Positions 1 through 24,000 of a DNA stretch of 24,000 nucleotides are shown here, piece after piece (positions within the stretch are counted from its first letter, which is position 1; every line of letters starts with the position of its first letter). The stretch is taken from the NCBI GenBank assembly GCA_964562825.1, contig CAZLUZ010000018.1:1-24000 (forward strand). Reading direction: 5' to 3'. Under the pieces are notes generated by a model. It ran no database searches and was not told the DNA's origin. It saw only the letters and a program-made list of their open reading frames with translations. This stretch comes from an uncultured Akkermansia sp. Lineage in GTDB: Bacteria > Verrucomicrobiota > Verrucomicrobiia > Verrucomicrobiales > DEV007. A program made the position numbers and the translations under genes.

Positions 1-88
1 GCTCACGCACGCGGCCCATCGCGGGGATACTTTCTGCTGGCACCTGCTGCGCATGACACCCTACCGGTAATTCCTCGAGTCCGAGGGG

Positions 89-1435
89 TTGACCCCGGCG
101 ACCTCGGGGCGGCGCATTTCCCGTTGGGTATTCGAGGAGGGATTCGAGTCTGTCATCCGGCGCACCGTAGCTGAAATATCGGGCCGGATCGACGGGGGGC
201 TGGACACCTTCAGCCTTTCGCGGGCCGAGGATCTGGCCCTGGCCGCCCGCGTCTTCGACGCAACGGGGTCCCGGGATATCGAGGAATTTCTCGCTTATGC
301 CAGGAGCTACACCATGCGGGATCCCGATACCGACAGCGCGGTGCAGGTGATGACGATCCACAAATCGAAAGGGCTCACCTTCGACATGGTCATCCTCCCC
401 GATCTGGAGGGCTACTCCCTGACCGACGTCAGGCGCACCATCGGGGTCATGCGGAACCGAAACCGGGAGGTGGAGTGGGTCTACGATCTGCCGACCAAAG
501 AGATCGCCGATGCCGATAGCAGGCTGAGTGCCTACCGCAAGGATCGCGAGGCCGACGCGGCTTACGAGTCGCTCTGCAAATACTACGTGGCGATGACGCG
601 GGCGAAATATGCGAACTACCTCATCACCAATCCGAGATCGTCGAAATCGCAATCGAAGAATTTCATCATGATGCTGGAGATCGCCCTGGCGGAGGACCGT
701 CACGAGGGCAGGATTGGCCGGCTGCCCGTGGATATCCTCTACCGGAGCCACCTGCCCACCTCCGATCCGAAGTGGTATCTGGGGTATCAGCGGGACGAGC
801 CGCAGGAGGAGGCGAAGCCGCGGCCGGTCGAGGTCTCCGTGCCCGAGACCCGGGAGCGGGTCGACCGGCGAACGCCGAGTCGTTCCGAGAGGCAGGTGAT
901 TACGGCGAGGCTTCTCTTCAGTCGCGACGGGCAAAAAGCCCGGGAGTTCGGCACCCTGGTGCATGCCCTTTTCGAGGACGTCGAGTGGATCGAGGATTTC
1001 GACCCGGTCCGGGCCCGGGAGCGATGGCTGGGATTGCCCGGATGGTCGGGCGACGTGCTTCGGGAGGCGGTGGATCACACGCTGAGTTGCCTCGGCAGCG
1101 AGCCGGTGCGCGGGACCCTGTCGCGGCCGGGGCAGCATGCCGAGTGCTGGCGGGAAAAGAAGTTCGAGATTCTGCTGAACCGAGAGTGGTTGTCGGGCAC
1201 CTTCGACCGGGTCTCCATCGAGCGCGATGCCGCCGGCCACGCGGTGCGTGCTGCGGTCCTGGATTTCAAGACCGACCAGGTCCGGGACGAGGCGGACCGG
1301 ATCGCGGCGATCGAGAAGTATCGGCCCCAGTTGGAATTGTACCGCGACGTGCTGCAGCGTATGACCGGTCTGGCGGCGGACCGCATCGAGAAACGGCTTC
1401 TTCTCACCCGCACGGCGACGGTCATCTCGCTGTGA
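89..1435 (+). CDS. UvrD/AddA(RecB)-type helicase-nuclease, C-terminal part only (SF1 helicase motifs V-VI plus C-terminal PD-(D/E)XK nuclease). The N-terminal ATPase half is not in this ORF, so the gene may be disrupted.
   Basis: The ORF contains VMTIHKSKGLTFDMVILPDL (SF1 motif V-like) and YYVAMTRAKYANYLI (motif VI-like). It ends with VLDFKTDQV ... YRPQLELYRDVL, typical of RecB-family nuclease cores. The track start at 89 is a TTG. The same frame looks coding back to nt 2 but is broken by TAA at 68-70. Confidence 0.7.
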   Translation: MTPATSGRRISRWVFEEGFESVIRRTVAEISGRIDGGLDTFSLSRAEDLALAARVFDATGSRDIEEFLAYARSYTMRDPDTDSAVQVMTIHKSKGLTFDMVILPDLEGYSLTDVRRTIGVMRNRNREVEWVYDLPTKEIADADSRLSAYRKDREADAAYESLCKYYVAMTRAKYANYLITNPRSSKSQSKNFIMMLEIALAEDRHEGRIGRLPVDILYRSHLPTSDPKWYLGYQRDEPQEEAKPRPVEVSVPETRERVDRRTPSRSERQVITARLLFSRDGQKAREFGTLVHALFEDVEWIEDFDPVRARERWLGLPGWSGDVLREAVDHTLSCLGSEPVRGTLSRPGQHAECWREKKFEILLNREWLSGTFDRVSIERDAAGHAVRAAVLDFKTDQVRDEADRIAAIEKYRPQLELYRDVLQRMTGLAADRIEKRLLLTRTATVISL

Positions 1436-1543
1436 ATGGAAAATCGTCGGGCGTCGATTGAAGATTGAAGATGGATCGATGGAGGCATCGATTGCTTGGG
1501 GCCAAGGATCGGGGGCCCGGGACGGCGGCGAGGGGTGCCCTCG

Positions 1544-3346
1544 TTATCTGTCCAGTCCATGGGCCTTGCGGATCGCATGGACCACGCCGGCGCCGAGGAA
1601 GCGATCGCCGACCCGCGGGGCGATCCTGGTCAGATCGACGATCATCAGTCCGTCGAGACAGCCGGAGAACTTGGCGTCGACGTTGAAACCGAGGTAGGTG
1701 GCGTGAAATTTGGTGTATTGGCGGAGGAGGATAGGCACGCCTTTCCCGTCCTGTTCCAGGCTGCCCACCGCCGCGTCGATCTGCTCGATGGTCTCCAGTC
1801 CCTCCGCGATTTCACCGAGGCGGTCCCGAGTCCGACTTGACGTCTCCCGATCCACCGACCGGCTCCCCGGCCGAACGAGGTGGGCGAAATCCGTGGAGAA
1901 AGCGTGTTTTTCCAGAAACTGCACCATGAGATTGCGGGAGACAGGCAGGTAGTTGCCGCTGATGCTGACCGCTCCGAAAGCGTAGCGGAAACGCGGGTTC
2001 CGGCGAAGAAACTCGCCGATTCCGAGGAAAAGCATGCCCAGCGAGAGGTAGCCTTTCTGGCATTCCTCGACCACGAAAGAGCGTCCCAACTCCACGGCGG
2101 GACCGCCCAGGCTGTGAAAAAACTCCCGCTTGTAGCGGAACAGACTGCGGGTGTAGAGGCCCTGCACGCCGCGCCGCTCCGTGATCTCGTCGGATGGCCC
2201 CAGGCGATAGGCCCCGCCGATCTGTCTCGTCTCCCCATTCCACAGGAAGAGGTGCTGGTACCATTGATCGTACTCGTCGAGGTCGATGGCCTGTCCCGTT
2301 CCCTCGCCCACACTGCGGAAGGTCTTCTCCCGCAGTCTGCCGATCTCGCGGAGCACCCGGGGAATTTCGGCGGCCCCCGCGATGAAGCACCGCCAGGCGC
2401 CGCGGGTCAACAGGAGACGATCTTCTGGCAGAGCGGCGATTTCGACCTCCAACCCGTCGGGTTCGACAGGAAGGACAAGCGGTTCGAGCTCCGCCGGGCT
2501 CAGCTTCTTTCCCTCGCGGGTGACCTGCCAGCGTTTCTCCCGCGAAGCGGTGCCGAGAAGTTCCACGTGCCGCTGAACGAACGCGGCCCCTTTTTCGTAA
2601 TCGGCACGCGGGATGCGCCGTGCCGGAATCGGTCGACCGATCTCGATCCGGATGGTCCGGCCGCTCAGCCTTCGGAATTCGCGAAGCAACTGGGCGGTGC
2701 GCAGCAGGGGATGAACCAGTCCCGCGGCATGGAAAAAGACACTGTTGCGTCCCTCGAAATGAACCGGAACCACATCGGCCCCGCTTTTCGCCACCATCTG
2801 GATGAGGTGCTTCGACCACGCCTTTTCCCTGATCCGGCGCTCGGCGAAAGAGAAATGAGCCACTTCTCCGGCGGGAAAGAGACCGATGAGTCCGCCCGAT
2901 TGGAGATGAGCCAGCGCATCGCGCAGGCCGGCGATATTCCTCCGCGCTGCGCCCGCGCCGCCGAAGGGGTCAACGGGAATGAGGATATCCCGGGCCTCCG
3001 GCATGGCGGCGATGAGGGAGTTGCCCAGGAGCCGGGCATCGGAACGCCTGCGCAGCAGGACCTCCGCAAGAATGAGCGCGTCCGCGACCCCGAAGGGATG
3101 ATTGGAGACCACGATGACCGGTCCCTTCGCGGGAATTCGGGCCAGGGCGTCCTCCGTGACCTCGTAGTGGATGCCGAGGTGCGCCAGGCTGTCGGCGAGG
3201 AAAGCTCCTCCCTCCGTGTCATGATTTTCCCGGACCTCCCGGTAGCTTTTGTTAAACCAATCGAAGGCGAGCCACCGGGCCACCGGGCGCACCAGGAAGT
3301 CGGGCATTCGGCTGCCGAGGACGGCGTTTTCGTCAATCGGATTCAT
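1544..3346 (-). CDS. OlsF-like bifunctional lipid acyltransferase: N-terminal PlsC/LPLAT-type O-acyltransferase domain plus C-terminal OlsB-like GNAT N-acyltransferase domain
   Basis: HX4D acyltransferase motif NHPFGVAD (nt 3080-3103) and a FPAGEV block. The C-terminal half has OlsB/hemolysin-like GNAT signatures (DLDEYDQWYQHLFLWN, IGGAYRLG, ELGRSFV). Start is set at ATG 3346 (MNPIDEN...), which forms an ATGA overlap with the upstream stop. The track start at 3472 would overlap the upstream gene by about 130 nt. The amino-acid substrate cannot be read from the sequence. Confidence 0.7.
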   Translation of the reverse strand: MNPIDENAVLGSRMPDFLVRPVARWLAFDWFNKSYREVRENHDTEGGAFLADSLAHLGIHYEVTEDALARIPAKGPVIVVSNHPFGVADALILAEVLLRRRSDARLLGNSLIAAMPEARDILIPVDPFGGAGAARRNIAGLRDALAHLQSGGLIGLFPAGEVAHFSFAERRIREKAWSKHLIQMVAKSGADVVPVHFEGRNSVFFHAAGLVHPLLRTAQLLREFRRLSGRTIRIEIGRPIPARRIPRADYEKGAAFVQRHVELLGTASREKRWQVTREGKKLSPAELEPLVLPVEPDGLEVEIAALPEDRLLLTRGAWRCFIAGAAEIPRVLREIGRLREKTFRSVGEGTGQAIDLDEYDQWYQHLFLWNGETRQIGGAYRLGPSDEITERRGVQGLYTRSLFRYKREFFHSLGGPAVELGRSFVVEECQKGYLSLGMLFLGIGEFLRRNPRFRYAFGAVSISGNYLPVSRNLMVQFLEKHAFSTDFAHLVRPGSRSVDRETSSRTRDRLGEIAEGLETIEQIDAAVGSLEQDGKGVPILLRQYTKFHATYLGFNVDAKFSGCLDGLMIVDLTRIAPRVGDRFLGAGVVHAIRKAHGLDR

Positions 3347-5877
3347 CGAAGAGGGGCTTCGAAGCGTTTGGCGGCCTGATAAGCCTTGATGTTGCCCCAG
3401 AGATCGAGAAAGGAGGGCTCCGGGCAGCCCCGGGCGCGATTCTTCGCCCCGATCTCGTAACAGAGTTCCCATTGCCGGCGCAGGATGGCGAGAGCCTGCG
3501 AAAAGGTGTGGTCCGGATCGTAGATCGCGGTGGCTTCCGAGGTCACCCCGTTGAGTTCCAGGATAAGGATGCCGCGACCGGCCCGGAGTTCCTCCTCAGA
3601 GGGAGCTTTCAGATCAAACCGGCCGAAGTGAAATCCGGCGAAAGAGCGCGCGATCCGGTCGATTTCCCGGGTCAGGCGGGGGGTGATCAGGTCATCTCCC
3701 GAGAGAAAAAGCGCACCGCGGGAATGCGTTCCCAGCCGACTCAGGAGCAATCTCTCTCCCTGGGCGGGAACGGTCCCCAGGTGCTGCCGGAACTGGCGAA
3801 GAAAAAAATCGGCCATGAGACGGGCCCGCGGATGGGACAGGATGAGTTCCTCGATCGTGCTCCTGCCATCTCCCACCACGGAGACCGATTTCTTTCTCGT
3901 GATGGAAAAGATGCGGCCCTCGGCGTCCTCCGGGTGCCGGTAGTAGAAGACTCCGAACTCGGGACCCTCGACATACTGCTGGGCGACGACGGGCTCGGTC
4001 GCACCGGAAACGGCGAAGTATTCCTCCACCTCGCGGTCGCTATGGACGATGGCCACGCCCTTTCCCCGTTCCCCGCAAACGGGTTTGAGCACGATCGGAT
4101 AGCGCGGGTCGGAAATACGGTGCATAAATTCTTTCACCTCCGCGGCGGACGACACCAGGGCGAACGCCGGCAGGTTGCCGCTCTCCCGCAGAGCCTCCAG
4201 GCTGATTCGTTTCGGTTCGTGGGCGAAGCCTCCGCAGGGGAGAGCCGGATTCGCCGCCGCGAACACCGTGGCCGAGCGGTGCCGCAGGGCGAGAAACACC
4301 GCGTGGGGCAGCAAGGCCAGGTAGAGAATCCAGGCGGGCCAGAACTCCCATCGGGTCCGTCGATCCCAGCGTGCGGCGAAAAGCCGTCTCTGCCGCGGGT
4401 CGGAGAGGATCGATACCCCACGCACCACGAGGAGGAGCGCCCCGACGAGACCGAGCAGACCCACGATAATGTAGTTCTCGTGGTCCTCGAACCAGGGCAG
4501 GAACACGTGTCCGAAGACGGCCGAAAGCCCCACCAGGATCGGTGTCCAGATGGCGGCGGCGAGGAGAAACCAGAAGAGGAACTTTTTCAGGCAGACCCCG
4601 GCGGCACCCATTCCCACGTAGACGGGAAGTCGCGAACCCGGGATGAAGCGGGTGGCGATGATGACCTTGGCCCCGTTGGCGTCGAGCCATCGGCGACCGG
4701 AATCGATCTTGTCCTTTGGGGCGATCCAACGCAGGGGGGCGCGTTCCAGGGCGCGCGGACCGAGCCATTTTCCGAGGAGGAAAAGAGTGATATCTCCCAG
4801 AAAGATCCCCGCGAGGCAGCCGGCCACGGCGGTGGCGAAGTGGAGAACGCCCCGGGACGTCAGCAGACCGCCCGAAATGCAGGCGAGGTCCTCGCTGGCC
4901 AAGGTCGCGATGCCGAGGAGCAACATGGTCGCCACTGCCCCGGCGGGCGATCCGTCGAGTCGCCTCAATTCCGCGGGCCTTTCCGCATCCACCACCCGCG
5001 AAAGCGTCGCTCCGCTGCGCCGGGGACCCGGTTCCCGAGCAAATCGGGCGATCGGGGCGGCAACTTCCGCGGGGCGCCGCATCAGATCGATGTGATTTCC
5101 TCCCTCGATCCAGACCAGCTGACTCTGGGGAACGATGCGGTGGTGCTCTCGTGCGGCCGATCCGGGCACGAGACGGTCGTGTTCTCCTTGGATGATCAGG
5201 GTGGGTCCGGTCCAGGTCTCGAGCAGGCTCCGCAGGGGGCGTTGATCGGTCTCGTAGAAGTTTCGCGCGTAGTTCCGGTTGAGCATCGCGCTGTCCCACC
5301 ATCCGAAATGGGGAACGCCTTCCTGGATGAGGGTGATCGCGGCGAGTTGAAGGCCGTGGATAGCGTGGTTGAGCACATAGTCGCCCAGCAGTTCGTGTTC
5401 CTGGACCCCGATGGAGGCGAGCAGGACCAGACCGGAGATCCGCTCGGGAGCCAGGTGGGCCAGATGGATGGCCACGCCTCCCCCCATGGAGTAGCCCACC
5501 GGAATCACGTTCTCCAGGTCCCTTTGTCGGAGCCATTTGGCGAGGTAATGGGCATGCGCCTCGATGGATAGATCCTCGACCCGTTGCTCCGATCGCCCGA
5601 AGCCGGGCAGATCGGGGATCAGGAGGGGAAACTCCCCTTCCAGTTGCGCGGCGAGGGGCGCGAAGATGCCCGGCATGGTCGGGCTCCCGTGAATGAGCAG
5701 CAGGGTGGGGCCTTCGGCGGCTCCCGATTCGCGAAAGGCCAGCCTGTCGCCCAGCACGGTGGTGGCTTCCTGCCCCGGTAGCGGACCCGGAGCATCCTGG
5801 ACCTGCCGGTAGACGTGGGAGAGTGCCAGCAGAATCACGTAGACGAGAAGGATCACCCTTTTCCAGCGGCCTTTCAT
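3343..5877 (-). CDS. Triple-fusion membrane protein: N-terminal TM anchor + alpha/beta hydrolase domain, central DedA/VTT (SNARE-associated) membrane domain, C-terminal ATP-grasp ligase domain (844 aa)
   Basis: Hydrolase: LLLIHGSPT, nucleophile elbow GYSMGGG (Ser codon 5488-5490), later GEHDRLVP and GGNHIDL as candidate Asp/His. DedA: LGDITLFLLGKWLG and VIIATRFIPGSRLPVYVGMGAAG with flanking hydrophobic helices. ATP-grasp: PIVLKPVCGERGKGVAIV, VVAQQYVEGPEFGVFYY, ILELNGVTSEATAIYD. Start is set at ATG 5877 (MKGRWKRVILLVYVILLAL...), in an ATGA overlap with the upstream stop. The 109-aa N-terminal extension in the track is Arg/Pro/Gly-rich and overlaps the upstream gene. Confidence 0.75.
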   Translation of the reverse strand: MKGRWKRVILLVYVILLALSHVYRQVQDAPGPLPGQEATTVLGDRLAFRESGAAEGPTLLLIHGSPTMPGIFAPLAAQLEGEFPLLIPDLPGFGRSEQRVEDLSIEAHAHYLAKWLRQRDLENVIPVGYSMGGGVAIHLAHLAPERISGLVLLASIGVQEHELLGDYVLNHAIHGLQLAAITLIQEGVPHFGWWDSAMLNRNYARNFYETDQRPLRSLLETWTGPTLIIQGEHDRLVPGSAAREHHRIVPQSQLVWIEGGNHIDLMRRPAEVAAPIARFAREPGPRRSGATLSRVVDAERPAELRRLDGSPAGAVATMLLLGIATLASEDLACISGGLLTSRGVLHFATAVAGCLAGIFLGDITLFLLGKWLGPRALERAPLRWIAPKDKIDSGRRWLDANGAKVIIATRFIPGSRLPVYVGMGAAGVCLKKFLFWFLLAAAIWTPILVGLSAVFGHVFLPWFEDHENYIIVGLLGLVGALLLVVRGVSILSDPRQRRLFAARWDRRTRWEFWPAWILYLALLPHAVFLALRHRSATVFAAANPALPCGGFAHEPKRISLEALRESGNLPAFALVSSAAEVKEFMHRISDPRYPIVLKPVCGERGKGVAIVHSDREVEEYFAVSGATEPVVAQQYVEGPEFGVFYYRHPEDAEGRIFSITRKKSVSVVGDGRSTIEELILSHPRARLMADFFLRQFRQHLGTVPAQGERLLLSRLGTHSRGALFLSGDDLITPRLTREIDRIARSFAGFHFGRFDLKAPSEEELRAGRGILILELNGVTSEATAIYDPDHTFSQALAILRRQWELCYEIGAKNRARGCPEPSFLDLWGNIKAYQAAKRFEAPLR

Positions 5878-6605
5878 GGCCTGGAGGAGGGAAAAGGAGA
5901 CTTCACCCCCAGCCGGGTCGTCGCCCCCCACGCCCAGTCCGGTGCCGTGGCGTAGGAATAGGCGGCGCGATTTCCCCGCCCGATTTTGATCCGGCTGAGG
6001 CTCACGGTATGCGCGTCCTCCCGGGACATGATGGTGGAGAAAGCGGAATGGCTGGCATCGAACCAGCGATGGAAGGACTCGCCACCACCGGTTTGGCGAT
6101 AGGCGTCGCGACGCGCGGCCGTCACCTCGGCGGTCTCGAAAGACGAAGTTGTCAGGGGTAGCTCGGCCGGGCGCCGTTGGAGCTGGCCAGCATCCCACCG
6201 CCACAGGCCGGCTGTCCGGGAGTTCAGTGCCACAAAAAGAAAGGGTCGGAACCGTCCTTTCTCCACCCTATCCGCGAGCCAATCGCCCGAGGCTTCGGGG
6301 TCCGCCAGCAAGGATGCGGCCTCCACGACGAGTCTGCCGCGGCTGGTGTAATCTCGTCCATCGGGATCGGGGAGAGGAGAACCGCTGTAGTGGTTGAGCA
6401 GGGCAAAGCAGGTTCCCGCCTCGTTCACCGCCAGCCAGGAGCCTCCGCCTTCGGGGTCAATGCAGGAGATCCAGCGGAAGTCACCATCCGGCCGTTGCTG
6501 GACGAGGGGACCGGTGGCCGCGGCACGCGACCTCGATTCGTCTCGGTTGAACCAGATGGTGAGAGTTTCCCCGGTCCGGGACCGTTGCCAGCTCATGGTG
6601 CACAT
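5874..6605 (-). CDS. NRDE family protein (TANGO2-like, Ntn-hydrolase-like fold with N-terminal Met-Cys)
   Basis: Begins MCT..., carries the eponymous motif WFNRDESRSR, then GGGSWLAVNEAGTCFALLNHY. This follows the pattern MC...NRDE..R...GG(T/S)WL......L(T/L)N of the TANGO2/NRDE family. The stop overlaps the next start (ATGA at 5874-5877). Confidence 0.85.
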   Translation of the reverse strand: MCTMSWQRSRTGETLTIWFNRDESRSRAAATGPLVQQRPDGDFRWISCIDPEGGGSWLAVNEAGTCFALLNHYSGSPLPDPDGRDYTSRGRLVVEAASLLADPEASGDWLADRVEKGRFRPFLFVALNSRTAGLWRWDAGQLQRRPAELPLTTSSFETAEVTAARRDAYRQTGGGESFHRWFDASHSAFSTIMSREDAHTVSLSRIKIGRGNRAAYSYATAPDWAWGATTRLGVKSPFPSSRP

Positions 6606-6638
6606 CGCGTTGCTCCGGGATCGTTCGGCGACCGCCGT

Positions 6639-7181
6639 TCAGGCGGACAAGGACTGCCGCTGCGCCGTTTCTCTCCGGAACTGAACCGTGGAAGGAGCGA
6701 GTCCGAACTCCTCATCGAGGACGATTCCCTCGCGCCGGCACATGATTGCGAGGATGGCGTAGTGATGCACCGCGTGGCTGAGGACGAACTGGAGTTCGCG
6801 CCCGATGGAGGAGTCCTGCCATTCGTCGGGATCATCCGAGGAAGCGTTGGACCGAACCCGGCAACGCATTCCGGGATCGATCCGGAGGCGGAGATCCTCG
6901 AGTAGTGCGATGGTTTCGTCGAAAGCTGCGATGGCGGCGACCAGCTTCGTCTCCACCACGATATCGCGTTCCCGGGCGTCGTAGTCGACGAGGTAGGGCG
7001 CCTCCATACCGGCGACAAGCCTCTGGTAGTGTTCGATGATGTGGCGGCAGTGGCCGCCGAAGGAGGCGCCGAGGAACTCGGCAGAGACGTGCGCGTACCG
7101 AGCTTGATCGATCCTCCGGAGCAGGGCCGAGGCCTGACCGAGACAGACGATGTTTGCCGCAAACAAATCGGGTCGGTTCAT
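6639..7181 (-). CDS. DinB-like (DinB_2 / four-helix-bundle metal-binding superfamily) protein
   Basis: About 180 aa with the His pattern of DinB-type bundles (GGHCRHIIEHYQ near the N-terminus, LSHAVHHYAILAIM near the C-terminus). Start is set at ATG 7181 (MNRPDLF...). It lies 33 nt upstream of the NRDE gene on the same strand. The family call is by eye only. Confidence 0.5.
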   Translation of the reverse strand: MNRPDLFAANIVCLGQASALLRRIDQARYAHVSAEFLGASFGGHCRHIIEHYQRLVAGMEAPYLVDYDARERDIVVETKLVAAIAAFDETIALLEDLRLRIDPGMRCRVRSNASSDDPDEWQDSSIGRELQFVLSHAVHHYAILAIMCRREGIVLDEEFGLAPSTVQFRRETAQRQSLSA

Positions 7182-7264
7182 GGTGCAAAAAATGCCACGG
7201 GGCGAATCTCCGCACACGGGCGGGTGTTGTCACCAGAAATTCTTTCCCCGGGTAGGTCCGATTG

Positions 7265-8044
7265 TCAGGGCAGATCGTCGATGCGCCGGATCCCCGTTTC
7301 TGGGTCGGTGGCGACGAATAGCAGGCTGCCACATCGGCTCACCTTTCCCGTCACCTCAACCGGTTCTGCGACGAGGTCCAGAATCTGTTCGTTGATCGCC
7401 TCGCCGTTGACGCCCGTCATGATGAGCTTGGTCACGCTGCCATCCTCGCCGCGGAGCAGCAGCATGGGCGGGACACCTCCCTTGATGCAGTGGATGGCGC
7501 AGGCGCGGTGCGGTTTGAGCACCCCGGGATTCATCACGCCGAGGTAGCATTTGCTGTCCACGATCTCGCCTCTGAGGGTCTGGGACCCGAAGTCCACGAA
7601 TTCGCCCAGACTGACATCGGCGGGCCGGGTCGATTTCTGCACCGATCCGTCGATCACCTCCAGCATGGCGTTTCCCCCATCGTGGATCAGCGTGCCTCTG
7701 AGGTCCACCGCCTCCAGGTGAAAGGTCTCCGCCACCTCGGGGTCGAAGCCGTACTTCAGCGGACGCACCAGGAGGAACACCGACTGTTGGCTATCGGGTT
7801 CCGGCTCCGGGGTGAGGAGCATGGGGACCGGGTTGGCGACGAGGACCCCGGAAAATTCGCGGACGTTGCCGAACTGGAACTGTCCGATGCCGAGAGTGCT
7901 CTGAAAGAGCGGGAATACCGCCGCGAGAAGCATTGCCGCCCCGAGAATGAGGCCGGTGCGCAGCCGGAGGAAGCCGGCGATACCCGGAGGGGGCGTTTTC
8001 TCCCAACCGATGAAAAATTCGGGTGCGTTCTTTTCTGTGCTCAT
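7265..8044 (-). CDS. Hypothetical membrane-anchored protein with an extracytoplasmic domain carrying a C-x16-C-x3-C motif
   Basis: The N-terminus has RLR followed by one hydrophobic helix (GLILGAAMLLAAVFPLF). The C-terminal part contains SKCYLGVMNPGVLKPHRACAIHCIKGGVPP and a fourth Cys (VSRCGS). No family was recognised. The start ATG 8044 overlaps the stop of the Rieske/FRD gene (ATGA at 8041-8044). Codon third positions are GC-rich. Confidence 0.6.
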   Translation of the reverse strand: MSTEKNAPEFFIGWEKTPPPGIAGFLRLRTGLILGAAMLLAAVFPLFQSTLGIGQFQFGNVREFSGVLVANPVPMLLTPEPEPDSQQSVFLLVRPLKYGFDPEVAETFHLEAVDLRGTLIHDGGNAMLEVIDGSVQKSTRPADVSLGEFVDFGSQTLRGEIVDSKCYLGVMNPGVLKPHRACAIHCIKGGVPPMLLLRGEDGSVTKLIMTGVNGEAINEQILDLVAEPVEVTGKVSRCGSLLFVATDPETGIRRIDDLP

Positions 8045-9075
8045 GAGATGCTTGCCGGTTCAATGGGGGTGCCCGCCGGATGCGGGGTGGGGTGGACATA
8101 AACCGTACCATTGGCGATACGGACGTCGAAAGTGGGAATTTTTTCGGTGAAAGGTGCCGGGGACGTTCCATCCTCGGGGCGATACTGATAACCATGCCAG
8201 GGGCAGGTCAGGCATCCGTGAATGAATTTTCCCTCGGCGAGGGGGCCATTCTGGTGCTGACAGACTCCCGAGACAGCCGAGACCTTTCCCTCGTACTTCA
8301 CCACCGCCACCTTCTCCCCGCCGAGCACCACTCCGTGGGCCGCGTTTTCCGGGATGTCGGCCACCGCGCAGACTTCGACGAATCCGTCCTCGGTGGGATG
8401 ATTCGCGAGGGGACGGTCCCGGGGAAACTCGCGAAATCCGGCGGTGAGGTGGAGGCCGGCGATGGCGAGGAAGCCCGCGATGAGCAGGCCGGTGTAGAGG
8501 GGGTGCGTCTCGGACTGGAGCACCCCGAAAGCGACGTGAACGACCAGCAGCGCATAGGCCACATACACACCCATGTGCAGCGATTTCCACACCGGTGCGG
8601 TCAGGTTGGCCAGCCAGAAATCATGGCTCGTCGCCGCCATGGTGAAGAGGATGAGGAGGGCGAAAAAGCCAAAGGCCTGGAAGGGGAAGGCGCTCATGGT
8701 TGCGCCCGCATCCGTCGTGAAAATGGTCAGGATGGGGTTCGAGTCCGATCCGACGTGGTAGGTGATGACGGCAAGGGCGGAGTGAAAGAAAGCCAGGAGG
8801 AACATGGTCACCCCGAGGTGGCGCCGATTGTAGAGGATGGGCAGCCACCTGCGGTCCAGCCGAGCCAGGGGCCCCACCATGAGGATGAAGTGCAGGAGGA
8901 TGATCGCGCCCGAACCGAAGGCGCGGATCAGCATGATCTCTATGGTGGCGGAGGGACTGATCGCGAGACTGATTCCGGTGAAGAGGGCGACGTAGAGGAT
9001 GGCGGCGACAGCCAGCCAGAGATCGAAGCGCAGCTTGAAGGGATTCCATCCCACGGCTTTGTAGGAAACACTCAT
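8041..9075 (-). CDS. Ferric-reductase-like six-TM (heme b type) domain fused to a C-terminal Rieske [2Fe-2S] domain
   Basis: Six hydrophobic helices, with paired His in helices 3 and 5 (RRHLGVTMFLLAFFH; HMGVYVAYALLVVH), as in the FRD/NOX/MsrQ family. The C-terminus carries both Rieske boxes: CQHQNGPL (about 8241-8265) and CPWHGYQY (about 8190-8213). Confidence 0.8.
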   Translation of the reverse strand: MSVSYKAVGWNPFKLRFDLWLAVAAILYVALFTGISLAISPSATIEIMLIRAFGSGAIILLHFILMVGPLARLDRRWLPILYNRRHLGVTMFLLAFFHSALAVITYHVGSDSNPILTIFTTDAGATMSAFPFQAFGFFALLILFTMAATSHDFWLANLTAPVWKSLHMGVYVAYALLVVHVAFGVLQSETHPLYTGLLIAGFLAIAGLHLTAGFREFPRDRPLANHPTEDGFVEVCAVADIPENAAHGVVLGGEKVAVVKYEGKVSAVSGVCQHQNGPLAEGKFIHGCLTCPWHGYQYRPEDGTSPAPFTEKIPTFDVRIANGTVYVHPTPHPAGTPIEPASIS

Positions 9076-9215
9076 GAGGGATCTTGAAGAGGGATGGGCA
9101 GATTCTGCGTGGGAAAGCGGGGCCGGTTCAGGATCGCGTAGCCGATCGCAAAGGCGATCACGATGGTGAGCACGAACCAGAGGGTGAGGTGTCTCTTGCG
9201 GTGGTAGCGTTGCAT
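9072..9215 (-). CDS. Small single-TM protein, 47 aa (not in the supplied ORF track)
   Basis: My own translation of the minus strand gives ATG at 9215 -> MQRYHRKRHLTLWFVLTIVIAFAIGYAILNRPRFPTQNLPIPLQDPS-stop. It has a basic N-terminus and one hydrophobic helix. It starts 4 nt after the stop of the 84-aa gene, and its TGA overlaps the ATG of the Rieske/FRD gene (ATGA at 9072-9075), so it exactly fills the gap. Confidence 0.45.
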   Translation of the reverse strand: MQRYHRKRHLTLWFVLTIVIAFAIGYAILNRPRFPTQNLPIPLQDPS

Positions 9216-9219
9216 GGGA

Positions 9220-9474
9220 TCAGGGTCTGGAATTCGCGATCCGACGGTGCCGAGACTTTTCCTCAGGGGGCGTTTCCCGGCTGACCCACCGTTTCAGGAG
9301 CAGAGGCCAGAAGATCGCCGCGCCGGGAATGATGATGAGTCGGAAGCTCCAGGTGCCCGACTTCGCCGATGGATCGATGGCGCCGGCTCCACCGAAGCAG
9401 GAGAAGACGATGGCGAAAAGCAAGCCGAGGAGCAGGTAGATGCCGAGGAGGGATAGAAAGATCTCAAGTAGCAT
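9220..9474 (-). CDS. Small two-TM membrane protein, 84 aa
   Basis: MLLEIFLSLLGIYLLLGLLFAIVFSCF... and ...FRLIIIPGAAIFWPLLLKRW form two hydrophobic helices. Start is set at ATG 9474, which overlaps the malic-enzyme 3' end by 11 nt. The longer track version (start 9600) would run about 135 nt into the malic enzyme gene. Confidence 0.55.
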   Translation of the reverse strand: MLLEIFLSLLGIYLLLGLLFAIVFSCFGGAGAIDPSAKSGTWSFRLIIIPGAAIFWPLLLKRWVSRETPPEEKSRHRRIANSRP

Positions 9475-10669
9475 GGTTCGAGGGAGTTTGCCCGCCATCG
9501 CCACTGGCGGCCTGACAGACGGCTCGGGCCACGATGGGAGCGATGGTGGAATCGAGCGGGGAGGGGACAATCCGTTCCGGAGACGGTTCCGCCACCGCAT
9601 CGGCCAGCGCGCGGGCCGCGGCGATCTTCATCTCGGGCGTGATGCGCGGCGCCTGGGCGTCGAGCGCGCCCCGAAAGATTCCGGGGAAGGCGAGCACGTT
9701 GTTCACCTGATTGGGGAAATCGCTGCGTCCGGTGCCGAGCACCGCGGCACCCCCGGCCCTGGCTGCTTCGGGCATGATTTCGGGGATCGGGTTGGCCATC
9801 GCCAGGATGATGGAATCCGGGGCCATCCGGCGGATATCTTCGGTGCGGAGGATGTCGCCTACGCTGACTCCGACGAAGACGTCAGCTTCGTGAAGCACCT
9901 CCGAAAGACTGCCTTTGCGGTTTGATGGGTTGGTGTACCCGAGGAGGTCGCGCTTCCGGGGGTTCAGGTCTTCCCGGTCGCGGTGGATGGCGCCCCGGCT
10001 GTCGCAGATGATCACGTCCGCCACGGGTGTGCAGGTGTCCGCAGACTGGTCGATGCATCGGAGCAGTTTCGCGATGGCGGTTCCGGCCGCGCCTGCTCCG
10101 TTGATGACCACCCTCAGATTTTCCACGGGTTTGCCCACGACCCGAGCCGCGTTGAGCATGGCGGCGAGGAGCACAATAGCGGTGCCGTGCTGGTCGTCGT
10201 GGAAGACCGGGATGCCCAGATCCTGGAGTCTCTCCTCCACCTCGAAGCACCGGGGTGCCGAGATATCCTCCAGGTTGATTCCGCCGAACACCGGCGCGAT
10301 CCGGCGAACCGTATCCACGACCTCATCGGCGTCCTGGGTGTCGAGGCAGATGGGAAAAGCGTCGATGTTGGCGTATTGCTTGAAAAGCAGGGCCTTCCCC
10401 TCCATCACCGGAATAGCCGCGTAAGGTCCGATGTTGCCCAGGCCGAGAACGGCCGAACCGTCACTGACCACGGCGACGGCATTTCGCTTGATCGTCAGAT
10501 CGCGCACCTTTTCGGGATGTCTCGCGATCTCCTCACAGGGCCTCGCCACCCCAGGGGTGTAGGCGATGGAGAGATCGTCGATGGTTTCGACGGGAAGTTT
10601 CGGAGTCACCGAGATTTTGCCTCGGAGCTGTTCGTGAATGAGCAGGGAGCGTTCGCCAAAATCCATCAT
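9464..10669 (-). CDS. NAD(P)-dependent malic enzyme (short prokaryotic form, oxaloacetate-decarboxylating malate dehydrogenase)
   Basis: Family-typical blocks run throughout: LSIAYTPGVARPC, VVSDGSAVLGLGNIGPYAAIPVMEGKALLFK, FGGINLEDISAPRCFEVE, VFHDDQHGTAIV, INGAGAAGTAI, LAMANPIPEI, NNVLAFPGIFRGALD. Confidence 0.93.
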   Translation of the reverse strand: MMDFGERSLLIHEQLRGKISVTPKLPVETIDDLSIAYTPGVARPCEEIARHPEKVRDLTIKRNAVAVVSDGSAVLGLGNIGPYAAIPVMEGKALLFKQYANIDAFPICLDTQDADEVVDTVRRIAPVFGGINLEDISAPRCFEVEERLQDLGIPVFHDDQHGTAIVLLAAMLNAARVVGKPVENLRVVINGAGAAGTAIAKLLRCIDQSADTCTPVADVIICDSRGAIHRDREDLNPRKRDLLGYTNPSNRKGSLSEVLHEADVFVGVSVGDILRTEDIRRMAPDSIILAMANPIPEIMPEAARAGGAAVLGTGRSDFPNQVNNVLAFPGIFRGALDAQAPRITPEMKIAAARALADAVAEPSPERIVPSPLDSTIAPIVARAVCQAASGDGGQTPSNHAT

Positions 10670-10684
10670 CTACAGAGTGCAAGG

Positions 10685-12664
10685 TTACACGAGGAGAGCA
10701 TCTGTCATCACCTCGATGGTGGCGGGGCCGGGATAGTCCCGGCAGACGGCGAGCGCCTCATCCAGCTGCTGGCGTTCCGAGACTCGAATCCCTTTACCGC
10801 CGCAGAGATTCACGTAGTCCGCAAAGTTCGGATTGTGCAGCCCGGTCTTCCAGACCTCGAAGTGTCCCGCCCGCTGTTCTTTCGAAATTTTGCCCAATTC
10901 ACCGTTGTGCATGAGGATGTGGGTAATGTTCATCCCGTATTTCACCGCGGTGAGGACTTCCATCATGTATTGGGCGAACCCGCCATCCCCGGTCACCGCC
11001 CAGACGGGTCGTCCGGCATAAGCGGGATCGTCCTCCTGGGTGGCGGCCCACGCGCCCATCGCCGCCGGGTATCCGAACCCGATCGATCCCAGGTAACCGG
11101 ACATGAGGACCGCCTGCCGGTCGCTGCTCTCGAAGTAGCGCCCGAAGGAGTAAGTGTTGTTGCCCACGTCGACGGCGATGATGGCATCCTCCTGGCACTG
11201 ACGGGTCATCGCGTCGAACAGGGCGGCGGCACTGATCCCTTTACCGGAGTCGTCGGGGATGCGGCTGGCCTTTTCCTTTCTCCAGATTTCCCAGCGACGG
11301 GCTACCTCCTCGCGTATCCCGGGACGCGGCACCGCGTTGGGAAAACGTTGCCCGAGGATGTCCAGGGTCCGGCCGATCTCCCCGAGAACGGGCAGATCGA
11401 CGGAGTGGAACTTGCCCAGTTGCATGGGATCGAAATCGATCTGAATCGTCGGCATGTAGCTGGCGATGCCGGTGTGGTTGGAAAAGGATGCGCCGATGGC
11501 GATGATGAGGTCGCACTCATTCATGAACCAGCTGGCGATCGGTGTCCCCGACCGTCCCAGAACGCCACAACCCAGCGGATGCGAATCCGAGATCAGGCCT
11601 TTTCCCTTGAAGGTGGTGAGCACAGGAATTTCGAGTCTTTCGGCGAACCGGATGATGGACTCCATGTGAAATCGTGCTCCGTGCCCTACGATGATGATGG
11701 GCCGTTGCGCCTCTCGGATGCGGTTTTCCGCCGCGGCTATGCTGGCCTCCGACGGGGCCACCGAGAGGTCGGCGAGGCGTCCGTCGGGGTGGCCGGGCTT
11801 GCCCTCCGTATTCTCGATTTCCTGAACCTCATTGGGGAGCACGAGGGTCACCGGGTTCCGGGTGAGGAGCGCGTTCTTGAGAGCCAGCGACATCAGTTCG
11901 CCGTGGCGGGAATCCGCGTAGACGGTGTGGTTGAAGGCCGAGACATCCTCGAAAGCGTTGGCCAGGTCGATCTCCTGGAAAGCCCCCGGTCCGAGCACCT
12001 GGGTGTCGATCTGTCCCGACAGCGCGAGGAGTGGCGCCCGATCCACTTTCGCGTCGTAAAGGCCGGTCATCAGGTTGGTTGCTCCGGGGCCCGCGATGGA
12101 GAAACAGGCGGCCGGTCTGCCGGTCAGTTTGGCGTAGGCGGAGCAGGCAAAGGATGCGGCTCCCTCGTGCCGGATGCCGTAAAACCGAAGGTTGCCCTGC
12201 TCCTCCTGGACCCGCAGCGCATCGGCCATGCCCAGGTTGGAGTGGCCCACCATGCCGAAGACCTGCCTGACCCCCCAATTCACCATGGTCTCGGCGAGGA
12301 CATCCGAGTTGGTCCGAGCCCTCTCGGGTTCCGGTTCCAGACCGACATAGATGCCGTCCTCCCGCTCCTCGACAGGATAGGTGATGAGACGGTCGTCGTG
12401 CCCGCCGGGCGACTGACCGGTGAGAGGATCAAAATCCCAACCGTGCCAGGGACAACGCAGCCAGCAACGACCCTCCGCCCCATCCTCGATCGAACCCTCG
12501 CCGAGCGGACCACCCTGGTGGGGGCAGGCGTTATCGAGCGCGCCGTACCGGCCCTGGTATTTGGAAAGGGCTATGGTGCGGGTGCCCGCGGAGATGGTGG
12601 TCACCCGTCTCTCCTCCAATCCGGGAGGGTCGAGGACTTTGTGCCAGACGAGTGCTTCGCTCAT
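10685..12664 (-). CDS. Rieske [2Fe-2S] domain fused to a thiamine-pyrophosphate enzyme of the pyruvate oxidase / acetolactate synthase superfamily
   Basis: N-terminal Rieske boxes CPHQGGPL (about 12504-12536) and CPWHGWDF (about 12431-12470). A three-domain TPP enzyme follows: Pyr domain VFGMVGHSNLGMADAL...IRHEGAASFACSAYAKLTG...GPGATNL, a middle domain IIIVGHGARF...TTFKGKG, and PP domain GSIGFGYPAAMGA...VTGDGGFAQYMMEVLTAVKYGMNITHILMHNGELGKI. The substrate is not deducible by eye. Confidence 0.85.
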   Translation of the reverse strand: MSEALVWHKVLDPPGLEERRVTTISAGTRTIALSKYQGRYGALDNACPHQGGPLGEGSIEDGAEGRCWLRCPWHGWDFDPLTGQSPGGHDDRLITYPVEEREDGIYVGLEPEPERARTNSDVLAETMVNWGVRQVFGMVGHSNLGMADALRVQEEQGNLRFYGIRHEGAASFACSAYAKLTGRPAACFSIAGPGATNLMTGLYDAKVDRAPLLALSGQIDTQVLGPGAFQEIDLANAFEDVSAFNHTVYADSRHGELMSLALKNALLTRNPVTLVLPNEVQEIENTEGKPGHPDGRLADLSVAPSEASIAAAENRIREAQRPIIIVGHGARFHMESIIRFAERLEIPVLTTFKGKGLISDSHPLGCGVLGRSGTPIASWFMNECDLIIAIGASFSNHTGIASYMPTIQIDFDPMQLGKFHSVDLPVLGEIGRTLDILGQRFPNAVPRPGIREEVARRWEIWRKEKASRIPDDSGKGISAAALFDAMTRQCQEDAIIAVDVGNNTYSFGRYFESSDRQAVLMSGYLGSIGFGYPAAMGAWAATQEDDPAYAGRPVWAVTGDGGFAQYMMEVLTAVKYGMNITHILMHNGELGKISKEQRAGHFEVWKTGLHNPNFADYVNLCGGKGIRVSERQQLDEALAVCRDYPGPATIEVMTDALLV

Positions 12665-12739
12665 GATGGGTAATGGGATGTCTTGGACACGCTCCGCCGA
12701 GGAAGCGCTCTTCCCGGTAGGCTTTCGGTAGAAGTCGGA

Positions 12740-13129
12740 TCAGGAAGGGTCCAATCGGGCAACCGCGAGAGGCGTGTTGAAACGCGTGCACCAGATCCAG
12801 ACCTCGTTGAACCTTGCGGGATCGAGGCCGGAAGGTAAAGCATAAGTCTGTTTCCCCGTGTTTTTCTCGAGTTTGCCGAGCCGGGATTTTTTGTCGTAGC
12901 CGTCCTTGCCGAGGGCGACGACCGGGGCAGGGGCGCCGTCGAAGAAGAAGTCTCCGGCGAAAGTCAACCGATAGGAACCGCTCTCCTCCTTCTCGATAGA
13001 GACGGTGCCACGGGCCTCGTGGTCGGAGCGGCCCTCCAAGTTCCCGGATCGGGTGTCCTGAGCAGAGCCGAATGACGTCGCGGCCAGAGCCGCGGTTGCG
13101 ATGATGGTGAGAAGGAGGGAGTTTTGCAT
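12740..13129 (-). CDS. Secreted DM13 domain protein (putative electron-transfer DM13 family)
   Basis: Signal-peptide-like N-terminus MQNSLLLTIIATAALAATSFGSAQD. The body matches the DM13 pattern (H..RG.V.I......Y.L.F...F....GP.. V.L, then LGKL....G.Q.Y.LP, then NEVWIWCTRFNTPLAVARL). Confidence 0.75.
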   Translation of the reverse strand: MQNSLLLTIIATAALAATSFGSAQDTRSGNLEGRSDHEARGTVSIEKEESGSYRLTFAGDFFFDGAPAPVVALGKDGYDKKSRLGKLEKNTGKQTYALPSGLDPARFNEVWIWCTRFNTPLAVARLDPS

Positions 13130-13164
13130 GGCGACGGTAAACGTCGCTTTCTCCCGGCCCTTCT

Positions 13165-14277
13165 TTACAGGGTTGCTGGAAAAATTTCTCCGCTTTCCTC
13201 GATTTCCTGGTGCAACCGGAGTTGGCCGCAGGCGGCATCGATGTCGTGTCCCTTCTCCCGGCGCAGGGTGGCGGGGATGCCCGCCTCTTTGAGGATGTCG
13301 AGGAATGCCTGTTGGACGCGGGGTTCCGGTCGATTCCAGGGCAGTCCCTCCACCGCGTTGTAGGGGATCAGGTTCACCTTGGCTTCCACCGCCCGGCAGC
13401 GGGATGCCAGGAGTCGGGCCTGCTCCGGCGCGTCATTGATGCCCTCGATAAGAATGTATTCGAAGGTGATCTTCTGCTTTCGCTTCGCCCGCCACACTTC
13501 GAGCGCGGCGAAGAGGCGTTCCAGGGGGTATTTTCGATTCACCGGCATGATGCGCTCCCGGACCTCGTCACTCGCCCCATGCAGCGAGACGGCCAGCCGG
13601 ACCTGGAGGGGGTTGTCGGCCAGTTTTTCGATCGCGGGGGCCAGCCCGCTGGTCGATATCGTCATGCGACGCGCCCCGATCTCCATTCCCCAGGGAGCGT
13701 TGAGAATCTCGAGAGCGCGAGAGAGGTTCTTCAGGTTGGCGAGCGGTTCTCCCATGCCCATGAACACGATGTTCTGCACCGATTCGCCACTTTCGGCTTC
13801 CACGGTGAGAACCTGGGACACGATCTCGGCGGTCGTGAGGTTGCGGGTCAGCCCGGCTAGTCCGGAGGCGCAGAATTTGCAGTCGAAGGCGCACCCCACC
13901 TGGCTCGAAACGCAGAGCGTGCGCCGGTCGCTCTTCTCGCCGAATAGTGCCTCGGAGGCCGGGATGAGAACGGTCTCGATGAGTCTTCCATCCCGGAGTC
14001 GGAAAAGGAATTTTCGGGTGGTGTCGCGGGACCCCACGACGCGCACGGTCTGGAGGTAGCCGACATCAAAGCGGTCCCCGAGCCATTTTCGAAGAGGGTG
14101 ACTCAGATTGGTCATCGCCCCGAACGCTCTGGCCCTCTTGCGGTAGATCCACTCGACGATCTGCCTGGCGCGGAAGGCCGGGTGACCCTCCGCCTGGAGT
14201 TGTTCCGTCCAGTCGTTCAGCGTGAGACCGGTCGCAGTCTGGCGGTTGGATTCGCTGGGGAGGGAGGAGGGCGGCAT
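13165..14277 (-). CDS. rlmN: 23S rRNA/tRNA (adenine-C2)-methyltransferase RlmN, radical SAM
   Basis: FRARQIVEWIY N-terminal domain, radical-SAM cluster CVSSQVGCAFDCKFCASG, FMGMGEPLAN, conserved C-terminal DIDAACGQL. The start may be ATG 14277 (MPPSS...) or the track start 14307. Confidence 0.93.
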   Translation of the reverse strand: MPPSSLPSESNRQTATGLTLNDWTEQLQAEGHPAFRARQIVEWIYRKRARAFGAMTNLSHPLRKWLGDRFDVGYLQTVRVVGSRDTTRKFLFRLRDGRLIETVLIPASEALFGEKSDRRTLCVSSQVGCAFDCKFCASGLAGLTRNLTTAEIVSQVLTVEAESGESVQNIVFMGMGEPLANLKNLSRALEILNAPWGMEIGARRMTISTSGLAPAIEKLADNPLQVRLAVSLHGASDEVRERIMPVNRKYPLERLFAALEVWRAKRKQKITFEYILIEGINDAPEQARLLASRCRAVEAKVNLIPYNAVEGLPWNRPEPRVQQAFLDILKEAGIPATLRREKGHDIDAACGQLRLHQEIEESGEIFPATL

Positions 14278-14501
14278 GATGCGGCGTGGAGCGAGGGAAC
14301 AAACCATGATTTGACAAAGTTCGCAGGCAGAATTCCCTTGAATCGATGGCCCGATCCCCGTCGCCGCTCGTCACCGTTTTCCGCGGGGGCTTTTTCTATC
14401 TCTCTCGGACGGCCGATGTCTTTCCAGGGGAGGCGGCGGAAGTCGCGATCGGGGGAGATGGAAGAGGGGACGCGCTCTCGGCGCTGGGCAAGTGATCGCC
14501 G

Positions 14502-14978
14502 GTGGAGATGGGATTGTTCGGTAAACTCCTGCTGGTGTTCGTCACGGTTCCGCTTCTGGAGTTTGTTCTCTTCTGGAAGATCGGGAATCTGATCGGCATT
14601 CCCGCCACGATCGCGATCATCATTTTTACGGGTTTTCTCGGGGCGTGGCTGACCAGGCTGCAGGGATTGCGCACCCTGCACCGCTACCAAAAGACCCTTT
14701 CCGAGGGACGGATGCCTCACCGTGAGGTGGTGGATGGACTGCTCATCTTGCTGGCTGGGGCGGTCCTGTTGACCCCGGGGTTTCTCACCGATGCGGTGGG
14801 TTTTTCCCTCCTCGTTCCCCCGATTCGCACCGCGGTGCGCAAAAGGGTCGTCGAACAGCTGCGGAAGCGCATCCGGATCGACGGGGTCGAGGTCGTGCCC
14901 GGGGAGGAGGCGGAACGGAAAGACTCCGGAGTTATCAATGTGGAGTCCGAGGTAATCGACGAGAAAGGGAAACCGTGA
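14502..14978 (+). CDS. fxsA: FxsA family inner-membrane protein
   Basis: LLLVFVTVPLLEFVLFWKIGNLIG, TGFLGAWLTRLQG and LLTPGFLTDAVGFSLLVPPIR match the FxsA/UPF0716 signature. The start is GTG 14502 or ATG 14508. Confidence 0.85.
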   Translation: MEMGLFGKLLLVFVTVPLLEFVLFWKIGNLIGIPATIAIIIFTGFLGAWLTRLQGLRTLHRYQKTLSEGRMPHREVVDGLLILLAGAVLLTPGFLTDAVGFSLLVPPIRTAVRKRVVEQLRKRIRIDGVEVVPGEEAERKDSGVINVESEVIDEKGKP

Positions 14979-15075
14979 AAGGACAGGGAACGGGGTTGAG
15001 GCCTTGTCTCCTCGGGGTATGGAGAAACTGGAGCGAGGATTCGGGTTTCTTGATTTGCTAGTTGGATTTTTGACC

Positions 15076-15741
15076 ATGGCCACCGATTCCAATACTTCGG
15101 ATCGCGAGCGCTTCGCCGAGACGCGCAAGAGTCTGATCGAGAAACTGGCCAATTGGGAGGATCAGCAGAGCTGGGAGGAGTTCTACCGCACCTATTGGCG
15201 GTTGATCTATGGAGTTTCCCTGAAGGCGGGGCTGGGACAGGACGAGGCCCTCGAAGTGGTCCAGGAAACGATTCTCTCGGTAGCTCGACAATGGAAGGAG
15301 GGATCCCCCTACGACCCGGACAAGGGTTCTTTCAAAACCTGGTTGCTCAACATCACCCGTTGGCGGATCGCCGACCAGTTCCGCAGGCGACAGCGCGATC
15401 CCGCCGCTCGGTCCCAGTCGGGCAACCGCCGCGATGCCGATGGAGGCACGCGTCGCACCGCCACGGTGGAGGGCCTCGAGGACGAGTCGGGGACCGACGT
15501 GCTGGAACGGCTCTGGGAGAGGGAGTGGAAGGAAAATATCGCCCGACTGGCGATCGAATCGGTGAAAAAGAGGATTTCCCCGAAGCAATTCCAGATCTTC
15601 GACGCCTACGTGATCAAGGGCTGGGAGGCCGATCGTGTCAGCCACGAACTGGGTGTCAGCATCGCCCAGGTCTATCTGGCCAAGCACCGCGTGGGCTCCG
15701 AGGTGCGAAAAGAGGCGGAAAAACTGCGGGGCAAACTCTGA
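15076..15741 (+). CDS. ECF-type sigma-70 family RNA polymerase sigma factor
   Basis: Region 2-like EEFYRTYWRLIYGVSLKAGLGQDEALEVVQETILSV and WLLNITRWRIADQFRRRQR. Region 4 HTH: FDAYVIKGWEADRVSHELGVSIAQVYLAKHRV. Start is set at ATG 15076 (MATDSN...). The track start 15004 adds 24 uninformative residues. Confidence 0.8.
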   Translation: MATDSNTSDRERFAETRKSLIEKLANWEDQQSWEEFYRTYWRLIYGVSLKAGLGQDEALEVVQETILSVARQWKEGSPYDPDKGSFKTWLLNITRWRIADQFRRRQRDPAARSQSGNRRDADGGTRRTATVEGLEDESGTDVLERLWEREWKENIARLAIESVKKRISPKQFQIFDAYVIKGWEADRVSHELGVSIAQVYLAKHRVGSEVRKEAEKLRGKL

Positions 15742-15748
15742 AATTCAC

Positions 15749-15791
15749 CCGGCACCTGTAAACACCGAACCCGGGATGGTCAGGTGCCCGG
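15749..15791. terminator. Candidate bidirectional stem-loop between the convergent sigma-factor and ABC-ATPase genes
   Basis: GGCACCTG (15751-15758) pairs perfectly with CAGGTGCC (15781-15788). The stem is extendable by CC/GG with one bulged C, and the loop is 22 nt. It sits 10 nt after the sigma stop and 16-19 nt after the ABC stop. Flanking U-tracts are weak (AATTT on the minus-strand side only) and the loop is long, so this is a weak call. Confidence 0.3.
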
Positions 15792-15806
15792 AAAATGGAT
15801 CCCCGA

Positions 15807-16616
15807 CTACGGATAGAGCCGGTATTGTCCCATCCGGGAGCGGAGCCGCAGGTCACCCCCGAAGGCCTCGGAGATCGAGCGCGAATTCAGCGCCTTCCGT
15901 TTGGGTCCGCTGCTCACCGCCCTGCCCTCGCGGAGAACCAGGGCGTGGGAGATATTTGGCACGATTTCCTCGACGTGGTGAGTCACCAGGATCAGGGATT
16001 TGAAAGAGCCCTTGCCCGTCAGGTCCTGGACAAATCGAAGAAATTGCTCCCGCGCCACGGGATCGAGGCCGGCGCAGGGTTCGTCGAGAATGAGCACCTC
16101 GAGTCGCGGTGCCATGAGCGCCCGGCTGATGAGGATCCGCTGCCTTTCTCCCTGCGAGAGGAGGCACCAGGGCTGCGCGGCGAGGTGCAGGCAATGCGCC
16201 TTTTTCAGAGCTGCTTCCGCGGCTGCTCGATCGGCGGTCAGTTCGTGGGCATCGCGCTGCCAGTAGTTCACCATGGCGTGTCGTCCCGCCATGACCACCT
16301 CCGCGGCAGTCTCGTCCGGCTCGATCATCTCCGCGATGCTGGTGCTGACGAAGCCGATCCGCTTGCGCCAGTGGTCCCAGTCTTTCCCCGGCGAGCTGAC
16401 CGCCGAGGCGCGACCGCGGACCCGAACGGTTCCCGAGGAGGGCGTCAGGTAGCCCATGAGCACCTTGAGAAGGGAGGTTTTTCCCGAACCGTTTCCACCA
16501 ATCACCACCCAGTGTTCTCCCCGGTTCACCGTCCAATCGATTCCCTCCAGAATGGTGTTTGCTCCCCGGGTGACGCTGATGTTCTCCATCGCGAATACGC
16601 TGCCTGCCGATATCAT
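15807..16616 (-). CDS. ABC-type ATP-binding protein (single NBD, ModF/YlmA-like), no permease gene adjacent
   Basis: Walker A GGNGSGKTS, signature LSQGERQR, Walker B LILDEPCAGLD, H-loop VTHH. An alternative start lies at ATG 16589 (MENISV...). Confidence 0.85.
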   Translation of the reverse strand: MISAGSVFAMENISVTRGANTILEGIDWTVNRGEHWVVIGGNGSGKTSLLKVLMGYLTPSSGTVRVRGRASAVSSPGKDWDHWRKRIGFVSTSIAEMIEPDETAAEVVMAGRHAMVNYWQRDAHELTADRAAAEAALKKAHCLHLAAQPWCLLSQGERQRILISRALMAPRLEVLILDEPCAGLDPVAREQFLRFVQDLTGKGSFKSLILVTHHVEEIVPNISHALVLREGRAVSSGPKRKALNSRSISEAFGGDLRLRSRMGQYRLYP

Positions 16617-16713
16617 GGTCCGCCGAAAATCCTAGCGGCAACGCAGCCGTTTTCATCCCGTAAATCGGAAAAACCGGATCGACAACGGGACGGAACCGGG
16701 GGAGGGATGAGGT

Positions 16714-17325
16714 ATGCGTGACAGGCTGATTGTAGCGACTCACAATGCTCATAAGACCGCGGAGATCCGGGAGATGGTCGGCTCTCATTTTGCCGAGATC
16801 GTCGACCTGACGGGAAACGATGGGGTGCCGGTTCCCGAGGAAGACGGGGACACCTTTGAGGCCAATTCCACCATCAAGGCGATGAGCGCGAGTCCGCATT
16901 TCCCTGGAGCACTCATCCTGGCGGACGATTCGGGGATCGAAGTCGATGCCCTCGGCGGGGCGCCCGGAGTCATTTCGGCGATCTATGCCGGACCGGAGGC
17001 GGACGACTCGGCCAACCGGGCGAAACTGCTCCGCGAACTGGAGAGGGCGGGAGCGCACGAGCCCGAGCTACGGACCGGTCGTTTTCGATGCGTGCTCACC
17101 TTGGTGGGCGATGGGGTGGTCCGGGCGCGCTTCGACGGCGTCTGCGAGGGGCGCATCCTCGACGAGGAACGCGGCGAGGGCGGCTTCGGCTACGATTCTC
17201 TGTTTGTCCCCGAGGGCTACGACCGCAGTTTCGGAGAACTCGATGCCGGGATCAAGCACCGCATCAGTCACCGGGCCCGGGCTATCGCCGCATTTCGGGA
17301 ATGGTTGGAAACGTGCGGCGGTTAG
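16714..17325 (+). CDS. rdgB: Non-canonical purine NTP (dITP/XTP) pyrophosphatase, RdgB/HAM1 family
   Basis: LIVATHNAHKTAEI, GDTFEANSTIKA, LADDSGIEVDALGGAPGV, RFRCVLTL, GFGYDSLF and ISHRARA are the canonical RdgB blocks. GGAGGG lies about 9 nt upstream of the ATG. Confidence 0.92.
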   Translation: MRDRLIVATHNAHKTAEIREMVGSHFAEIVDLTGNDGVPVPEEDGDTFEANSTIKAMSASPHFPGALILADDSGIEVDALGGAPGVISAIYAGPEADDSANRAKLLRELERAGAHEPELRTGRFRCVLTLVGDGVVRARFDGVCEGRILDEERGEGGFGYDSLFVPEGYDRSFGELDAGIKHRISHRARAIAAFREWLETCGG

Positions 17326-17345
17326 GTCGCGCGGAGCCTCTCACT

Positions 17346-18062
17346 TCAGGGGATCGGCGGAGGGTTCATGTTTCGCTGGTAGAGTTCGCGCGTCGCTTCC
17401 CTCGGCGTGGAATCGAATCCTGGCGGCACGACCCACTCCCGCTCGCTGATCGCTTCGAGGTCGCCCAGGCTCCATTCGGCGACTGGCTCGAGGGCGATCG
17501 ACTTCGCTCCCTCGTCGCCATATCCCAGCCAGCGGAAAAGACAGATCCGGAAATCGACCAGCCCTCCGGGACGGAAGGTCGCGTCGGCATACTCGGCAAA
17601 CTCGCGGGGCGCGCGGAACGGCTGAGGATGCAGGGTGGACTCGTGAAAGGTCAGCATCAGCTTGCCGGTCCGGGCCTGAGTCACGGGATAGGTGTTCAGC
17701 GGGTCGAACCGGGCCAACTCGTGTTTCCCCCGCACCCAGATGGCGTAGTGCCAGGGTTCGCGGAAAAAGGCGCGCCGGCCGAATCCGACCGCTTCCTGGA
17801 GGGAGAGGGATCGATTGAAATGGAAGGTCAGCTGCGAGTCGAACATGGGATTCTCCGCCTGCACCTCGTCCAGGGTGACTCGCTCCAGCAGCAGGGGAGG
17901 AAATTCGGCGGCGGCGAGTTCCTCGTCGATGGCATCCCGTTCGGCCGCACTCAGGTGAGCGAGCGGAGCCTTCTTCAATCCCAGGCGAACCATGAGCCCG
18001 TCCTCAGTCACGATGACCAGGGCGAGGAAAATGGAGAGGAAAAGGAGGTATTGCCATTTCAT
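17346..18062 (-). CDS. Hypothetical exported/membrane-anchored protein, 238 aa, no family recognised
   Basis: Start is set at ATG 18062, giving MKWQYLLFLSIFLALVIVT (signal/anchor-like). Third codon positions are GC-rich. No motifs were recognised. The gene is divergent from the FG-GAP gene. Confidence 0.55.
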   Translation of the reverse strand: MKWQYLLFLSIFLALVIVTEDGLMVRLGLKKAPLAHLSAAERDAIDEELAAAEFPPLLLERVTLDEVQAENPMFDSQLTFHFNRSLSLQEAVGFGRRAFFREPWHYAIWVRGKHELARFDPLNTYPVTQARTGKLMLTFHESTLHPQPFRAPREFAEYADATFRPGGLVDFRICLFRWLGYGDEGAKSIALEPVAEWSLGDLEAISEREWVVPPGFDSTPREATRELYQRNMNPPPIP

Positions 18063-18280
18063 CGGGAGACACCAGAAACTTCCGGCCGGCGCAGCCAAGG
18101 CCAGGGGAAAGACCCGGGACGTCGATTTCGAAAATTTTCCGGTCGCAAGTGTGCCTTGCCGCGAGGATCAGGCAAGTCCCGGATGGGTCCCTCTCGACAG
18201 GCCGGACCGCTCGTCCGGCTGAGGACTTGCCCCCGGGGCGGCCCTTGTCGTAGTCTGCACGACTCGTGACAAAAACCGAC

Positions 18281-21200
18281 ATGCGTCTCCCCTCCGCGAT
18301 TTCCTTTCTCGTCCGCTGTGCCATGGCCCTCTGTGCCATCGAGATCGCCATCGCCGAACCAGATTCCCGGCTCCTGCGCAGGGAGAAACTCTCCGCCCCG
18401 TCGGGCTGGGCCGGCGGCACCCTATTCGAGTCGATTCGGGGTTCCGCCATCGGGGTGGACATGGATTACCCGCTCGACCCGGACCACCCCATGCGTCGGC
18501 TCTATCCCTACGGATGGGCCACGGGAAACTGTGCCATCGGCGACCTCGATGGGGACGGACGGCTCGACCTCTTTTTTCCGGGAACGACCGGCCCCCACAA
18601 ACTCTTCCTTCAGCGCGATGGCTTTCGTTTCGAGGAAGCGGACGAGACCTCGGGCATCCCATCCGATCCCGGGATCTGGGGGTCGGCCGCCATCATGGGC
18701 GATATCGATCGGGATTTCGATCTCGACATTTACGTGGTCAACTACGGCGCTCCCAATCAGTTGTTCGTCAACATCAGCCGCGGCGGCCAGGTGCGCTTCA
18801 CCGAGATGGCGGAGGAATATGGCGTAGCCATCGAGAGCGGTTCGCTCGGTGCCAGTTTCGTCGATTTCAACGGAGACGGGTGGCTCGATCTGTTTGTTCA
18901 GACCTACCACATCGAACCCGAGGGCGGAAGACCCGAGGAGATCGAGATGATCCCGGGGGAGGGAGGGCCCGTCCTGCCGGAAAAGTGGGAGCGCTCCTAT
19001 CTGGCCTACCTCGATGCGGAGGGGAATCCCAGGTGGGTTGAGGCGGGTCTCTCGGATGCTCTGCTCATCAACAATCGCCGGGGTGCCTTCGTCGATTCGG
19101 AATACACCGGTCTCGCCGTGGGGCGATCCTACGGAGTGTCCCATCTCTGGTGGGACCTCGACAACGACCTGCGTCCCGATCTCTATACGGGGAATGGCAG
19201 CCACGAACCCGACCTCTTCTACCGACAGAGTGCATCAGGGAGACTGGTGGAGGTGGGCCGGGATAGCGTGCCCTGTTCGCCCTGGTTTCCCCGGGGAGCG
19301 ACTGCGGCCGATTTCAACAACGATCTCGAGATCGATTTTTTCGGCGCCTGTCATGCGCCGCTGACCCATCGGGAGCGGCTCCGCTACGGCGAACCTTTTC
19401 CCCGTGACATCATGCGCACCCAGCGGGTGGGGGGACCCCGCCAGGTGGCGCGCAATGTTCTTCTCGCCAACACGGGAGCCCCCAGATTCGAGGAGGTAGC
19501 CCGGCTCGCCGGGGTGGCGCACACCGGTGCGGCCTGGGCGGTGAAGTCCGGGGACTACGATTGTGACGGCCGCATCGACCTCTTTGTCGCCAACGGAGAG
19601 GCCCGTGACTGGAGCGCTCTGCCGAGCGCGGACCTGGTGGGGGAGAATCTGGTAGGTAAAACGCGTTGGGACCTGCTCGAAGGCGTGCCGGAATATCCGC
19701 AACGGGACTTCGACTACCGCAACCTGGGGGACTGGAACTTCGAGGAATCGGGGAAATCCTGGGGGCTCGATCACCGGGGCATGACCTACTGCGCCAGCCA
19801 GGGGGATCTCGACGGGGACGGCGACCTCGACCTGGTGGTCTGTCGCCTCGGGGAGGAAGTGACCATCCTGCGCAATCACACGGGGGGGCGGCGACTCGTG
19901 GTCACGTTCGAGGGCGACGATCAGGCCAACACCTCGGGCGTCGGGGTGGAGATGCTCGCCCTCGTGGGGACTACCGGTCATCTCCGGCACCTCTATCCGA
20001 CGGGCGGCTTCAAATCGAGCGACGAGAGCGCGATCCACCTCGGTCTGGGCGACGAAGAAAAAGTCGACCGCGTCACCCTCCGCTGGCCGGGGTCCGGGGC
20101 CGTCGCCACCTTCGTGGATTGGGAACCGGGCTTCCGTTACATCGTGAGGGAGGGAGAGAATCGCCGGACCTCGGTGCAGAAGGTGCAGCAGAGACCGCTG
20201 TTCAGCCCCACCAATGCGATCCGGGGAGCGCGTCACCGGGAGAATTCCTTCGATACCGCACGAACTCAGCCGATGGTTCCAGAGGGACTGGCCTTCGCCG
20301 GCCCCGGGCTGGCCCTGAACGATCTCGATGGCGATGGGCTCAGCGAGATCCTGTTCACCGGAGCGACCGGCCAGGGGGATCGTTTCATCGCCCGCTCCCC
20401 GGGACTGCTCCGGTTTCGCCAGCCTTTCTCCCGGGGAAAAGCCTATGAGGGTACCGCTGCGGTCTATTTCGATGCGGATGGTGACGGCGATCTCGATCTC
20501 TACCTGGGGAGCGGAGGGATCGAGTTTGCGGAGGACCCGGGACGGCTCCGGGATCGTCTTTTCCTCAATGTCGGGCTGGGGCGCTTCGCCGAGGCGCCGC
20601 CGACCTTTCTGCCCGCGGCCGAGGAGATCACCGGCGCCGTGGCGGCGGCCGATTTCGACCGGGACGGAGATGTCGACCTCTTCGTCGGAGCCCGGATGAA
20701 GAGACACCATTATCCCCTGCCCGGGAGAAACCAATTGCTCGTCAACCGGGGGGACGCCAAGTTCGACGAGGGCATCGATGCGGTGGCACCAGGGCTGGTC
20801 GAGACGGGAATGGTCACCGGAGCCATCTGGACGGATGTCGACGATGACGGATGGCTCGACCTGCTGCTGAGTCACGACTGGGGAACGCCGCAACTCTGGA
20901 TGAACCGGCGCGGGAAACTGGAGAATGCCACCGGGCGGGCCGGCTTGGAGGGACTCTCGGGCAGGTGGAACGGAGTCACCGGTCGGGATATCGACGCCGA
21001 TGGAGACATCGATTACCTGCTTTCCAACATCGGCCACAACACGGGAGACAACGCCACCCGGGTGTTCGCCCGACCGGTCCCGGACGCGGCCCACGCCGCG
21101 GTGGTCTTTGTCGAGGAGGACGGCGCAGGTCCTCTCCCCTCCTACGGCTGGTCGCACTGGGGTTCGCTGCCATCCATTCGCGAGCGGGTGAATTCGCCGG

Positions 21201-21910
21201 CGGCGTTTGTCCGGGAGGCGGATGCGCTGCTCGGGATTTCGGCCACCGAAGCGCAGGGTCTGGTGAGGGAACGCCGGACCGGACTGCTCATCAATGAGGG
21301 CGGTGGCAGGCTGCGATTTCGGCCCATGCCGGTCGAAGCGCAGTTCGGTCCCGCATCCGGGGTGGTGTTGAGCGATTTCGATTTCGACGGTCAGAGCGAT
21401 GCGTTCGTTCTCCAGAACGACATGTCGGCCACGCTGCGCCATCCGGACCCGGGGAACAAGGCGGTCTCCCGTCTCTTTCTCGGCACGGGCGATTCGGAGA
21501 CGCCTTTCCGCGCGCTCTCGCCGGCGGTGAGTGGATTGGTCCTCTACGGTGCGGGACGGGCGGCGGCGGTCACCGACCTGGACGGCGACAGCCGGGCGGA
21601 TCTCATCTGTACGATCAACGACGCTTCGCCCGTGGCCTACCTCAATACGGAACCTCGGGGGCGGACTCAACCGCTCAAGGTTCAGCTCGATTTCAGCGGG
21701 AAACTGATTCCGGGAGCGCGGGTGTCCCTGGAGATCCCGGGATTCCCCCGGCAGACCGCGGAATATTACGCGGGGGGCGGATACCTCAGCCAGTCCTCAT
21801 CGGACCTCTTTTTCGGTGCCCCCGCCGACCTCGACGAGCCGGTGCCGGTGGAGATCCGCTGGTCTGATGGCACGGTAACGAGGAGGCTGTATTACCTCGA
21901 GGATCGGTGA
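18281..21910 (+). CDS. Secreted FG-GAP/VCBS-repeat protein with two ASPIC/UnbV domains (CRTAC1-family architecture, duplicated)
   Basis: Signal-like N-terminus MRLPSAISFLVRCAMALCAIEIAIA. There are 14 D-x-D/N-x-D-G-x-x-D type loops (e.g. GDLDGDGRLDLFF, VDFNGDGWLDLFV, FDADGDGDLDLYL, TDVDDDGWLDLLL). Two UnbV/ASPIC-like blocks are present (PTGGFKSSDESAIHLGLGDEEKVDRVTLRWPGSG and AGGGYLSQSSSDLFFGAPADLDEPVPVEIRWSDGT). The track start is GTG 18266; ATG 18281 is preferred. Confidence 0.9.
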   Translation: MRLPSAISFLVRCAMALCAIEIAIAEPDSRLLRREKLSAPSGWAGGTLFESIRGSAIGVDMDYPLDPDHPMRRLYPYGWATGNCAIGDLDGDGRLDLFFPGTTGPHKLFLQRDGFRFEEADETSGIPSDPGIWGSAAIMGDIDRDFDLDIYVVNYGAPNQLFVNISRGGQVRFTEMAEEYGVAIESGSLGASFVDFNGDGWLDLFVQTYHIEPEGGRPEEIEMIPGEGGPVLPEKWERSYLAYLDAEGNPRWVEAGLSDALLINNRRGAFVDSEYTGLAVGRSYGVSHLWWDLDNDLRPDLYTGNGSHEPDLFYRQSASGRLVEVGRDSVPCSPWFPRGATAADFNNDLEIDFFGACHAPLTHRERLRYGEPFPRDIMRTQRVGGPRQVARNVLLANTGAPRFEEVARLAGVAHTGAAWAVKSGDYDCDGRIDLFVANGEARDWSALPSADLVGENLVGKTRWDLLEGVPEYPQRDFDYRNLGDWNFEESGKSWGLDHRGMTYCASQGDLDGDGDLDLVVCRLGEEVTILRNHTGGRRLVVTFEGDDQANTSGVGVEMLALVGTTGHLRHLYPTGGFKSSDESAIHLGLGDEEKVDRVTLRWPGSGAVATFVDWEPGFRYIVREGENRRTSVQKVQQRPLFSPTNAIRGARHRENSFDTARTQPMVPEGLAFAGPGLALNDLDGDGLSEILFTGATGQGDRFIARSPGLLRFRQPFSRGKAYEGTAAVYFDADGDGDLDLYLGSGGIEFAEDPGRLRDRLFLNVGLGRFAEAPPTFLPAAEEITGAVAAADFDRDGDVDLFVGARMKRHHYPLPGRNQLLVNRGDAKFDEGIDAVAPGLVETGMVTGAIWTDVDDDGWLDLLLSHDWGTPQLWMNRRGKLENATGRAGLEGLSGRWNGVTGRDIDADGDIDYLLSNIGHNTGDNATRVFARPVPDAAHAAVVFVEEDGAGPLPSYGWSHWGSLPSIRERVNSPAAFVREADALLGISATEAQGLVRERRTGLLINEGGGRLRFRPMPVEAQFGPASGVVLSDFDFDGQSDAFVLQNDMSATLRHPDPGNKAVSRLFLGTGDSETPFRALSPAVSGLVLYGAGRAAAVTDLDGDSRADLICTINDASPVAYLNTEPRGRTQPLKVQLDFSGKLIPGARVSLEIPGFPRQTAEYYAGGGYLSQSSSDLFFGAPADLDEPVPVEIRWSDGTVTRRLYYLEDR

Positions 21911-22020
21911 TCCGTCGATCCGTCCGACACCGCGAGCCCAGGATCGAGGGCCTGAGCGGCGCCAACGGCCGCAAGCCGGAGCTTGCGCCGCGGAGCTTTT
22001 GTCCCTAGGCTCGTCCCTCG

Positions 22021-22560
22021 ATGCCCATGGATTCGATCGACCGCCAAACCCGCCGCGAATTTGTCCATACCGCCGCGGGAGCCGTCGGGGCCGTGGGTCT
22101 TGCCGGTCCGGCAACATCTGGCGCTCAGCCCTCCGCAGCCGAGGTTTCTTGGCAGTTTTTTACCGAGGAAGAGCTTCCGCTGCTGGAGGCCGTGGTGGAA
22201 CAGCTCATCCCCACGGACGACTTTCCCGGTGCCGTCGATGCGGGGGTGCCCGTGTTTCTCGACAGGCAACTCGGTGGGCACCTGCGCCGTTTTCGCCGCA
22301 CCTACCGGCAGGGACTCGATTCGATGCGGCGGGAGTGCCTCGAGCGATTGGGCAAACCATTCCAGGACCTGGAGTGGGACCGGCAGACCGAATTCCTCGT
22401 CTCGGTCGAAGAGGGCACGACCGATGCGCAATTCTGGACAGAGGTGAGCTCGCCGGCTTTTTTCCGCTGCATCCTGGAACACACCATGATGGGTTACTAC
22501 GGGGATCCCCGACACGGCGGGAACAAGGATGGCGTCTCCTTCCGGATGATCGGATTCTAG
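22021..22560 (+). CDS. Gluconate 2-dehydrogenase subunit 3 (gamma) family protein with Tat signal
   Basis: Twin-arginine signal RQTRREFVHTAAGAVGAVGLAG, then FFTEEELPLLEAVVEQLIPTDDFPGAVDAGVPVFLDRQL, typical of the small subunit that accompanies GMC flavoprotein dehydrogenases. Confidence 0.75.
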   Translation: MPMDSIDRQTRREFVHTAAGAVGAVGLAGPATSGAQPSAAEVSWQFFTEEELPLLEAVVEQLIPTDDFPGAVDAGVPVFLDRQLGGHLRRFRRTYRQGLDSMRRECLERLGKPFQDLEWDRQTEFLVSVEEGTTDAQFWTEVSSPAFFRCILEHTMMGYYGDPRHGGNKDGVSFRMIGF

Positions 22561-22651
22561 CGGGCGGTCGGGAAACGAGGGAATAAGGCTCCGGTTGGGG
22601 CAATCGACGGGAGGGCGTGGGACGACTCCGTGATCTGAAGACAGGTTTTTT

Positions 22652-24000
22652 ATGGAAGACCCCAAACATACGGATGTGGTGATCGTGGGCGCCGGAGGAG
22701 GTGGCGGCATCGTCGCGAAGGAGTTGGCCGAGGCCGGGCGTTTTGTGGTCCTGCTGGAACGGGGAGAGCACCTCCCCTACGATCCGGAGCGGGATGACGA
22801 ATTGCAGTCTCAGCGGGGCCCCAGTCTCTACCTGGGCTATGGACCCGACGACGAGCGGTATCGCCGCGTGCTCGCGCACGACCCGGACCATCCCAGGGTG
22901 GTCACGCCATCCCATGGCGGCTATGGGGCCATCACCGCGGCAGTCGGCGGGGGCACCTCGGTCTACGGAGCGATGGCCTGGCGATTCATGGAAGTGGATT
23001 TCCGTCTGCGCTCTCACTACGGCGATATCGAGGGGGCGGGCCTGGAGGACTGGCCGATGACCTACGAGGAGCTCGAACCCTACTACACGAAAGCCGAGTG
23101 GGAGATCGGGGTTTCCGGAGACGACAGCGGAGACCCCAATGCTCCCCGGCGGAGCAAGCCCTATCCCATGCCGCCGTTTCCCTACGACAAATCCGGCCGC
23201 ATCGTCGAGGGGGGCGCGAAAAGTCTGGGGTGGCATCCCTTTCCCATCCCCATGGCCCGCAACTCCGAGGTCTATGGGGGACGACCGCCCTGCATCTACC
23301 GCAAACAATGTGTGGGATTCGCCTGTCCCATGCAGGCCAAGGGAGGGACGCAGAACACGGTTCTGCCCAAGGCGCTGGCCACCGGGAACTGCGAGTTGCG
23401 CACCCATGCCCAGGTATACGAGATCGTTCTGGACGACGCGGAAAGAGTCAGAGGAGTGCGCTACTTCGACCGCGAGGGCAAGAGCCGCTTGCAGACCGCT
23501 GATCGAGTCGTGATCTCGGCGAGTGCGGTGGAGACGGCACGACTTCTCCTGAACTCGGGGACCCGGAGATTCCCCCGCGGACTGGGCAACAATCGCGATC
23601 TGGTGGGGCGCTTTCTGCAGAACCATCACTACACCGGGGCTTCCGGTCTGTTCGAGGAGGAAATCCAGGGTGCCACCGGTCCGGGTGCCTCCGTCGCGGT
23701 GGCGGATTTCAACCATCACGACCCCGATCTCTTCGGCGGCGGGATTCTGGCGAACGAATTCATCTCACTGCCCGTGCGTTTCGCCGGTCGGCGTCCGCCC
23801 GGAGAGGCCCGCTGGGGAAAGGCGCACAAGGATTTCCAGCGCCGCTACTTTACCCGGACGCTCGAGGTCCAGGGGCCCATCCAGGAATTGCCCGTGGCGG
23901 ACTGCCGCGTTCAGGTGGATGCGAAAGTCAAGGACGCCTGGGGGGTGCCGGTTCCGCGCCTTTCGGGAAGCAAGCACCGCAGGGATCTCGATGCCGCCGA
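22652..24000 (+). CDS. GMC family FAD-dependent oxidoreductase (large flavoprotein subunit), 5' partial, continues beyond the window
   Basis: My own translation from ATG 22652: MEDPKHTDVVIVGAGGGGGIVAKELAEAGRFVVLLERG (FAD Rossmann GxGxxG), GGGTSVYGAMAWRF, MTYEELEPYYTKAEWEIGVSG, VISASAVETARLLLNSG. The frame is open to nt 24000 with no stop. It is absent from the ORF track, presumably because it has no in-window stop. Confidence 0.88.
   Translation, partial: MEDPKHTDVVIVGAGGGGGIVAKELAEAGRFVVLLERGEHLPYDPERDDELQSQRGPSLYLGYGPDDERYRRVLAHDPDHPRVVTPSHGGYGAITAAVGGGTSVYGAMAWRFMEVDFRLRSHYGDIEGAGLEDWPMTYEELEPYYTKAEWEIGVSGDDSGDPNAPRRSKPYPMPPFPYDKSGRIVEGGAKSLGWHPFPIPMARNSEVYGGRPPCIYRKQCVGFACPMQAKGGTQNTVLPKALATGNCELRTHAQVYEIVLDDAERVRGVRYFDREGKSRLQTADRVVISASAVETARLLLNSGTRRFPRGLGNNRDLVGRFLQNHHYTGASGLFEEEIQGATGPGASVAVADFNHHDPDLFGGGILANEFISLPVRFAGRRPPGEARWGKAHKDFQRRYFTRTLEVQGPIQELPVADCRVQVDAKVKDAWGVPVPRLSGSKHRRDLDAA

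Follow-up and report, generated by a model that had tools for sequence, protein, structure and literature searches.

A large membrane protein in which a hydrophobic helix, an α/β-hydrolase domain, a DedA/VTT domain and an ATP-grasp domain are fused (hereafter TRI), like a smaller DedA-ATP-grasp form of the same family, is genomically coupled across phyla to OlsB/OlsA-type or OlsF-type aminolipid synthase genes and to genes for DinB-like and TANGO2-like proteins. In the window (the whole stretch of 24,000 nucleotides of an uncultured Akkermansia sp. that was analysed), TRI is the third of four adjacent genes, and there is about an even chance that together they are this organism's version of an accessory module for acyloxyacyl amino-acid lipids, one that is widespread and has not been described. 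A literature search turned up no account of this gene set or system, and the first-pass annotation of this DNA had likewise known of none. TRI is a candidate, open to testing, for the enzyme through which bacterial amino-acid lipids gain a second building block.

The four genes and their products

The four genes are co-directional on the minus strand: a DinB_2-like, putatively metal-binding four-helix-bundle protein (6639..7181, 180 aa) comes first, followed after a gap of 33 nt (6606-6638) by a TANGO2/NRDE-family protein (5874..6605, 243 aa), then TRI (3343..5877, 844 aa) and an OlsF-like bifunctional aminolipid synthase (1544..3346, 600 aa), with ATGA stop/start overlaps between the NRDE gene and TRI (5874..5877) and between TRI and the OlsF-like gene (3343..3346). 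This layout had been set out in the first-pass annotation, and all of its coordinates matched when the sequence was read again; its assignment of the products as DinB-like, NRDE, hydrolase-DedA-ATP-grasp and OlsF-like was borne out by Pfam and NCBIfam. The chosen start codons fit the N-termini of homologues in two family alignments (A1 for TRI and A3 for the DinB-like protein) and the lengths of homologues. The arrangement suggests that the four genes are co-transcribed and translationally coupled; overlaps of four nucleotides are frequent within operons and carry little weight on their own, and it is the synteny conserved across phyla that lifts the grouping above chance. A promoter and terminator scan of the locus gave a result no better than chance.

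The OlsF-like gene carries both of the acyltransferase domains required for an ornithine-lipid-type aminolipid, an N-terminal O-acyltransferase domain (2615-3304, minus strand, residues 15-244; Acyltransf_2, PF19576, 59.1 bits against a cutoff of 27) and a C-terminal OlsB-like N-acyltransferase domain (1595-2422, minus strand; Acetyltransf_5, PF13444, 71.6 bits, cutoff 22.4). The NCBIfam model of OlsF (NF052615) is matched over positions 43-569 of 570 (375 bits, E 6e-112), but because this full-length match falls below the equivalog cutoff of 620 bits, the protein is named OlsF-like and not OlsF. Matches to the NCBIfam models of GlsB (120 bits, residues 309-579) and GlsA (98 bits) were also obtained, and Acetyltransf_5 together with the NCBIfam OlsF, GlsB and OlsB models places the C-terminal GNAT domain in the lipid family and not among the non-lipid acetyltransferases, consistent with the synthase proposed in the first-pass annotation.

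Homologues of TRI, about 860 aa in length, number more than 1391 and occur in at least 590 species genomes; the AlphaFold2 model of TRI has a pLDDT of 87.8. A Pfam scan (E <= 0.01) returned only α/β-hydrolase-type, VTT and ATP-grasp families, and NCBIfam supports the same composition. The α/β-hydrolase domain (residues ~35-285, 5023..5775, minus strand; Abhydrolase_1, 90 bits) contains S130 (within GYSMGG), D234 and H262, which are invariant in alignment A1 and probably form the catalytic triad. Its best Foldseek matches are esterases and lipases, and in profile searches TRI aligns from residue 11 onward with the membrane phospholipase A1 PlaF (6i8w, E 1e-23). An identity with OlsI, the α/β-fold ornithine lipid O-acyltransferase, was considered and rejected (NF052614, 26.6 bits, cutoff 385). 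The next domain (residues ~305-495, 4393..4965, minus strand) belongs to the DedA/VTT family according to its VTT_dom score (52.1 bits, cutoff 33.9) and to the residues E329, D330, R410 and R416, invariant in the 22 sequences of alignment A1; with 47.6 bits, far under the NCBIfam cutoff of 250, it does not qualify as a UptA equivalog. Loops rich in lysine and arginine occur at residues 378-412 and 493-514, the latter within a conserved Arg-rich linker that continues into a hydrophobic helix (residues 493-532, 4282-4401, minus strand) just before the ATP-grasp domain.

The ATP-grasp domain (residues 535-844, 3346..4275, minus strand) scores below threshold with each of the curated Pfam ATP-grasp models tried, namely RimK (17.6 bits, threshold 21), GSH-S_ATP (16, threshold 23) and ATP-grasp_3 (16.6, threshold 23.2). 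Its fold is confirmed at the level of a structural model (pLDDT 89.6, pTM 0.87): the top Foldseek match is the G domain of cyanophycin synthetase 1 (7wae/7wac, E ~9e-12, TM 0.57-0.60), with further matches to CphA2, GshF, Ddl and LysX (E 9e-12 to 1e-7 overall), and with D-Ala-D-lactate ligase and PsnB also among the fold matches. Sequence and HMM profile searches with the domain led to the same relatives. The modelled domain is thus nearest in structure to ligases that couple a C-terminal carboxylate, once phosphorylated, with an amino group, but these relatives act on soluble peptides and share only ~20% identity with it, so that the class of substrate is not readable from them. K598, E774 and N776 are invariant in alignment A1, and we take them to be the ATP-binding lysine and the Mg-binding E-x-N of the general ATP-grasp fold. 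TRI as a whole is not a cyanophycin synthetase, having a G-like domain only and scoring 44.4 and 40.9 bits with the two NCBIfam models (cutoffs 877 and 850).

The DinB-like protein falls just short of the Pfam DinB_2 model (PF12867, 23.8 bits, cutoff 24.8), which its homologue at locus L084 passes with 24.9 bits and those at L085 and L081 match weakly; the sole match in a PDB profile search was the DinB-like structure 3dka (E 0.011). Alignment A3 shows no variation at H47, H136 and H140, which correspond to the His triad of the DinB fold and probably bind metal, nor at R46, Y67, R70, R72, E129 and H139. The NRDE protein scores 39 bits with Pfam TANGO2 (PF05742, cutoff 22.6), which places it in the TANGO2/NRDE family, begins with MCTMSW (an N-terminal Met-Cys) and contains FNRDES. 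Of 12 TANGO2 homologues inspected from other loci, all have the NRDE motif and at least 10 start with Met-Cys, while one more, whose ORF is extended upstream, has an M-C-S-V-T-W motif within it. In human TANGO2 the NRDE pocket is where acyl-CoA binds, and no acyltransferase activity of the protein was detected (PMC11867700).

A Rieske/cytochrome-b-like module upstream (7265-9600) is probably associated with the four genes and may belong to the same unit. It has three genes with the same direction: a small membrane protein of 126 aa (9220-9600), a fusion of an MsrQ-like ferric-reductase transmembrane domain with a Rieske domain (8041-9075; Pfam and NCBIfam), and a 259-aa protein of no known family (7265-8044), which overlaps the Rieske-fusion gene by an ATGA at 8041-8044, all on the minus strand. 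Homologues of all three accompany TRI, no more than 6 kb away, at 17-18 of the 52 loci with full flanks, in Acidobacteriota, Gemmatimonadota, Rhodothermia, Myxococcota and Verrucomicrobiota, mostly upstream of OlsB. Redox neighbours of several kinds recur beside TRI clusters (Rieske/cytochrome b, DoxX, cytochrome c and YHS proteins), and the head-group-extension model set out below leaves them unexplained.

Conservation of the cluster across phyla

Synteny was assessed at 52 TRI loci with full flanks from at least nine phyla, within a neighbourhood of 6 kb. These belong to Verrucomicrobiota, Acidobacteriota, Gemmatimonadota, Planctomycetota, Bacteroidota/Rhodothermia, KSB1, Desulfobacteraceae, Myxococcota and other groups, at a TRI identity of just 38-48%. 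A gene for an OlsB-like N-acyltransferase occurs within 6 kb of TRI at 38 loci (73%) and is missing from that range at the other 14; 53 of 54 such OlsB-like genes are on the same strand as TRI. DinB-like homologues are found within the same distance at 33 of the 52 loci, mostly directly upstream of TRI; TANGO2 homologues are present at 23. The commonest gene order is OlsB-OlsA-DinB-(TANGO2)-TRI, in which the OlsB-like and OlsA-like partners score 128 and 131 bits with their NCBIfam models (cutoffs 300-350, those for the OlsB-like partners being 320-350). ECF sigma and anti-sigma factor genes stand beside some of the clusters.

In Verrucomicrobiales and Desulfobacteraceae, the OlsB/OlsA pair gives way to a fused OlsF-like gene, which overlaps the stop codon of TRI. 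The OlsF-like gene follows TRI with a four-nucleotide overlap in three relatives (P0002, P0003 and P0004, 52-61% identity) and follows TRI also at loci L003, L007, L011 and L025. Other loci possess the DedA-ATP-grasp form: one is arranged DinB-TANGO2-[DedA-ATP-grasp]-OlsB-OlsA with no fused hydrolase (L085), another OlsB-OlsA-178aa-TANGO2-[DedA-ATP-grasp] (L092), and a third OlsB-[DedA-ATP-grasp] followed by a separate α/β-hydrolase gene (L088). No OlsB-like gene was seen in the flanks read at L091 and L090 (4.9 kb in the latter), nor in those of L086 and L087, which have an ATP-grasp-only form. The most constant core consists of the DinB, TANGO2 and DedA-ATP-grasp proteins, whereas the hydrolase is fused, absent or perhaps encoded by a gene of its own.

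Linkage to aminolipid synthase genes is therefore conserved in at least nine phyla and three architectural variants, so that the synteny which the first-pass annotation proposed to look for is there, and to a greater degree than anticipated. The annotation's more specific pairing with OlsF holds in part: TRI is indeed coupled to an aminolipid synthase, but as a rule it is partnered by a separate OlsB/OlsA pair encoded upstream, and the fused OlsF-like gene downstream is specific to certain lineages.

Proposed function and alternatives

In the proposed pathway, the product of the synthase would be an N-(acyloxyacyl) amino acid located at the cytoplasmic membrane face, its α-carboxylate free; the membrane-tethered ATP-grasp domain would convert the carboxylate of this lipid to an acyl-phosphate and ligate it to an amine or amino acid, giving an amidated or dipeptide-type head group; the DedA domain would shift the product or a precursor between leaflets; the PlaF-like serine hydrolase would deacylate or transacylate lipid; and additional handling or modification steps might fall to the acyl-binding TANGO2-like protein and to the DinB-like metalloprotein. 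This proposed combination of head-group extension, translocation and remodelling is plausible. What suggests the extension step, and the one thing that does, is that the nearest structural relatives of the ATP-grasp domain make peptide bonds at C-terminal carboxylates. More tentatively, and with the balance tipped against it, the DedA-ATP-grasp core, with or without its fused lipase, could be the first ATP-grasp-type lipid head-group ligase, a membrane enzyme that joins an amino acid or amine onto the free carboxylate of acyloxyacyl aminolipids and uses its own DedA domain to translocate what it makes. If so, dipeptide or amidated aminolipids would be expected in Acidobacteriota, Gemmatimonadota, Verrucomicrobiota, Planctomycetota and other groups, where they have not yet been sought, and an enzyme class would be available for long-orphan ATP-dependent head-group extensions such as those of taurine-ornithine lipid and Ser-Gly lipids.

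Several other readings must be weighed against head-group extension. The cluster might supply or remodel the acyl chains of the aminolipid, in analogy to the Lands cycle, and leave the head group unchanged: the hydrolase would free a fatty acid from a membrane lipid, the ATP-grasp domain would re-activate it as acyl-phosphate or ligate it to an amine, and the TANGO2-like protein would carry the acyl chain. PlaF, which the hydrolase resembles, remodels the acyl chains of phospholipids, TANGO2 binds acyl chains as well as acyl-CoA (PMC11867700), any carboxylate is acceptable to ATP-grasp chemistry, and an OlsA-like O-acyltransferase belongs to the conserved cluster; but a large DedA-ATP-grasp subfamily without the hydrolase keeps the same neighbours, the ATP-grasp domain is related most closely to amino-acid and peptide ligases rather than fatty-acid kinases, and OlsB and OlsA are known users of acyl-ACP, which would make an extra acyl activation needless, so that this reading is judged fairly unlikely. 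Unlikely too is an MprF-like but tRNA-independent aminoacylation of some other lipid, such as phosphatidylglycerol or a glycolipid, which the ATP-grasp domain would esterify or amidate, the DedA domain flip and the hydrolase restore, the link to OlsB/OlsA then reflecting co-regulated remodelling of membrane charge. A set of ligase, flippase and hydrolase mirrors MprF and the adjoining aminoacyl-phosphatidylglycerol hydrolase, ATP-grasp enzymes can make esters (the D-Ala-D-lactate ligase and PsnB matches are relevant here), and the ECF sigma and anti-sigma genes would suit such a response, but the coupling is very tight, with stop/start overlaps, and specific to two different types of aminolipid synthase, and co-regulation alone seldom maintains such coupling over nine phyla.

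Quite unlikely is a role in precursor supply, in which the ATP-grasp domain would make a soluble dipeptide or unusual amino acid derivative for subsequent acylation by the OlsB or OlsF N-acyltransferase. The closest folds are indeed soluble amino-acid and peptide ligases, and the scores of the OlsB-like and OlsF-like proteins, well under equivalog cutoffs, would allow an unusual acceptor; a soluble product would nevertheless have no need of an ATP-grasp domain permanently tethered to DedA or, at minimum, to a conserved hydrophobic helix, and in Bacteroides acylation reportedly comes first, with glycine lipid as the precursor to Ser-Gly lipid (PMC12971839, PMC12746155). The presence of two putative hydrolytic activities, the serine hydrolase and the NRDE-family protein with its N-terminal cysteine, might instead indicate turnover or salvage of aminolipids, with the hydrolase, a Cys-Ntn-like TANGO2 and the DinB-like metalloprotein degrading them and the ATP-grasp domain recycling a fragment. 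This seems decidedly improbable, since catabolic genes are seldom translationally coupled to a biosynthetic synthase as a single unit, an ATP-consuming ligase is not expected in a degradative route, and human TANGO2 reportedly binds acyl-CoA, with no acyltransferase activity detected. Finally, the absence of a nearby synthase from some loci might be taken to mean that the genes are mere neighbours without functional connection, but this is very unlikely: co-localization within 6 kb, seen at 73% of the loci, would be expected well below 1% of the time for a gene present roughly once per genome, nearly all of the OlsB-like genes share the strand of TRI, and the link outlasts reordering, the exchange of OlsB/OlsA for OlsF and the loss of the fused hydrolase.

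Comparison with known systems

The OlsF proteins of Serratia proteamaculans (Spro_2569) and Flavobacterium johnsoniae (Fjoh_0833), which are ornithine/lysine lipid synthases, have the same PF19576 and PF13444 layout as the OlsF-like protein of the window, which differs in that its start overlaps the stop of an upstream TRI gene and in that its specificity is putative, given 375 bits where 620 are required. Accounts of OlsF in PMC11631085 and PMC12971839 mention no TRI-like partner. The two-gene OlsB/OlsA pathway of ornithine lipid synthesis resembles the clusters of most other phyla, where OlsB-like and OlsA-like genes precede TRI, but the partners of TRI stay below the model cutoffs (~128-131 bits versus 300-350) and are part of a larger cluster with DinB, TANGO2 and TRI.

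With the G domains of CphA1 and CphA2, and with GshF, Ddl, LysX and RimK, the TRI domain shares the ATP-grasp fold, the presumed ATP and Mg residues and, potentially, carboxylate-phosphate chemistry, at ~20% identity; unlike CphA1, TRI has no N domain and no Mur-ligase-like M domain, and its ATP-grasp domain is fused to a membrane domain. MprF and the aminoacyl-phosphatidylglycerol hydrolase offer a functional analogy only, without homology, in that aminoacylation, a flippase and a reversing α/β-hydrolase are combined. MprF uses aminoacyl-tRNA and has a flippase fold unlike DedA, and the neighbouring hydrolase reverses the modification; no MprF-type domain appeared in the Pfam scan of TRI at E <= 0.01, and TRI was rejected as an MprF. 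PlaF of Pseudomonas aeruginosa (PDB 6i8w; 24% identity in the Foldseek alignment) begins, like TRI, with a hydrophobic helix followed by an α/β-hydrolase, but stands alone, whereas the hydrolase of TRI continues into DedA and ATP-grasp domains. In PlaF, the catalytic domain lies in the periplasm (PMC9132575).

Two activities known from other bacteria come closest to the one proposed for TRI. The carboxylate of ornithine lipid is amidated with taurine in an ATP-dependent reaction that yields cerilipin and is known biochemically, its gene being unidentified (PMC12971839), and the same is true of the gene for the serine ligase of the Ser-Gly lipids flavolipin, lipid 654 and the doreamides (PMC12971839, PMC12746155). 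Neither gut Bacteroides nor Acetobacteraceae (including Gluconobacter), the makers of Ser-Gly lipids and cerilipin, were among the TRI family matches listed, and the phyla that carry TRI have no reported dipeptide aminolipids, so that the connection of TRI with the two orphan activities is conjectural. What they would have in common is that an amide bond is made at the carboxylate of an aminolipid head group or beside it.

The four-gene run and its products

Four co-directional genes occupy the minus strand of the window at exactly the coordinates that the first-pass annotation assigned to them: a DinB_2-like gene (gene 1, 6639-7181, 180 aa), a TANGO2/NRDE-family gene (gene 2, 5874-6605, 243 aa), the gene for an 844-aa fusion of α/β-hydrolase, DedA/VTT and ATP-grasp domains, here called TRI (gene 3, 3343-5877), and an OlsF-like gene (gene 4, 1544-3346, 600 aa). 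The start codons chosen at that stage match the N-termini of homologues, and the ATGA overlaps at 5877..5874 and 3346..3343 and the 33-nt spacer at 6606-6638 can be read in the sequence. Overlaps of 4 nt are ordinary in operons, and it is reasonable to infer co-transcription and translational coupling of the four genes; a scan of the window for consensus promoters and terminators gave matches at chance level only. The run is bounded downstream of the OlsF-like gene by an unrelated convergent gene (89-1435, plus strand) for the C-terminal portion of a helicase of the UvrD type that carries a PD-(D/E)XK nuclease domain (AddB/RecB-like).

The DinB_2-like protein scores slightly under the Pfam cutoff (23.8 versus 24.8 bits), and when it is aligned to orthologues from elsewhere, nine in number, H47, H136 and H140 prove invariant, as do R46, Y67, R70, R72, E129 and H139; the three former residues are the histidine triad predicted for the DinB metal-binding fold. 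The TANGO2/NRDE protein (Pfam 39 bits versus a cutoff of 22.6) begins with Met-Cys and contains the NRDE motif, which is present in 12/12 homologues from other loci, at least ten of them also starting with Met-Cys. PDB searches with the DinB-like and NRDE proteins returned no informative match. Human TANGO2 is the product of a disease gene, and its function is debated. It binds acyl-CoA via the pocket that holds the NRDE motif (PMC11867700). The product of gene 4 matches the NCBIfam OlsF model (bifunctional aminolipid synthase) end to end (E 6e-112), with a PF19576 O-acyltransferase domain and a PF13444 OlsB-like N-acyltransferase domain. Because it scores 375 bits versus the equivalog cutoff of 620, it is called OlsF-like and its amino-acid specificity is only putative; judged by its domains, the synthase part is of a known kind, though under the equivalog threshold.

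Architecture, topology and distribution of TRI

TRI has a hydrophobic helix at its N-terminus. In its α/β-hydrolase domain (Abhydrolase_1, 90 bits) S130, D234 and H262 never vary and presumably form the catalytic triad; E329, D330, R410 and R416 are equally constant in its DedA/VTT domain (52 bits). Its C-terminal ATP-grasp domain, which Pfam ATP-grasp models score below threshold, has invariant K598, E774 and N776. Catalytic residues are kept in all three domains. Since Foldseek searches with the full-length model retrieved α/β-hydrolases alone, the ATP-grasp domain was modelled separately (pLDDT 89.6, pTM 0.87). Its best PDB matches are cyanophycin synthetase 1 (G domain, 7wae/7wac, E ~9e-12, TM ~0.6), cyanophycin synthetase 2, bifunctional glutathione synthetase, D-Ala-D-Ala ligases and LysX, all of which also come up when the search is by sequence or profile. 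In structure the modelled domain is nearest to enzymes whose chemistry is to phosphorylate a C-terminal carboxylate and couple it to an amino group.

Directly before the ATP-grasp domain there is always a segment rich in K/R with a hydrophobic helix, and fusion to DedA is usual, which puts the ATP-grasp active site on the cytoplasmic face of the membrane. DedA topology is usually even-span and N-in/C-in; together with positive-inside counts, which make the K/R-rich loops 378-412 and 493-514 cytoplasmic, this suggests a cytoplasmic location for the hydrolase. Homology to PlaF, with which the TRI hydrolase aligns from the PlaF transmembrane helix onward and whose catalytic domain is periplasmic (PMC9132575), suggests that it may lie on the periplasmic side.

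The family contains more than 1391 proteins of ~860 aa, whose annotations go no further than "alpha/beta fold hydrolase" or a DedA/esterase hybrid, and relatives are encoded in at least 590 species genomes; the best matches suggest a Verrucomicrobiota-like source for the window. With a profile of the ATP-grasp domain, the representative clusters retrieved number 3952 at a threshold of E ≤ 1e-3 and 1526 at one of E ≤ 1e-30. There are three architectural forms: the complete fusion (~850 aa), a DedA-ATP-grasp form lacking the hydrolase (~520-610 aa), which is abundant, above all in Acidobacteriota, and a form with only an Arg-rich/hydrophobic helix and the ATP-grasp domain (~330-430 aa), some examples of which may be truncated gene calls. 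Two relatives of 370 aa, P0172 (L086:8001-9119 and L087:3844-4962) and P0156, have no DedA domain, only the Arg-rich segment and helix before the ATP-grasp domain; no aminolipid genes lie near P0172, the one whose context was read, in L086 or L087. This form shows helix and ATP-grasp domain to be the minimal conserved unit, in a context unlike that of the longer forms. A search with the ATP-grasp-only form for proteobacterial (e.g. Gluconobacter) relatives found DedA-fused forms only, the named matches being from Acidobacteriota.

Conserved linkage to aminolipid synthase genes

Eighty loci with TRI homologues of 38-48% identity were fetched from Verrucomicrobiota, Acidobacteriota, Gemmatimonadota, Planctomycetota, Bacteroidota/Rhodothermia, KSB1, Calditrichota, Desulfobacteraceae and Myxococcota, and the neighbouring genes were clustered. 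Longest-ORF calling in GC-rich loci picked shadow ORFs that hid DinB and NRDE genes; neighbours were finally called by conservation-weighted ORF choice and HMMs built from the clusters. Genes within 6 kb of TRI were counted in the 52 loci whose flanks reach at least 5 kb upstream and 3 kb downstream. The first-pass annotation had proposed a link of the triple fusion with aminolipid synthesis, and conserved synteny supports such a link: an OlsB-like gene (the N-acyltransferase of the OlsB/OlsA pair) is present in 38 of these loci (73%), in several phyla, along with DinB-like (33/52, 63%), OlsA-like (31/52, 60%), TANGO2 (23/52, 44%) and MsrQ-like/Rieske fusion genes (18/52, 35%). Chance co-localisation within 6 kb of a gene present about once per genome is expected in well under 1% of cases, and 53 of the 54 OlsB-like neighbours in all 81 loci share the TRI strand. 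The genes recur in the order [small membrane protein - MsrQ-like/Rieske fusion - 259-aa protein] - OlsB-like - OlsA-like - DinB-like - [TANGO2] - TRI - [DoxX-like], the OlsB-like and OlsA-like partners scoring 128 (NCBIfam OlsB) and 131 bits, respectively.

A fused OlsF-like gene directly downstream of TRI replaces the upstream OlsB/OlsA pair in the window, in L003 and L025 (Verrucomicrobiota) and in L007 and L011 (Desulfobacteraceae). The same replacement is seen in P0002-P0004, at 52-61% identity the nearest of the relatives examined, and all three keep the 4-nt TRI/OlsF-like overlap. The two-domain form occurs in the orders DoxX-YHS-DinB-TANGO2-[DedA-ATP-grasp]-OlsB-OlsA (L085), OlsB-OlsA-178aa-TANGO2-[DedA-ATP-grasp] (L092) and OlsB-[DedA-ATP-grasp]-separate α/β-hydrolase-DoxX/cytochrome c-COX1-like (L088). 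The separate hydrolase of L088 may be a split orthologue of the TRI domain, to which its similarity (32% over 103 aa) is only that of α/β-hydrolases generally. No OlsB-like gene lies within 6 kb in 14 of the 52 full-flank loci, about half of which still have DinB and/or TANGO2 beside TRI; L091 and L090 have TANGO2 and no synthase in the flank read (only 4.9 kb for L090), and none is near the ATP-grasp-only form in L086/L087. From these variants and exceptions, the most constant core is DinB, TANGO2 and DedA-ATP-grasp; an aminolipid synthase adjoins it in most cases, and the hydrolase is part of the fusion, possibly a gene of its own, or missing.

Directly upstream of the DinB-like gene in the window are three further co-directional genes (7265-9600, minus strand), encoding a 259-aa protein with a 'CAIHC' motif and no family match (7265-8044), a fusion of an MsrQ-like ferric-reductase transmembrane domain with a Rieske [2Fe-2S] domain (8041-9075), and a small membrane protein whose true start is probably internal (9220-9600). 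Their homologues lie within 6 kb of the OlsB/TRI cluster, usually upstream, in 17-18 of the 52 full-flank loci, in several phyla, and they may be part of the same system, for example supplying electrons to the DinB-like protein. Further recurrent neighbours occur in loci that include L006, L008, L017, L030, L039, L050, L066, L085, L088 and L092: a DoxX_2-like membrane protein of 135 aa is present in 16 loci and an M48-peptidase-like protein in 8, and there is also a YHS-domain protein; in L088 a COX1-like protein comes after a fusion of DoxX with cytochrome c. The recurrence of membrane-redox proteins (Rieske/cytochrome b, DoxX, cytochrome c, YHS) may point to an oxidative step outside the mechanism favoured below. 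Farther upstream in the window, an unusual fusion places a Rieske [2Fe-2S] domain at the N-terminus of a pyruvate-oxidase-like thiamine-diphosphate enzyme (10685-12664, minus strand; NCBIfam PRK08611, 380 bits versus a cutoff of 742); the next gene downstream is that of a malic enzyme (9464-10669).

In L081, L085, L086/L087 and L092 the cluster has beside it a gene for an ECF sigma factor, one for a zf-HC2/DUF3379 anti-sigma factor, or both, which suggests envelope-stress regulation in those lineages; the nearest ECF-type sigma gene of the window (15004-15741, plus strand) is ~6 kb off on the other strand and probably unrelated. All or part of a set comprising a GMC oxidoreductase, a double glyoxalase-fold protein, an MGH1-like/GDE glycoside hydrolase and an MIP channel adjoins the cluster in L081, L086, L091 and L092, where it may represent an adjacent island for osmolytes or stress. 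On the one short contig of L090, a three-domain Mur-ligase-family gene (L090:2380-3711) directly follows TANGO2-[DedA-ATP-grasp]; its product may give the system another ATP-dependent amide ligase, for which cyanophycin synthetase with its M domain offers a comparison, or be a housekeeping Mur ligase.

Candidate mechanism and relation to known systems

Aminolipids stand in for phospholipids in many environmental bacteria and are immune ligands in host-associated bacteria. The product of the OlsF-like enzyme would carry a free α-carboxylate, chemically akin to a peptide C-terminus, which the ATP-grasp domain could activate and ligate to an amine or amino acid; the DedA domain would translocate the lipid, and the PlaF-like hydrolase would deacylate or transacylate it. 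Gene identities and conserved linkage, the latter established by the neighbourhood survey, bear out the corresponding parts of the earlier interpretation; the four-step mechanism is a proposal. Taurine amidation of the ornithine-lipid carboxylate is an ATP-dependent activity that is known without its gene (PMC12971839).

Rival accounts would have the cluster remodel acyl chains, modify some other lipid in the manner of MprF, supply a soluble precursor, or turn aminolipids over. That the genes are merely neighbours is very unlikely: the link between TRI and aminolipids is hard to dismiss because the synthase is substituted while the neighbours are kept across architectures. Head-group extension remains the favoured reading, and the OlsF-like gene alone and the OlsF-like gene with TRI offer ready-made negative and positive controls.

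The cluster is best described as one for aminolipid biosynthesis with a conserved, undescribed accessory protein, putatively ligase, flippase and hydrolase in one. The module is a concrete candidate enzyme class for aminolipid head-group extension that Pfam searches have overlooked; if this is true, the DedA domain gains a defined lipid substrate and bacterial TANGO2 homologues a biochemical setting. In a December 2025 study of Ser-Gly lipids, the serine-ligating gene "remains to be identified" after an unsuccessful search of Pfam ATP-grasp and other ligase domains (PMC12746155), and the ATP-dependent taurine transferase for ornithine lipid is still unidentified according to a 2026 review (PMC12971839). 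The ATP-grasp domain of TRI would escape a Pfam-type search because it falls under every Pfam ATP-grasp cutoff.

The first-pass annotation knew of no described system with this gene set, and full-text literature searches and recent aminolipid papers likewise revealed none; the literature searched, including the OlsH/OlsI paper, has no description of a TRI-type combination (an aminolipid synthase or DedA with ATP-grasp, or ornithine lipid with DedA). Scores and domain content rule out TRI being cyanophycin synthetase, MprF, OlsI or UptA. In function TRI is presumably most like an all-in-one analogue of MprF and its hydrolase, a likeness of function only, as the folds are unrelated.

Follow-up and report, generated by a model that had tools for sequence, protein, structure and literature searches.

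MprF is an aminoacyl-phosphatidylglycerol synthase fused to a flippase, and AcvB/VirJ, encoded together with it, is the periplasmic hydrolase that turns its product over. The role proposed here for a single fusion protein would, by analogy, share the logic of MprF and AcvB: cytoplasmic modification of a head group, a fused translocator and an extracytoplasmic hydrolase of the α/β type. The fusion is not homologous to them, since it uses an ATP-grasp domain (ATP, not aminoacyl-tRNA) and a DedA domain instead of the MprF flippase domain; it also has all three parts in one chain, and its lipid is probably not phosphatidylglycerol but an aminolipid made by OlsBA or OlsF. The phospholipase A PlaF of Pseudomonas aeruginosa (PDB 6i8w), which is anchored in the inner membrane, likewise has an N-terminal single transmembrane (TM) helix followed by an α/β-hydrolase and aligns with the fusion over its whole 310 residues at 23% identity, but it is a stand-alone protein. 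The fusion resembles the UptA/COG0586 undecaprenyl-phosphate flippases in a predicted core of two re-entrant loops and TM helices and in conserved acidic and Arg-x5-Arg residues. PAP2 fusions of UptA-type DedA proteins are a precedent for a DedA joined to an enzyme acting on the lipid that is moved (PMC10127716); neither a hydrolase nor an ATP-grasp domain is among the reported DedA fusion partners. The CphA G domain, CphA2, GshF and Ddl have the same fold and catalytic residues as the ATP-grasp domain of the fusion and are its best structural and sequence matches, at only about 20% identity; their chemistry is the formation of an acyl-phosphate on an α-carboxylate, which an amine then attacks. 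ATP-dependent amide formation and an α/β-hydrolase also occur in aminolipid metabolism with OlsH/OlsI and the cerilipin taurine transferase, as proposed for the fusion, but OlsH is a GH3 enzyme and not an ATP-grasp, and the OlsI model is not matched by the hydrolase of the fusion. The gene for the ATP-dependent addition of taurine, an amine, to the ornithine-lipid carboxylate in cerilipin is still unidentified (PMC12971839), so the activity proposed below would fill a known gap in kind.

The window analysed is a stretch of 24,000 nucleotides from an uncultured Akkermansia sp. (contig CAZLUZ010000018.1), in which no tRNA genes were found. The fusion gene lies on its minus strand at 3343..5877 and codes, in 844 codons plus a stop, for a TM anchor, an α/β-hydrolase, a DedA/VTT module, a membrane hairpin and an ATP-grasp ligase. 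A first-pass annotation had proposed a single uninterrupted polypeptide of 844 residues without giving the strand; translation and full-length homologues agree with it on the minus strand, and a plus-strand reading of 3343-5877 was rejected, being interrupted by stops. The start codon is the ATG at 5877, which overlaps the stop of the upstream gene (ATGA), and homologue alignments begin at the corresponding Met1. In a mechanical ORF list the frame runs further, up to a GTG at 6204 (953 residues), an extension backed by no homologue. The region has 63% GC and the opposite strand over the gene holds an ORF of 699 residues, so that ORF length alone proves nothing; the reality of the frame rests on sequence homology. 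More than 100 full-length homologues with the same architecture come from independent assemblies, so the domains are separated by neither a stop nor a join. An assembly or frameshift artefact was rejected on these grounds, and the earlier reservation, that homologues might always occur as three separate genes with stops at the domain borders, fell away. The AF2 model of the whole protein has a pLDDT of 89.7.

An alignment-based scan gathered full-length homologues from at least 588 species genomes in at least seven phyla, annotated only as "alpha/beta fold hydrolase". At E <= 1e-30 and 50% identity the family falls into about 1,500 clusters; it is frequent in abundant phyla of soil and aquatic habitats, its ATP-grasp domain being mostly invisible to Pfam. 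Shorter natural variants also occur, with the order DedA-ATP-grasp or anchor-ATP-grasp. The architecture had at first been noted as not characterised, and we found no description of a hydrolase-DedA-ATP-grasp protein in the literature; it is, however, widespread, so that it is real and uncharacterised but not rare. The three modules of the fusion, which all look catalytically competent, stand in one intact polypeptide, a member of a large conserved family. All three domain calls of the first-pass annotation held, with catalytic residues kept across a 36-sequence alignment of fusion homologues, from which residue invariance was judged throughout.

The protein begins with a signal-anchor helix, TM1 (residues 3-26, 5800..5871, minus strand; DSSP helix 3-26), whose N-terminus is predicted to be inside and has a net charge of +2.3 across the family. 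The α/β-hydrolase domain that follows (residues 36-281, 5035..5772, minus strand), predicted to be periplasmic, matched Pfam Abhydrolase_1 above gathering (E 2e-25, 90 bits); Foldseek gave esterases, PlaF and ABHD6 (E 1e-12), and a PDB sequence search also gave matches. GYSMGGG, in which a serine nucleophile had been read, corresponds to residues 128-134 and contains Ser130 of a Ser130/Asp234/His262 triad, in which the serine is kept in at least 90% of the 36 sequences and the two other residues are invariant. The α/β-hydrolase fold, the GxSxG elbow and the Ser-Asp-His triad are thus all present, in agreement with that reading. The cap region is family-specific and highly conserved. The domain scored 26.6 bits (E 4e-6) with the NCBIfam equivalog model of OlsI, whose cut-off is 385, and is not assigned to OlsI.

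The DedA/VTT module (residues 311-492, 4402..4947, minus strand) was delimited from VTT_dom, the UptA model, invariant residues, helix pattern and charge bias. VTT_dom scored above gathering (E 1e-13, 52.1 bits vs 33.9), which places the module in the DedA/VTT family, as first called. Its nearest model is UptA/COG0586 (E 8e-14), at a score of 52 vs a cut-off of 250, and no solved-structure relative was found by sequence. We parsed the module into re-entrant loop 1 (E329/D330), a TM helix, a cytoplasmic helix, re-entrant loop 2 (R410, P413, G414, R416) and two TM helices; the helices predicted by AF2 (311-327/329-341 and 416-425) and the charge bias fit two re-entrant loops flanked by TM helices. 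E329, D330 and D362 are invariant in the 36 sequences, and so are R410 and R416, six residues apart. The module differs from UptA in lying far below its cut-off, in the spacing of the acidic residues (E329/D330...D362, unlike E39/D51 of UptA) and in its genomic context, which is that of aminolipids and not of the cell wall.

An Arg-rich amphipathic helix and a hydrophobic hairpin, S9/S10, come next (residues 494-532, 4282..4398, minus strand), with a net charge of +5.5 and both flanks basic; we assigned them as a monotopic anchor of the ATP-grasp domain. In the stand-alone variants P0158 and P0168, which have a basic N-terminus, no membrane element other than the hairpin is present, which rules out a full crossing for it. 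The ATP-grasp domain itself (residues 535-844, 3346..4275, minus strand) was recognised from NCBIfam, a PDB sequence search, the domain model, Foldseek and invariant residues. In Pfam it remained below threshold (RimK, E 3e-3), and in NCBIfam it matched a region of cyanophycin synthetase with E 6e-12 and 44 bits vs a cut-off of 877; the PDB sequence search matched the region too. The first-pass annotation had named a failure of profile searches to support the DedA or ATP-grasp calls as a ground for withdrawing them, and had asked which ATP-grasp clade is nearest. Both calls found support, the former above gathering and the latter through NCBIfam, the PDB search and structure, and the nearest clade in Foldseek was cyanophycin synthetase: the domain model (pLDDT 91) gave the CphA1 G domain as top match (E 3e-12, TM 0.60), followed by GshF, Ddl, LysX and PsnB, and both its central and its C-terminal subdomain have the ATP-grasp fold. 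The key residues are K598, GERGxGV, Q633, E640, R753, D755, E774 and N776; K598, G602/R604/G605, R753, D755, E774 and N776 are invariant in the 36 sequences and in the domain alignment, which provides the ATP-binding Lys, the Gly-rich loop and the Mg-binding Asp and Glu-x-Asn of the ATP-grasp superfamily. The domain had also been described as complete-looking. This stands for the fold and the catalytic residues but not for completeness, as the canonical N-terminal (pre-ATP-grasp) substrate subdomain is missing: profile position ~13 aligns to Ddl ~115, the start corresponds to about CphA1 190, and the domain model has one strand only before the VLKP strand. The predicted monotopic anchor S9/S10 takes the place of this subdomain. 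Only the G-domain core of CphA1 aligns, and the fusion, which lacks the N and M domains, differs in both respects from CphA-type ligases.

The hydrolase is predicted to be in the periplasm and the ATP-grasp domain in the cytoplasm, because of the charge bias, lipobox variants and a match to the topology of TMEM41B. In every homologue TM1 has a basic flank on its N-terminal side, in line with the positive-inside rule; variants P0132 and P0128 carry a lipobox directly ahead of the DedA module, which puts the N-side of DedA outside; and the DedA segments match the SCAM-verified topology of TMEM41B one by one, in a four-crossing parse. These lines agree with the two-sided arrangement suggested at first pass. 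The linker ahead of re-entrant loop 1 is slightly basic (+1.1), which counts against it.

The genes around the fusion, which the first-pass annotation had not seen as an aminolipid operon, are in the window all on the minus strand. Downstream lies an OlsF-like bifunctional aminolipid synthase (1544..3346; O-acyltransferase plus OlsB-type N-acyltransferase), whose probable start, ATG 3346, overlaps the stop of the fusion (ATGA). It carries Pfam Acyltransf_2 and Acetyltransf_5, that is, both OlsF domains, and aligns end-to-end with NCBIfam OlsF (375 bits, E 8e-112, cut-off 620). Upstream, sharing the ATGA at the fusion start, is a TANGO2/NRDE-like Cys-Ntn protein (5874..6605; MCTMSW..., FNRDE; Pfam TANGO2 E 1e-9), preceded by a DinB_2-like protein (6639..7217; independent gene calls; Pfam DinB_2 E 8e-5, just below gathering), a conserved protein with an N-terminal TM segment (7265..8044) that has no match in Pfam or NCBIfam, and a protein with a ferric-reductase-type (MsrQ-like) haem TM domain and a Rieske [2Fe-2S] domain (8041..9075; Pfam Ferric_reduct and Rieske; MsrQ E 7e-10). 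We surveyed 80 loci of the family, 56 of them with adequate flanks. The conserved same-strand order is Rieske/haem-TM protein, which heads the cluster, unknown TM protein, OlsB, OlsA, DinB_2, TANGO2 and fusion; the first two are kept together in 22 of the 80 loci, and the DinB_2-like gene is a same-strand neighbour in 48. OlsB was found in 53 and OlsA in 45 of the 80. Among the 56 adequately flanked loci, OlsB, OlsA or OlsF lies within 6 kb of the fusion in 44, almost always on the same strand, and OlsB and OlsA both stand beside it in 32; OlsB/OlsA are not nearby in 12, mostly Opitutales/Verrucomicrobiota. The TANGO2-like gene is immediately upstream of the fusion in 29/80 loci, with Cys2 and NRDE kept in 28 of these 29, and translational coupling to the ATP-grasp gene is seen in the window and at L082, L083 and L086, as well as ahead of a DedA-less ATP-grasp. 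A hydrolase-less variant is located in the same operon, where OlsBA is retained. This OlsB/OlsA/OlsF context probably names the lipid on which the fusion acts.

As a plausible but tentative reading, we propose that the fusion works as a trifunctional enzyme of the inner membrane in a pathway for amino-acid lipids of the ornithine-lipid type, where it forms an amide by its ATP-grasp domain, flips the product by its DedA module and hydrolyses it outside. In the inner leaflet, the product of OlsF or OlsBA would be an N-(acyloxyacyl) amino acid whose α-carboxylate is free. The ATP-grasp domain, pinned by its hairpin to the cytoplasmic membrane surface, would phosphorylate a carboxylate, most probably that of the lipid head group, and join it to an amine, which could be ammonia, an amino acid or a compound like taurine; the head group of the aminolipid would thereby be extended or amidated. 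The acidic residues and the Arg-x5-Arg signature are kept in the UptA-like DedA module, which would carry this lipid to the outer leaflet, where the TM-anchored Ser-Asp-His hydrolase may deacylate, trim or transacylate it and so control its level or form. The nearest relatives of the ATP-grasp domain (CphA G domain, GshF, Ddl) all work on an amino acid with a blocked N, activating its α-carboxylate and adding an amine, and by analogy we infer that the aminolipid carboxylate would be the same chemical handle. It counts against this reading that the DedA module is nearest to undecaprenyl-phosphate transporters and not to any known aminolipid transporter, that OlsB/OlsA are missing from the surroundings of the fusion in the 12 loci mentioned above, and that some homologues do without the hydrolase or the DedA module. 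No link of ATP-grasp or DedA proteins to aminolipids was found in the literature.

The TANGO2-like neighbour could give the ATP-grasp step another outcome, a plain head-group amidation, in which the Cys-Ntn protein would either exchange the amine or act as a glutaminase, in the manner of class-II amidotransferases, and provide ammonia, with DedA and the hydrolase acting as above; the carboxamide formed would remove the negative charge of the lipid. ATP-grasp enzymes with a glutaminase partner have a precedent in carbamoyl-phosphate synthetase, and the coupling of the two genes and the retention of Cys2 and NRDE are in favour. The TANGO2 fold is indeed that of a Cys-Ntn hydrolase, but it is structurally closest to hydrolases of N-acyl amides and to acyltransferases and not to glutaminases (PMC13044924), and TANGO2 adjoins the fusion in a minority of the loci; we consider this amidation unlikely. 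A similarly small probability goes to the absence of any vectorial pathway, with catalysis all cytoplasmic or interfacial and DedA a mere membrane platform or lipid-binding site, or with the hydrolase and the ATP-grasp domain acting on different substrates, for example in phospholipid remodelling and aminolipid tailoring. Since the hydrolase and DedA are dispensable in some homologues, as the DedA-ATP-grasp and anchor-ATP-grasp variants show, the three activities need not act sequentially on one molecule, and S2/S3 (311-341) might conceivably span the whole membrane with a kink. The basic TM1 flank, the lipobox variants and the TMEM41B parse speak against such an arrangement, and the invariance of the DedA transport residues argues for a working translocator.

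The two remaining explanations change the pathway itself. It is improbable that the fusion is an alternative aminolipid synthase parallel to OlsBA, in which the ATP-grasp domain would form the N-acyl amino acid bond, like OlsH, and the hydrolase would be the O-acyltransferase, like OlsI. OlsHI, an ATP-dependent amide ligase with an α/β-hydrolase acyltransferase in ornithine-lipid synthesis, is a precedent (PMC12493201), and there is the weak OlsI match; that match, however, is far below its cut-off, the hydrolase is predicted to be periplasmic, away from acyl-ACP or acyl-CoA, and hydrolase-less variants keep OlsBA. As OlsA is found in most OlsB-positive loci and both accompany the fusion so often, the fusion is no substitute for OlsBA, and a replacement of OlsA by the hydrolase was rejected as a general explanation. 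A very slight chance is left to a cell-envelope polymer function apart from aminolipids, in which a UptA-type flippase, a Ddl-like peptide ligase and an esterase would act on a polyprenyl-linked or peptidoglycan-related substrate. UptA is the best model for the DedA module, the ATP-grasp domain is Ddl-like in fold and a class-A PBP gene lies downstream at one locus; against this, the UptA score is far from the cut-off, the conserved neighbours are OlsB/OlsA, DinB_2 and TANGO2 and not cell-wall genes, and the N-domain by which Ddl binds its first D-Ala is lacking.

The trifunctional reading bears on how aminolipids are tailored and how they cross the inner membrane. If it is true, ATP-grasp chemistry on a lipid head group would be a new enzymatic step in aminolipid biology, and the substrate range of DedA transporters would be widened. 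OlsF and the fusion form a compact, genetically testable system. It is conceivable, though doubtful, that the whole cluster (OlsB/OlsA or OlsF, DinB_2, TANGO2-like protein and fusion) makes and exports head-group-modified aminolipids of a class not yet described, in Verrucomicrobiota, Acidobacteriota, Gemmatimonadota, Planctomycetota and Rhodothermia, with the ATP-grasp domain as the first known case in its superfamily of work on a membrane lipid, DedA as a dedicated aminolipid flippase and the TANGO2 homologue as an enzyme that hydrolyses or transfers the N-acyl amides of these lipids. The presence of a catalytically intact-looking bacterial TANGO2 homologue beside genes for N-acyl amino acid lipids makes the TANGO2 substrate question testable in bacteria, and if the proposal is true, the TANGO2 family, which includes a human disease gene, would gain its first native substrate class.

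The gene lies on the minus strand (5877..3343) and forms the single uninterrupted frame proposed by the first-pass annotation, with 844 codons and a stop; the plus-strand reading of 3343-5877 was ruled out, its translation being full of stops. The start is the ATG at 5877, which shares an ATGA with the stop codon of the gene upstream, and homologues align from the Met encoded there (alignment of 36 sequences). At a GC content of about 63%, both strands carry long ORFs in the mechanical ORF list, so that ORF length alone is no evidence for the gene and homology is the evidence. Two antisense ORFs lie within it, 3472-5571 (+) and 4643-5095 (+). Their clusters extend over 73 and 61 of the 80 homologous loci compared, neither ORF gave a family match, and rather than genes they are most likely side effects of high GC and codon conservation.

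Homologue clusters matching the fusion numbered 1,391 at E ≤ 1e-5. The best 120 of these 1,391 measure 709-922 aa, with coverage of 83-100% and identity of 41-61%, and their names go no further than 'alpha/beta fold hydrolase' or 'carboxylesterase/DedA'. When one genome per species was scanned with a profile, at least 588 carriers came up, listed in Verrucomicrobiota, Acidobacteriota, Gemmatimonadota, Planctomycetota, Bacteroidota/Rhodothermia, KSB1, Calditrichota, Myxococcota and Desulfobacteraceae; among the matches listed, the named relatives closest to the window belong to Verrucomicrobiales. In an exhaustive search, the ATP-grasp profile matched 1,522 representatives at E ≤ 1e-30. The family is modular, and full fusions, not three separate genes, are its dominant form; an assembly or frameshift artefact is excluded by full-length homologues across many clusters and species. 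We also found genuine DedA-ATP-grasp proteins, about 530 aa long (homologues P0134, P0146, P0152 and P0164), ATP-grasps with only an Arg-rich helix and a hydrophobic segment (P0158, P0168), and proteins whose DedA module is immediately preceded by a lipobox signal (P0132, ...LVSC; P0128, ...LGCS). This subfamily series, from lipoprotein-signal-DedA-ATP-grasp to stand-alone ATP-grasp with a monotopic anchor, could help to dissect the roles of the modules.

The three domain calls, hydrolase, DedA and ATP-grasp, are backed by Pfam, NCBIfam and PDB sequence searches and by structure comparison, and the protein belongs to three superfamilies, alpha/beta-hydrolase, DedA/VTT and ATP-grasp. Abhydrolase_1 (residues 57-274, E 2e-25) and VTT_dom (residues 339-452, E 1e-13) scored above the Pfam gathering threshold, and the ATP-grasp part gave sub-threshold matches only (RimK, E 3e-3). 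NCBIfam matched the cyanophycin synthetase ATP-grasp core at E 6e-12 and the DedA transporter UptA model at E 2e-12, the DedA module lying far under the UptA equivalog score. Cyanophycin synthetase and OlsI were rejected as the identity of the fusion on NCBIfam scores. In the 36-sequence alignment, Ser130 of the hydrolase triad (in GYSMGGG) is at least 90% conserved, Asp234 and His262 are invariant and the cap segment is unusually conserved. Also invariant are E329, D330, D362, R410, P413, G414 and R416 of the DedA module, and K598, G602, R604, G605, Q633, E640, R753, D755, E774 and N776 of the ATP-grasp.

The AlphaFold2 model of the full-length protein is confident (pLDDT 89.7, pTM 0.67); the ATP-grasp alone reached a pLDDT of 91 and a pTM of 0.88. 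Its nearest structural clade is the G domain of cyanophycin synthetase 1 (E 3e-12, TM 0.60), followed by CphA2, GshF and Ddl, and PDB sequence searches agree with this ranking. The domain had been described as complete-looking, which holds for the fold and the catalytic residues and fails for the canonical N-terminal substrate-binding subdomain, missing since the profile alignment begins at about Ddl residue 115 and the model has a single strand before the VLKP strand. The hydrolase part resembles esterases, PHB depolymerase and ABHD6 in structure and PDB sequence searches, with PlaF, a TM-anchored phospholipase, matching over its whole length. A PDB search for the DedA part found no related solved structure.

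We parsed the topology from charge counts and the helices of the AlphaFold2 model. Family-wide net charges of +2.3 at the N-terminus, +5.0 at residues 373-412 and +5.5 at residues 491-512 suggest that these regions are cytoplasmic; the loop at 459-468 ranges from neutral to acidic. TM1 (residues 3-26) would thus be followed by the hydrolase outside, a re-entrant loop, RL1 (311-341, with E329/D330 at the break), a transmembrane helix (347-377) leading to a cytoplasmic helix, a second re-entrant loop, RL2 (410-430, carrying R410/R416), two helices (430-465 and 467-492) joined by a short outside loop, a basic helix with a hydrophobic hairpin (494-532), and the ATP-grasp inside. The proposed placement of hydrolase outside and ATP-grasp inside fits the charge counts, and the lipobox variants P0132 and P0128 independently put the N-side of RL1 outside. 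The parse also agrees segment by segment with the order that cysteine accessibility has verified for TMEM41B (N-in, TMH, trans side, RL1, TMH, cytosol, RL2, TMH, trans side, TMH, C-in; Okawa et al.). In stand-alone ATP-grasps a strongly basic N-terminus precedes the hydrophobic segment, which must be monotopic because crossing would put an ATP-dependent domain in the periplasm.

Over the 80 loci, every ORF lying up to 10 kb from the gene was clustered and HMM-mapped. This revealed a conserved same-strand cluster of ferric-reductase-TM/Rieske, unknown TM protein, OlsB-like, OlsA-like, DinB_2, TANGO2-like and fusion genes, a pattern confirmed by independent gene calls and precomputed Pfam. OlsB occurs in 53/80 loci, OlsA in 45, DinB_2 in 48, TANGO2 in 29 and Rieske in 22. 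The OlsB-like representative matches NCBIfam OlsB at E 6e-42 (Pfam Acetyltransf_5) and the OlsA-like one NCBIfam OlsA at E 3e-36 (Pfam Acyltransferase). OlsB and/or OlsA lie within 6 kb in 43 of the 56 loci with adequate flanks (both in 32), and the window raises the aminolipid-linked count to 44, its downstream gene being a fused OlsF-like synthase (1544..3346 (-), 600 aa; in-frame ATG at 3346, sharing an ATGA with the fusion stop codon). This synthase scores 375 bits (E 8e-112) against NCBIfam OlsF, below the equivalog cut-off of 620 bits, and also matches the glycine lipid models GlsB/GlsA; loci L003, L010 and L024 have the same arrangement as the window. The mechanical ORF, 1544-3472 (-), starts at 3472, within the fusion gene. 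Around the hydrolase-less variant the order is DinB_2, TANGO2, DedA-ATP-grasp, OlsB, OlsA, and coupling to a TANGO2-like gene persists in an ATP-grasp that lacks DedA. About one fifth of the loci, mainly Opitutales, have DinB_2, TANGO2 and the fusion alone. The link between the family and aminolipid genes is strong and previously unreported.

The DinB_2-like gene (6639-7217 (-) in the window), second to OlsB in frequency among neighbours, has its place in the cluster between OlsA and TANGO2/fusion. The region 7265-9075 (-) codes for an MsrQ-like ferric-reductase-type haem TM domain in fusion with a Rieske domain, then a conserved TM protein with no Pfam or NCBIfam match; this pair opens the cluster in 22 of the 80 loci and could provide the lipid with a redox or hydroxylation module, or be served as a client by a haem-handling TANGO2. 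Further along, a 659-aa protein (10685-12664 (-)) consists of a Rieske [2Fe-2S] domain at the N-terminus fused to a thiamine-pyrophosphate enzyme with all of its N, M and C domains, to our knowledge not a common architecture, with a malic enzyme gene (9464-10669) downstream on the same strand. A 1,214-aa FG-GAP/ASPIC-UnbV repeat protein (18266-21910 (+)), a UvrD_C/PD-(D/E)XK helicase-nuclease (89-1435 (+)) and the ordinary rlmN-like (13165-14307) and Ham1 (16714-17325) genes appear unrelated to the cluster.

The fusion is thus shown to be an intact three-module protein whose catalytic residues are conserved and whose gene is linked in an operon with those of aminolipid synthases. Its specific chemistry on aminolipids is a tentative hypothesis, to which we give slightly less than even credence. 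OlsBA and OlsF produce N-acylated amino acids whose alpha-carboxylate is free, and the nearest ATP-grasps (CphA G domain, GshF, Ddl and RimK-type enzymes) activate such a carboxylate, then add an amine. With a membrane anchor in place of the carboxylate-holding N-subdomain, the substrate probably comes from the bilayer. At the inner leaflet, the ATP-grasp would form an amide on the aminolipid head group in an ATP-dependent manner, with an amino acid, a taurine-like amine or ammonia as partner; the UptA-like DedA module would then transfer the modified lipid across the membrane, and the anchored hydrolase would act on it at the periplasmic face. In COG0586 proteins, transport has been tied to the acidic and Arg residues that are invariant in the DedA module (Todor et al.). 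The ATP-dependent transfer of taurine to ornithine lipid, described without a known gene (2026 review, PMC12971839), is a lead for the ATP-grasp.

Amidation of the head group assisted by TANGO2 is an unlikely alternative: the TANGO2/NRDE homologue (MCTMSW..., FNRDE) shows translational coupling with the ATP-grasp gene (5874-6605 (-) in the window; also L082 7275-7991, L083 7270-8004, L086 6303-7004 and L085 1-150), and the start-adjacent Cys and NRDE motif are kept in 28 of 29 TANGO2 neighbours, but most loci have no TANGO2 among the neighbours. We regard a non-vectorial reading as equally improbable. A parallel aminolipid synthase of the OlsHI type is less probable still, weakened by the OlsB and OlsA that usually accompany the fusion, and a role in undecaprenyl-phosphate or cell-wall metabolism is the least probable of these.

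The architecture was suspected to be uncharacterised, and our literature search found no description of a hydrolase-DedA-ATP-grasp protein, nor any link of ATP-grasp or DedA to aminolipids; reported DedA fusions involve PAP2, rhodanese and pyridine-nucleotide oxidoreductase, with no mention of hydrolase or ATP-grasp (Todor et al.). This is a real, common and uncharacterised enzyme family. It resembles a known kind, the fused lipid head-group modifier and flippase, and its logic would be similar to that of MprF and AcvB, although the parts are unrelated. Human TANGO2, the product of a disease gene, has the fold of a Cys-Ntn hydrolase but no known substrate (PMC13044924), and it binds acyl-CoA (PMC11867700); in view of the bacterial operon for N-acyl amino acid lipids, N-acyl-amide lipids are a candidate class of substrates.

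Follow-up and report, generated by a model that had tools for sequence, protein, structure and literature searches.

Judged by gene order across genomes, the conserved unit at this locus is a core of four genes, not six, encoding an 84-aa membrane protein, a small single-helix protein, a ferric-reductase-domain protein fused to a Rieske domain (FRD::Rieske) and an anchored Cys protein of ~255 aa. The core is widespread and uncharacterised, and as a membrane module it probably carries electrons outward via an iron-sulfur domain and two haems. We place at roughly 0.5 the probability that the locus is a conserved inner-membrane electron-export complex, built from the four-gene core and supplied by a cytoplasmic Rieske-tagged flavoenzyme. 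A functional description of the four-gene module was not found in the literature searched, and for the FRD and Rieske architecture Zhang et al. 2013 (PMC3591440) give no more than an entry as domain model M4.

The six minus-strand genes of the sequence-only reading, with their domains and all of their junctions, are as originally described (open reading frames, Pfam and reading of the sequence). Within the window, the whole 24,000-nt stretch that was analysed, these genes and their neighbours are arranged as follows.

12740-13129, minus: secreted DM13-domain protein, 129 aa (Pfam DM13, 'Electron transfer DM13', E 2.8e-10)
10685-12664, minus: Rieske::TPP flavoenzyme-like protein, 659 aa (ORF list and Pfam)
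9464-10669, minus: short-type malic enzyme, 401 aa (ORF list and Pfam)
9220-9474, minus: 84-aa two-TM membrane protein, core subunit 1 (ORF from an internal ATG)
9072-9215, minus: 47-aa single-TM protein, core subunit 2 (ORF list and hydropathy)
8041-9075, minus: FRD::Rieske, 344 aa (ORF list and Pfam)
7265-8044, minus: membrane-anchored periplasmic Cys-motif protein, 259 aa (ORF list and hydropathy)
6639-7217, minus: DinB_2 protein (Pfam)
5874-6605, minus: TANGO2-like protein, starting Met-Cys (Pfam)
3343-5877, minus: alpha/beta-hydrolase-VTT/DedA-ATP-grasp fusion (Pfam)
1544-~3472, minus: acyltransferase with Acetyltransf_5, judged OlsF-like (Pfam)

The longest reading frame of the 84-aa gene extends to 9600, the 84 residues being counted from the internal ATG. 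Reading of the sequence places the 84-aa and 47-aa genes 4 nt apart, with ATGA overlaps at the junctions of FRD::Rieske with the 47-aa and 259-aa genes. Tight same-strand packing goes on beyond 7265-12664 on both sides, upstream to the DM13 gene (75-nt gap) and RlmN and downstream through DinB_2 (47-nt gap) and TANGO2 (33-nt gap) to an ATGA overlap into the hydrolase-VTT-ATP-grasp gene, which starts at 5877, and spacing alone therefore sets no six-gene limit. Promoter and terminator scans of the locus with consensus motifs gave matches at chance level.

Conservation of the core was surveyed in 84 FRD-centred loci with flanks of ±8-10 kb. The Cys-motif gene adjoins FRD::Rieske in 80 of them, homologues of the 84-aa protein lie upstream in 74 (tblastn), and nearly every locus has a reading frame of 30-60 or 150-210 aa running up to or into the FRD start, usually with an ATGA overlap. 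This linkage spans at least eight phyla, with synteny seen in Verrucomicrobiota, Acidobacteriota, Gemmatimonadota, Bacteroidota, Myxococcota, Planctomycetota, Kiritimatiellae and others. In relatives across many phyla the last four genes keep one order, so the arrangement is more than chance. Domain content, predicted topology, conservation, synteny and fusions were established by the analysis.

FRD::Rieske is proposed as the transmembrane electron conduit, a six-TM ferric-reductase-domain cytochrome b with a cytoplasmic Rieske domain. Both domains are recognised by Pfam (Ferric_reduct, 42.8 bits against a cut-off of 28; Rieske, 62.9 bits), and a hydropathy scan gives six TM segments with K+R counts per loop of 3/0/5/0/1/0 followed by a basic C-terminal linker, which by the positive-inside rule places both termini, and thus the Rieske domain, in the cytoplasm. 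Identity between phyla exceeds 50%, and the invariant residues are H86, H98, H107, H151, H167, H180 and H209 together with C272, H274, C291 and H294. The positions of H86/H98 and H167/H180 would fit a stack of two b haems spanning the membrane, in line with the b haems that had been proposed for this six-TM fusion, though the cofactor set may differ from this simple model since seven histidines are invariant and two haems need four. When the predicted structure (AF2 pLDDT 88) is compared with solved ones, its Rieske domain overlays Rieske ferredoxins of dioxygenases, 2qpz and CarAc among them, at TMt ~0.85 and an rmsd of 2 A, and the CarAc-CarAa complex 2de5 is among the top matches; the Rieske domains belong to the dioxygenase-ferredoxin type.

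The 259-aa protein is proposed as the periplasmic electron acceptor or terminal reductase. It has one N-terminal TM anchor (hydropathy scan) followed by two beta-barrel, OB-like domains (AF2 pLDDT 90), and carries the invariant motif GEIVDSKCxLGxMNPGxxxxHRACAIxCIxGGxPP (C166, M171, H179, C182, C186). Foldseek against the PDB returned weak OB-fold matches (E >= 0.007) and no sequence relative was found there; clustered at 50% identity, the family has 2521 representatives, and the top 150 checked showed no other architecture. In several 50%-identity families the Cys protein is fused to FRD::Rieske (P0094, P0274, P0325, P0385), an arrangement that requires a cytoplasmic Rieske and a periplasmic Cys domain and agrees with the positive-inside count. 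Judged by adjacency and fusion, the Cys-motif protein is an obligate partner of FRD::Rieske, as its placement in the earlier scheme implied. The three-Cys/one-His site could be structural zinc rather than a redox centre.

Neither of the small membrane subunits nor the 259-aa protein matched a family in Pfam or NCBIfam. By hydropathy the 84-aa protein has two TM segments and a basic C-terminal tail with eight K+R that is predicted to be cytoplasmic. The 47-aa protein has one TM segment and four K+R within its first nine residues, with its N-terminus inside, and is the short form of a protein that in many other phyla is 150-210 aa long, with a TM segment and a periplasmic domain.

The 659-aa protein is the proposed cytoplasmic electron-input module at this locus. 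An N-terminal Rieske ferredoxin-type domain (CPH...CPWH; Pfam 50.6 bits) is fused to a TPP enzyme of the POX/ALS superfamily (TPP_enzyme_N/M/C), which in NCBIfam scores best against pyruvate oxidase PRK08611 (380 bits, under the cut-off of 742); every NCBIfam equivalog score, POX models included, is below cut-off. The closest solved relatives are E. coli PoxB, a pyruvate:ubiquinone oxidoreductase (3eya, E 3e-61), and Lactobacillus pyruvate oxidase (1pox, E 2e-54), TPP/FAD enzymes that catalyse the oxidative decarboxylation of pyruvate and hand the electrons to an external acceptor. The 3eya alignment stops at residue 526 of 572, so that the C-terminal, lipid-binding membrane peptide of PoxB has no counterpart here, and unlike PoxB the enzyme carries the Rieske domain. 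By similarity the TPP moiety is nearest to PoxB/POX, and the substrate may be pyruvate; the wider family also includes non-redox FAD-binding members, for example ALS.

Full-length Rieske::TPP homologues number at least 8000 in a protein search and at least 587 confirmed among the pattern-matched metagenome stretches listed. The gene lies beside the core in 11 of the 84 FRD-centred loci, and linkage is found in a Verrucomicrobial clade (L003, L005, L008, L030, L082, L085, L087 and L165-L167), directly before the 84-aa gene in all of these except L008 and L087. Approximately 22 of the best 45 TPP homologues lie on contigs of the same length as those of FRD or Cys-protein matches. Outside Verrucomicrobia, the core is near Rieske::TPP in one of 22 loci that have at least 4 kb on both sides. 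The linkage of the two Rieske fusions proposed at the outset holds in the Verrucomicrobial clade and is rare outside it: Rieske::TPP neighbours the core mainly in Verrucomicrobia.

Other flavoenzymes share this position. A Rieske::glutamate-synthase-like (GltS-like) FMN enzyme is near the core in 16 of the 84 FRD-centred loci, occurring together with Rieske::TPP at L082, L165 and L166, and one or other Rieske enzyme is present in 19, in varying orders and orientations; we estimate at ~0.3% the chance that two single-copy genes in a ~5 Mb genome lie within ~16 kb of each other. Rieske::FMN_red lies directly upstream of the 84-aa gene in L011, where its reading frame ends about where the 84-aa match begins, and farther from the core in L060, while plain FMN_red is directly upstream of the core in L027, L034, L038 and L046. 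Weighing against a donor in this slot, the gene upstream of the core in Acidobacteriota encodes an SDR, which by itself is unable to reduce a Rieske centre. The varied flavoenzymes in the slot next to the core support interchangeable cytoplasmic donors to FRD::Rieske, of which the thiamine enzyme is probably one.

In the proposed chain, a 2-oxoacid, perhaps pyruvate, would be oxidatively decarboxylated on the TPP of the 659-aa enzyme, and electrons would pass from its flavin to its own Rieske domain and then to the cytoplasmic Rieske domain of FRD::Rieske. Dioxygenase ferredoxins likewise relay electrons between a flavoprotein and a second Rieske centre. The electrons would cross the membrane via a pair of bis-His b haems, H86/H167 on the inner and H98/H180 on the outer side, to the 259-aa protein in the periplasm; its invariant Cys/His/Met site is probably the acceptor, or the catalytic centre acting on a periplasmic substrate. 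In other lineages the Rieske::GltS-like enzyme, Rieske::FMN-reductase or plain NAD(P)H-FMN reductases would provide the input. From these data we infer cofactor loading, direction of flow, partner contacts, substrate and acceptor, the putative haem, FeS and flavin occupancy being read from motifs.

It should be noted that the core could instead be an autonomous, MsrQ-like FRD system fed by quinol or an unlinked reductase, with Rieske::TPP and the malic enzyme mere neighbours using their own soluble acceptor. Neither Rieske-fused enzyme was found within ±8-10 kb in 65 of the 84 core loci, most Rieske::TPP genes in the metagenome sample have no nearby core, and there are solitary TPP genes (L168, L169) and a core alone (L083). 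However, four flavoprotein types, three of them Rieske-fused, recur on the same strand immediately upstream of the 84-aa gene in unrelated phyla, a recurrence that would be difficult to account for if there were no functional link, and FRD::Rieske itself lacks a flavin or NAD(P)H domain, so that its cytoplasmic Rieske domain needs a donor; we consider autonomy rather unlikely. A different unlikely arrangement would have the Rieske-fused enzymes mainly trading electrons with each other, Rieske::TPP oxidising a 2-oxoacid to power reductive amination of 2-oxoglutarate on the Rieske::GltS-like FMN/[3Fe-4S] enzyme (or, alternatively, the pair oxidising glutamate to succinate) and the membrane module serving only as an overflow valve. 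Rieske::TPP adjoins Rieske::GltS-like in 33 of the 80 TPP-centred loci and in 13 of the 22 with ample flanks, where the latter is its commonest partner outside Verrucomicrobia, an adjacency far commoner than that of TPP with the core; a representative GltS-like sequence carries CLGMRACNSNNC, with the C-x5-C-x4-C spacing of the [3Fe-4S] ligands in glutamate synthase. Yet no GltS-like gene was found in the window, and loci in which TPP accompanies the core while the flanks contain no GltS (L005, L167), or GltS accompanies it and TPP is absent (L059, L066, L069, L070, L081), indicate that each enzyme pairs with the core independently.

The literal six-gene route of the sequence-only reading, in which malate is converted to pyruvate for the TPP enzyme and the membrane module with the malic enzyme (Pfam malic and Malic_M) as an integral member, is quite improbable. 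Its spacing is close, with a 15-nt gap after the TPP gene and an 11-nt overlap with the 84-aa gene, the TPP-malic-84-aa order recurs in L008 and L087 (L086 being an incomplete locus), and in L010 the malic enzyme lies directly upstream of a core without TPP. Against it, the malic enzyme is present in only 2/84 FRD-centred and 3/80 TPP-centred loci and 0/22 well-flanked TPP loci, and was not found at the equivalent position in L003, L005, L030, L082, L085 or L165-L167, all with TPP and core; the sub-threshold POX scores of the TPP enzyme also weigh against this route. Since the few loci with a malic enzyme near core or TPP are nearly all close relatives, the malate-to-pyruvate step is weakly supported. 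By its distribution the malic enzyme is a lineage-specific insertion outside the conserved system; it may supply pyruvate to the TPP enzyme, a possibility for that lineage and not the logic of the system. The earlier interpretation is supported for the topology and putative haem histidines of FRD::Rieske, the Cys-protein partnership and the Verrucomicrobial TPP link, and is not supported for the six-gene unit and a dedicated malate route.

Returning to the export complex fed by interchangeable flavoenzymes, we rate the core as a variant of FRD-type (NOX/MsrQ-like) electron transfer. As in MsrPQ (YedYZ) with Fre, an FRD-family haem-b membrane protein feeds a dedicated periplasmic partner encoded beside it, and a separate cytoplasmic flavoprotein could supply the electrons; MsrQ reportedly receives its electrons from the separate flavin reductase Fre (Juillan-Binard et al. 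2017). Unlike MsrPQ, there is no MsrP/molybdoenzyme gene at this locus, FRD::Rieske scores 38.8 bits on the NCBIfam MsrQ model (cut-off 130), carries a fused Rieske domain and has both His pairs, which suggests two haems, the partner in the periplasm is an unrelated Cys/His protein of OB-like fold, and the core has two extra small membrane subunits. With NOX, FRE and bacterial SpNOX the module would share a six-TM FRD core whose His pairs lie on TM3 and TM5, one-electron transfer from the cytoplasm to the outside and a C-terminal cytoplasmic electron-entry domain. That domain is a Rieske [2Fe-2S] domain in place of the FAD/NADPH dehydrogenase domain, so the reductase is a separate protein, and there is a dedicated periplasmic partner, direct O2 or Fe(III) reduction not being evident. 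Three-component Rieske dioxygenase chains run from a flavoprotein reductase through a Rieske ferredoxin to the Rieske centre of the oxygenase (CarAd/CarAc/CarAa, BphA4/A3/A1). The Rieske domains here are structurally of this ferredoxin type and the proposed flavin-Rieske-Rieske hand-over would be the same chemistry; in contrast to those chains, an oxygenase alpha subunit is absent, the Rieske centre that would receive the electrons is joined to a transmembrane dihaem domain, and the donor Rieske is fused to catabolic flavoenzymes.

The DM13 protein, which has a hydrophobic N-terminal signal-like segment (hydropathy scan), is a possible accessory periplasmic redox partner of uncertain membership. 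In L165 and L086 a DM13 gene precedes the enzyme genes on their strand, and there are further matches in L005 (coordinates on the opposite strand) and L067. On its 3' side the core adjoins a second conserved module (1544-7217, minus), and its components recur in the FRD-centred loci in varying order (DinB in 30/84, hydrolase/ATP-grasp in 30/84 and TANGO2 in 21/84).

The six genes at 7265-12664, with their domains and junctions, were recovered by ORF listing, family scans and junction reading exactly as the sequence-only reading had described them.

Genes at 7265-12664, in minus-strand order
10685-12664, minus strand: Rieske::TPP enzyme, 659 aa, with Rieske and TPP_enzyme_N/M/C domains
9464-10669, minus strand: malic enzyme, 401 aa, with malic and Malic_M domains
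9220-9474, minus strand: 84-aa protein with 2 TM helices
9072-9215, minus strand: 47-aa protein with 1 TM helix
8041-9075, minus strand: FRD::Rieske protein, 344 aa, with Ferric_reduct and Rieske domains
7265-8044, minus strand: 259-aa protein with an N-terminal anchor and without a family match

From the TPP gene onward, the junctions read from the sequence give spacings of +15, -11, +4, -4 (ATGA) and -4 (ATGA) nt. The compact same-strand run extends beyond these genes, upstream to RlmN and a secreted DM13 gene, 75 nt before the TPP gene, and downstream of the 259-aa gene to DinB_2 (+47), a TANGO2-like gene (+33) and an ATGA overlap into an alpha/beta-hydrolase-VTT-ATP-grasp fusion gene. As the packing runs past both ends of the interval, spacing by itself does not delimit six genes. 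Consensus scans found 1 promoter-like element (1.4 expected) and 12 terminator-like elements (11 expected), counts at the level of chance that are uninformative for this phylum, and an Rfam scan of the whole window returned no element and so no riboswitch clue. The boundaries of the proposed six-gene operon, and the entry of electrons from malate through pyruvate, are not borne out by comparison with other genomes: five genes (the TPP gene and the four membrane genes) are co-linear in Verrucomicrobial relatives, the malic enzyme is found in only a few loci, mostly those of close relatives, and in other phyla the TPP gene is swapped for another gene or missing.

The scan for FRD::Rieske, the ferric reductase domain fusion, covered one genome per species and returned over 567 relatives; the 84 loci analysed are the top 80 of them plus four contigs found by exact protein look-up. 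The 259-aa protein is encoded near FRD::Rieske in 80 of the 84 and the 84-aa protein in 74, and a small ORF lies almost universally between the 84-aa gene and FRD::Rieske, usually with an ATGA overlap at the FRD start. All three recur beside FRD::Rieske, and the conserved unit is therefore a four-gene membrane core. Within the same 84 loci, a Rieske::Glu_synthase-like FMN enzyme (GltS-like) is nearby in 16, the Rieske::TPP enzyme in 11, either of these in 19 and the malic enzyme in 2. The core is present in Verrucomicrobiota, Acidobacteriota, Gemmatimonadota, Bacteroidota (Saprospiraceae, Balneolaceae, Fibrisoma), Myxococcota, Planctomycetota, Kiritimatiellae, KSB1 and Spirochaetales, with FRD::Rieske identity above 50% across these soil and marine phyla; the best matches of the window protein are from Verrucomicrobiota (68-74% identity). 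A chance neighbourhood is ruled out, since the association recurs across phyla in varied orders and orientations. Further, FRD::Rieske and the 259-aa protein form a single polypeptide of ~600 aa in several independent families (P0094, P0274, P0325 and P0385, defined at 50% identity). Of the four core proteins, only FRD::Rieske matches a Pfam or NCBIfam family.

The small ORF falls into two size classes, one of 30-60 aa consisting of a TM helix only and one of 150-210 aa with a TM helix and a periplasmic domain. In Acidobacteriota and several other phyla, the longer form replaces the 47-aa protein, with the same N-terminal anchor and a periplasmic domain without a Pfam family (loci L013, L020, L024, L028, L035, L036, L044, L061 and L071, at ~7480-8004 in locus coordinates). 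Where it occurs, an SDR gene is usually found upstream of the 84-aa gene.

The core is probably an FRD-type transmembrane electron-transfer system, and it includes several uncharacterised protein families. FRD::Rieske belongs to the FRD superfamily on the basis of its PF01794 Ferric_reduct score (42.8 bits, cut-off 28) and six hydrophobic segments, which appear in the AF2 model (pLDDT 88) as long helices at 12-39, 45-73, 84-106, 132-148, 160-188 and 192-216. By loop, lysine and arginine together number 3/0/5/0/1/0, and the linker that comes next is basic, a pattern that places both termini inside and therefore the Rieske domain in the cytoplasm. The same topology is demanded by the fusion proteins, in which a seventh helix precedes the Cys domain. 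A periplasmic, Tat-exported Rieske domain was ruled out by the loop charges and the fusion topology, both of which indicate the cytoplasm; twin arginines are not conserved in the anchor of the 259-aa protein. Histidines H86/H98 on TM3 (12 apart) and H167/H180 on TM5 (13 apart) are invariant in sets of 69 and 45 sequences and would suit two bis-His haems, one inner and one outer, with a TM3 spacing shorter than the x13 of NOX. Two b haems would need four histidines; three more are likewise invariant, H107 at the periplasmic end of TM3 and H151 and H209 close to the cytoplasmic face, which hints at an additional cofactor or a partner contact.

The C-terminal domain of FRD::Rieske is a Rieske domain (Pfam Rieske 62.9 bits) with invariant ligands C272-Q-H274 and C291-P-W-H294, and family scans of the protein found no FAD_binding or NAD_binding domain. 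Its Rieske domain is nearest in structure to the Rieske ferredoxins of naphthalene, carbazole and biphenyl dioxygenases (AF2 model; TMt ~0.85, rmsd ~2 Å), and sequence searches agree. These ferredoxins accept electrons from a flavoprotein and pass them to another Rieske centre. In Foldseek searches with the full model the Rieske domain dominates the matches, so that the TM domain is not placed relative to NOX, STEAP or MsrQ.

The 259-aa protein is modelled (AF2, pLDDT 90) as a TM helix followed by two beta-barrels, for which only weak OB-fold matches exist in the PDB. Its family has 2,521 members in a profile search of 1.84 billion representatives (~2,500 clusters at the 50% identity level), and no other domain context occurs among the top 150 profile matches. 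The invariant block GEIVDSKCxLGxMNPGxxxxHRACAIxCIxGGxPP (C166, M171, H179, C182, C186) stands out as a candidate metal or Fe-S site, and its Cys/His residues could equally form a structural zinc site.

The Rieske::TPP enzyme carries the Rieske ligand boxes CPH and CPWH (Pfam Rieske 50.6 bits), which identify a Rieske domain, and all three TPP-enzyme domains. E. coli PoxB and Lactobacillus POX are the closest solved relatives of the TPP moiety, which scores below all NCBIfam equivalog cut-offs (PRK08611, 380 against 742; the ubiquinone-dependent PRK09124, 272 against 792). Alignment to 3eya reaches residue 653 of 659 in the query and 526 of 572 in 3eya, leaving the enzyme without a counterpart of the C-terminal membrane-binding peptide of PoxB. 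The Rieske fusion is only circumstantial evidence for redox chemistry in the TPP enzyme. In the Verrucomicrobial clade nearest to the window, the TPP gene immediately precedes the 84-aa gene in L003, L005, L030, L085, L165, L166 and L167; just a Rieske::GltS-like gene intervenes in L082, and in L008 and L087 a malic enzyme gene does. Of the top 45 TPP homologues (at least 69% identity), about 22 come from contigs equal in length to those of top FRD or 259-aa matches, which is read as the same contig. The linkage of the two Rieske fusions and the idea of an electron relay are well borne out by comparative genomics. In the wider TPP family (60-64% identity, chiefly marine-sediment contigs), the core is seldom nearby. 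In the 22 TPP loci flanked by 4 kb or more on each side, the core occurs once, the Rieske::GltS-like gene 13 times and the malic enzyme never, and solitary TPP genes are found on two Mb-scale contigs. In 25 of 80 metagenome loci (L085-L164; e.g., L110 10020-10865), the next gene after Rieske::TPP, on the same strand, encodes a DUF5996 protein (~281 aa).

The malic enzyme itself is an NAD(P)-malic enzyme, with both domains above cut-off (malic 109.4, Malic_M 93.7 bits) and a match to the NCBIfam NADP-ME model PRK12861 of 368 bits over positions 20-359 of 764. Its placement between the TPP gene and the core is confined to the window, L008 and L087, with the L086 contig ending at this point; in L010, it adjoins the core without a TPP gene. 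The malic enzyme may supply pyruvate in the sub-lineage of the window. The usual companion of the TPP enzyme is glutamate-synthase-like, and 2-oxoglutarate or another 2-oxoacid is therefore at least as plausible a substrate as pyruvate.

The gene content of the slot directly upstream of the 84-aa gene varies by lineage. The Rieske::GltS-like FMN enzyme takes this input position in Bacteroidota, Planctomycetota, Kiritimatiellae and some Verrucomicrobiota, and a representative sequence has CLGMRACNSNNC, with a C-x5-C-x4-C spacing that matches that of the glutamate synthase [3Fe-4S] ligands. A third Rieske-fused flavoprotein, Rieske::FMN_red (388 aa), is encoded in L011 (6088-7251), where the ORF ends at about the start of the 84-aa match, and in L060 (15202-16263), ~7 kb away. 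One or two plain NADPH-FMN reductases, sometimes in tandem, occur in L027 (6537-7085), L034 (6080-7231), L046 (5487-6629) and L038 (6098-6556); in these four loci and, in Rieske-fused form, in L011, FMN reductases are directly upstream of the 84-aa gene. An N-terminal Rieske domain of one kind has thus been gained independently by three different flavoenzymes. As these enzymes adjoin a membrane protein whose sole cytoplasmic domain is a Rieske domain, the Rieske domains are read as hand-over points, and this adjacency is the strongest argument for the hand-over.

In the proposed mechanism, a 2-oxoacid would be oxidised on the TPP/FAD of the Rieske::TPP enzyme, whose own Rieske domain would take up the electrons and hand them to that of FRD::Rieske. 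The electrons would then cross the membrane via two b haems to the periplasmic 259-aa Cys/His protein, which would reduce some acceptor, with the 84-aa and 47-aa proteins as putative structural or assembly subunits. We place the probability of this whole chain at about 0.5, and lower for any named substrate. A broader proposal, offered tentatively and at somewhat less than even odds, is that these genes represent a widespread, previously undescribed class of bacterial transmembrane electron-export complex, with a dihaem FRD, a cytoplasmic Rieske 'socket', two small subunits, a novel periplasmic Cys/His OB-fold reductase and interchangeable Rieske-'plugged' catabolic flavoenzymes (2-oxoacid-oxidising TPP, GltS-like and FMN reductase), that would couple the oxidation of central carbon compounds and amino acids directly to a periplasmic redox reaction while bypassing NAD(H) and quinones.

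The core might instead be autonomous and the Rieske enzymes mere neighbours, given that most core loci have no Rieske enzyme nearby and most enzyme loci no core; however, four flavoprotein types repeatedly and immediately adjoin the core, and this reading is unlikely. The frequent pairing of the TPP and GltS-like enzymes, including tandem genes ahead of the core in L082, L165 and L166, would fit a system in which the two mainly swap electrons between themselves. Yet loci with the core and only one of the two exist for both enzymes and the window has no GltS-like gene, making such an exchange improbable. The literal six-gene malate route, favoured by a few close relatives only, is the most doubtful of the alternatives.

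FRD proteins (NOX, FRE, STEAP and MsrQ) are the main known route for single electrons from the cytoplasm to the cell exterior. As proposed, the core resembles a split NOX or MsrQ-Fre-MsrP: the FRD haem conduit receives electrons from a flavoprotein that is a separate protein in the cytoplasm, and it has a partner of its own in the periplasm. Its input resembles the three-component dioxygenases, in which a reductase feeds a Rieske ferredoxin and then a second Rieske centre. Unlike NOX, FRD::Rieske lacks the C-terminal FAD/NADPH dehydrogenase domain, has a Rieske domain in its place and is not a NOX member. It also differs from MsrPQ, scoring 38.8 bits against the MsrQ model (cut-off 130) and having the 259-aa Cys/His protein, not MsrP, as partner; no molybdoenzyme was present among the cluster genes scanned. 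Nor is the TPP enzyme an equivalog member of PoxB/POX. In the literature searched, no functional study of an FRD+Rieske system was found and the architecture appears only in a domain-architecture listing, as domain model M4 (Zhang et al. 2013, PMC3591440).

The FRD::Rieske family would add a version of the FRD that electrons enter through an iron-sulfur domain, with a periplasmic partner of new fold and with Rieske-tagged dehydrogenases dedicated to it. If correct, the proposal would assign many genes now called 'hypothetical' in Verrucomicrobiota, Acidobacteriota, Bacteroidota, Planctomycetota and further groups, expose a periplasmic redox need (candidates are metal reduction, envelope repair and ROS chemistry) and provide two new enzyme architectures, Rieske::POX-like and Rieske::GltS-like, with testable substrates.

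Several other genes recur in these neighbourhoods. A Na+/H+-exchanger gene lies beside the core or the Rieske enzymes (L082 11797-13062, L165 9063-10325, L166 14238-14834, L084 6215-7489) and, as cluster d3, in 8 TPP-centred loci (e.g., L127 4099-5394); speculatively, it might compensate charge or pH for electron export. The haem conduit may have a periplasmic partner in the secreted DM13 protein ('Electron transfer DM13'), whose gene is just upstream of those for Rieske enzymes in L165 (2823-3206) and L086 (7118-7486) as well as in the window (12740-13129, minus strand).

Directly 3' of the core (window 1544-7217, minus strand) comes another conserved gene set, consisting of DinB_2, a TANGO2-like gene whose product starts Met-Cys, the alpha/beta-hydrolase-VTT(DedA)-ATP-grasp gene (start 5877), ATGA-coupled to the TANGO2-like gene, and an acyltransferase+Acetyltransf_5 gene judged to be OlsF-like. 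This module resembles a pathway for aminolipids or acyl-amino acids and may be tied to the core. A role for TANGO2 as haem chaperone for the FRD was not relied on, as its published functions conflict (haem trafficking, acyl-CoA binding, Cys-Ntn hydrolase). No more than 2-5 kb from the core, DinB is found in 30 of the 84 loci, the hydrolase/ATP-grasp gene also in 30 and TANGO2 in 21, each commoner than the TPP enzyme. In Acidobacteriota, genes for a GNAT (Acetyltransf_5), a YHS-domain protein and an unassigned membrane protein come in between.

Follow-up and report, generated by a model that had tools for sequence, protein, structure and literature searches.

On the reverse strand of the 24,000-nucleotide window, the whole stretch of DNA that we analysed, a gene that we call FRD::Rieske joins a predicted haem-binding membrane domain to a Rieske domain facing the cytoplasm (Table 1), which confirms the core of the original prediction. 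In Pfam, Ferric_reduct (PF01794) matches residues 54-178 (E 6.5e-11; 42.8 bits, cut-off 28), and the C-terminal Rieske domain that had been claimed is recovered by PF00355 at residues 233-316 (E 2.7e-17; 62.9 bits, cut-off 20.3). Rieske families were the only matches after helix 6, with no sign of the FAD/NADPH domains PF08022 and PF08030. Family-averaged hydropathy places six helices at about residues 19-39, 47-68, 86-106, 131-150, 164-186 and 193-213, and the AlphaFold2 model (pLDDT 90.2, pTM 0.82) likewise has six, in a fold of the STEAP/NOX type, in agreement with the six hydrophobic helices first noticed. The closest structures to this model in VIA-align are STEAP1 (Z 16.8) and STEAP4 (Z 16.6), over 193-201 residues, followed by the NOX5 transmembrane domain (Z 16.4). 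A profile of the whole protein reached STEAP2 among PDB sequences (E 6e-4), and a profile of the transmembrane part found no match there at E <= 1.

The protein has more than 8000 homologues, the top 120 of which all share the PF01794+PF00355 architecture, and members with 50-70% identity are found in Verrucomicrobiota, Acidobacteriota, Gemmatimonadota, Bacteroidota-like lineages, Planctomycetota, Myxococcota and others. The combination of FRD and Rieske domains is already on record, since the Figure 3 legend of Zhang et al. 2013 (PLoS One 8:e58126) lists Rieske among the extensions of bacterial FRD proteins (architecture 'M4'). That survey holds a catalogue entry only, without topology, partner, cofactor assignment or function, and our literature searches found no later work characterising the fusion.

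Table 1. Genes, domains and residues at the FRD::Rieske locus (positions in the window).
Feature	Position	Strand	Remark
P0121, 259 aa, N-in membrane anchor and two OB-like barrels	7265..8044	(-)	downstream of FRD::Rieske
P0121 invariant C166, M171, H179, C182, C186	motif 7487-7549	(-)	
FRD::Rieske gene, P0001 (344 aa)	8041..9075	(-)	stop-free translation
Rieske ferredoxin-type [2Fe-2S] domain, residues 230-335	8071..8388	(-)	ligands C272/H274 (8254-8262), C291/H294 (8194-8205)
Six-helix MsrQ/STEAP-type ferric-reductase domain, residues 1-216	8428..9075	(-)	hydropathy and AlphaFold2 model
His180, helix 5, predicted outer-haem ligand	8536..8538	(-)	aligns with MsrQ His164
His167, helix 5, invariant	8575..8577	(-)	aligns with MsrQ His151
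His98, helix 3, predicted outer-haem ligand	8782..8784	(-)	aligns with MsrQ His91 and NOX2 His115 (PMC3591440)
R84-R85-H86, cytoplasmic start of helix 3	8818..8826	(-)	R84/R85 equal MsrQ R77/R78 in the alignment
47-aa single-helix ORF	9072..9215	(-)	place of a ~170-aa anchored protein in other lineages
84-aa two-helix membrane protein	9220..9471	(-)	conserved upstream cassette member
Malic enzyme, 401 aa	9464..10669	(-)	lineage-specific insertion between donor candidate and cassette
Rieske::TPP (pyruvate-oxidase-like) enzyme	10685..12664	(-)	optional donor candidate

A conserved cassette and its constant partner

Gene neighbourhoods were counted with tblastn over 81 loci, 47 of which have full flanks. 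In 77 of the 81, and in all 47 with full flanks, P0121 follows FRD::Rieske and is transcribed in the same direction. In the window, its start overlaps the stop of FRD::Rieske (ATGA), and the stop of the 47-aa ORF overlaps the FRD::Rieske start in the same way (ATGA). In 72 of the 81 loci, FRD::Rieske is preceded on its own strand by the gene for the 84-aa protein, which carries the conserved motif PG..FWP.LL.RW. The conserved cassette consists of three to four genes, encoding the 84-aa protein, a small anchored protein, FRD::Rieske and P0121, and is a widespread, so far uncharacterised gene set. Its constant partner protein is P0121 and not Rieske::TPP. The P0121 domain is fused to FRD::Rieske in about a quarter of the best 150 cluster representatives, and among 151 genomes sampled from another phylum full-length P0121 occurs in exactly the 7 that carry FRD::Rieske. 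The malic enzyme was also considered as a conserved cassette member and was rejected, as it adjoins in only 3 of the 81 loci. A terminator and promoter scan inside the operon gave no signal above shuffles.

P0121, encoded by the next gene, was absent from the original prediction. Its invariant motif is C-x12-H-x2-C-x3-C, and barrels of this type also occur alone behind Sec signal peptides, with neighbours that include a TlpA-like redoxin, a DsbH-thioredoxin, a CsoR-like metal repressor, and a multihaem cytochrome with an MtrB/PioB porin. In Pfam, 37 members of the family gave nothing at <=0.01 (best E 0.013) and P0121 itself only DUF5818 (E 0.032); it has no NCBIfam match. Foldseek returned no match at E <= 0.001, and VIA-wide only generic OB barrels (best Z 7.5), with no fold relative of known function. 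The ESM Atlas gave 'hypothetical protein' clusters only, and a search for shorter relatives only unnamed proteins. P0121 is a new kind of cysteine/histidine protein and most likely the recipient of electrons from FRD::Rieske.

The four cluster ligands of the Rieske domain, in CxH...CxxH boxes, are invariant across 35 FRD::Rieske homologues. The domain matches the CarAc, NDO, BphF and TodB ferredoxins (TM 0.8-0.86 in Foldseek; Z ~15, rmsd ~2 Å in VIA), with which it shares the fold, the ligands and the absence from its sequence of the bc1-type disulfide cysteines; unlike these ferredoxins of aromatic dioxygenases, it is tethered to a predicted membrane haem protein. As had been claimed, the N-terminus is basic (K6, K14, R16). 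Mean K+R counts are 3.5/4.4/1.8/4.2 in the inside loops against 0.4/0.9/0.7 in the outside loops. Helix 6, the last, is not preceded by the twin-arginine motif of Sec/Tat dual-targeted periplasmic Rieske proteins: the loop between helices 5 and 6 has six residues and no RR, and the positive charges come after helix 6. In addition, 38 of the best 150 cluster representatives are fusions in the order 6TM, Rieske, TM7, partner domain. Four observations thus support a cytoplasmic Rieske domain, namely the distribution of charges, the missing Tat motif, the seventh-helix fusions and the occurrence of the partner's domain behind signal peptides, and they agree with the cytoplasmic termini originally assigned. 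In the model, the Rieske domain occupies the position of the NOX/DUOX dehydrogenase domain, and the alignment with DUOX1 spans residues 11-340 (234 residues aligned in VIA).

Predicted haem and flavin sites of the membrane domain

Conservation was scored over 35 diverse FRD::Rieske homologues. His86 and His98 in helix 3 and His167 and His180 in helix 5 are each kept in at least 90% of them, so the conservation that the original prediction depended on was found, and R84, R85, S150, W163 and H167 are invariant. An hhalign comparison with E. coli MsrQ (E 1.2e-5) aligns these five invariant residues with R77, R78, Ser135, Trp147 and His151 of the MsrQ FMN pocket, a mapping that we read against the mutagenesis and model of PMC12525009. 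In MsrQ, FMN is bound by R77/R78 (PMC12525009, section 6). His151 of MsrQ stacks on the flavin, and its equivalent in NOX is an inner-haem ligand. H98 and H180 supply the predicted pair of haem-binding histidines near the surface that PF01794 proteins carry in helices 3 and 5, and H86 is a feature specific to the FRD::Rieske family.

The four canonical histidines of NOX and long bacterial FRE proteins are not all present in FRD::Rieske: the first position, that of NOX2 His101, is occupied by Arg84 when aligned via MsrQ (PMC12525009; PMC3591440). Arginine in place of this first haem histidine is also the rule in YedZ and STEAP (PMC3591440; PMC12525009). Judged by these residues, the membrane domain is of the three-His-plus-Arg YedZ/MsrQ/STEAP1 type and not of the NOX type, so that of the NOX/MsrQ-like haem domain first proposed only the MsrQ-like half is retained; it is nevertheless not an MsrQ/YedZ equivalog, scoring 38.8 bits against a cut-off of 130 for NF003831 (NCBIfam). 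The His pairs noticed in helices 3 and 5 are literally there, but they are not the NOX bis-haem motif, because Arg84, and not His86, stands at the canonical inner-haem position. One outer haem with an inner flavin appears more likely than two haems, since Arg84 replaces the first NOX histidine and the MsrQ FMN-pocket residues are invariant. A flavin is probably still present between cluster and haem, and the Rieske domain would therefore replace the partner reductase and not the flavin, whereas the original prediction had it in place of either.

MsrQ and FRD::Rieske share the six-helix FRD fold with N-in/C-in topology, the Arg-Arg pair at the start of helix 3, the Ser, Trp and His lining an inner FMN pocket, and one outer-haem pair each. 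Among bacterial FRD proteins of the short form, to our knowledge only MsrQ has been characterised. It relies on the soluble reductase Fre where FRD::Rieske has a fused Rieske domain, it lacks the extra His86, its partner is the molybdoenzyme MsrP instead of a Cys3-His tandem-barrel protein, and it is not accompanied by two small membrane proteins. No MsrP gene adjoins FRD::Rieske, whose neighbours are P0121 and the small membrane proteins, and no PF00174 protein was found in the genome (95% complete). As proposed here for FRD::Rieske, MsrQ passes electrons to a periplasmic partner encoded by an adjacent gene (PMC12525009).

STEAP1-4, the best structural matches, agree with our reading in having one haem, an inner flavin site and Arg for the first NOX histidine, and differ in having Gln at the position of His167, which FRD::Rieske shares with MsrQ. 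STEAP2-4 receive their electrons from an F420-type NADPH domain at the N-terminus instead of from a Rieske domain at the C-terminus, and there is no separate outer partner protein. STEAP metalloreductases reduce extracellular Fe(III) and Cu(II). NOX/DUOX, bacterial SpNOX and long FRE proteins have the same membrane fold (Z 14-16), and in all of them a cytoplasmic input domain follows helix 6, where the model places the Rieske domain; FRD::Rieske, in contrast, has neither the FAD/NADPH domains nor the H-x13-H of helix 3, and shows no sign of oxygen reduction.

A possible route for electron export and its alternatives

We consider it probable, with room for doubt, that FRD::Rieske is the membrane core of an electron-exporting cassette, with a path from Rieske cluster to flavin to haem to P0121. 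Soluble donors would deliver single electrons to the predicted low-potential [2Fe-2S] cluster of the cytoplasmic domain fused after helix 6, from where they would pass to the inner cofactor site of the six-helix domain, probably a flavin held by R84/R85/S150/W163/H167, then to one b haem near the outer face, held by His98/His180. The end of the path would be P0121, the anchored tandem-barrel protein, whose Cys3-His(-Met) site faces outward. Outward electron flow runs with the inside-negative membrane potential. With the Rieske domain placed inside and the P0121 barrels outside, the topology supports the cluster as the likely cytoplasmic entry of the path, and outward delivery, as first suggested, seems likely. 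The final substrate handled by P0121 may tentatively be sought in a thiophilic metal such as copper, or in a thiol/disulfide. MsrQ has a bound quinone to which electrons may pass (PMC12525009), so part of the flow could go into the quinone pool.

The original prediction suggested that the Rieske::TPP enzyme could feed the path. This gene is real and lies upstream, separated from FRD::Rieske by the malic enzyme and the 84-aa and 47-aa ORFs, and feeding by it is plausible; as an obligate donor it was rejected, since 11 of 81 loci have it within 10 kb and about 10 of the 42 carrier genomes encode it. The genome encodes only four Rieske proteins, namely FRD::Rieske, Rieske::TPP, a Rieske::GltS-like (glutamate-synthase-like) enzyme and a free 118-aa ferredoxin, and none is a Rieske oxygenase. 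Full-length Rieske::TPP was restricted to FRD::Rieske genomes in two phylum samples. The Rieske::GltS-like enzyme was present in both FRD::Rieske carriers and in 0 of 119 other genomes of the first sample, and in a 151-genome sample 6 of the 7 carriers had it, compared with 23 of the 144 non-carriers; strict co-occurrence with FRD::Rieske failed in the second phylum sample, on account of the 23 genomes with the enzyme alone. At 18 of the 81 loci (tblastn), one or the other tagged gene sits no more than 10 kb away, and both enzymes are absent from 25 of the 42 carrier genomes. The donor link is optional both ways, because of these 25 carriers and of the 23 genomes with Rieske::GltS-like but no FRD::Rieske. 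The two enzymes are plausible donors only, since they are enriched nearby but optional. Here, the donors would probably include the Rieske::TPP 2-oxoacid oxidase of the operon, whose pyruvate could come from the adjacent malic enzyme; another candidate is the Rieske::GltS-like flavoenzyme, whose gene lies elsewhere in the genome.

The picture first drawn was that of a NOX-like wire of two haems, in which His98/His180 hold the outer haem and His86 could pair with His167 as an inner site, reduced by the Rieske cluster with no flavin between them. The conservation of all four histidines agrees with it, as do the similar rises between them in helix 3 (12 residues) and helix 5 (13 residues, H-x12-H) and the match to the NOX5 transmembrane domain, which is as good as that to STEAP (Z 16.4 against 16.8). 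We nevertheless find it unlikely: Arg84 stands at the canonical first histidine as in YedZ and STEAP (PMC3591440; PMC12525009), His86 lies two residues further on, ~200 degrees round the helix, the helix 3 spacing is H-x11-H, where all known bis-haem FRD proteins have H-x13-H, and the FMN-pocket residues are all invariant.

The single-haem path to P0121 must also be weighed against a respiratory anchor, on which Rieske-tagged dehydrogenases dock so that electrons reach a bound quinone and then the pool, P0121 being only structural or regulatory. PoxB and the haem-b anchors SdhCD are precedents, quinone is the normal acceptor of PoxB-type enzymes, Rieske-tagged flavoenzymes are enriched beside the cassette, and the tightly bound ubiquinone/menaquinone of MsrQ can take electrons from its cofactors (PMC12525009). 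The invariance of the outward Cys3-His motif, together with the constant adjacency of P0121 and its fusions, however, argues for a periplasmic domain that takes part in the chemistry, and the tagged dehydrogenases are missing from most carrier genomes, which together leave this arrangement rather improbable. Very improbable, and already disfavoured, is an exported Rieske domain, or inward flow from a periplasmic donor through P0121 to low-potential Rieske-dependent cytoplasmic enzymes. Glutamate-synthase-type FMN domains are, from what is known of the family, usually reductive, so that Rieske::GltS-like could be an acceptor, but transfer inward to a centre at about -150 mV would go against the redox gradient as well as the membrane potential, the charges point strongly to N-in/C-in and there is no Tat motif, and the seventh-helix fusions and signal-peptide barrels indicate an outer barrel and an inner Rieske domain.

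On the export reading, the FRD::Rieske family is an MsrQ-type conduit with another wiring, in which the iron-sulfur input is part of the protein and the output is a Cys/His protein. Its characterisation would reveal a new route for cytoplasmic reducing power to the periplasm, provide a function for the P0121 family, and explain why pyruvate-oxidase-like and glutamate-synthase-like enzymes gained Rieske domains. Whether there is one haem plus flavin or two haems bears on the evolution of FRD proteins and is directly testable. More speculatively, this may be a new and widespread export system, in which cytoplasmic 2-oxoacid and other flavoenzymes dock by a Rieske 'plug' on a Rieske-tipped MsrQ/STEAP-like conduit that drives periplasmic tandem-barrel proteins of a new class, with a Cys3-His(-Met) site and a redox or metal role, an idea that we put forward with reserve. 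One possible form of it is a STEAP-like reductase/chaperone pair for cupric or other metal ions, tied to envelope aminolipid remodelling. Aminolipid genes stand beside the cassette in 29 of the 47 full loci, a neighbourhood that the electron-export model does not account for, and the cassette may link envelope redox chemistry with aminolipid synthesis.

The FRD::Rieske gene and its distribution

The original prediction described a transmembrane ferric-reductase domain (FRD) followed by a C-terminal Rieske domain within a single gene, and this observation is real and well past chance, since the open reading frame (FRD::Rieske, P0001) is intact and both domains score above the curated Pfam cut-offs, the FRD at residues 54-178 (E 6.5e-11) and the Rieske [2Fe-2S] domain at residues 233-316 (E 2.7e-17). 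The TGA of a 47-codon upstream frame overlaps the ATG of FRD::Rieske, whose own TGA in turn shares bases with the start codon (ATG) of the gene that follows, encoding the partner protein P0121.

Features of the FRD::Rieske region and the other Rieske proteins of the same genome (G000)
Feature	Location	Strand	Remarks
FRD::Rieske	8041-9075	-	344 codons, no interruption
P0121	7265-8044	-	259 aa
84-aa two-helix protein	9220-9471	-	upstream of FRD::Rieske in 72/81 loci
47-aa single-helix ORF	9072-9215	-	takes the position of the ~170-aa protein here and in five further loci
Rieske::TPP	10685-12664	-	closest to pyruvate oxidase and PoxB models, below cut-offs
Aminolipid-type set	1544-7162	-	OlsF-like aminolipid synthase, hydrolase-DedA(VTT)-ATP-grasp, TANGO2, DinB-like; after the cassette, same strand
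Rieske::GltS-like (PF01645, FMN)	C25:17635-19248 (L086:1489-3105)		538 aa; outside the window
Free Rieske ferredoxin	C162:9434-9691 (L083:1456-1812)		118 aa

A word-indexed search recovered both domains in 120/120 best matches (60-74% identity; best 120 of 8000 candidates scored), which are named merely 'Rieske 2Fe-2S domain-containing protein' or similar, and HMMER, run exhaustively over the 50%-identity representatives, gave 213 clusters at E <= 1e-30. More than 560 loci were found in a scan of species-representative genomes, the best 80 belonging to Verrucomicrobiota, Acidobacteriota, Gemmatimonadota, Balneolaceae, Saprospiraceae, Planctomycetota, Myxococcota, KSB1 and others, and including the cultured Fibrisoma montanum. 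The distribution is patchy, with 2 carriers among 121 sampled genomes of the window's own phylum and 7 among 151 of a second phylum. The bare combination of FRD and Rieske domain was already listed in the Figure 3 legend of Zhang et al. 2013 (PMC3591440), and a literature search found no paper characterising the fusion.

We class FRD::Rieske as a putative transmembrane electron shuttle of a known kind, in a new variant. Judged from its sequence, it probably works like MsrQ, yet it does not belong to MsrQ itself: its score of 38.8 bits is far below the MsrQ cut-off of 130, its donor domain is fused on and its partner is a different one. An MsrP-type molybdoenzyme was sought in the window's genome (95% complete) and none was found. 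Neither is it a NOX, because it has no dehydrogenase domains and no bis-haem motif.

Membrane domain, cofactors and topology

Family-averaged hydropathy indicates six helices, and the AlphaFold2 model that had been proposed as a check, built with 35 homologues as input, is a confident six-helix model (pLDDT 90.2, pTM 0.82). In a Foldseek-independent structure search the top matches were STEAP1 (Z 16.8 over 193 residues), STEAP4 (16.6) and the NOX5 membrane domain (16.4), followed by DUOX1, NOX5 and NOX2. Among 35 diverse homologues R84, R85, S150, W163 and H167 are invariant, and H86, H98, H151, H180 and H209 are retained in at least 90%, a pattern repeated in a denser alignment of the membrane part (31 sequences). 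The histidines on whose conservation the prediction depended are therefore retained (H86, H98, H180) or invariant (H167).

Alignment of E. coli MsrQ (MG1655) to the family profile (hhalign, E 1.2e-5, 134 columns) places R84/R85 at R77/R78, H98 at H91, H167 at His151 and H180 at His164, with S150 at the pocket serine and W163 at the pocket tryptophan. In MsrQ, FMN binding requires R77 and R78, the modelled flavin is lined by His151, Trp147 and Ser135, and the single haem is held by His91 and His164, whereas the inner-haem histidine of NOX and DUOX sits at the R77 position (Carpentier et al. 2025, PMC12525009). YedZ and STEAP1 likewise retain three of the four histidines, the first being replaced by a conserved arginine (PMC3591440). 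By the criteria of these two studies, the membrane domain of FRD::Rieske is of the three-His-plus-Arg, MsrQ/STEAP1 type. This assignment speaks against the two-haem wire assumed originally, as do the extra His86, which lies two residues past the canonical position, and the spacing of helix 3, H-x11-H as against the bis-haem H-x13-H. On these grounds one predicted outer haem with an inner flavin is favoured, being appreciably the more probable arrangement, and the two-haem wire becomes the minority reading, though one that keeps a substantial share of the probability.

Four further histidines, H62, H107, H151 and H209, are conserved or invariant across the family and have no assigned counterpart in MsrQ, STEAP or NOX; H62 lies within helix 2 and H209 within helix 6, H107 just beyond the end of helix 3 and H151 beyond helix 4.

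The proposed cytoplasmic location of the Rieske domain is borne out by four independent lines. Mean Lys+Arg content over the 35 homologues is 3.5 for the N-terminus, 4.4 for loop 2-3, 1.8 for loop 4-5 and 4.2 for the stretch after helix 6, and 0.4, 0.9 and 0.7 for loops 1-2, 3-4 and 5-6. The six-residue loop ahead of helix 6 contains no twin-arginine motif, in which FRD::Rieske differs from the Sec/Tat-targeted Rieske proteins (PMC5449189). Among the 150 top-ranking cluster representatives, 38 (560-670 aa) have FRD::Rieske fused in frame with a P0121 homologue, the fused part matching the downstream gene by BLASTP (3e-38 and 1e-30), and in the 20 of these where the motif search found the junction, a hydrophobic seventh helix (at about residue 370-395) lies between the Rieske domain and the partner barrels, which places the two on opposite sides of the membrane. 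Finally, the Cys-motif barrel also occurs as a stand-alone protein of about 130 aa behind an ordinary Sec signal peptide, so the barrel domain is extracytoplasmic. The DUOX1 and NOX5 structural alignments reach model residues 11-340 and 9-332, and the model puts the Rieske domain beneath the membrane domain, at the position of the NOX dehydrogenase domain.

The partner protein P0121 and the cassette

The P0121 gene directly follows FRD::Rieske on the same strand in 77/81 loci (tblastn with the window's proteins), the contigs of the other four ending there, and in all 47 loci flanked by 8 kb or more on each side. In the second phylum sample (151 genomes), the full-length P0121 profile matches exactly the 7 FRD::Rieske genomes, always adjacent. 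The protein is modelled as an N-in anchor helix followed by two OB-like barrels (AlphaFold2, pLDDT 91.6), with E160, D163, K165, C166, M171, H179, C182 and C186 invariant, giving the motif C-x12-H-x2-C-x3-C. It matched no family in Pfam or NCBIfam, nothing past generic OB barrels among solved structures, and unnamed clusters alone among the Atlas clusters.

The stand-alone versions of the second barrel retain the C, H, C and C, and are secreted proteins present in genomes without FRD::Rieske (L087:5953-6360 and neighbours; L088; L089). Their neighbours include a TlpA-like redoxin, a DsbH-type thioredoxin, a CsoR-type metal repressor, a small thioredoxin and a pyridine-nucleotide disulfide oxidoreductase, and at one locus the barrel has an FGE-sulfatase-like gene on one side and a ferredoxin/multihaem cytochrome c/MtrB-PioB porin set on the other. 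Given these redox and metal neighbours, and the C-x3-C plus His arrangement, which we take to be Sco-like, our best guess is that P0121 would carry a thiophilic-metal or thiol-redox site.

In most lineages (29 loci) an anchored protein of ~170 aa is encoded between the 84-aa protein gene and FRD::Rieske. The 47-aa ORF has a basic N-terminus and helix in common with it, and may be a truncated form without the outer domain.

Rieske proteins and candidate electron donors

The Rieske ligands C272, H274, C291 and H294 are invariant in the 35 homologues, and the fold resembles the soluble ferredoxins of dioxygenase systems (CarAc, NDO ferredoxin, BphF and TodB; TM 0.8-0.86, Z about 15). Since the ligand boxes, C-Q-H-Q-N-G-P and C-P-W-H-G-Y, lack the additional cysteines found in bc1/b6f Rieske proteins, the domain would be, to judge by its sequence and family, of the low-potential ferredoxin kind. 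The genome encodes four Rieske proteins only: FRD::Rieske, Rieske::TPP, the Rieske::GltS-like (glutamate-synthase-like) FMN enzyme on another contig, and the free ferredoxin; a search of it for a Rieske oxygenase found none. The free ferredoxin might serve FRD::Rieske as a further donor or as a shuttle; its gene neighbours have no Pfam match.

The suggested feeding by Rieske::TPP is plausible, its gene being enriched near the cassette but optional. In 11/81 loci the gene is no more than 10 kb away from FRD::Rieske (upstream and on the same strand in 8), and it is full-length in about 10 of the 42 carrier genomes; across the two phylum samples, full-length Rieske-bearing copies are confined to FRD::Rieske genomes, namely the window's own and G256, where all four genes lie inside 7 kb. 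Rieske::GltS-like is adjacent in 14/81 loci and present in 17/42 carriers, including every Rieske::TPP genome, often adjoining Rieske::TPP, and in the second phylum it occurs in 6/7 carriers versus 23/144 non-carriers. These counts make both enzymes enriched and plausible candidate donors, but optional both ways. In many other genomes the Rieske::GltS-like gene adjoins Rieske::TPP and/or the FRD::Rieske cassette. In the non-carrier G104 of the window's own phylum (C7:398307-401348), a TPP enzyme 59% identical adjoins a GltS-like gene (48%), the matches starting at query residues 112 and 141, respectively, with the Rieske parts unmatched in both, which hints that the pair may be older than its Rieske tags. 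The malic enzyme gene that separates Rieske::TPP from the cassette is specific to this lineage (3/81 loci), and gives no more than a hint that pyruvate is the substrate of the TPP enzyme here. In the carrier genome G136 (C3:160819-164409), the Rieske::GltS-like and Rieske::TPP frames are both broken by stop codons, and may be pseudogenes or assembly errors.

An aminolipid-type gene set (OlsB-like GNAT or OlsF, TANGO2, DinB and a hydrolase-DedA-ATP-grasp protein) follows the cassette in 29 of the 47 full loci, in other phyla too, and YHS-domain and small membrane proteins are found in 20 of the full loci.

Follow-up and report, generated by a model that had tools for sequence, protein, structure and literature searches.

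A thiamine pyrophosphate enzyme of the pyruvate oxidase branch with a fused Rieske domain, encoded by an uncultured Akkermansia sp. and conserved across many phyla

The DNA analysed here, referred to as the window, is a 24,000 nt stretch of contig CAZLUZ010000018.1 from the genome assembly of an uncultured Akkermansia sp. (GCA_964562825.1). It contains a gene, labelled RTPP, in which a Rieske [2Fe-2S] domain is fused to the N terminus of a thiamine pyrophosphate (TPP) enzyme. This is followed by genes for a malic enzyme, a transmembrane protein that itself carries a Rieske domain (labelled FRD-R) and a membrane-anchored protein (labelled p259). The features of these genes are as follows, with the evidence for each in parentheses.

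10685..12664, minus strand: RTPP, the Rieske::TPP-enzyme fusion, whole gene, 659 aa (open reading frame; four Pfam domains; full-length copies in at least 582 species genomes)
12341..12646, minus strand: Rieske [2Fe-2S] domain of RTPP, residues 7-108, of the low-potential ferredoxin type (PF00355, PF13806; alignment with T4moC and RFESD; AlphaFold2 model)
12518..12526, minus strand: Rieske box 1 of RTPP, C47-P-H49, predicted cluster ligands (translation; invariant; aligned to the CPH of T4moC)
12443..12454, minus strand: Rieske box 2 of RTPP, C71-P-W-H74, predicted cluster ligands (translation; invariant; aligned to the C-x-x-H of T4moC)
11963..12310, minus strand: TPP_enzyme_N (Pyr) domain of RTPP, residues 119-234, with a family-specific invariant H141-S142-N143 and an FQE motif at 229-231 (PF02776, E 1.2e-31; 238 members)
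12164..12166, minus strand: E167 of RTPP, the TPP-activating catalytic glutamate by alignment, within IRHEGAASFA (aligned to RHEE of PoxB and RHEQ of AHAS; Glu in 237 of 238 members)
11360..11740, minus strand: TPP_enzyme_M (middle, dinucleotide-binding) domain of RTPP, residues 309-435 (PF00205, E 5e-34)
10709..11170, minus strand: TPP_enzyme_C (PP) domain of RTPP, residues 499-652, the protein ending 7 residues further on (PF02775, E 2e-30)
10904..10990, minus strand: TPP/Mg2+ motif of RTPP, G559-D-G ... N587 (translation; all four residues, G559, D560, G561 and N587, unchanged throughout 238 members)
10889..10891, minus strand: K592 of RTPP, at the position of F465 in E. coli PoxB (alignment; Lys in 238 of 238 members)
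9464..10669, minus strand: malic enzyme, 401 aa, starting 15 nt past the RTPP stop codon (PF00390, PF03949)
8041..9075, minus strand: FRD-R, a ferric-reductase-type transmembrane (di-haem b) domain with a C-terminal Rieske domain (PF01794, PF00355)
7265..8044, minus strand: p259, a 259 aa membrane-anchored protein, its start overlapping the FRD-R stop codon (recurrence after FRD-R; alignment)

For a neighbour of 289 aa, an ESM Atlas look-up gave only a lead to DUF5996. Between positions 6800 and 13400, predicted promoters and terminators were no more numerous than in shuffled sequences.

The initial annotation placed both Rieske boxes within the first ~110 aa of a single 659 aa frame and described a complete three-domain TPP enzyme following them, and both descriptions are borne out. 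In the translation, CPHQGGPL starts at residue 47 and CPWHGWDF at residue 71, which puts the putative ligands at C47/H49 and C71/H74; IRHEGAASFA starts at residue 164 and GDGG at residue 559, with N587 lying 27 residues past D560, and the Pfam N, M and C domains are all present. PF00355 (Rieske) matches residues 7-84 with an E value of 1.8e-13 and a score of 50.6 bits, above its gathering cutoff of 20.3, and PF13806 (Rieske_2) matches residues 7-107. Alignment of the Cys/His boxes with known Rieske ligands had been set as a check, and phmmer matched CPHQ and CPWH to the ligand boxes (CPHQ and C..H) of T4moC, the ferredoxin of toluene-4-monooxygenase, and also aligned them with mouse RFESD (3D89). 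All four ligand residues are invariant among 16 diverse homologues. The extra cysteine pair of bc1/b6f-type Rieske proteins (C-x-H-x-G-C ... C-x-C-H) is absent from RTPP, the boxes of which read CPHQGG and CPWHGW, and hence the domain is by sequence of the ferredoxin-like, low-potential type. It resembles the Rieske ferredoxins T4moC (1VM9), carbazole CarAc (1VCK), the BphF type and RFESD in its size of about 100 aa, in its CPH...C-x-x-H ligands and in the lack of a disulfide. However, the ferredoxins of oxygenase systems are free shuttles carrying electrons from an NADH reductase to the oxygenase, whereas that of RTPP is fused to what is presumed to be its reductase, a TPP flavoenzyme. AlphaFold2 predicted the whole protein as one compact model (mean pLDDT 94.1, pTM 0.92), in which the Rieske domain is rich in beta strands, with pLDDT values of 80-96.

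The remainder of the protein carries the full set of features by which the POX/ALS-type TPP enzyme superfamily was recognised, namely PF02776, PF00205 and PF02775, the catalytic glutamate and GDG-x(25-30)-N. Within the middle domain, four loops were found: G327-x-G329, TTFKGKG (350-356), GVLGRSG (367-373) and Q408-x-D410. Three of these patterns, G-x-G, GxxGxxG and Q-x-D, have aligned counterparts in the FAD-binding enzymes PoxB, AHAS and Gcl, whereas FAD-free Oxc has a deletion in place of the GxxGxxG loop; by this alignment, the middle domain of RTPP is a putative FAD-binding domain. Among solved structures, that of E. coli PoxB is closest in sequence (3EY9; E 4e-61, residues 120-653 against 6-526) and that of the pyruvate oxidase (POX) of Lactobacillus plantarum is closest in fold (4FEE/1POX; Foldseek E 2e-46, target TM 0.85). 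The best curated model is likewise a pyruvate oxidase, PRK08611, at 379.6 bits against a cutoff of 742; the same model scores the bona fide POX P0172 at 956. Scores also fall below the cutoffs of TIGR02720 (POX; 281.6 against 637.85), NF006591 (PoxB; 271.6 bits against 792) and TIGR00118 (the large subunit of ALS/AHAS; 290.9 against 538.35). The residues that are invariant in the family include H141, K353, K355, H397, Y505, K592 and E596, the last two in 238 of 238 members. Of these, K592 takes the place of PoxB F465, a phenylalanine that sits between TPP and FAD, and the substitution means that the active site departs from the standard pyruvate oxidase pattern. E596, by contrast, aligns with E469 of PoxB, at a position where the ALS motif LGMV-x-Q-W has a tryptophan; RTPP also has SFSNH where ALS has RFDDR. 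RTPP and all 238 members examined end two residues after the core, as opposed to 42 in PoxB, and hence lack the lipid-binding C-terminal tail of that enzyme.

A phylogeny against POX, PoxB and ALS, as suggested by the initial annotation, placed the core of RTPP in a clade of its own on the POX/PoxB branch rather than with ALS. In a quick maximum-likelihood tree, the Rieske forms were a single clade (SH-aLRT 96), sister to a group of rubredoxin-fused enzymes (support 100), within the branch that also holds PoxB and bona fide POX (support 85) but outside the PoxB/POX clade itself; ALS and Gcl formed a separate clade (support 98). RTPP is comparable with E. coli PoxB (pyruvate:ubiquinone oxidoreductase, 3EY9/3EYA) and the Corynebacterium glutamicum PQO (9EV3-9EV6), with which it has in common the three-domain TPP fold, a position on the same major branch and, presumably, oxidative decarboxylation with an acceptor other than O2. 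The features shared with PoxB are the catalytic glutamate, GDG...N, FQE, the dinucleotide loops of the middle domain and the glutamate at PoxB position 469, although identity is only ~27%. We know of no characterised PoxB or PQO with an N-terminal Rieske domain. The POX enzymes of L. plantarum and Aerococcus (1POX, 4FEE, 1V5E), which provide the top fold and curated matches, share TPP and presumed FAD-dependent oxidative chemistry with RTPP, but have a C-terminal extension that it lacks; the lysine described above replaces a phenylalanine found both in the PRK08611-type P0172 and in PoxB. Whilst POX passes its electrons to O2, RTPP would presumably pass them to its internal Fe-S cluster. The PFOR/OFOR enzymes are alike in outline, coupling TPP-dependent oxidative decarboxylation of 2-oxoacids through built-in Fe-S clusters to one-electron protein acceptors, yet their architecture is unrelated, PFOR having [4Fe-4S] clusters by the TPP, no flavin and a dependence on CoA.

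RTPP represents a real and widely conserved enzyme family. Full-length fusions are encoded in at least 582 stretches from species-representative genomes of many phyla, at 60-80% identity across phyla, and nearly all of the best 120 protein clusters (62-80% identity) have the Rieske and three TPP domains in one protein of ~650-670 aa. Among 40 relatives that were searched, 24 of them species of the same genus, only an ordinary ALS paralogue at ~32% identity came up and the fusion did not recur; a sample of 301 genomes from the phylum added one family member, the rubredoxin form in Pontiella. An ALS is encoded elsewhere in the source genome, on contig C45, as is a separate POR-type enzyme, on contig C25. 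Full-text literature searches found no paper on a Rieske- or rubredoxin-fused TPP enzyme of the pyruvate oxidase type, and the family is apparently unstudied.

The genes surrounding the Rieske forms were counted within 6 kb of RTPP at 80 loci. The commonest neighbour, at 30 of these, encodes a Rieske-fused GltS-like flavoenzyme with an FMN domain and a C-x5-C-x4-C 3Fe-4S motif, often less than 50 nt away or overlapping. This gene was also found elsewhere in seven of ten further RTPP genomes and in the source genome itself, where it lies on another contig (G000:C25) amid unrelated genes. FRD-R is near RTPP at 15 loci from several phyla, and elsewhere in the genome in six of ten further RTPP genomes; p259 comes after it at 13 of the 80 loci. 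An alignment of p259 revealed four invariant residues, C166, H179, C182 and C186. It matched no Pfam family and no named Atlas cluster, and its PDB matches, to tandem-OB-like folds, were insignificant (TM <0.3). In the 301-genome sample, FRD-R tracked the GltS-like protein in four of four genomes, but RTPP in only one of four, and RTPP is therefore an optional member of that set. Fifty of the 80 loci have no recurrent partner gene within 6 kb, and the loci of P0127, P0141, P0305, P0306, P0365 and P0301 offered no informative neighbours.

Comparison across the wider family revealed that the N-terminal module is interchangeable. The same core is found behind a Rieske domain, a rubredoxin, a rubredoxin plus Rieske, a CDGSH plus Fer4_19 combination or an FrdB-like module, remaining ~60-70% identical across these swaps, and at least 11 changes in the presence of the Rieske domain were counted on the core tree. 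The rubredoxin-fused members, which are likewise uncharacterised, have one or two rubredoxin-like domains in place of the Rieske. The example from Pontiella agarivorans, P0271 (annotated as a 'thiamine pyrophosphate-dependent enzyme'), has a core 59% identical to that of RTPP, with the same invariant residues and C-terminal end. The neighbours of these forms differ in kind: rubredoxin-fused members often adjoin rubrerythrin and a Fur-family regulator, with rubrerythrin directly adjacent at 6 of the 11 loci examined, including where no GltS-like gene is nearby, and one FrdB-like form adjoins an FrdA-like flavoprotein. In Pontiella and at one metagenome locus, both the RTPP-type core and the GltS-like enzyme are rubredoxin-tagged, indicating a parallel switch. 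The exchange of one one-electron carrier for another, alongside acceptor neighbours of the matching type, points to the Rieske domain being an electron outlet.

We therefore consider it somewhat more probable than otherwise that RTPP is a soluble, cytoplasmic 2-oxoacid dehydrogenase of the POX/PoxB type, most likely acting on pyruvate, with a fused one-electron Rieske outlet to a protein acceptor. The initial annotation had proposed that a built-in one-electron carrier would direct electrons from the enzyme to a protein partner rather than to O2 or quinone, a suggestion that now has the backing of four independent comparative results: the placement of the core with POX/PoxB and not ALS, with E596 and GxxGxxG retained; the missing PoxB tail in 238 members; the swapping of the module among one-electron carriers, with at least 11 Rieske changes; and the use of the same carrier type by the neighbouring genes, whether rubrerythrin or FRD-R and the Rieske-GltS-like protein. 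The anatomy of the protein, its conserved ligands and motifs, its clade, the interchange of carriers and the recurrent neighbours are observations; the binding of FAD, the substrate, product, direction of electron flow and acceptor are proposed from homology and genomic context. TPP, activated by E167 and held by GDG...N587, would decarboxylate a 2-oxo acid to a hydroxyalkyl-TPP carbanion, from which a flavin bound by the middle domain would take up two electrons, to be released one at a time through the low-potential Rieske cluster, the acyl group being freed as an acid or acyl-phosphate. The Rieske domain would thus replace both the O2 outlet of POX and the tail-mediated outlet of PoxB to membrane quinone with one to a dedicated protein acceptor.

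In the source genome, the best candidate for this acceptor is FRD-R, which may carry the electrons across the membrane towards p259. Prediction of a complex between full-length FRD-R, residues 1-115 of RTPP, two haems and two [2Fe-2S] clusters scored 0.00, a result that gives no answer and argues neither for nor against binding. The malic enzyme is a possible source of pyruvate for RTPP within the operon. It is found in the same position at two related Verrucomicrobiota loci (L013 and L014), but the link is limited to these three closely related loci; this and the 50 loci without a recurrent partner count against the proposed function, as do the lysine at residue 592, the missed cutoffs for POX, PoxB and ALS and the tracking of the GltS-like protein by FRD-R. 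Operation of RTPP in reverse, in the manner of a pyruvate synthase, was also considered. Low-potential Rieske centres in characterised ferredoxins have potentials of about -150 mV, which is far too positive for reductive 2-oxoacid synthesis, and this direction was hence rejected.

The same oxidative mechanism might instead act on a substrate other than pyruvate, for example 2-oxoglutarate produced by the Rieske-GltS-like enzyme, in a pathway from amino acid to 2-oxo acid to acid. The frequency and closeness of the GltS-like gene beside RTPP, its presence elsewhere in other RTPP genomes and in the source genome, and the joint switch of the two enzymes to rubredoxin would fit such an arrangement, and a second carboxylate group could be bound by the invariant basic residues H141, K592 and K595, which lie close to the active-site motifs. 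However, the top sequence and fold matches are all pyruvate enzymes, the sole metabolic neighbour in the window is the pyruvate-forming malic enzyme, and the reaction assigned to the GltS-like protein is itself hypothetical, so that pyruvate is preferred and an alternative substrate appears unlikely. The adjacency of the two genes and their parallel change of carrier could also reflect donation from RTPP, Rieske to Rieske, to the GltS-like FMN/3Fe-4S enzyme, which would allow a 2-oxoacid-driven reductive amination needing neither NAD(P)H nor ferredoxin. The FMN/3Fe-4S domains of canonical glutamate synthase do run reductively, but the GltS-like gene of the source genome is on a different contig, whilst FRD-R is in the RTPP operon, and the rubredoxin forms adjoin rubrerythrin, which is a terminal acceptor, also at loci with no GltS-like gene in the vicinity; this we regard as distinctly unlikely.

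A role for the Rieske domain as a sensor of redox state, O2 or iron, switching a non-oxidative core that performs carboligation or decarboxylation with a vestigial flavin, is very unlikely. ALS-family enzymes keep an FAD that they do not use, the phenylalanine on the electron path of PoxB/POX is a lysine in RTPP, and the protein scores below the curated POX and PoxB cutoffs, all of which such a role would accommodate. Nevertheless, the core branches with POX/PoxB rather than ALS/Gcl, and residue 596 is Glu where ALS has Trp; other family members have electron-transfer domains (rubredoxin, CDGSH or FrdB-like) in place of the Rieske module, and the neighbouring genes encode electron acceptors that match the carrier. 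Finally, there is a negligible chance that a missed stop codon or a frameshift has joined two genes into an artefact of assembly or annotation, as the single uninterrupted frame, the same length and architecture in many phyla across hundreds of independently assembled genomes and the confident single-chain model refute it.

The proposed 2-oxoacid dehydrogenase may also be viewed together with its recurrent neighbours. Tentatively, and with less confidence than in the function of RTPP alone, we suggest that it could be one input module of an undescribed electron-transfer system using neither pyridine nucleotides nor quinone. In such a system, RTPP and the GltS-like FMN/3Fe-4S enzyme, as soluble dehydrogenases each with its own carrier, would deliver electrons singly to a terminal module dedicated to them. 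This module would be FRD-R with its Cys/His partner in aerobes, where the electrons would cross the membrane to serve a reductive task outside the cytoplasm, whilst rubredoxin-tagged versions of the two enzymes would reduce rubrerythrin in anaerobes. If this is true, the common function would be a 2-oxoacid-powered defence or repair against oxidants.

To our knowledge, the characterised redox-active enzymes of the POX/PoxB/ALS superfamily deliver electrons through flavin to O2 or membrane quinone, and we know of none with an Fe-S domain. The RTPP family, which combines an unusually conserved core (60-80% identity between phyla) with an interchangeable N-terminal carrier, would show a third electron exit for POX/PoxB chemistry, tying 2-oxoacid oxidation directly to protein acceptors, for example rubrerythrin, a transmembrane di-haem protein or a flavoprotein resembling fumarate reductase. 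As RTPP is soluble and a single chain, its expression and assay should present little difficulty. The enzyme also offers testable answers both to what the electron source of rubrerythrin-type peroxidases may be in some anaerobes and to how the unstudied Rieske-fused membrane proteins resembling MsrQ and NOX may be fed with electrons.

The proposal in the initial annotation that a Rieske [2Fe-2S] domain and a thiamine pyrophosphate (TPP) enzyme share one frame was borne out: a 659-aa uninterrupted ORF spans 10685-12664 on the minus strand of the window, with CPHQGGPL at residue 47, CPWHGWDF at 71, IRHEGAASFA at 164 and GDGG at 559, together with N587. Pfam domains are found along the protein as follows:

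Residues 7-84: Rieske [2Fe-2S] (E 1.8e-13)
Residues 7-107: Rieske_2
Residues 119-234: TPP_enzyme_N
Residues 309-435: TPP_enzyme_M
Residues 499-652: TPP_enzyme_C

Both Rieske boxes align with the ligand boxes of solved soluble Rieske proteins, and residues 1-115 match the structures of mouse RFESD (3D89), the toluene-4-monooxygenase ferredoxin T4moC, and the carbazole and naphthalene dioxygenase ferredoxins. As the extra cysteine pair seen in bc1/b6f Rieske proteins is absent from the boxes, the domain is predicted to be of the low-potential ferredoxin type. Nor is the fusion an artefact of a frameshift or missed stop codon, the same length and domains being found across protein clusters and in species genomes of many phyla. 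An AlphaFold2 model folds the protein as one compact unit (pLDDT 94.1, pTM 0.92), in which the linker residues are also confident. The surroundings of the gene show nothing unusual in base composition. An antisense 896-aa open frame (9983-12673, plus strand) lies opposite this gene and the adjacent malic enzyme; it is a high-GC artefact without support, to which naive longest-ORF calling can lose the real gene.

The best 120 protein clusters are of the same length and 62-80% identical, nearly all having the Rieske and three TPP domains; C47, H49, C71 and H74 are invariant in 16 diverse members, with a mean column identity of 74%. When one genome was scanned for each prokaryotic species, at least 582 confirmed stretches were found to encode the fusion, the best 80 of which are full length with 59-80% identity. 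These 80 come from Verrucomicrobiota, Nitrospirota, Acidobacteriota, Gemmatimonadota, Myxococcota, Planctomycetota, Poribacteria, Trueperaceae, Rhodothermales, Ignavibacteria, KSB1, Omnitrophota, and numerous marine or sponge-associated Alpha- and Gammaproteobacteria. The distribution is patchy: the gene was not found in any of 24 other congeneric species, and a sample of 301 genomes from the phylum has family members in just two, this one and Pontiella agarivorans.

The highest scoring curated family is the pyruvate oxidase PRK08611 (379.6 bits, against a cutoff of 742), followed by archaeal-type pyruvate dehydrogenase, acetolactate synthase (ALS) and PoxB; the protein reaches the cutoff of none of these models. 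By sequence, the nearest solved structure is that of E. coli PoxB (3EY9, E 4e-61; residues 120-653 aligned to 6-526 of 572), and by fold that of Lactobacillus plantarum pyruvate oxidase (POX; 4FEE/1POX, target TM 0.85). Assignment to the POX/ALS family was followed up with a maximum-likelihood tree (quick search, 84 cores, 528 columns) including E. coli PoxB, IlvB, IlvI, Gcl and Oxc, as well as the ALS of this genome, which placed the three-domain TPP core in a branch with PoxB and a bona fide POX (P0172, 956 bits on PRK08611) with support of 85. The Rieske forms are a single clade (SH-aLRT 96), to which a pair of rubredoxin-fused enzymes is sister (support 100); the joint clade lies outside both PoxB/POX (support 99) and ALS/Gcl (support 98).

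Shared with PoxB, POX and ALS are the catalytic glutamate (E167), FQE (229-231), GDG...N (559-587) and the dinucleotide loops of the middle domain, G327-x-G329, GVLGRSG (367-373) and Q408-x-D410. In the alignment, the GxxGxxG loop is kept in the FAD binders PoxB, AHAS and Gcl, but deleted in the FAD-free oxalyl-CoA decarboxylase. E596 corresponds to E469 of PoxB, as in PoxB and POX, whereas ALS has a tryptophan. By contrast, the position of PoxB F465, which like L. plantarum F479 lies on the path from TPP to FAD, is occupied by K592, invariant in all 238 family members; H141-S142, K353, K355, H397, Y505, Q597 and W605 are likewise invariant. Every member stops two residues past the core, whereas PoxB has 42 more residues, which form its lipid-binding, activating tail. 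These residue-level comparisons therefore set the proteins apart as a subfamily of their own, in which the scaffold is POX-like, a flavin site is probable, the active site is altered and a membrane anchor is missing.

The gene lies among the following features, all on the minus strand:

12740-13129: secreted DM13 protein ('electron transfer DM13'), 75 nt upstream of the Rieske-TPP gene
9464-10669: malic enzyme, 401 aa, 15 nt after the Rieske-TPP gene
inside 9220-9600: small membrane ORF after the malic enzyme, recurring in nine loci
9072-9215: 47-aa small membrane ORF before FRD-R, recurring in four loci
8041-9075: FRD-R, a 6-TM, MsrQ/NOX-like ferric-reductase-type domain with invariant histidines and a C-terminal Rieske domain
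7265-8044: 259-aa protein, the start of which overlaps the FRD-R stop

The true start of the ORF within 9220-9600 is probably further downstream, since its homologues are around 77 aa and the listed form overlaps the malic enzyme. The order of TPP enzyme, small ORF, FRD-R and 259-aa protein is kept in four related Verrucomicrobiota loci, two of which have the malic enzyme. The DM13 gene is only weakly linked, as a homologue is found near the TPP gene in just two of 80 other loci. The 259-aa protein, which has a single N-terminal helix and, invariant throughout, a C166-x12-H179-x2-C182-x3-C186 site, is a putative metal-site protein; its AlphaFold2 model is mostly beta (pLDDT 83), and it has no Pfam family, named Atlas cluster or significant PDB match.

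ORFs within 6 kb of the gene were clustered across the best 80 of the at least 582 loci. FRD-R is present in 15 of these, the 259-aa membrane-anchored protein following it in 13, a DUF5996-like 289-aa protein adjoins the gene in 11 from several phyla (e.g. L018:5019-5888:+), and a Na+/H+-exchanger-family gene is nearby in ten. The commonest of these neighbours (30 of 80 loci), often overlapping the gene or within 50 nt, is a glutamate-synthase-like (GltS-like) protein of around 540 aa, in which an N-terminal Rieske domain precedes a glutamate synthase FMN domain; the Rieske motif and a C-x5-C-x4-C 3Fe-4S motif are present in every one of the 30. Of ten genomes checked where these genes do not adjoin the enzyme, seven have the Rieske-GltS-like gene at another site and six have FRD-R. 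In this genome the former lies among unrelated genes on another contig:

G000:C25:17635-19248 (L101:11636-13252:+): Rieske-GltS-like gene, 538 aa, with C452-x5-C458-x4-C463

Four of the 301 phylum-sample genomes have FRD-R, and each of them also gives a high-identity match to the GltS-like protein, which in two clearly runs full length and includes the Rieske part and in the other two is partial; in two of the four, the GltS-like gene and FRD-R lie side by side. As only this genome among them carries the Rieske-TPP enzyme, the latter is an optional member of the GltS-like/FRD-R set.

Most likely, malic enzyme would convert malate to pyruvate; pyruvate, or another 2-oxo acid, would be decarboxylated by the TPP enzyme, passing two electrons to the flavin, which would leave singly via the Rieske cluster to the Rieske domain and haems of FRD-R, and thence outward. 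For a 2-oxoacid enzyme linked to a Rieske centre, only oxidation makes thermodynamic sense. The acyl group would be released as either an acid or an acyl-phosphate; an acetate kinase is encoded in this genome. Prediction of a complex between the Rieske domain and FRD-R returned 'no answer'. The frequent proximity of the GltS-like gene across loci would suit two rival explanations, that electrons are donated directly to the GltS-like enzyme or that the substrate is another 2-oxo acid, linked to that enzyme; in this window it is the malic enzyme and FRD-R that accompany the gene.

The rubredoxin forms have other neighbours. Of the 11 loci that were examined, six have rubrerythrin directly beside the gene, in some cases together with a Fur-family regulator, and two have a GltS-like neighbour fused to rubredoxin; several of these loci may stem from related lineages, so that the count should not be read as a statistic. 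One P. agarivorans locus (L106:4250-8604; G140:C7) encodes rubrerythrin, a Fur-family regulator, a rubredoxin-fused GltS-like protein and a double-rubredoxin-fused TPP enzyme. In this species both enzymes have switched carrier type together, next to a peroxide reductase; the TPP core is 59% identical, with two rubredoxin-like domains replacing the Rieske.

Relatives of the core were sought exhaustively with HMMER among 1.84 billion cluster representatives, followed by Pfam scans. Among the nearest, P0127, P0130, P0138, P0141 and P0152 carry an N-terminal rubredoxin, whilst P0123 (873 aa) has Fer4_19, two CDGSH [2Fe-2S] domains and a Rieske before the core, so that four Fe-S centres are chained on a single enzyme. 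A metagenomic protein, P0302 (889 aa), joins an FrdB-like Fe-S module (Fer2_3 and Fer4_8) and a rubredoxin-like domain to the core; its gene immediately follows an FrdA-like flavoprotein and rubrerythrin, and it resembles a hard-wired 2-oxoacid:fumarate-type oxidoreductase. Across the 238 members, the cores of which are around 60-80% identical, 155 have Rieske modules, 50 rubredoxin-type, 20 both and 13 none recognised, which may include bad gene starts. On a core tree (FastTree), Rieske presence changes at least 11 times and rubredoxin presence at least 13.

The N-terminal module thus seems to behave as an exchangeable electron carrier. The rival suggestion that the Rieske domain is a sensor fits this pattern poorly. 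Full-text literature searches turned up no publication on a POX/ALS-family enzyme fused to Rieske or rubredoxin, and public annotation is limited to 'thiamine pyrophosphate-binding protein', 'pyruvate oxidase' or 'Rieske 2Fe-2S domain-containing protein'. An electron outlet is favoured because classical one-electron carriers swap on a constant catalytic core, as expected of an outlet and not of a structural or sensory appendage; hence we infer that this is a TPP enzyme of the POX type, whose iron-sulfur outlet is built in and exchangeable.
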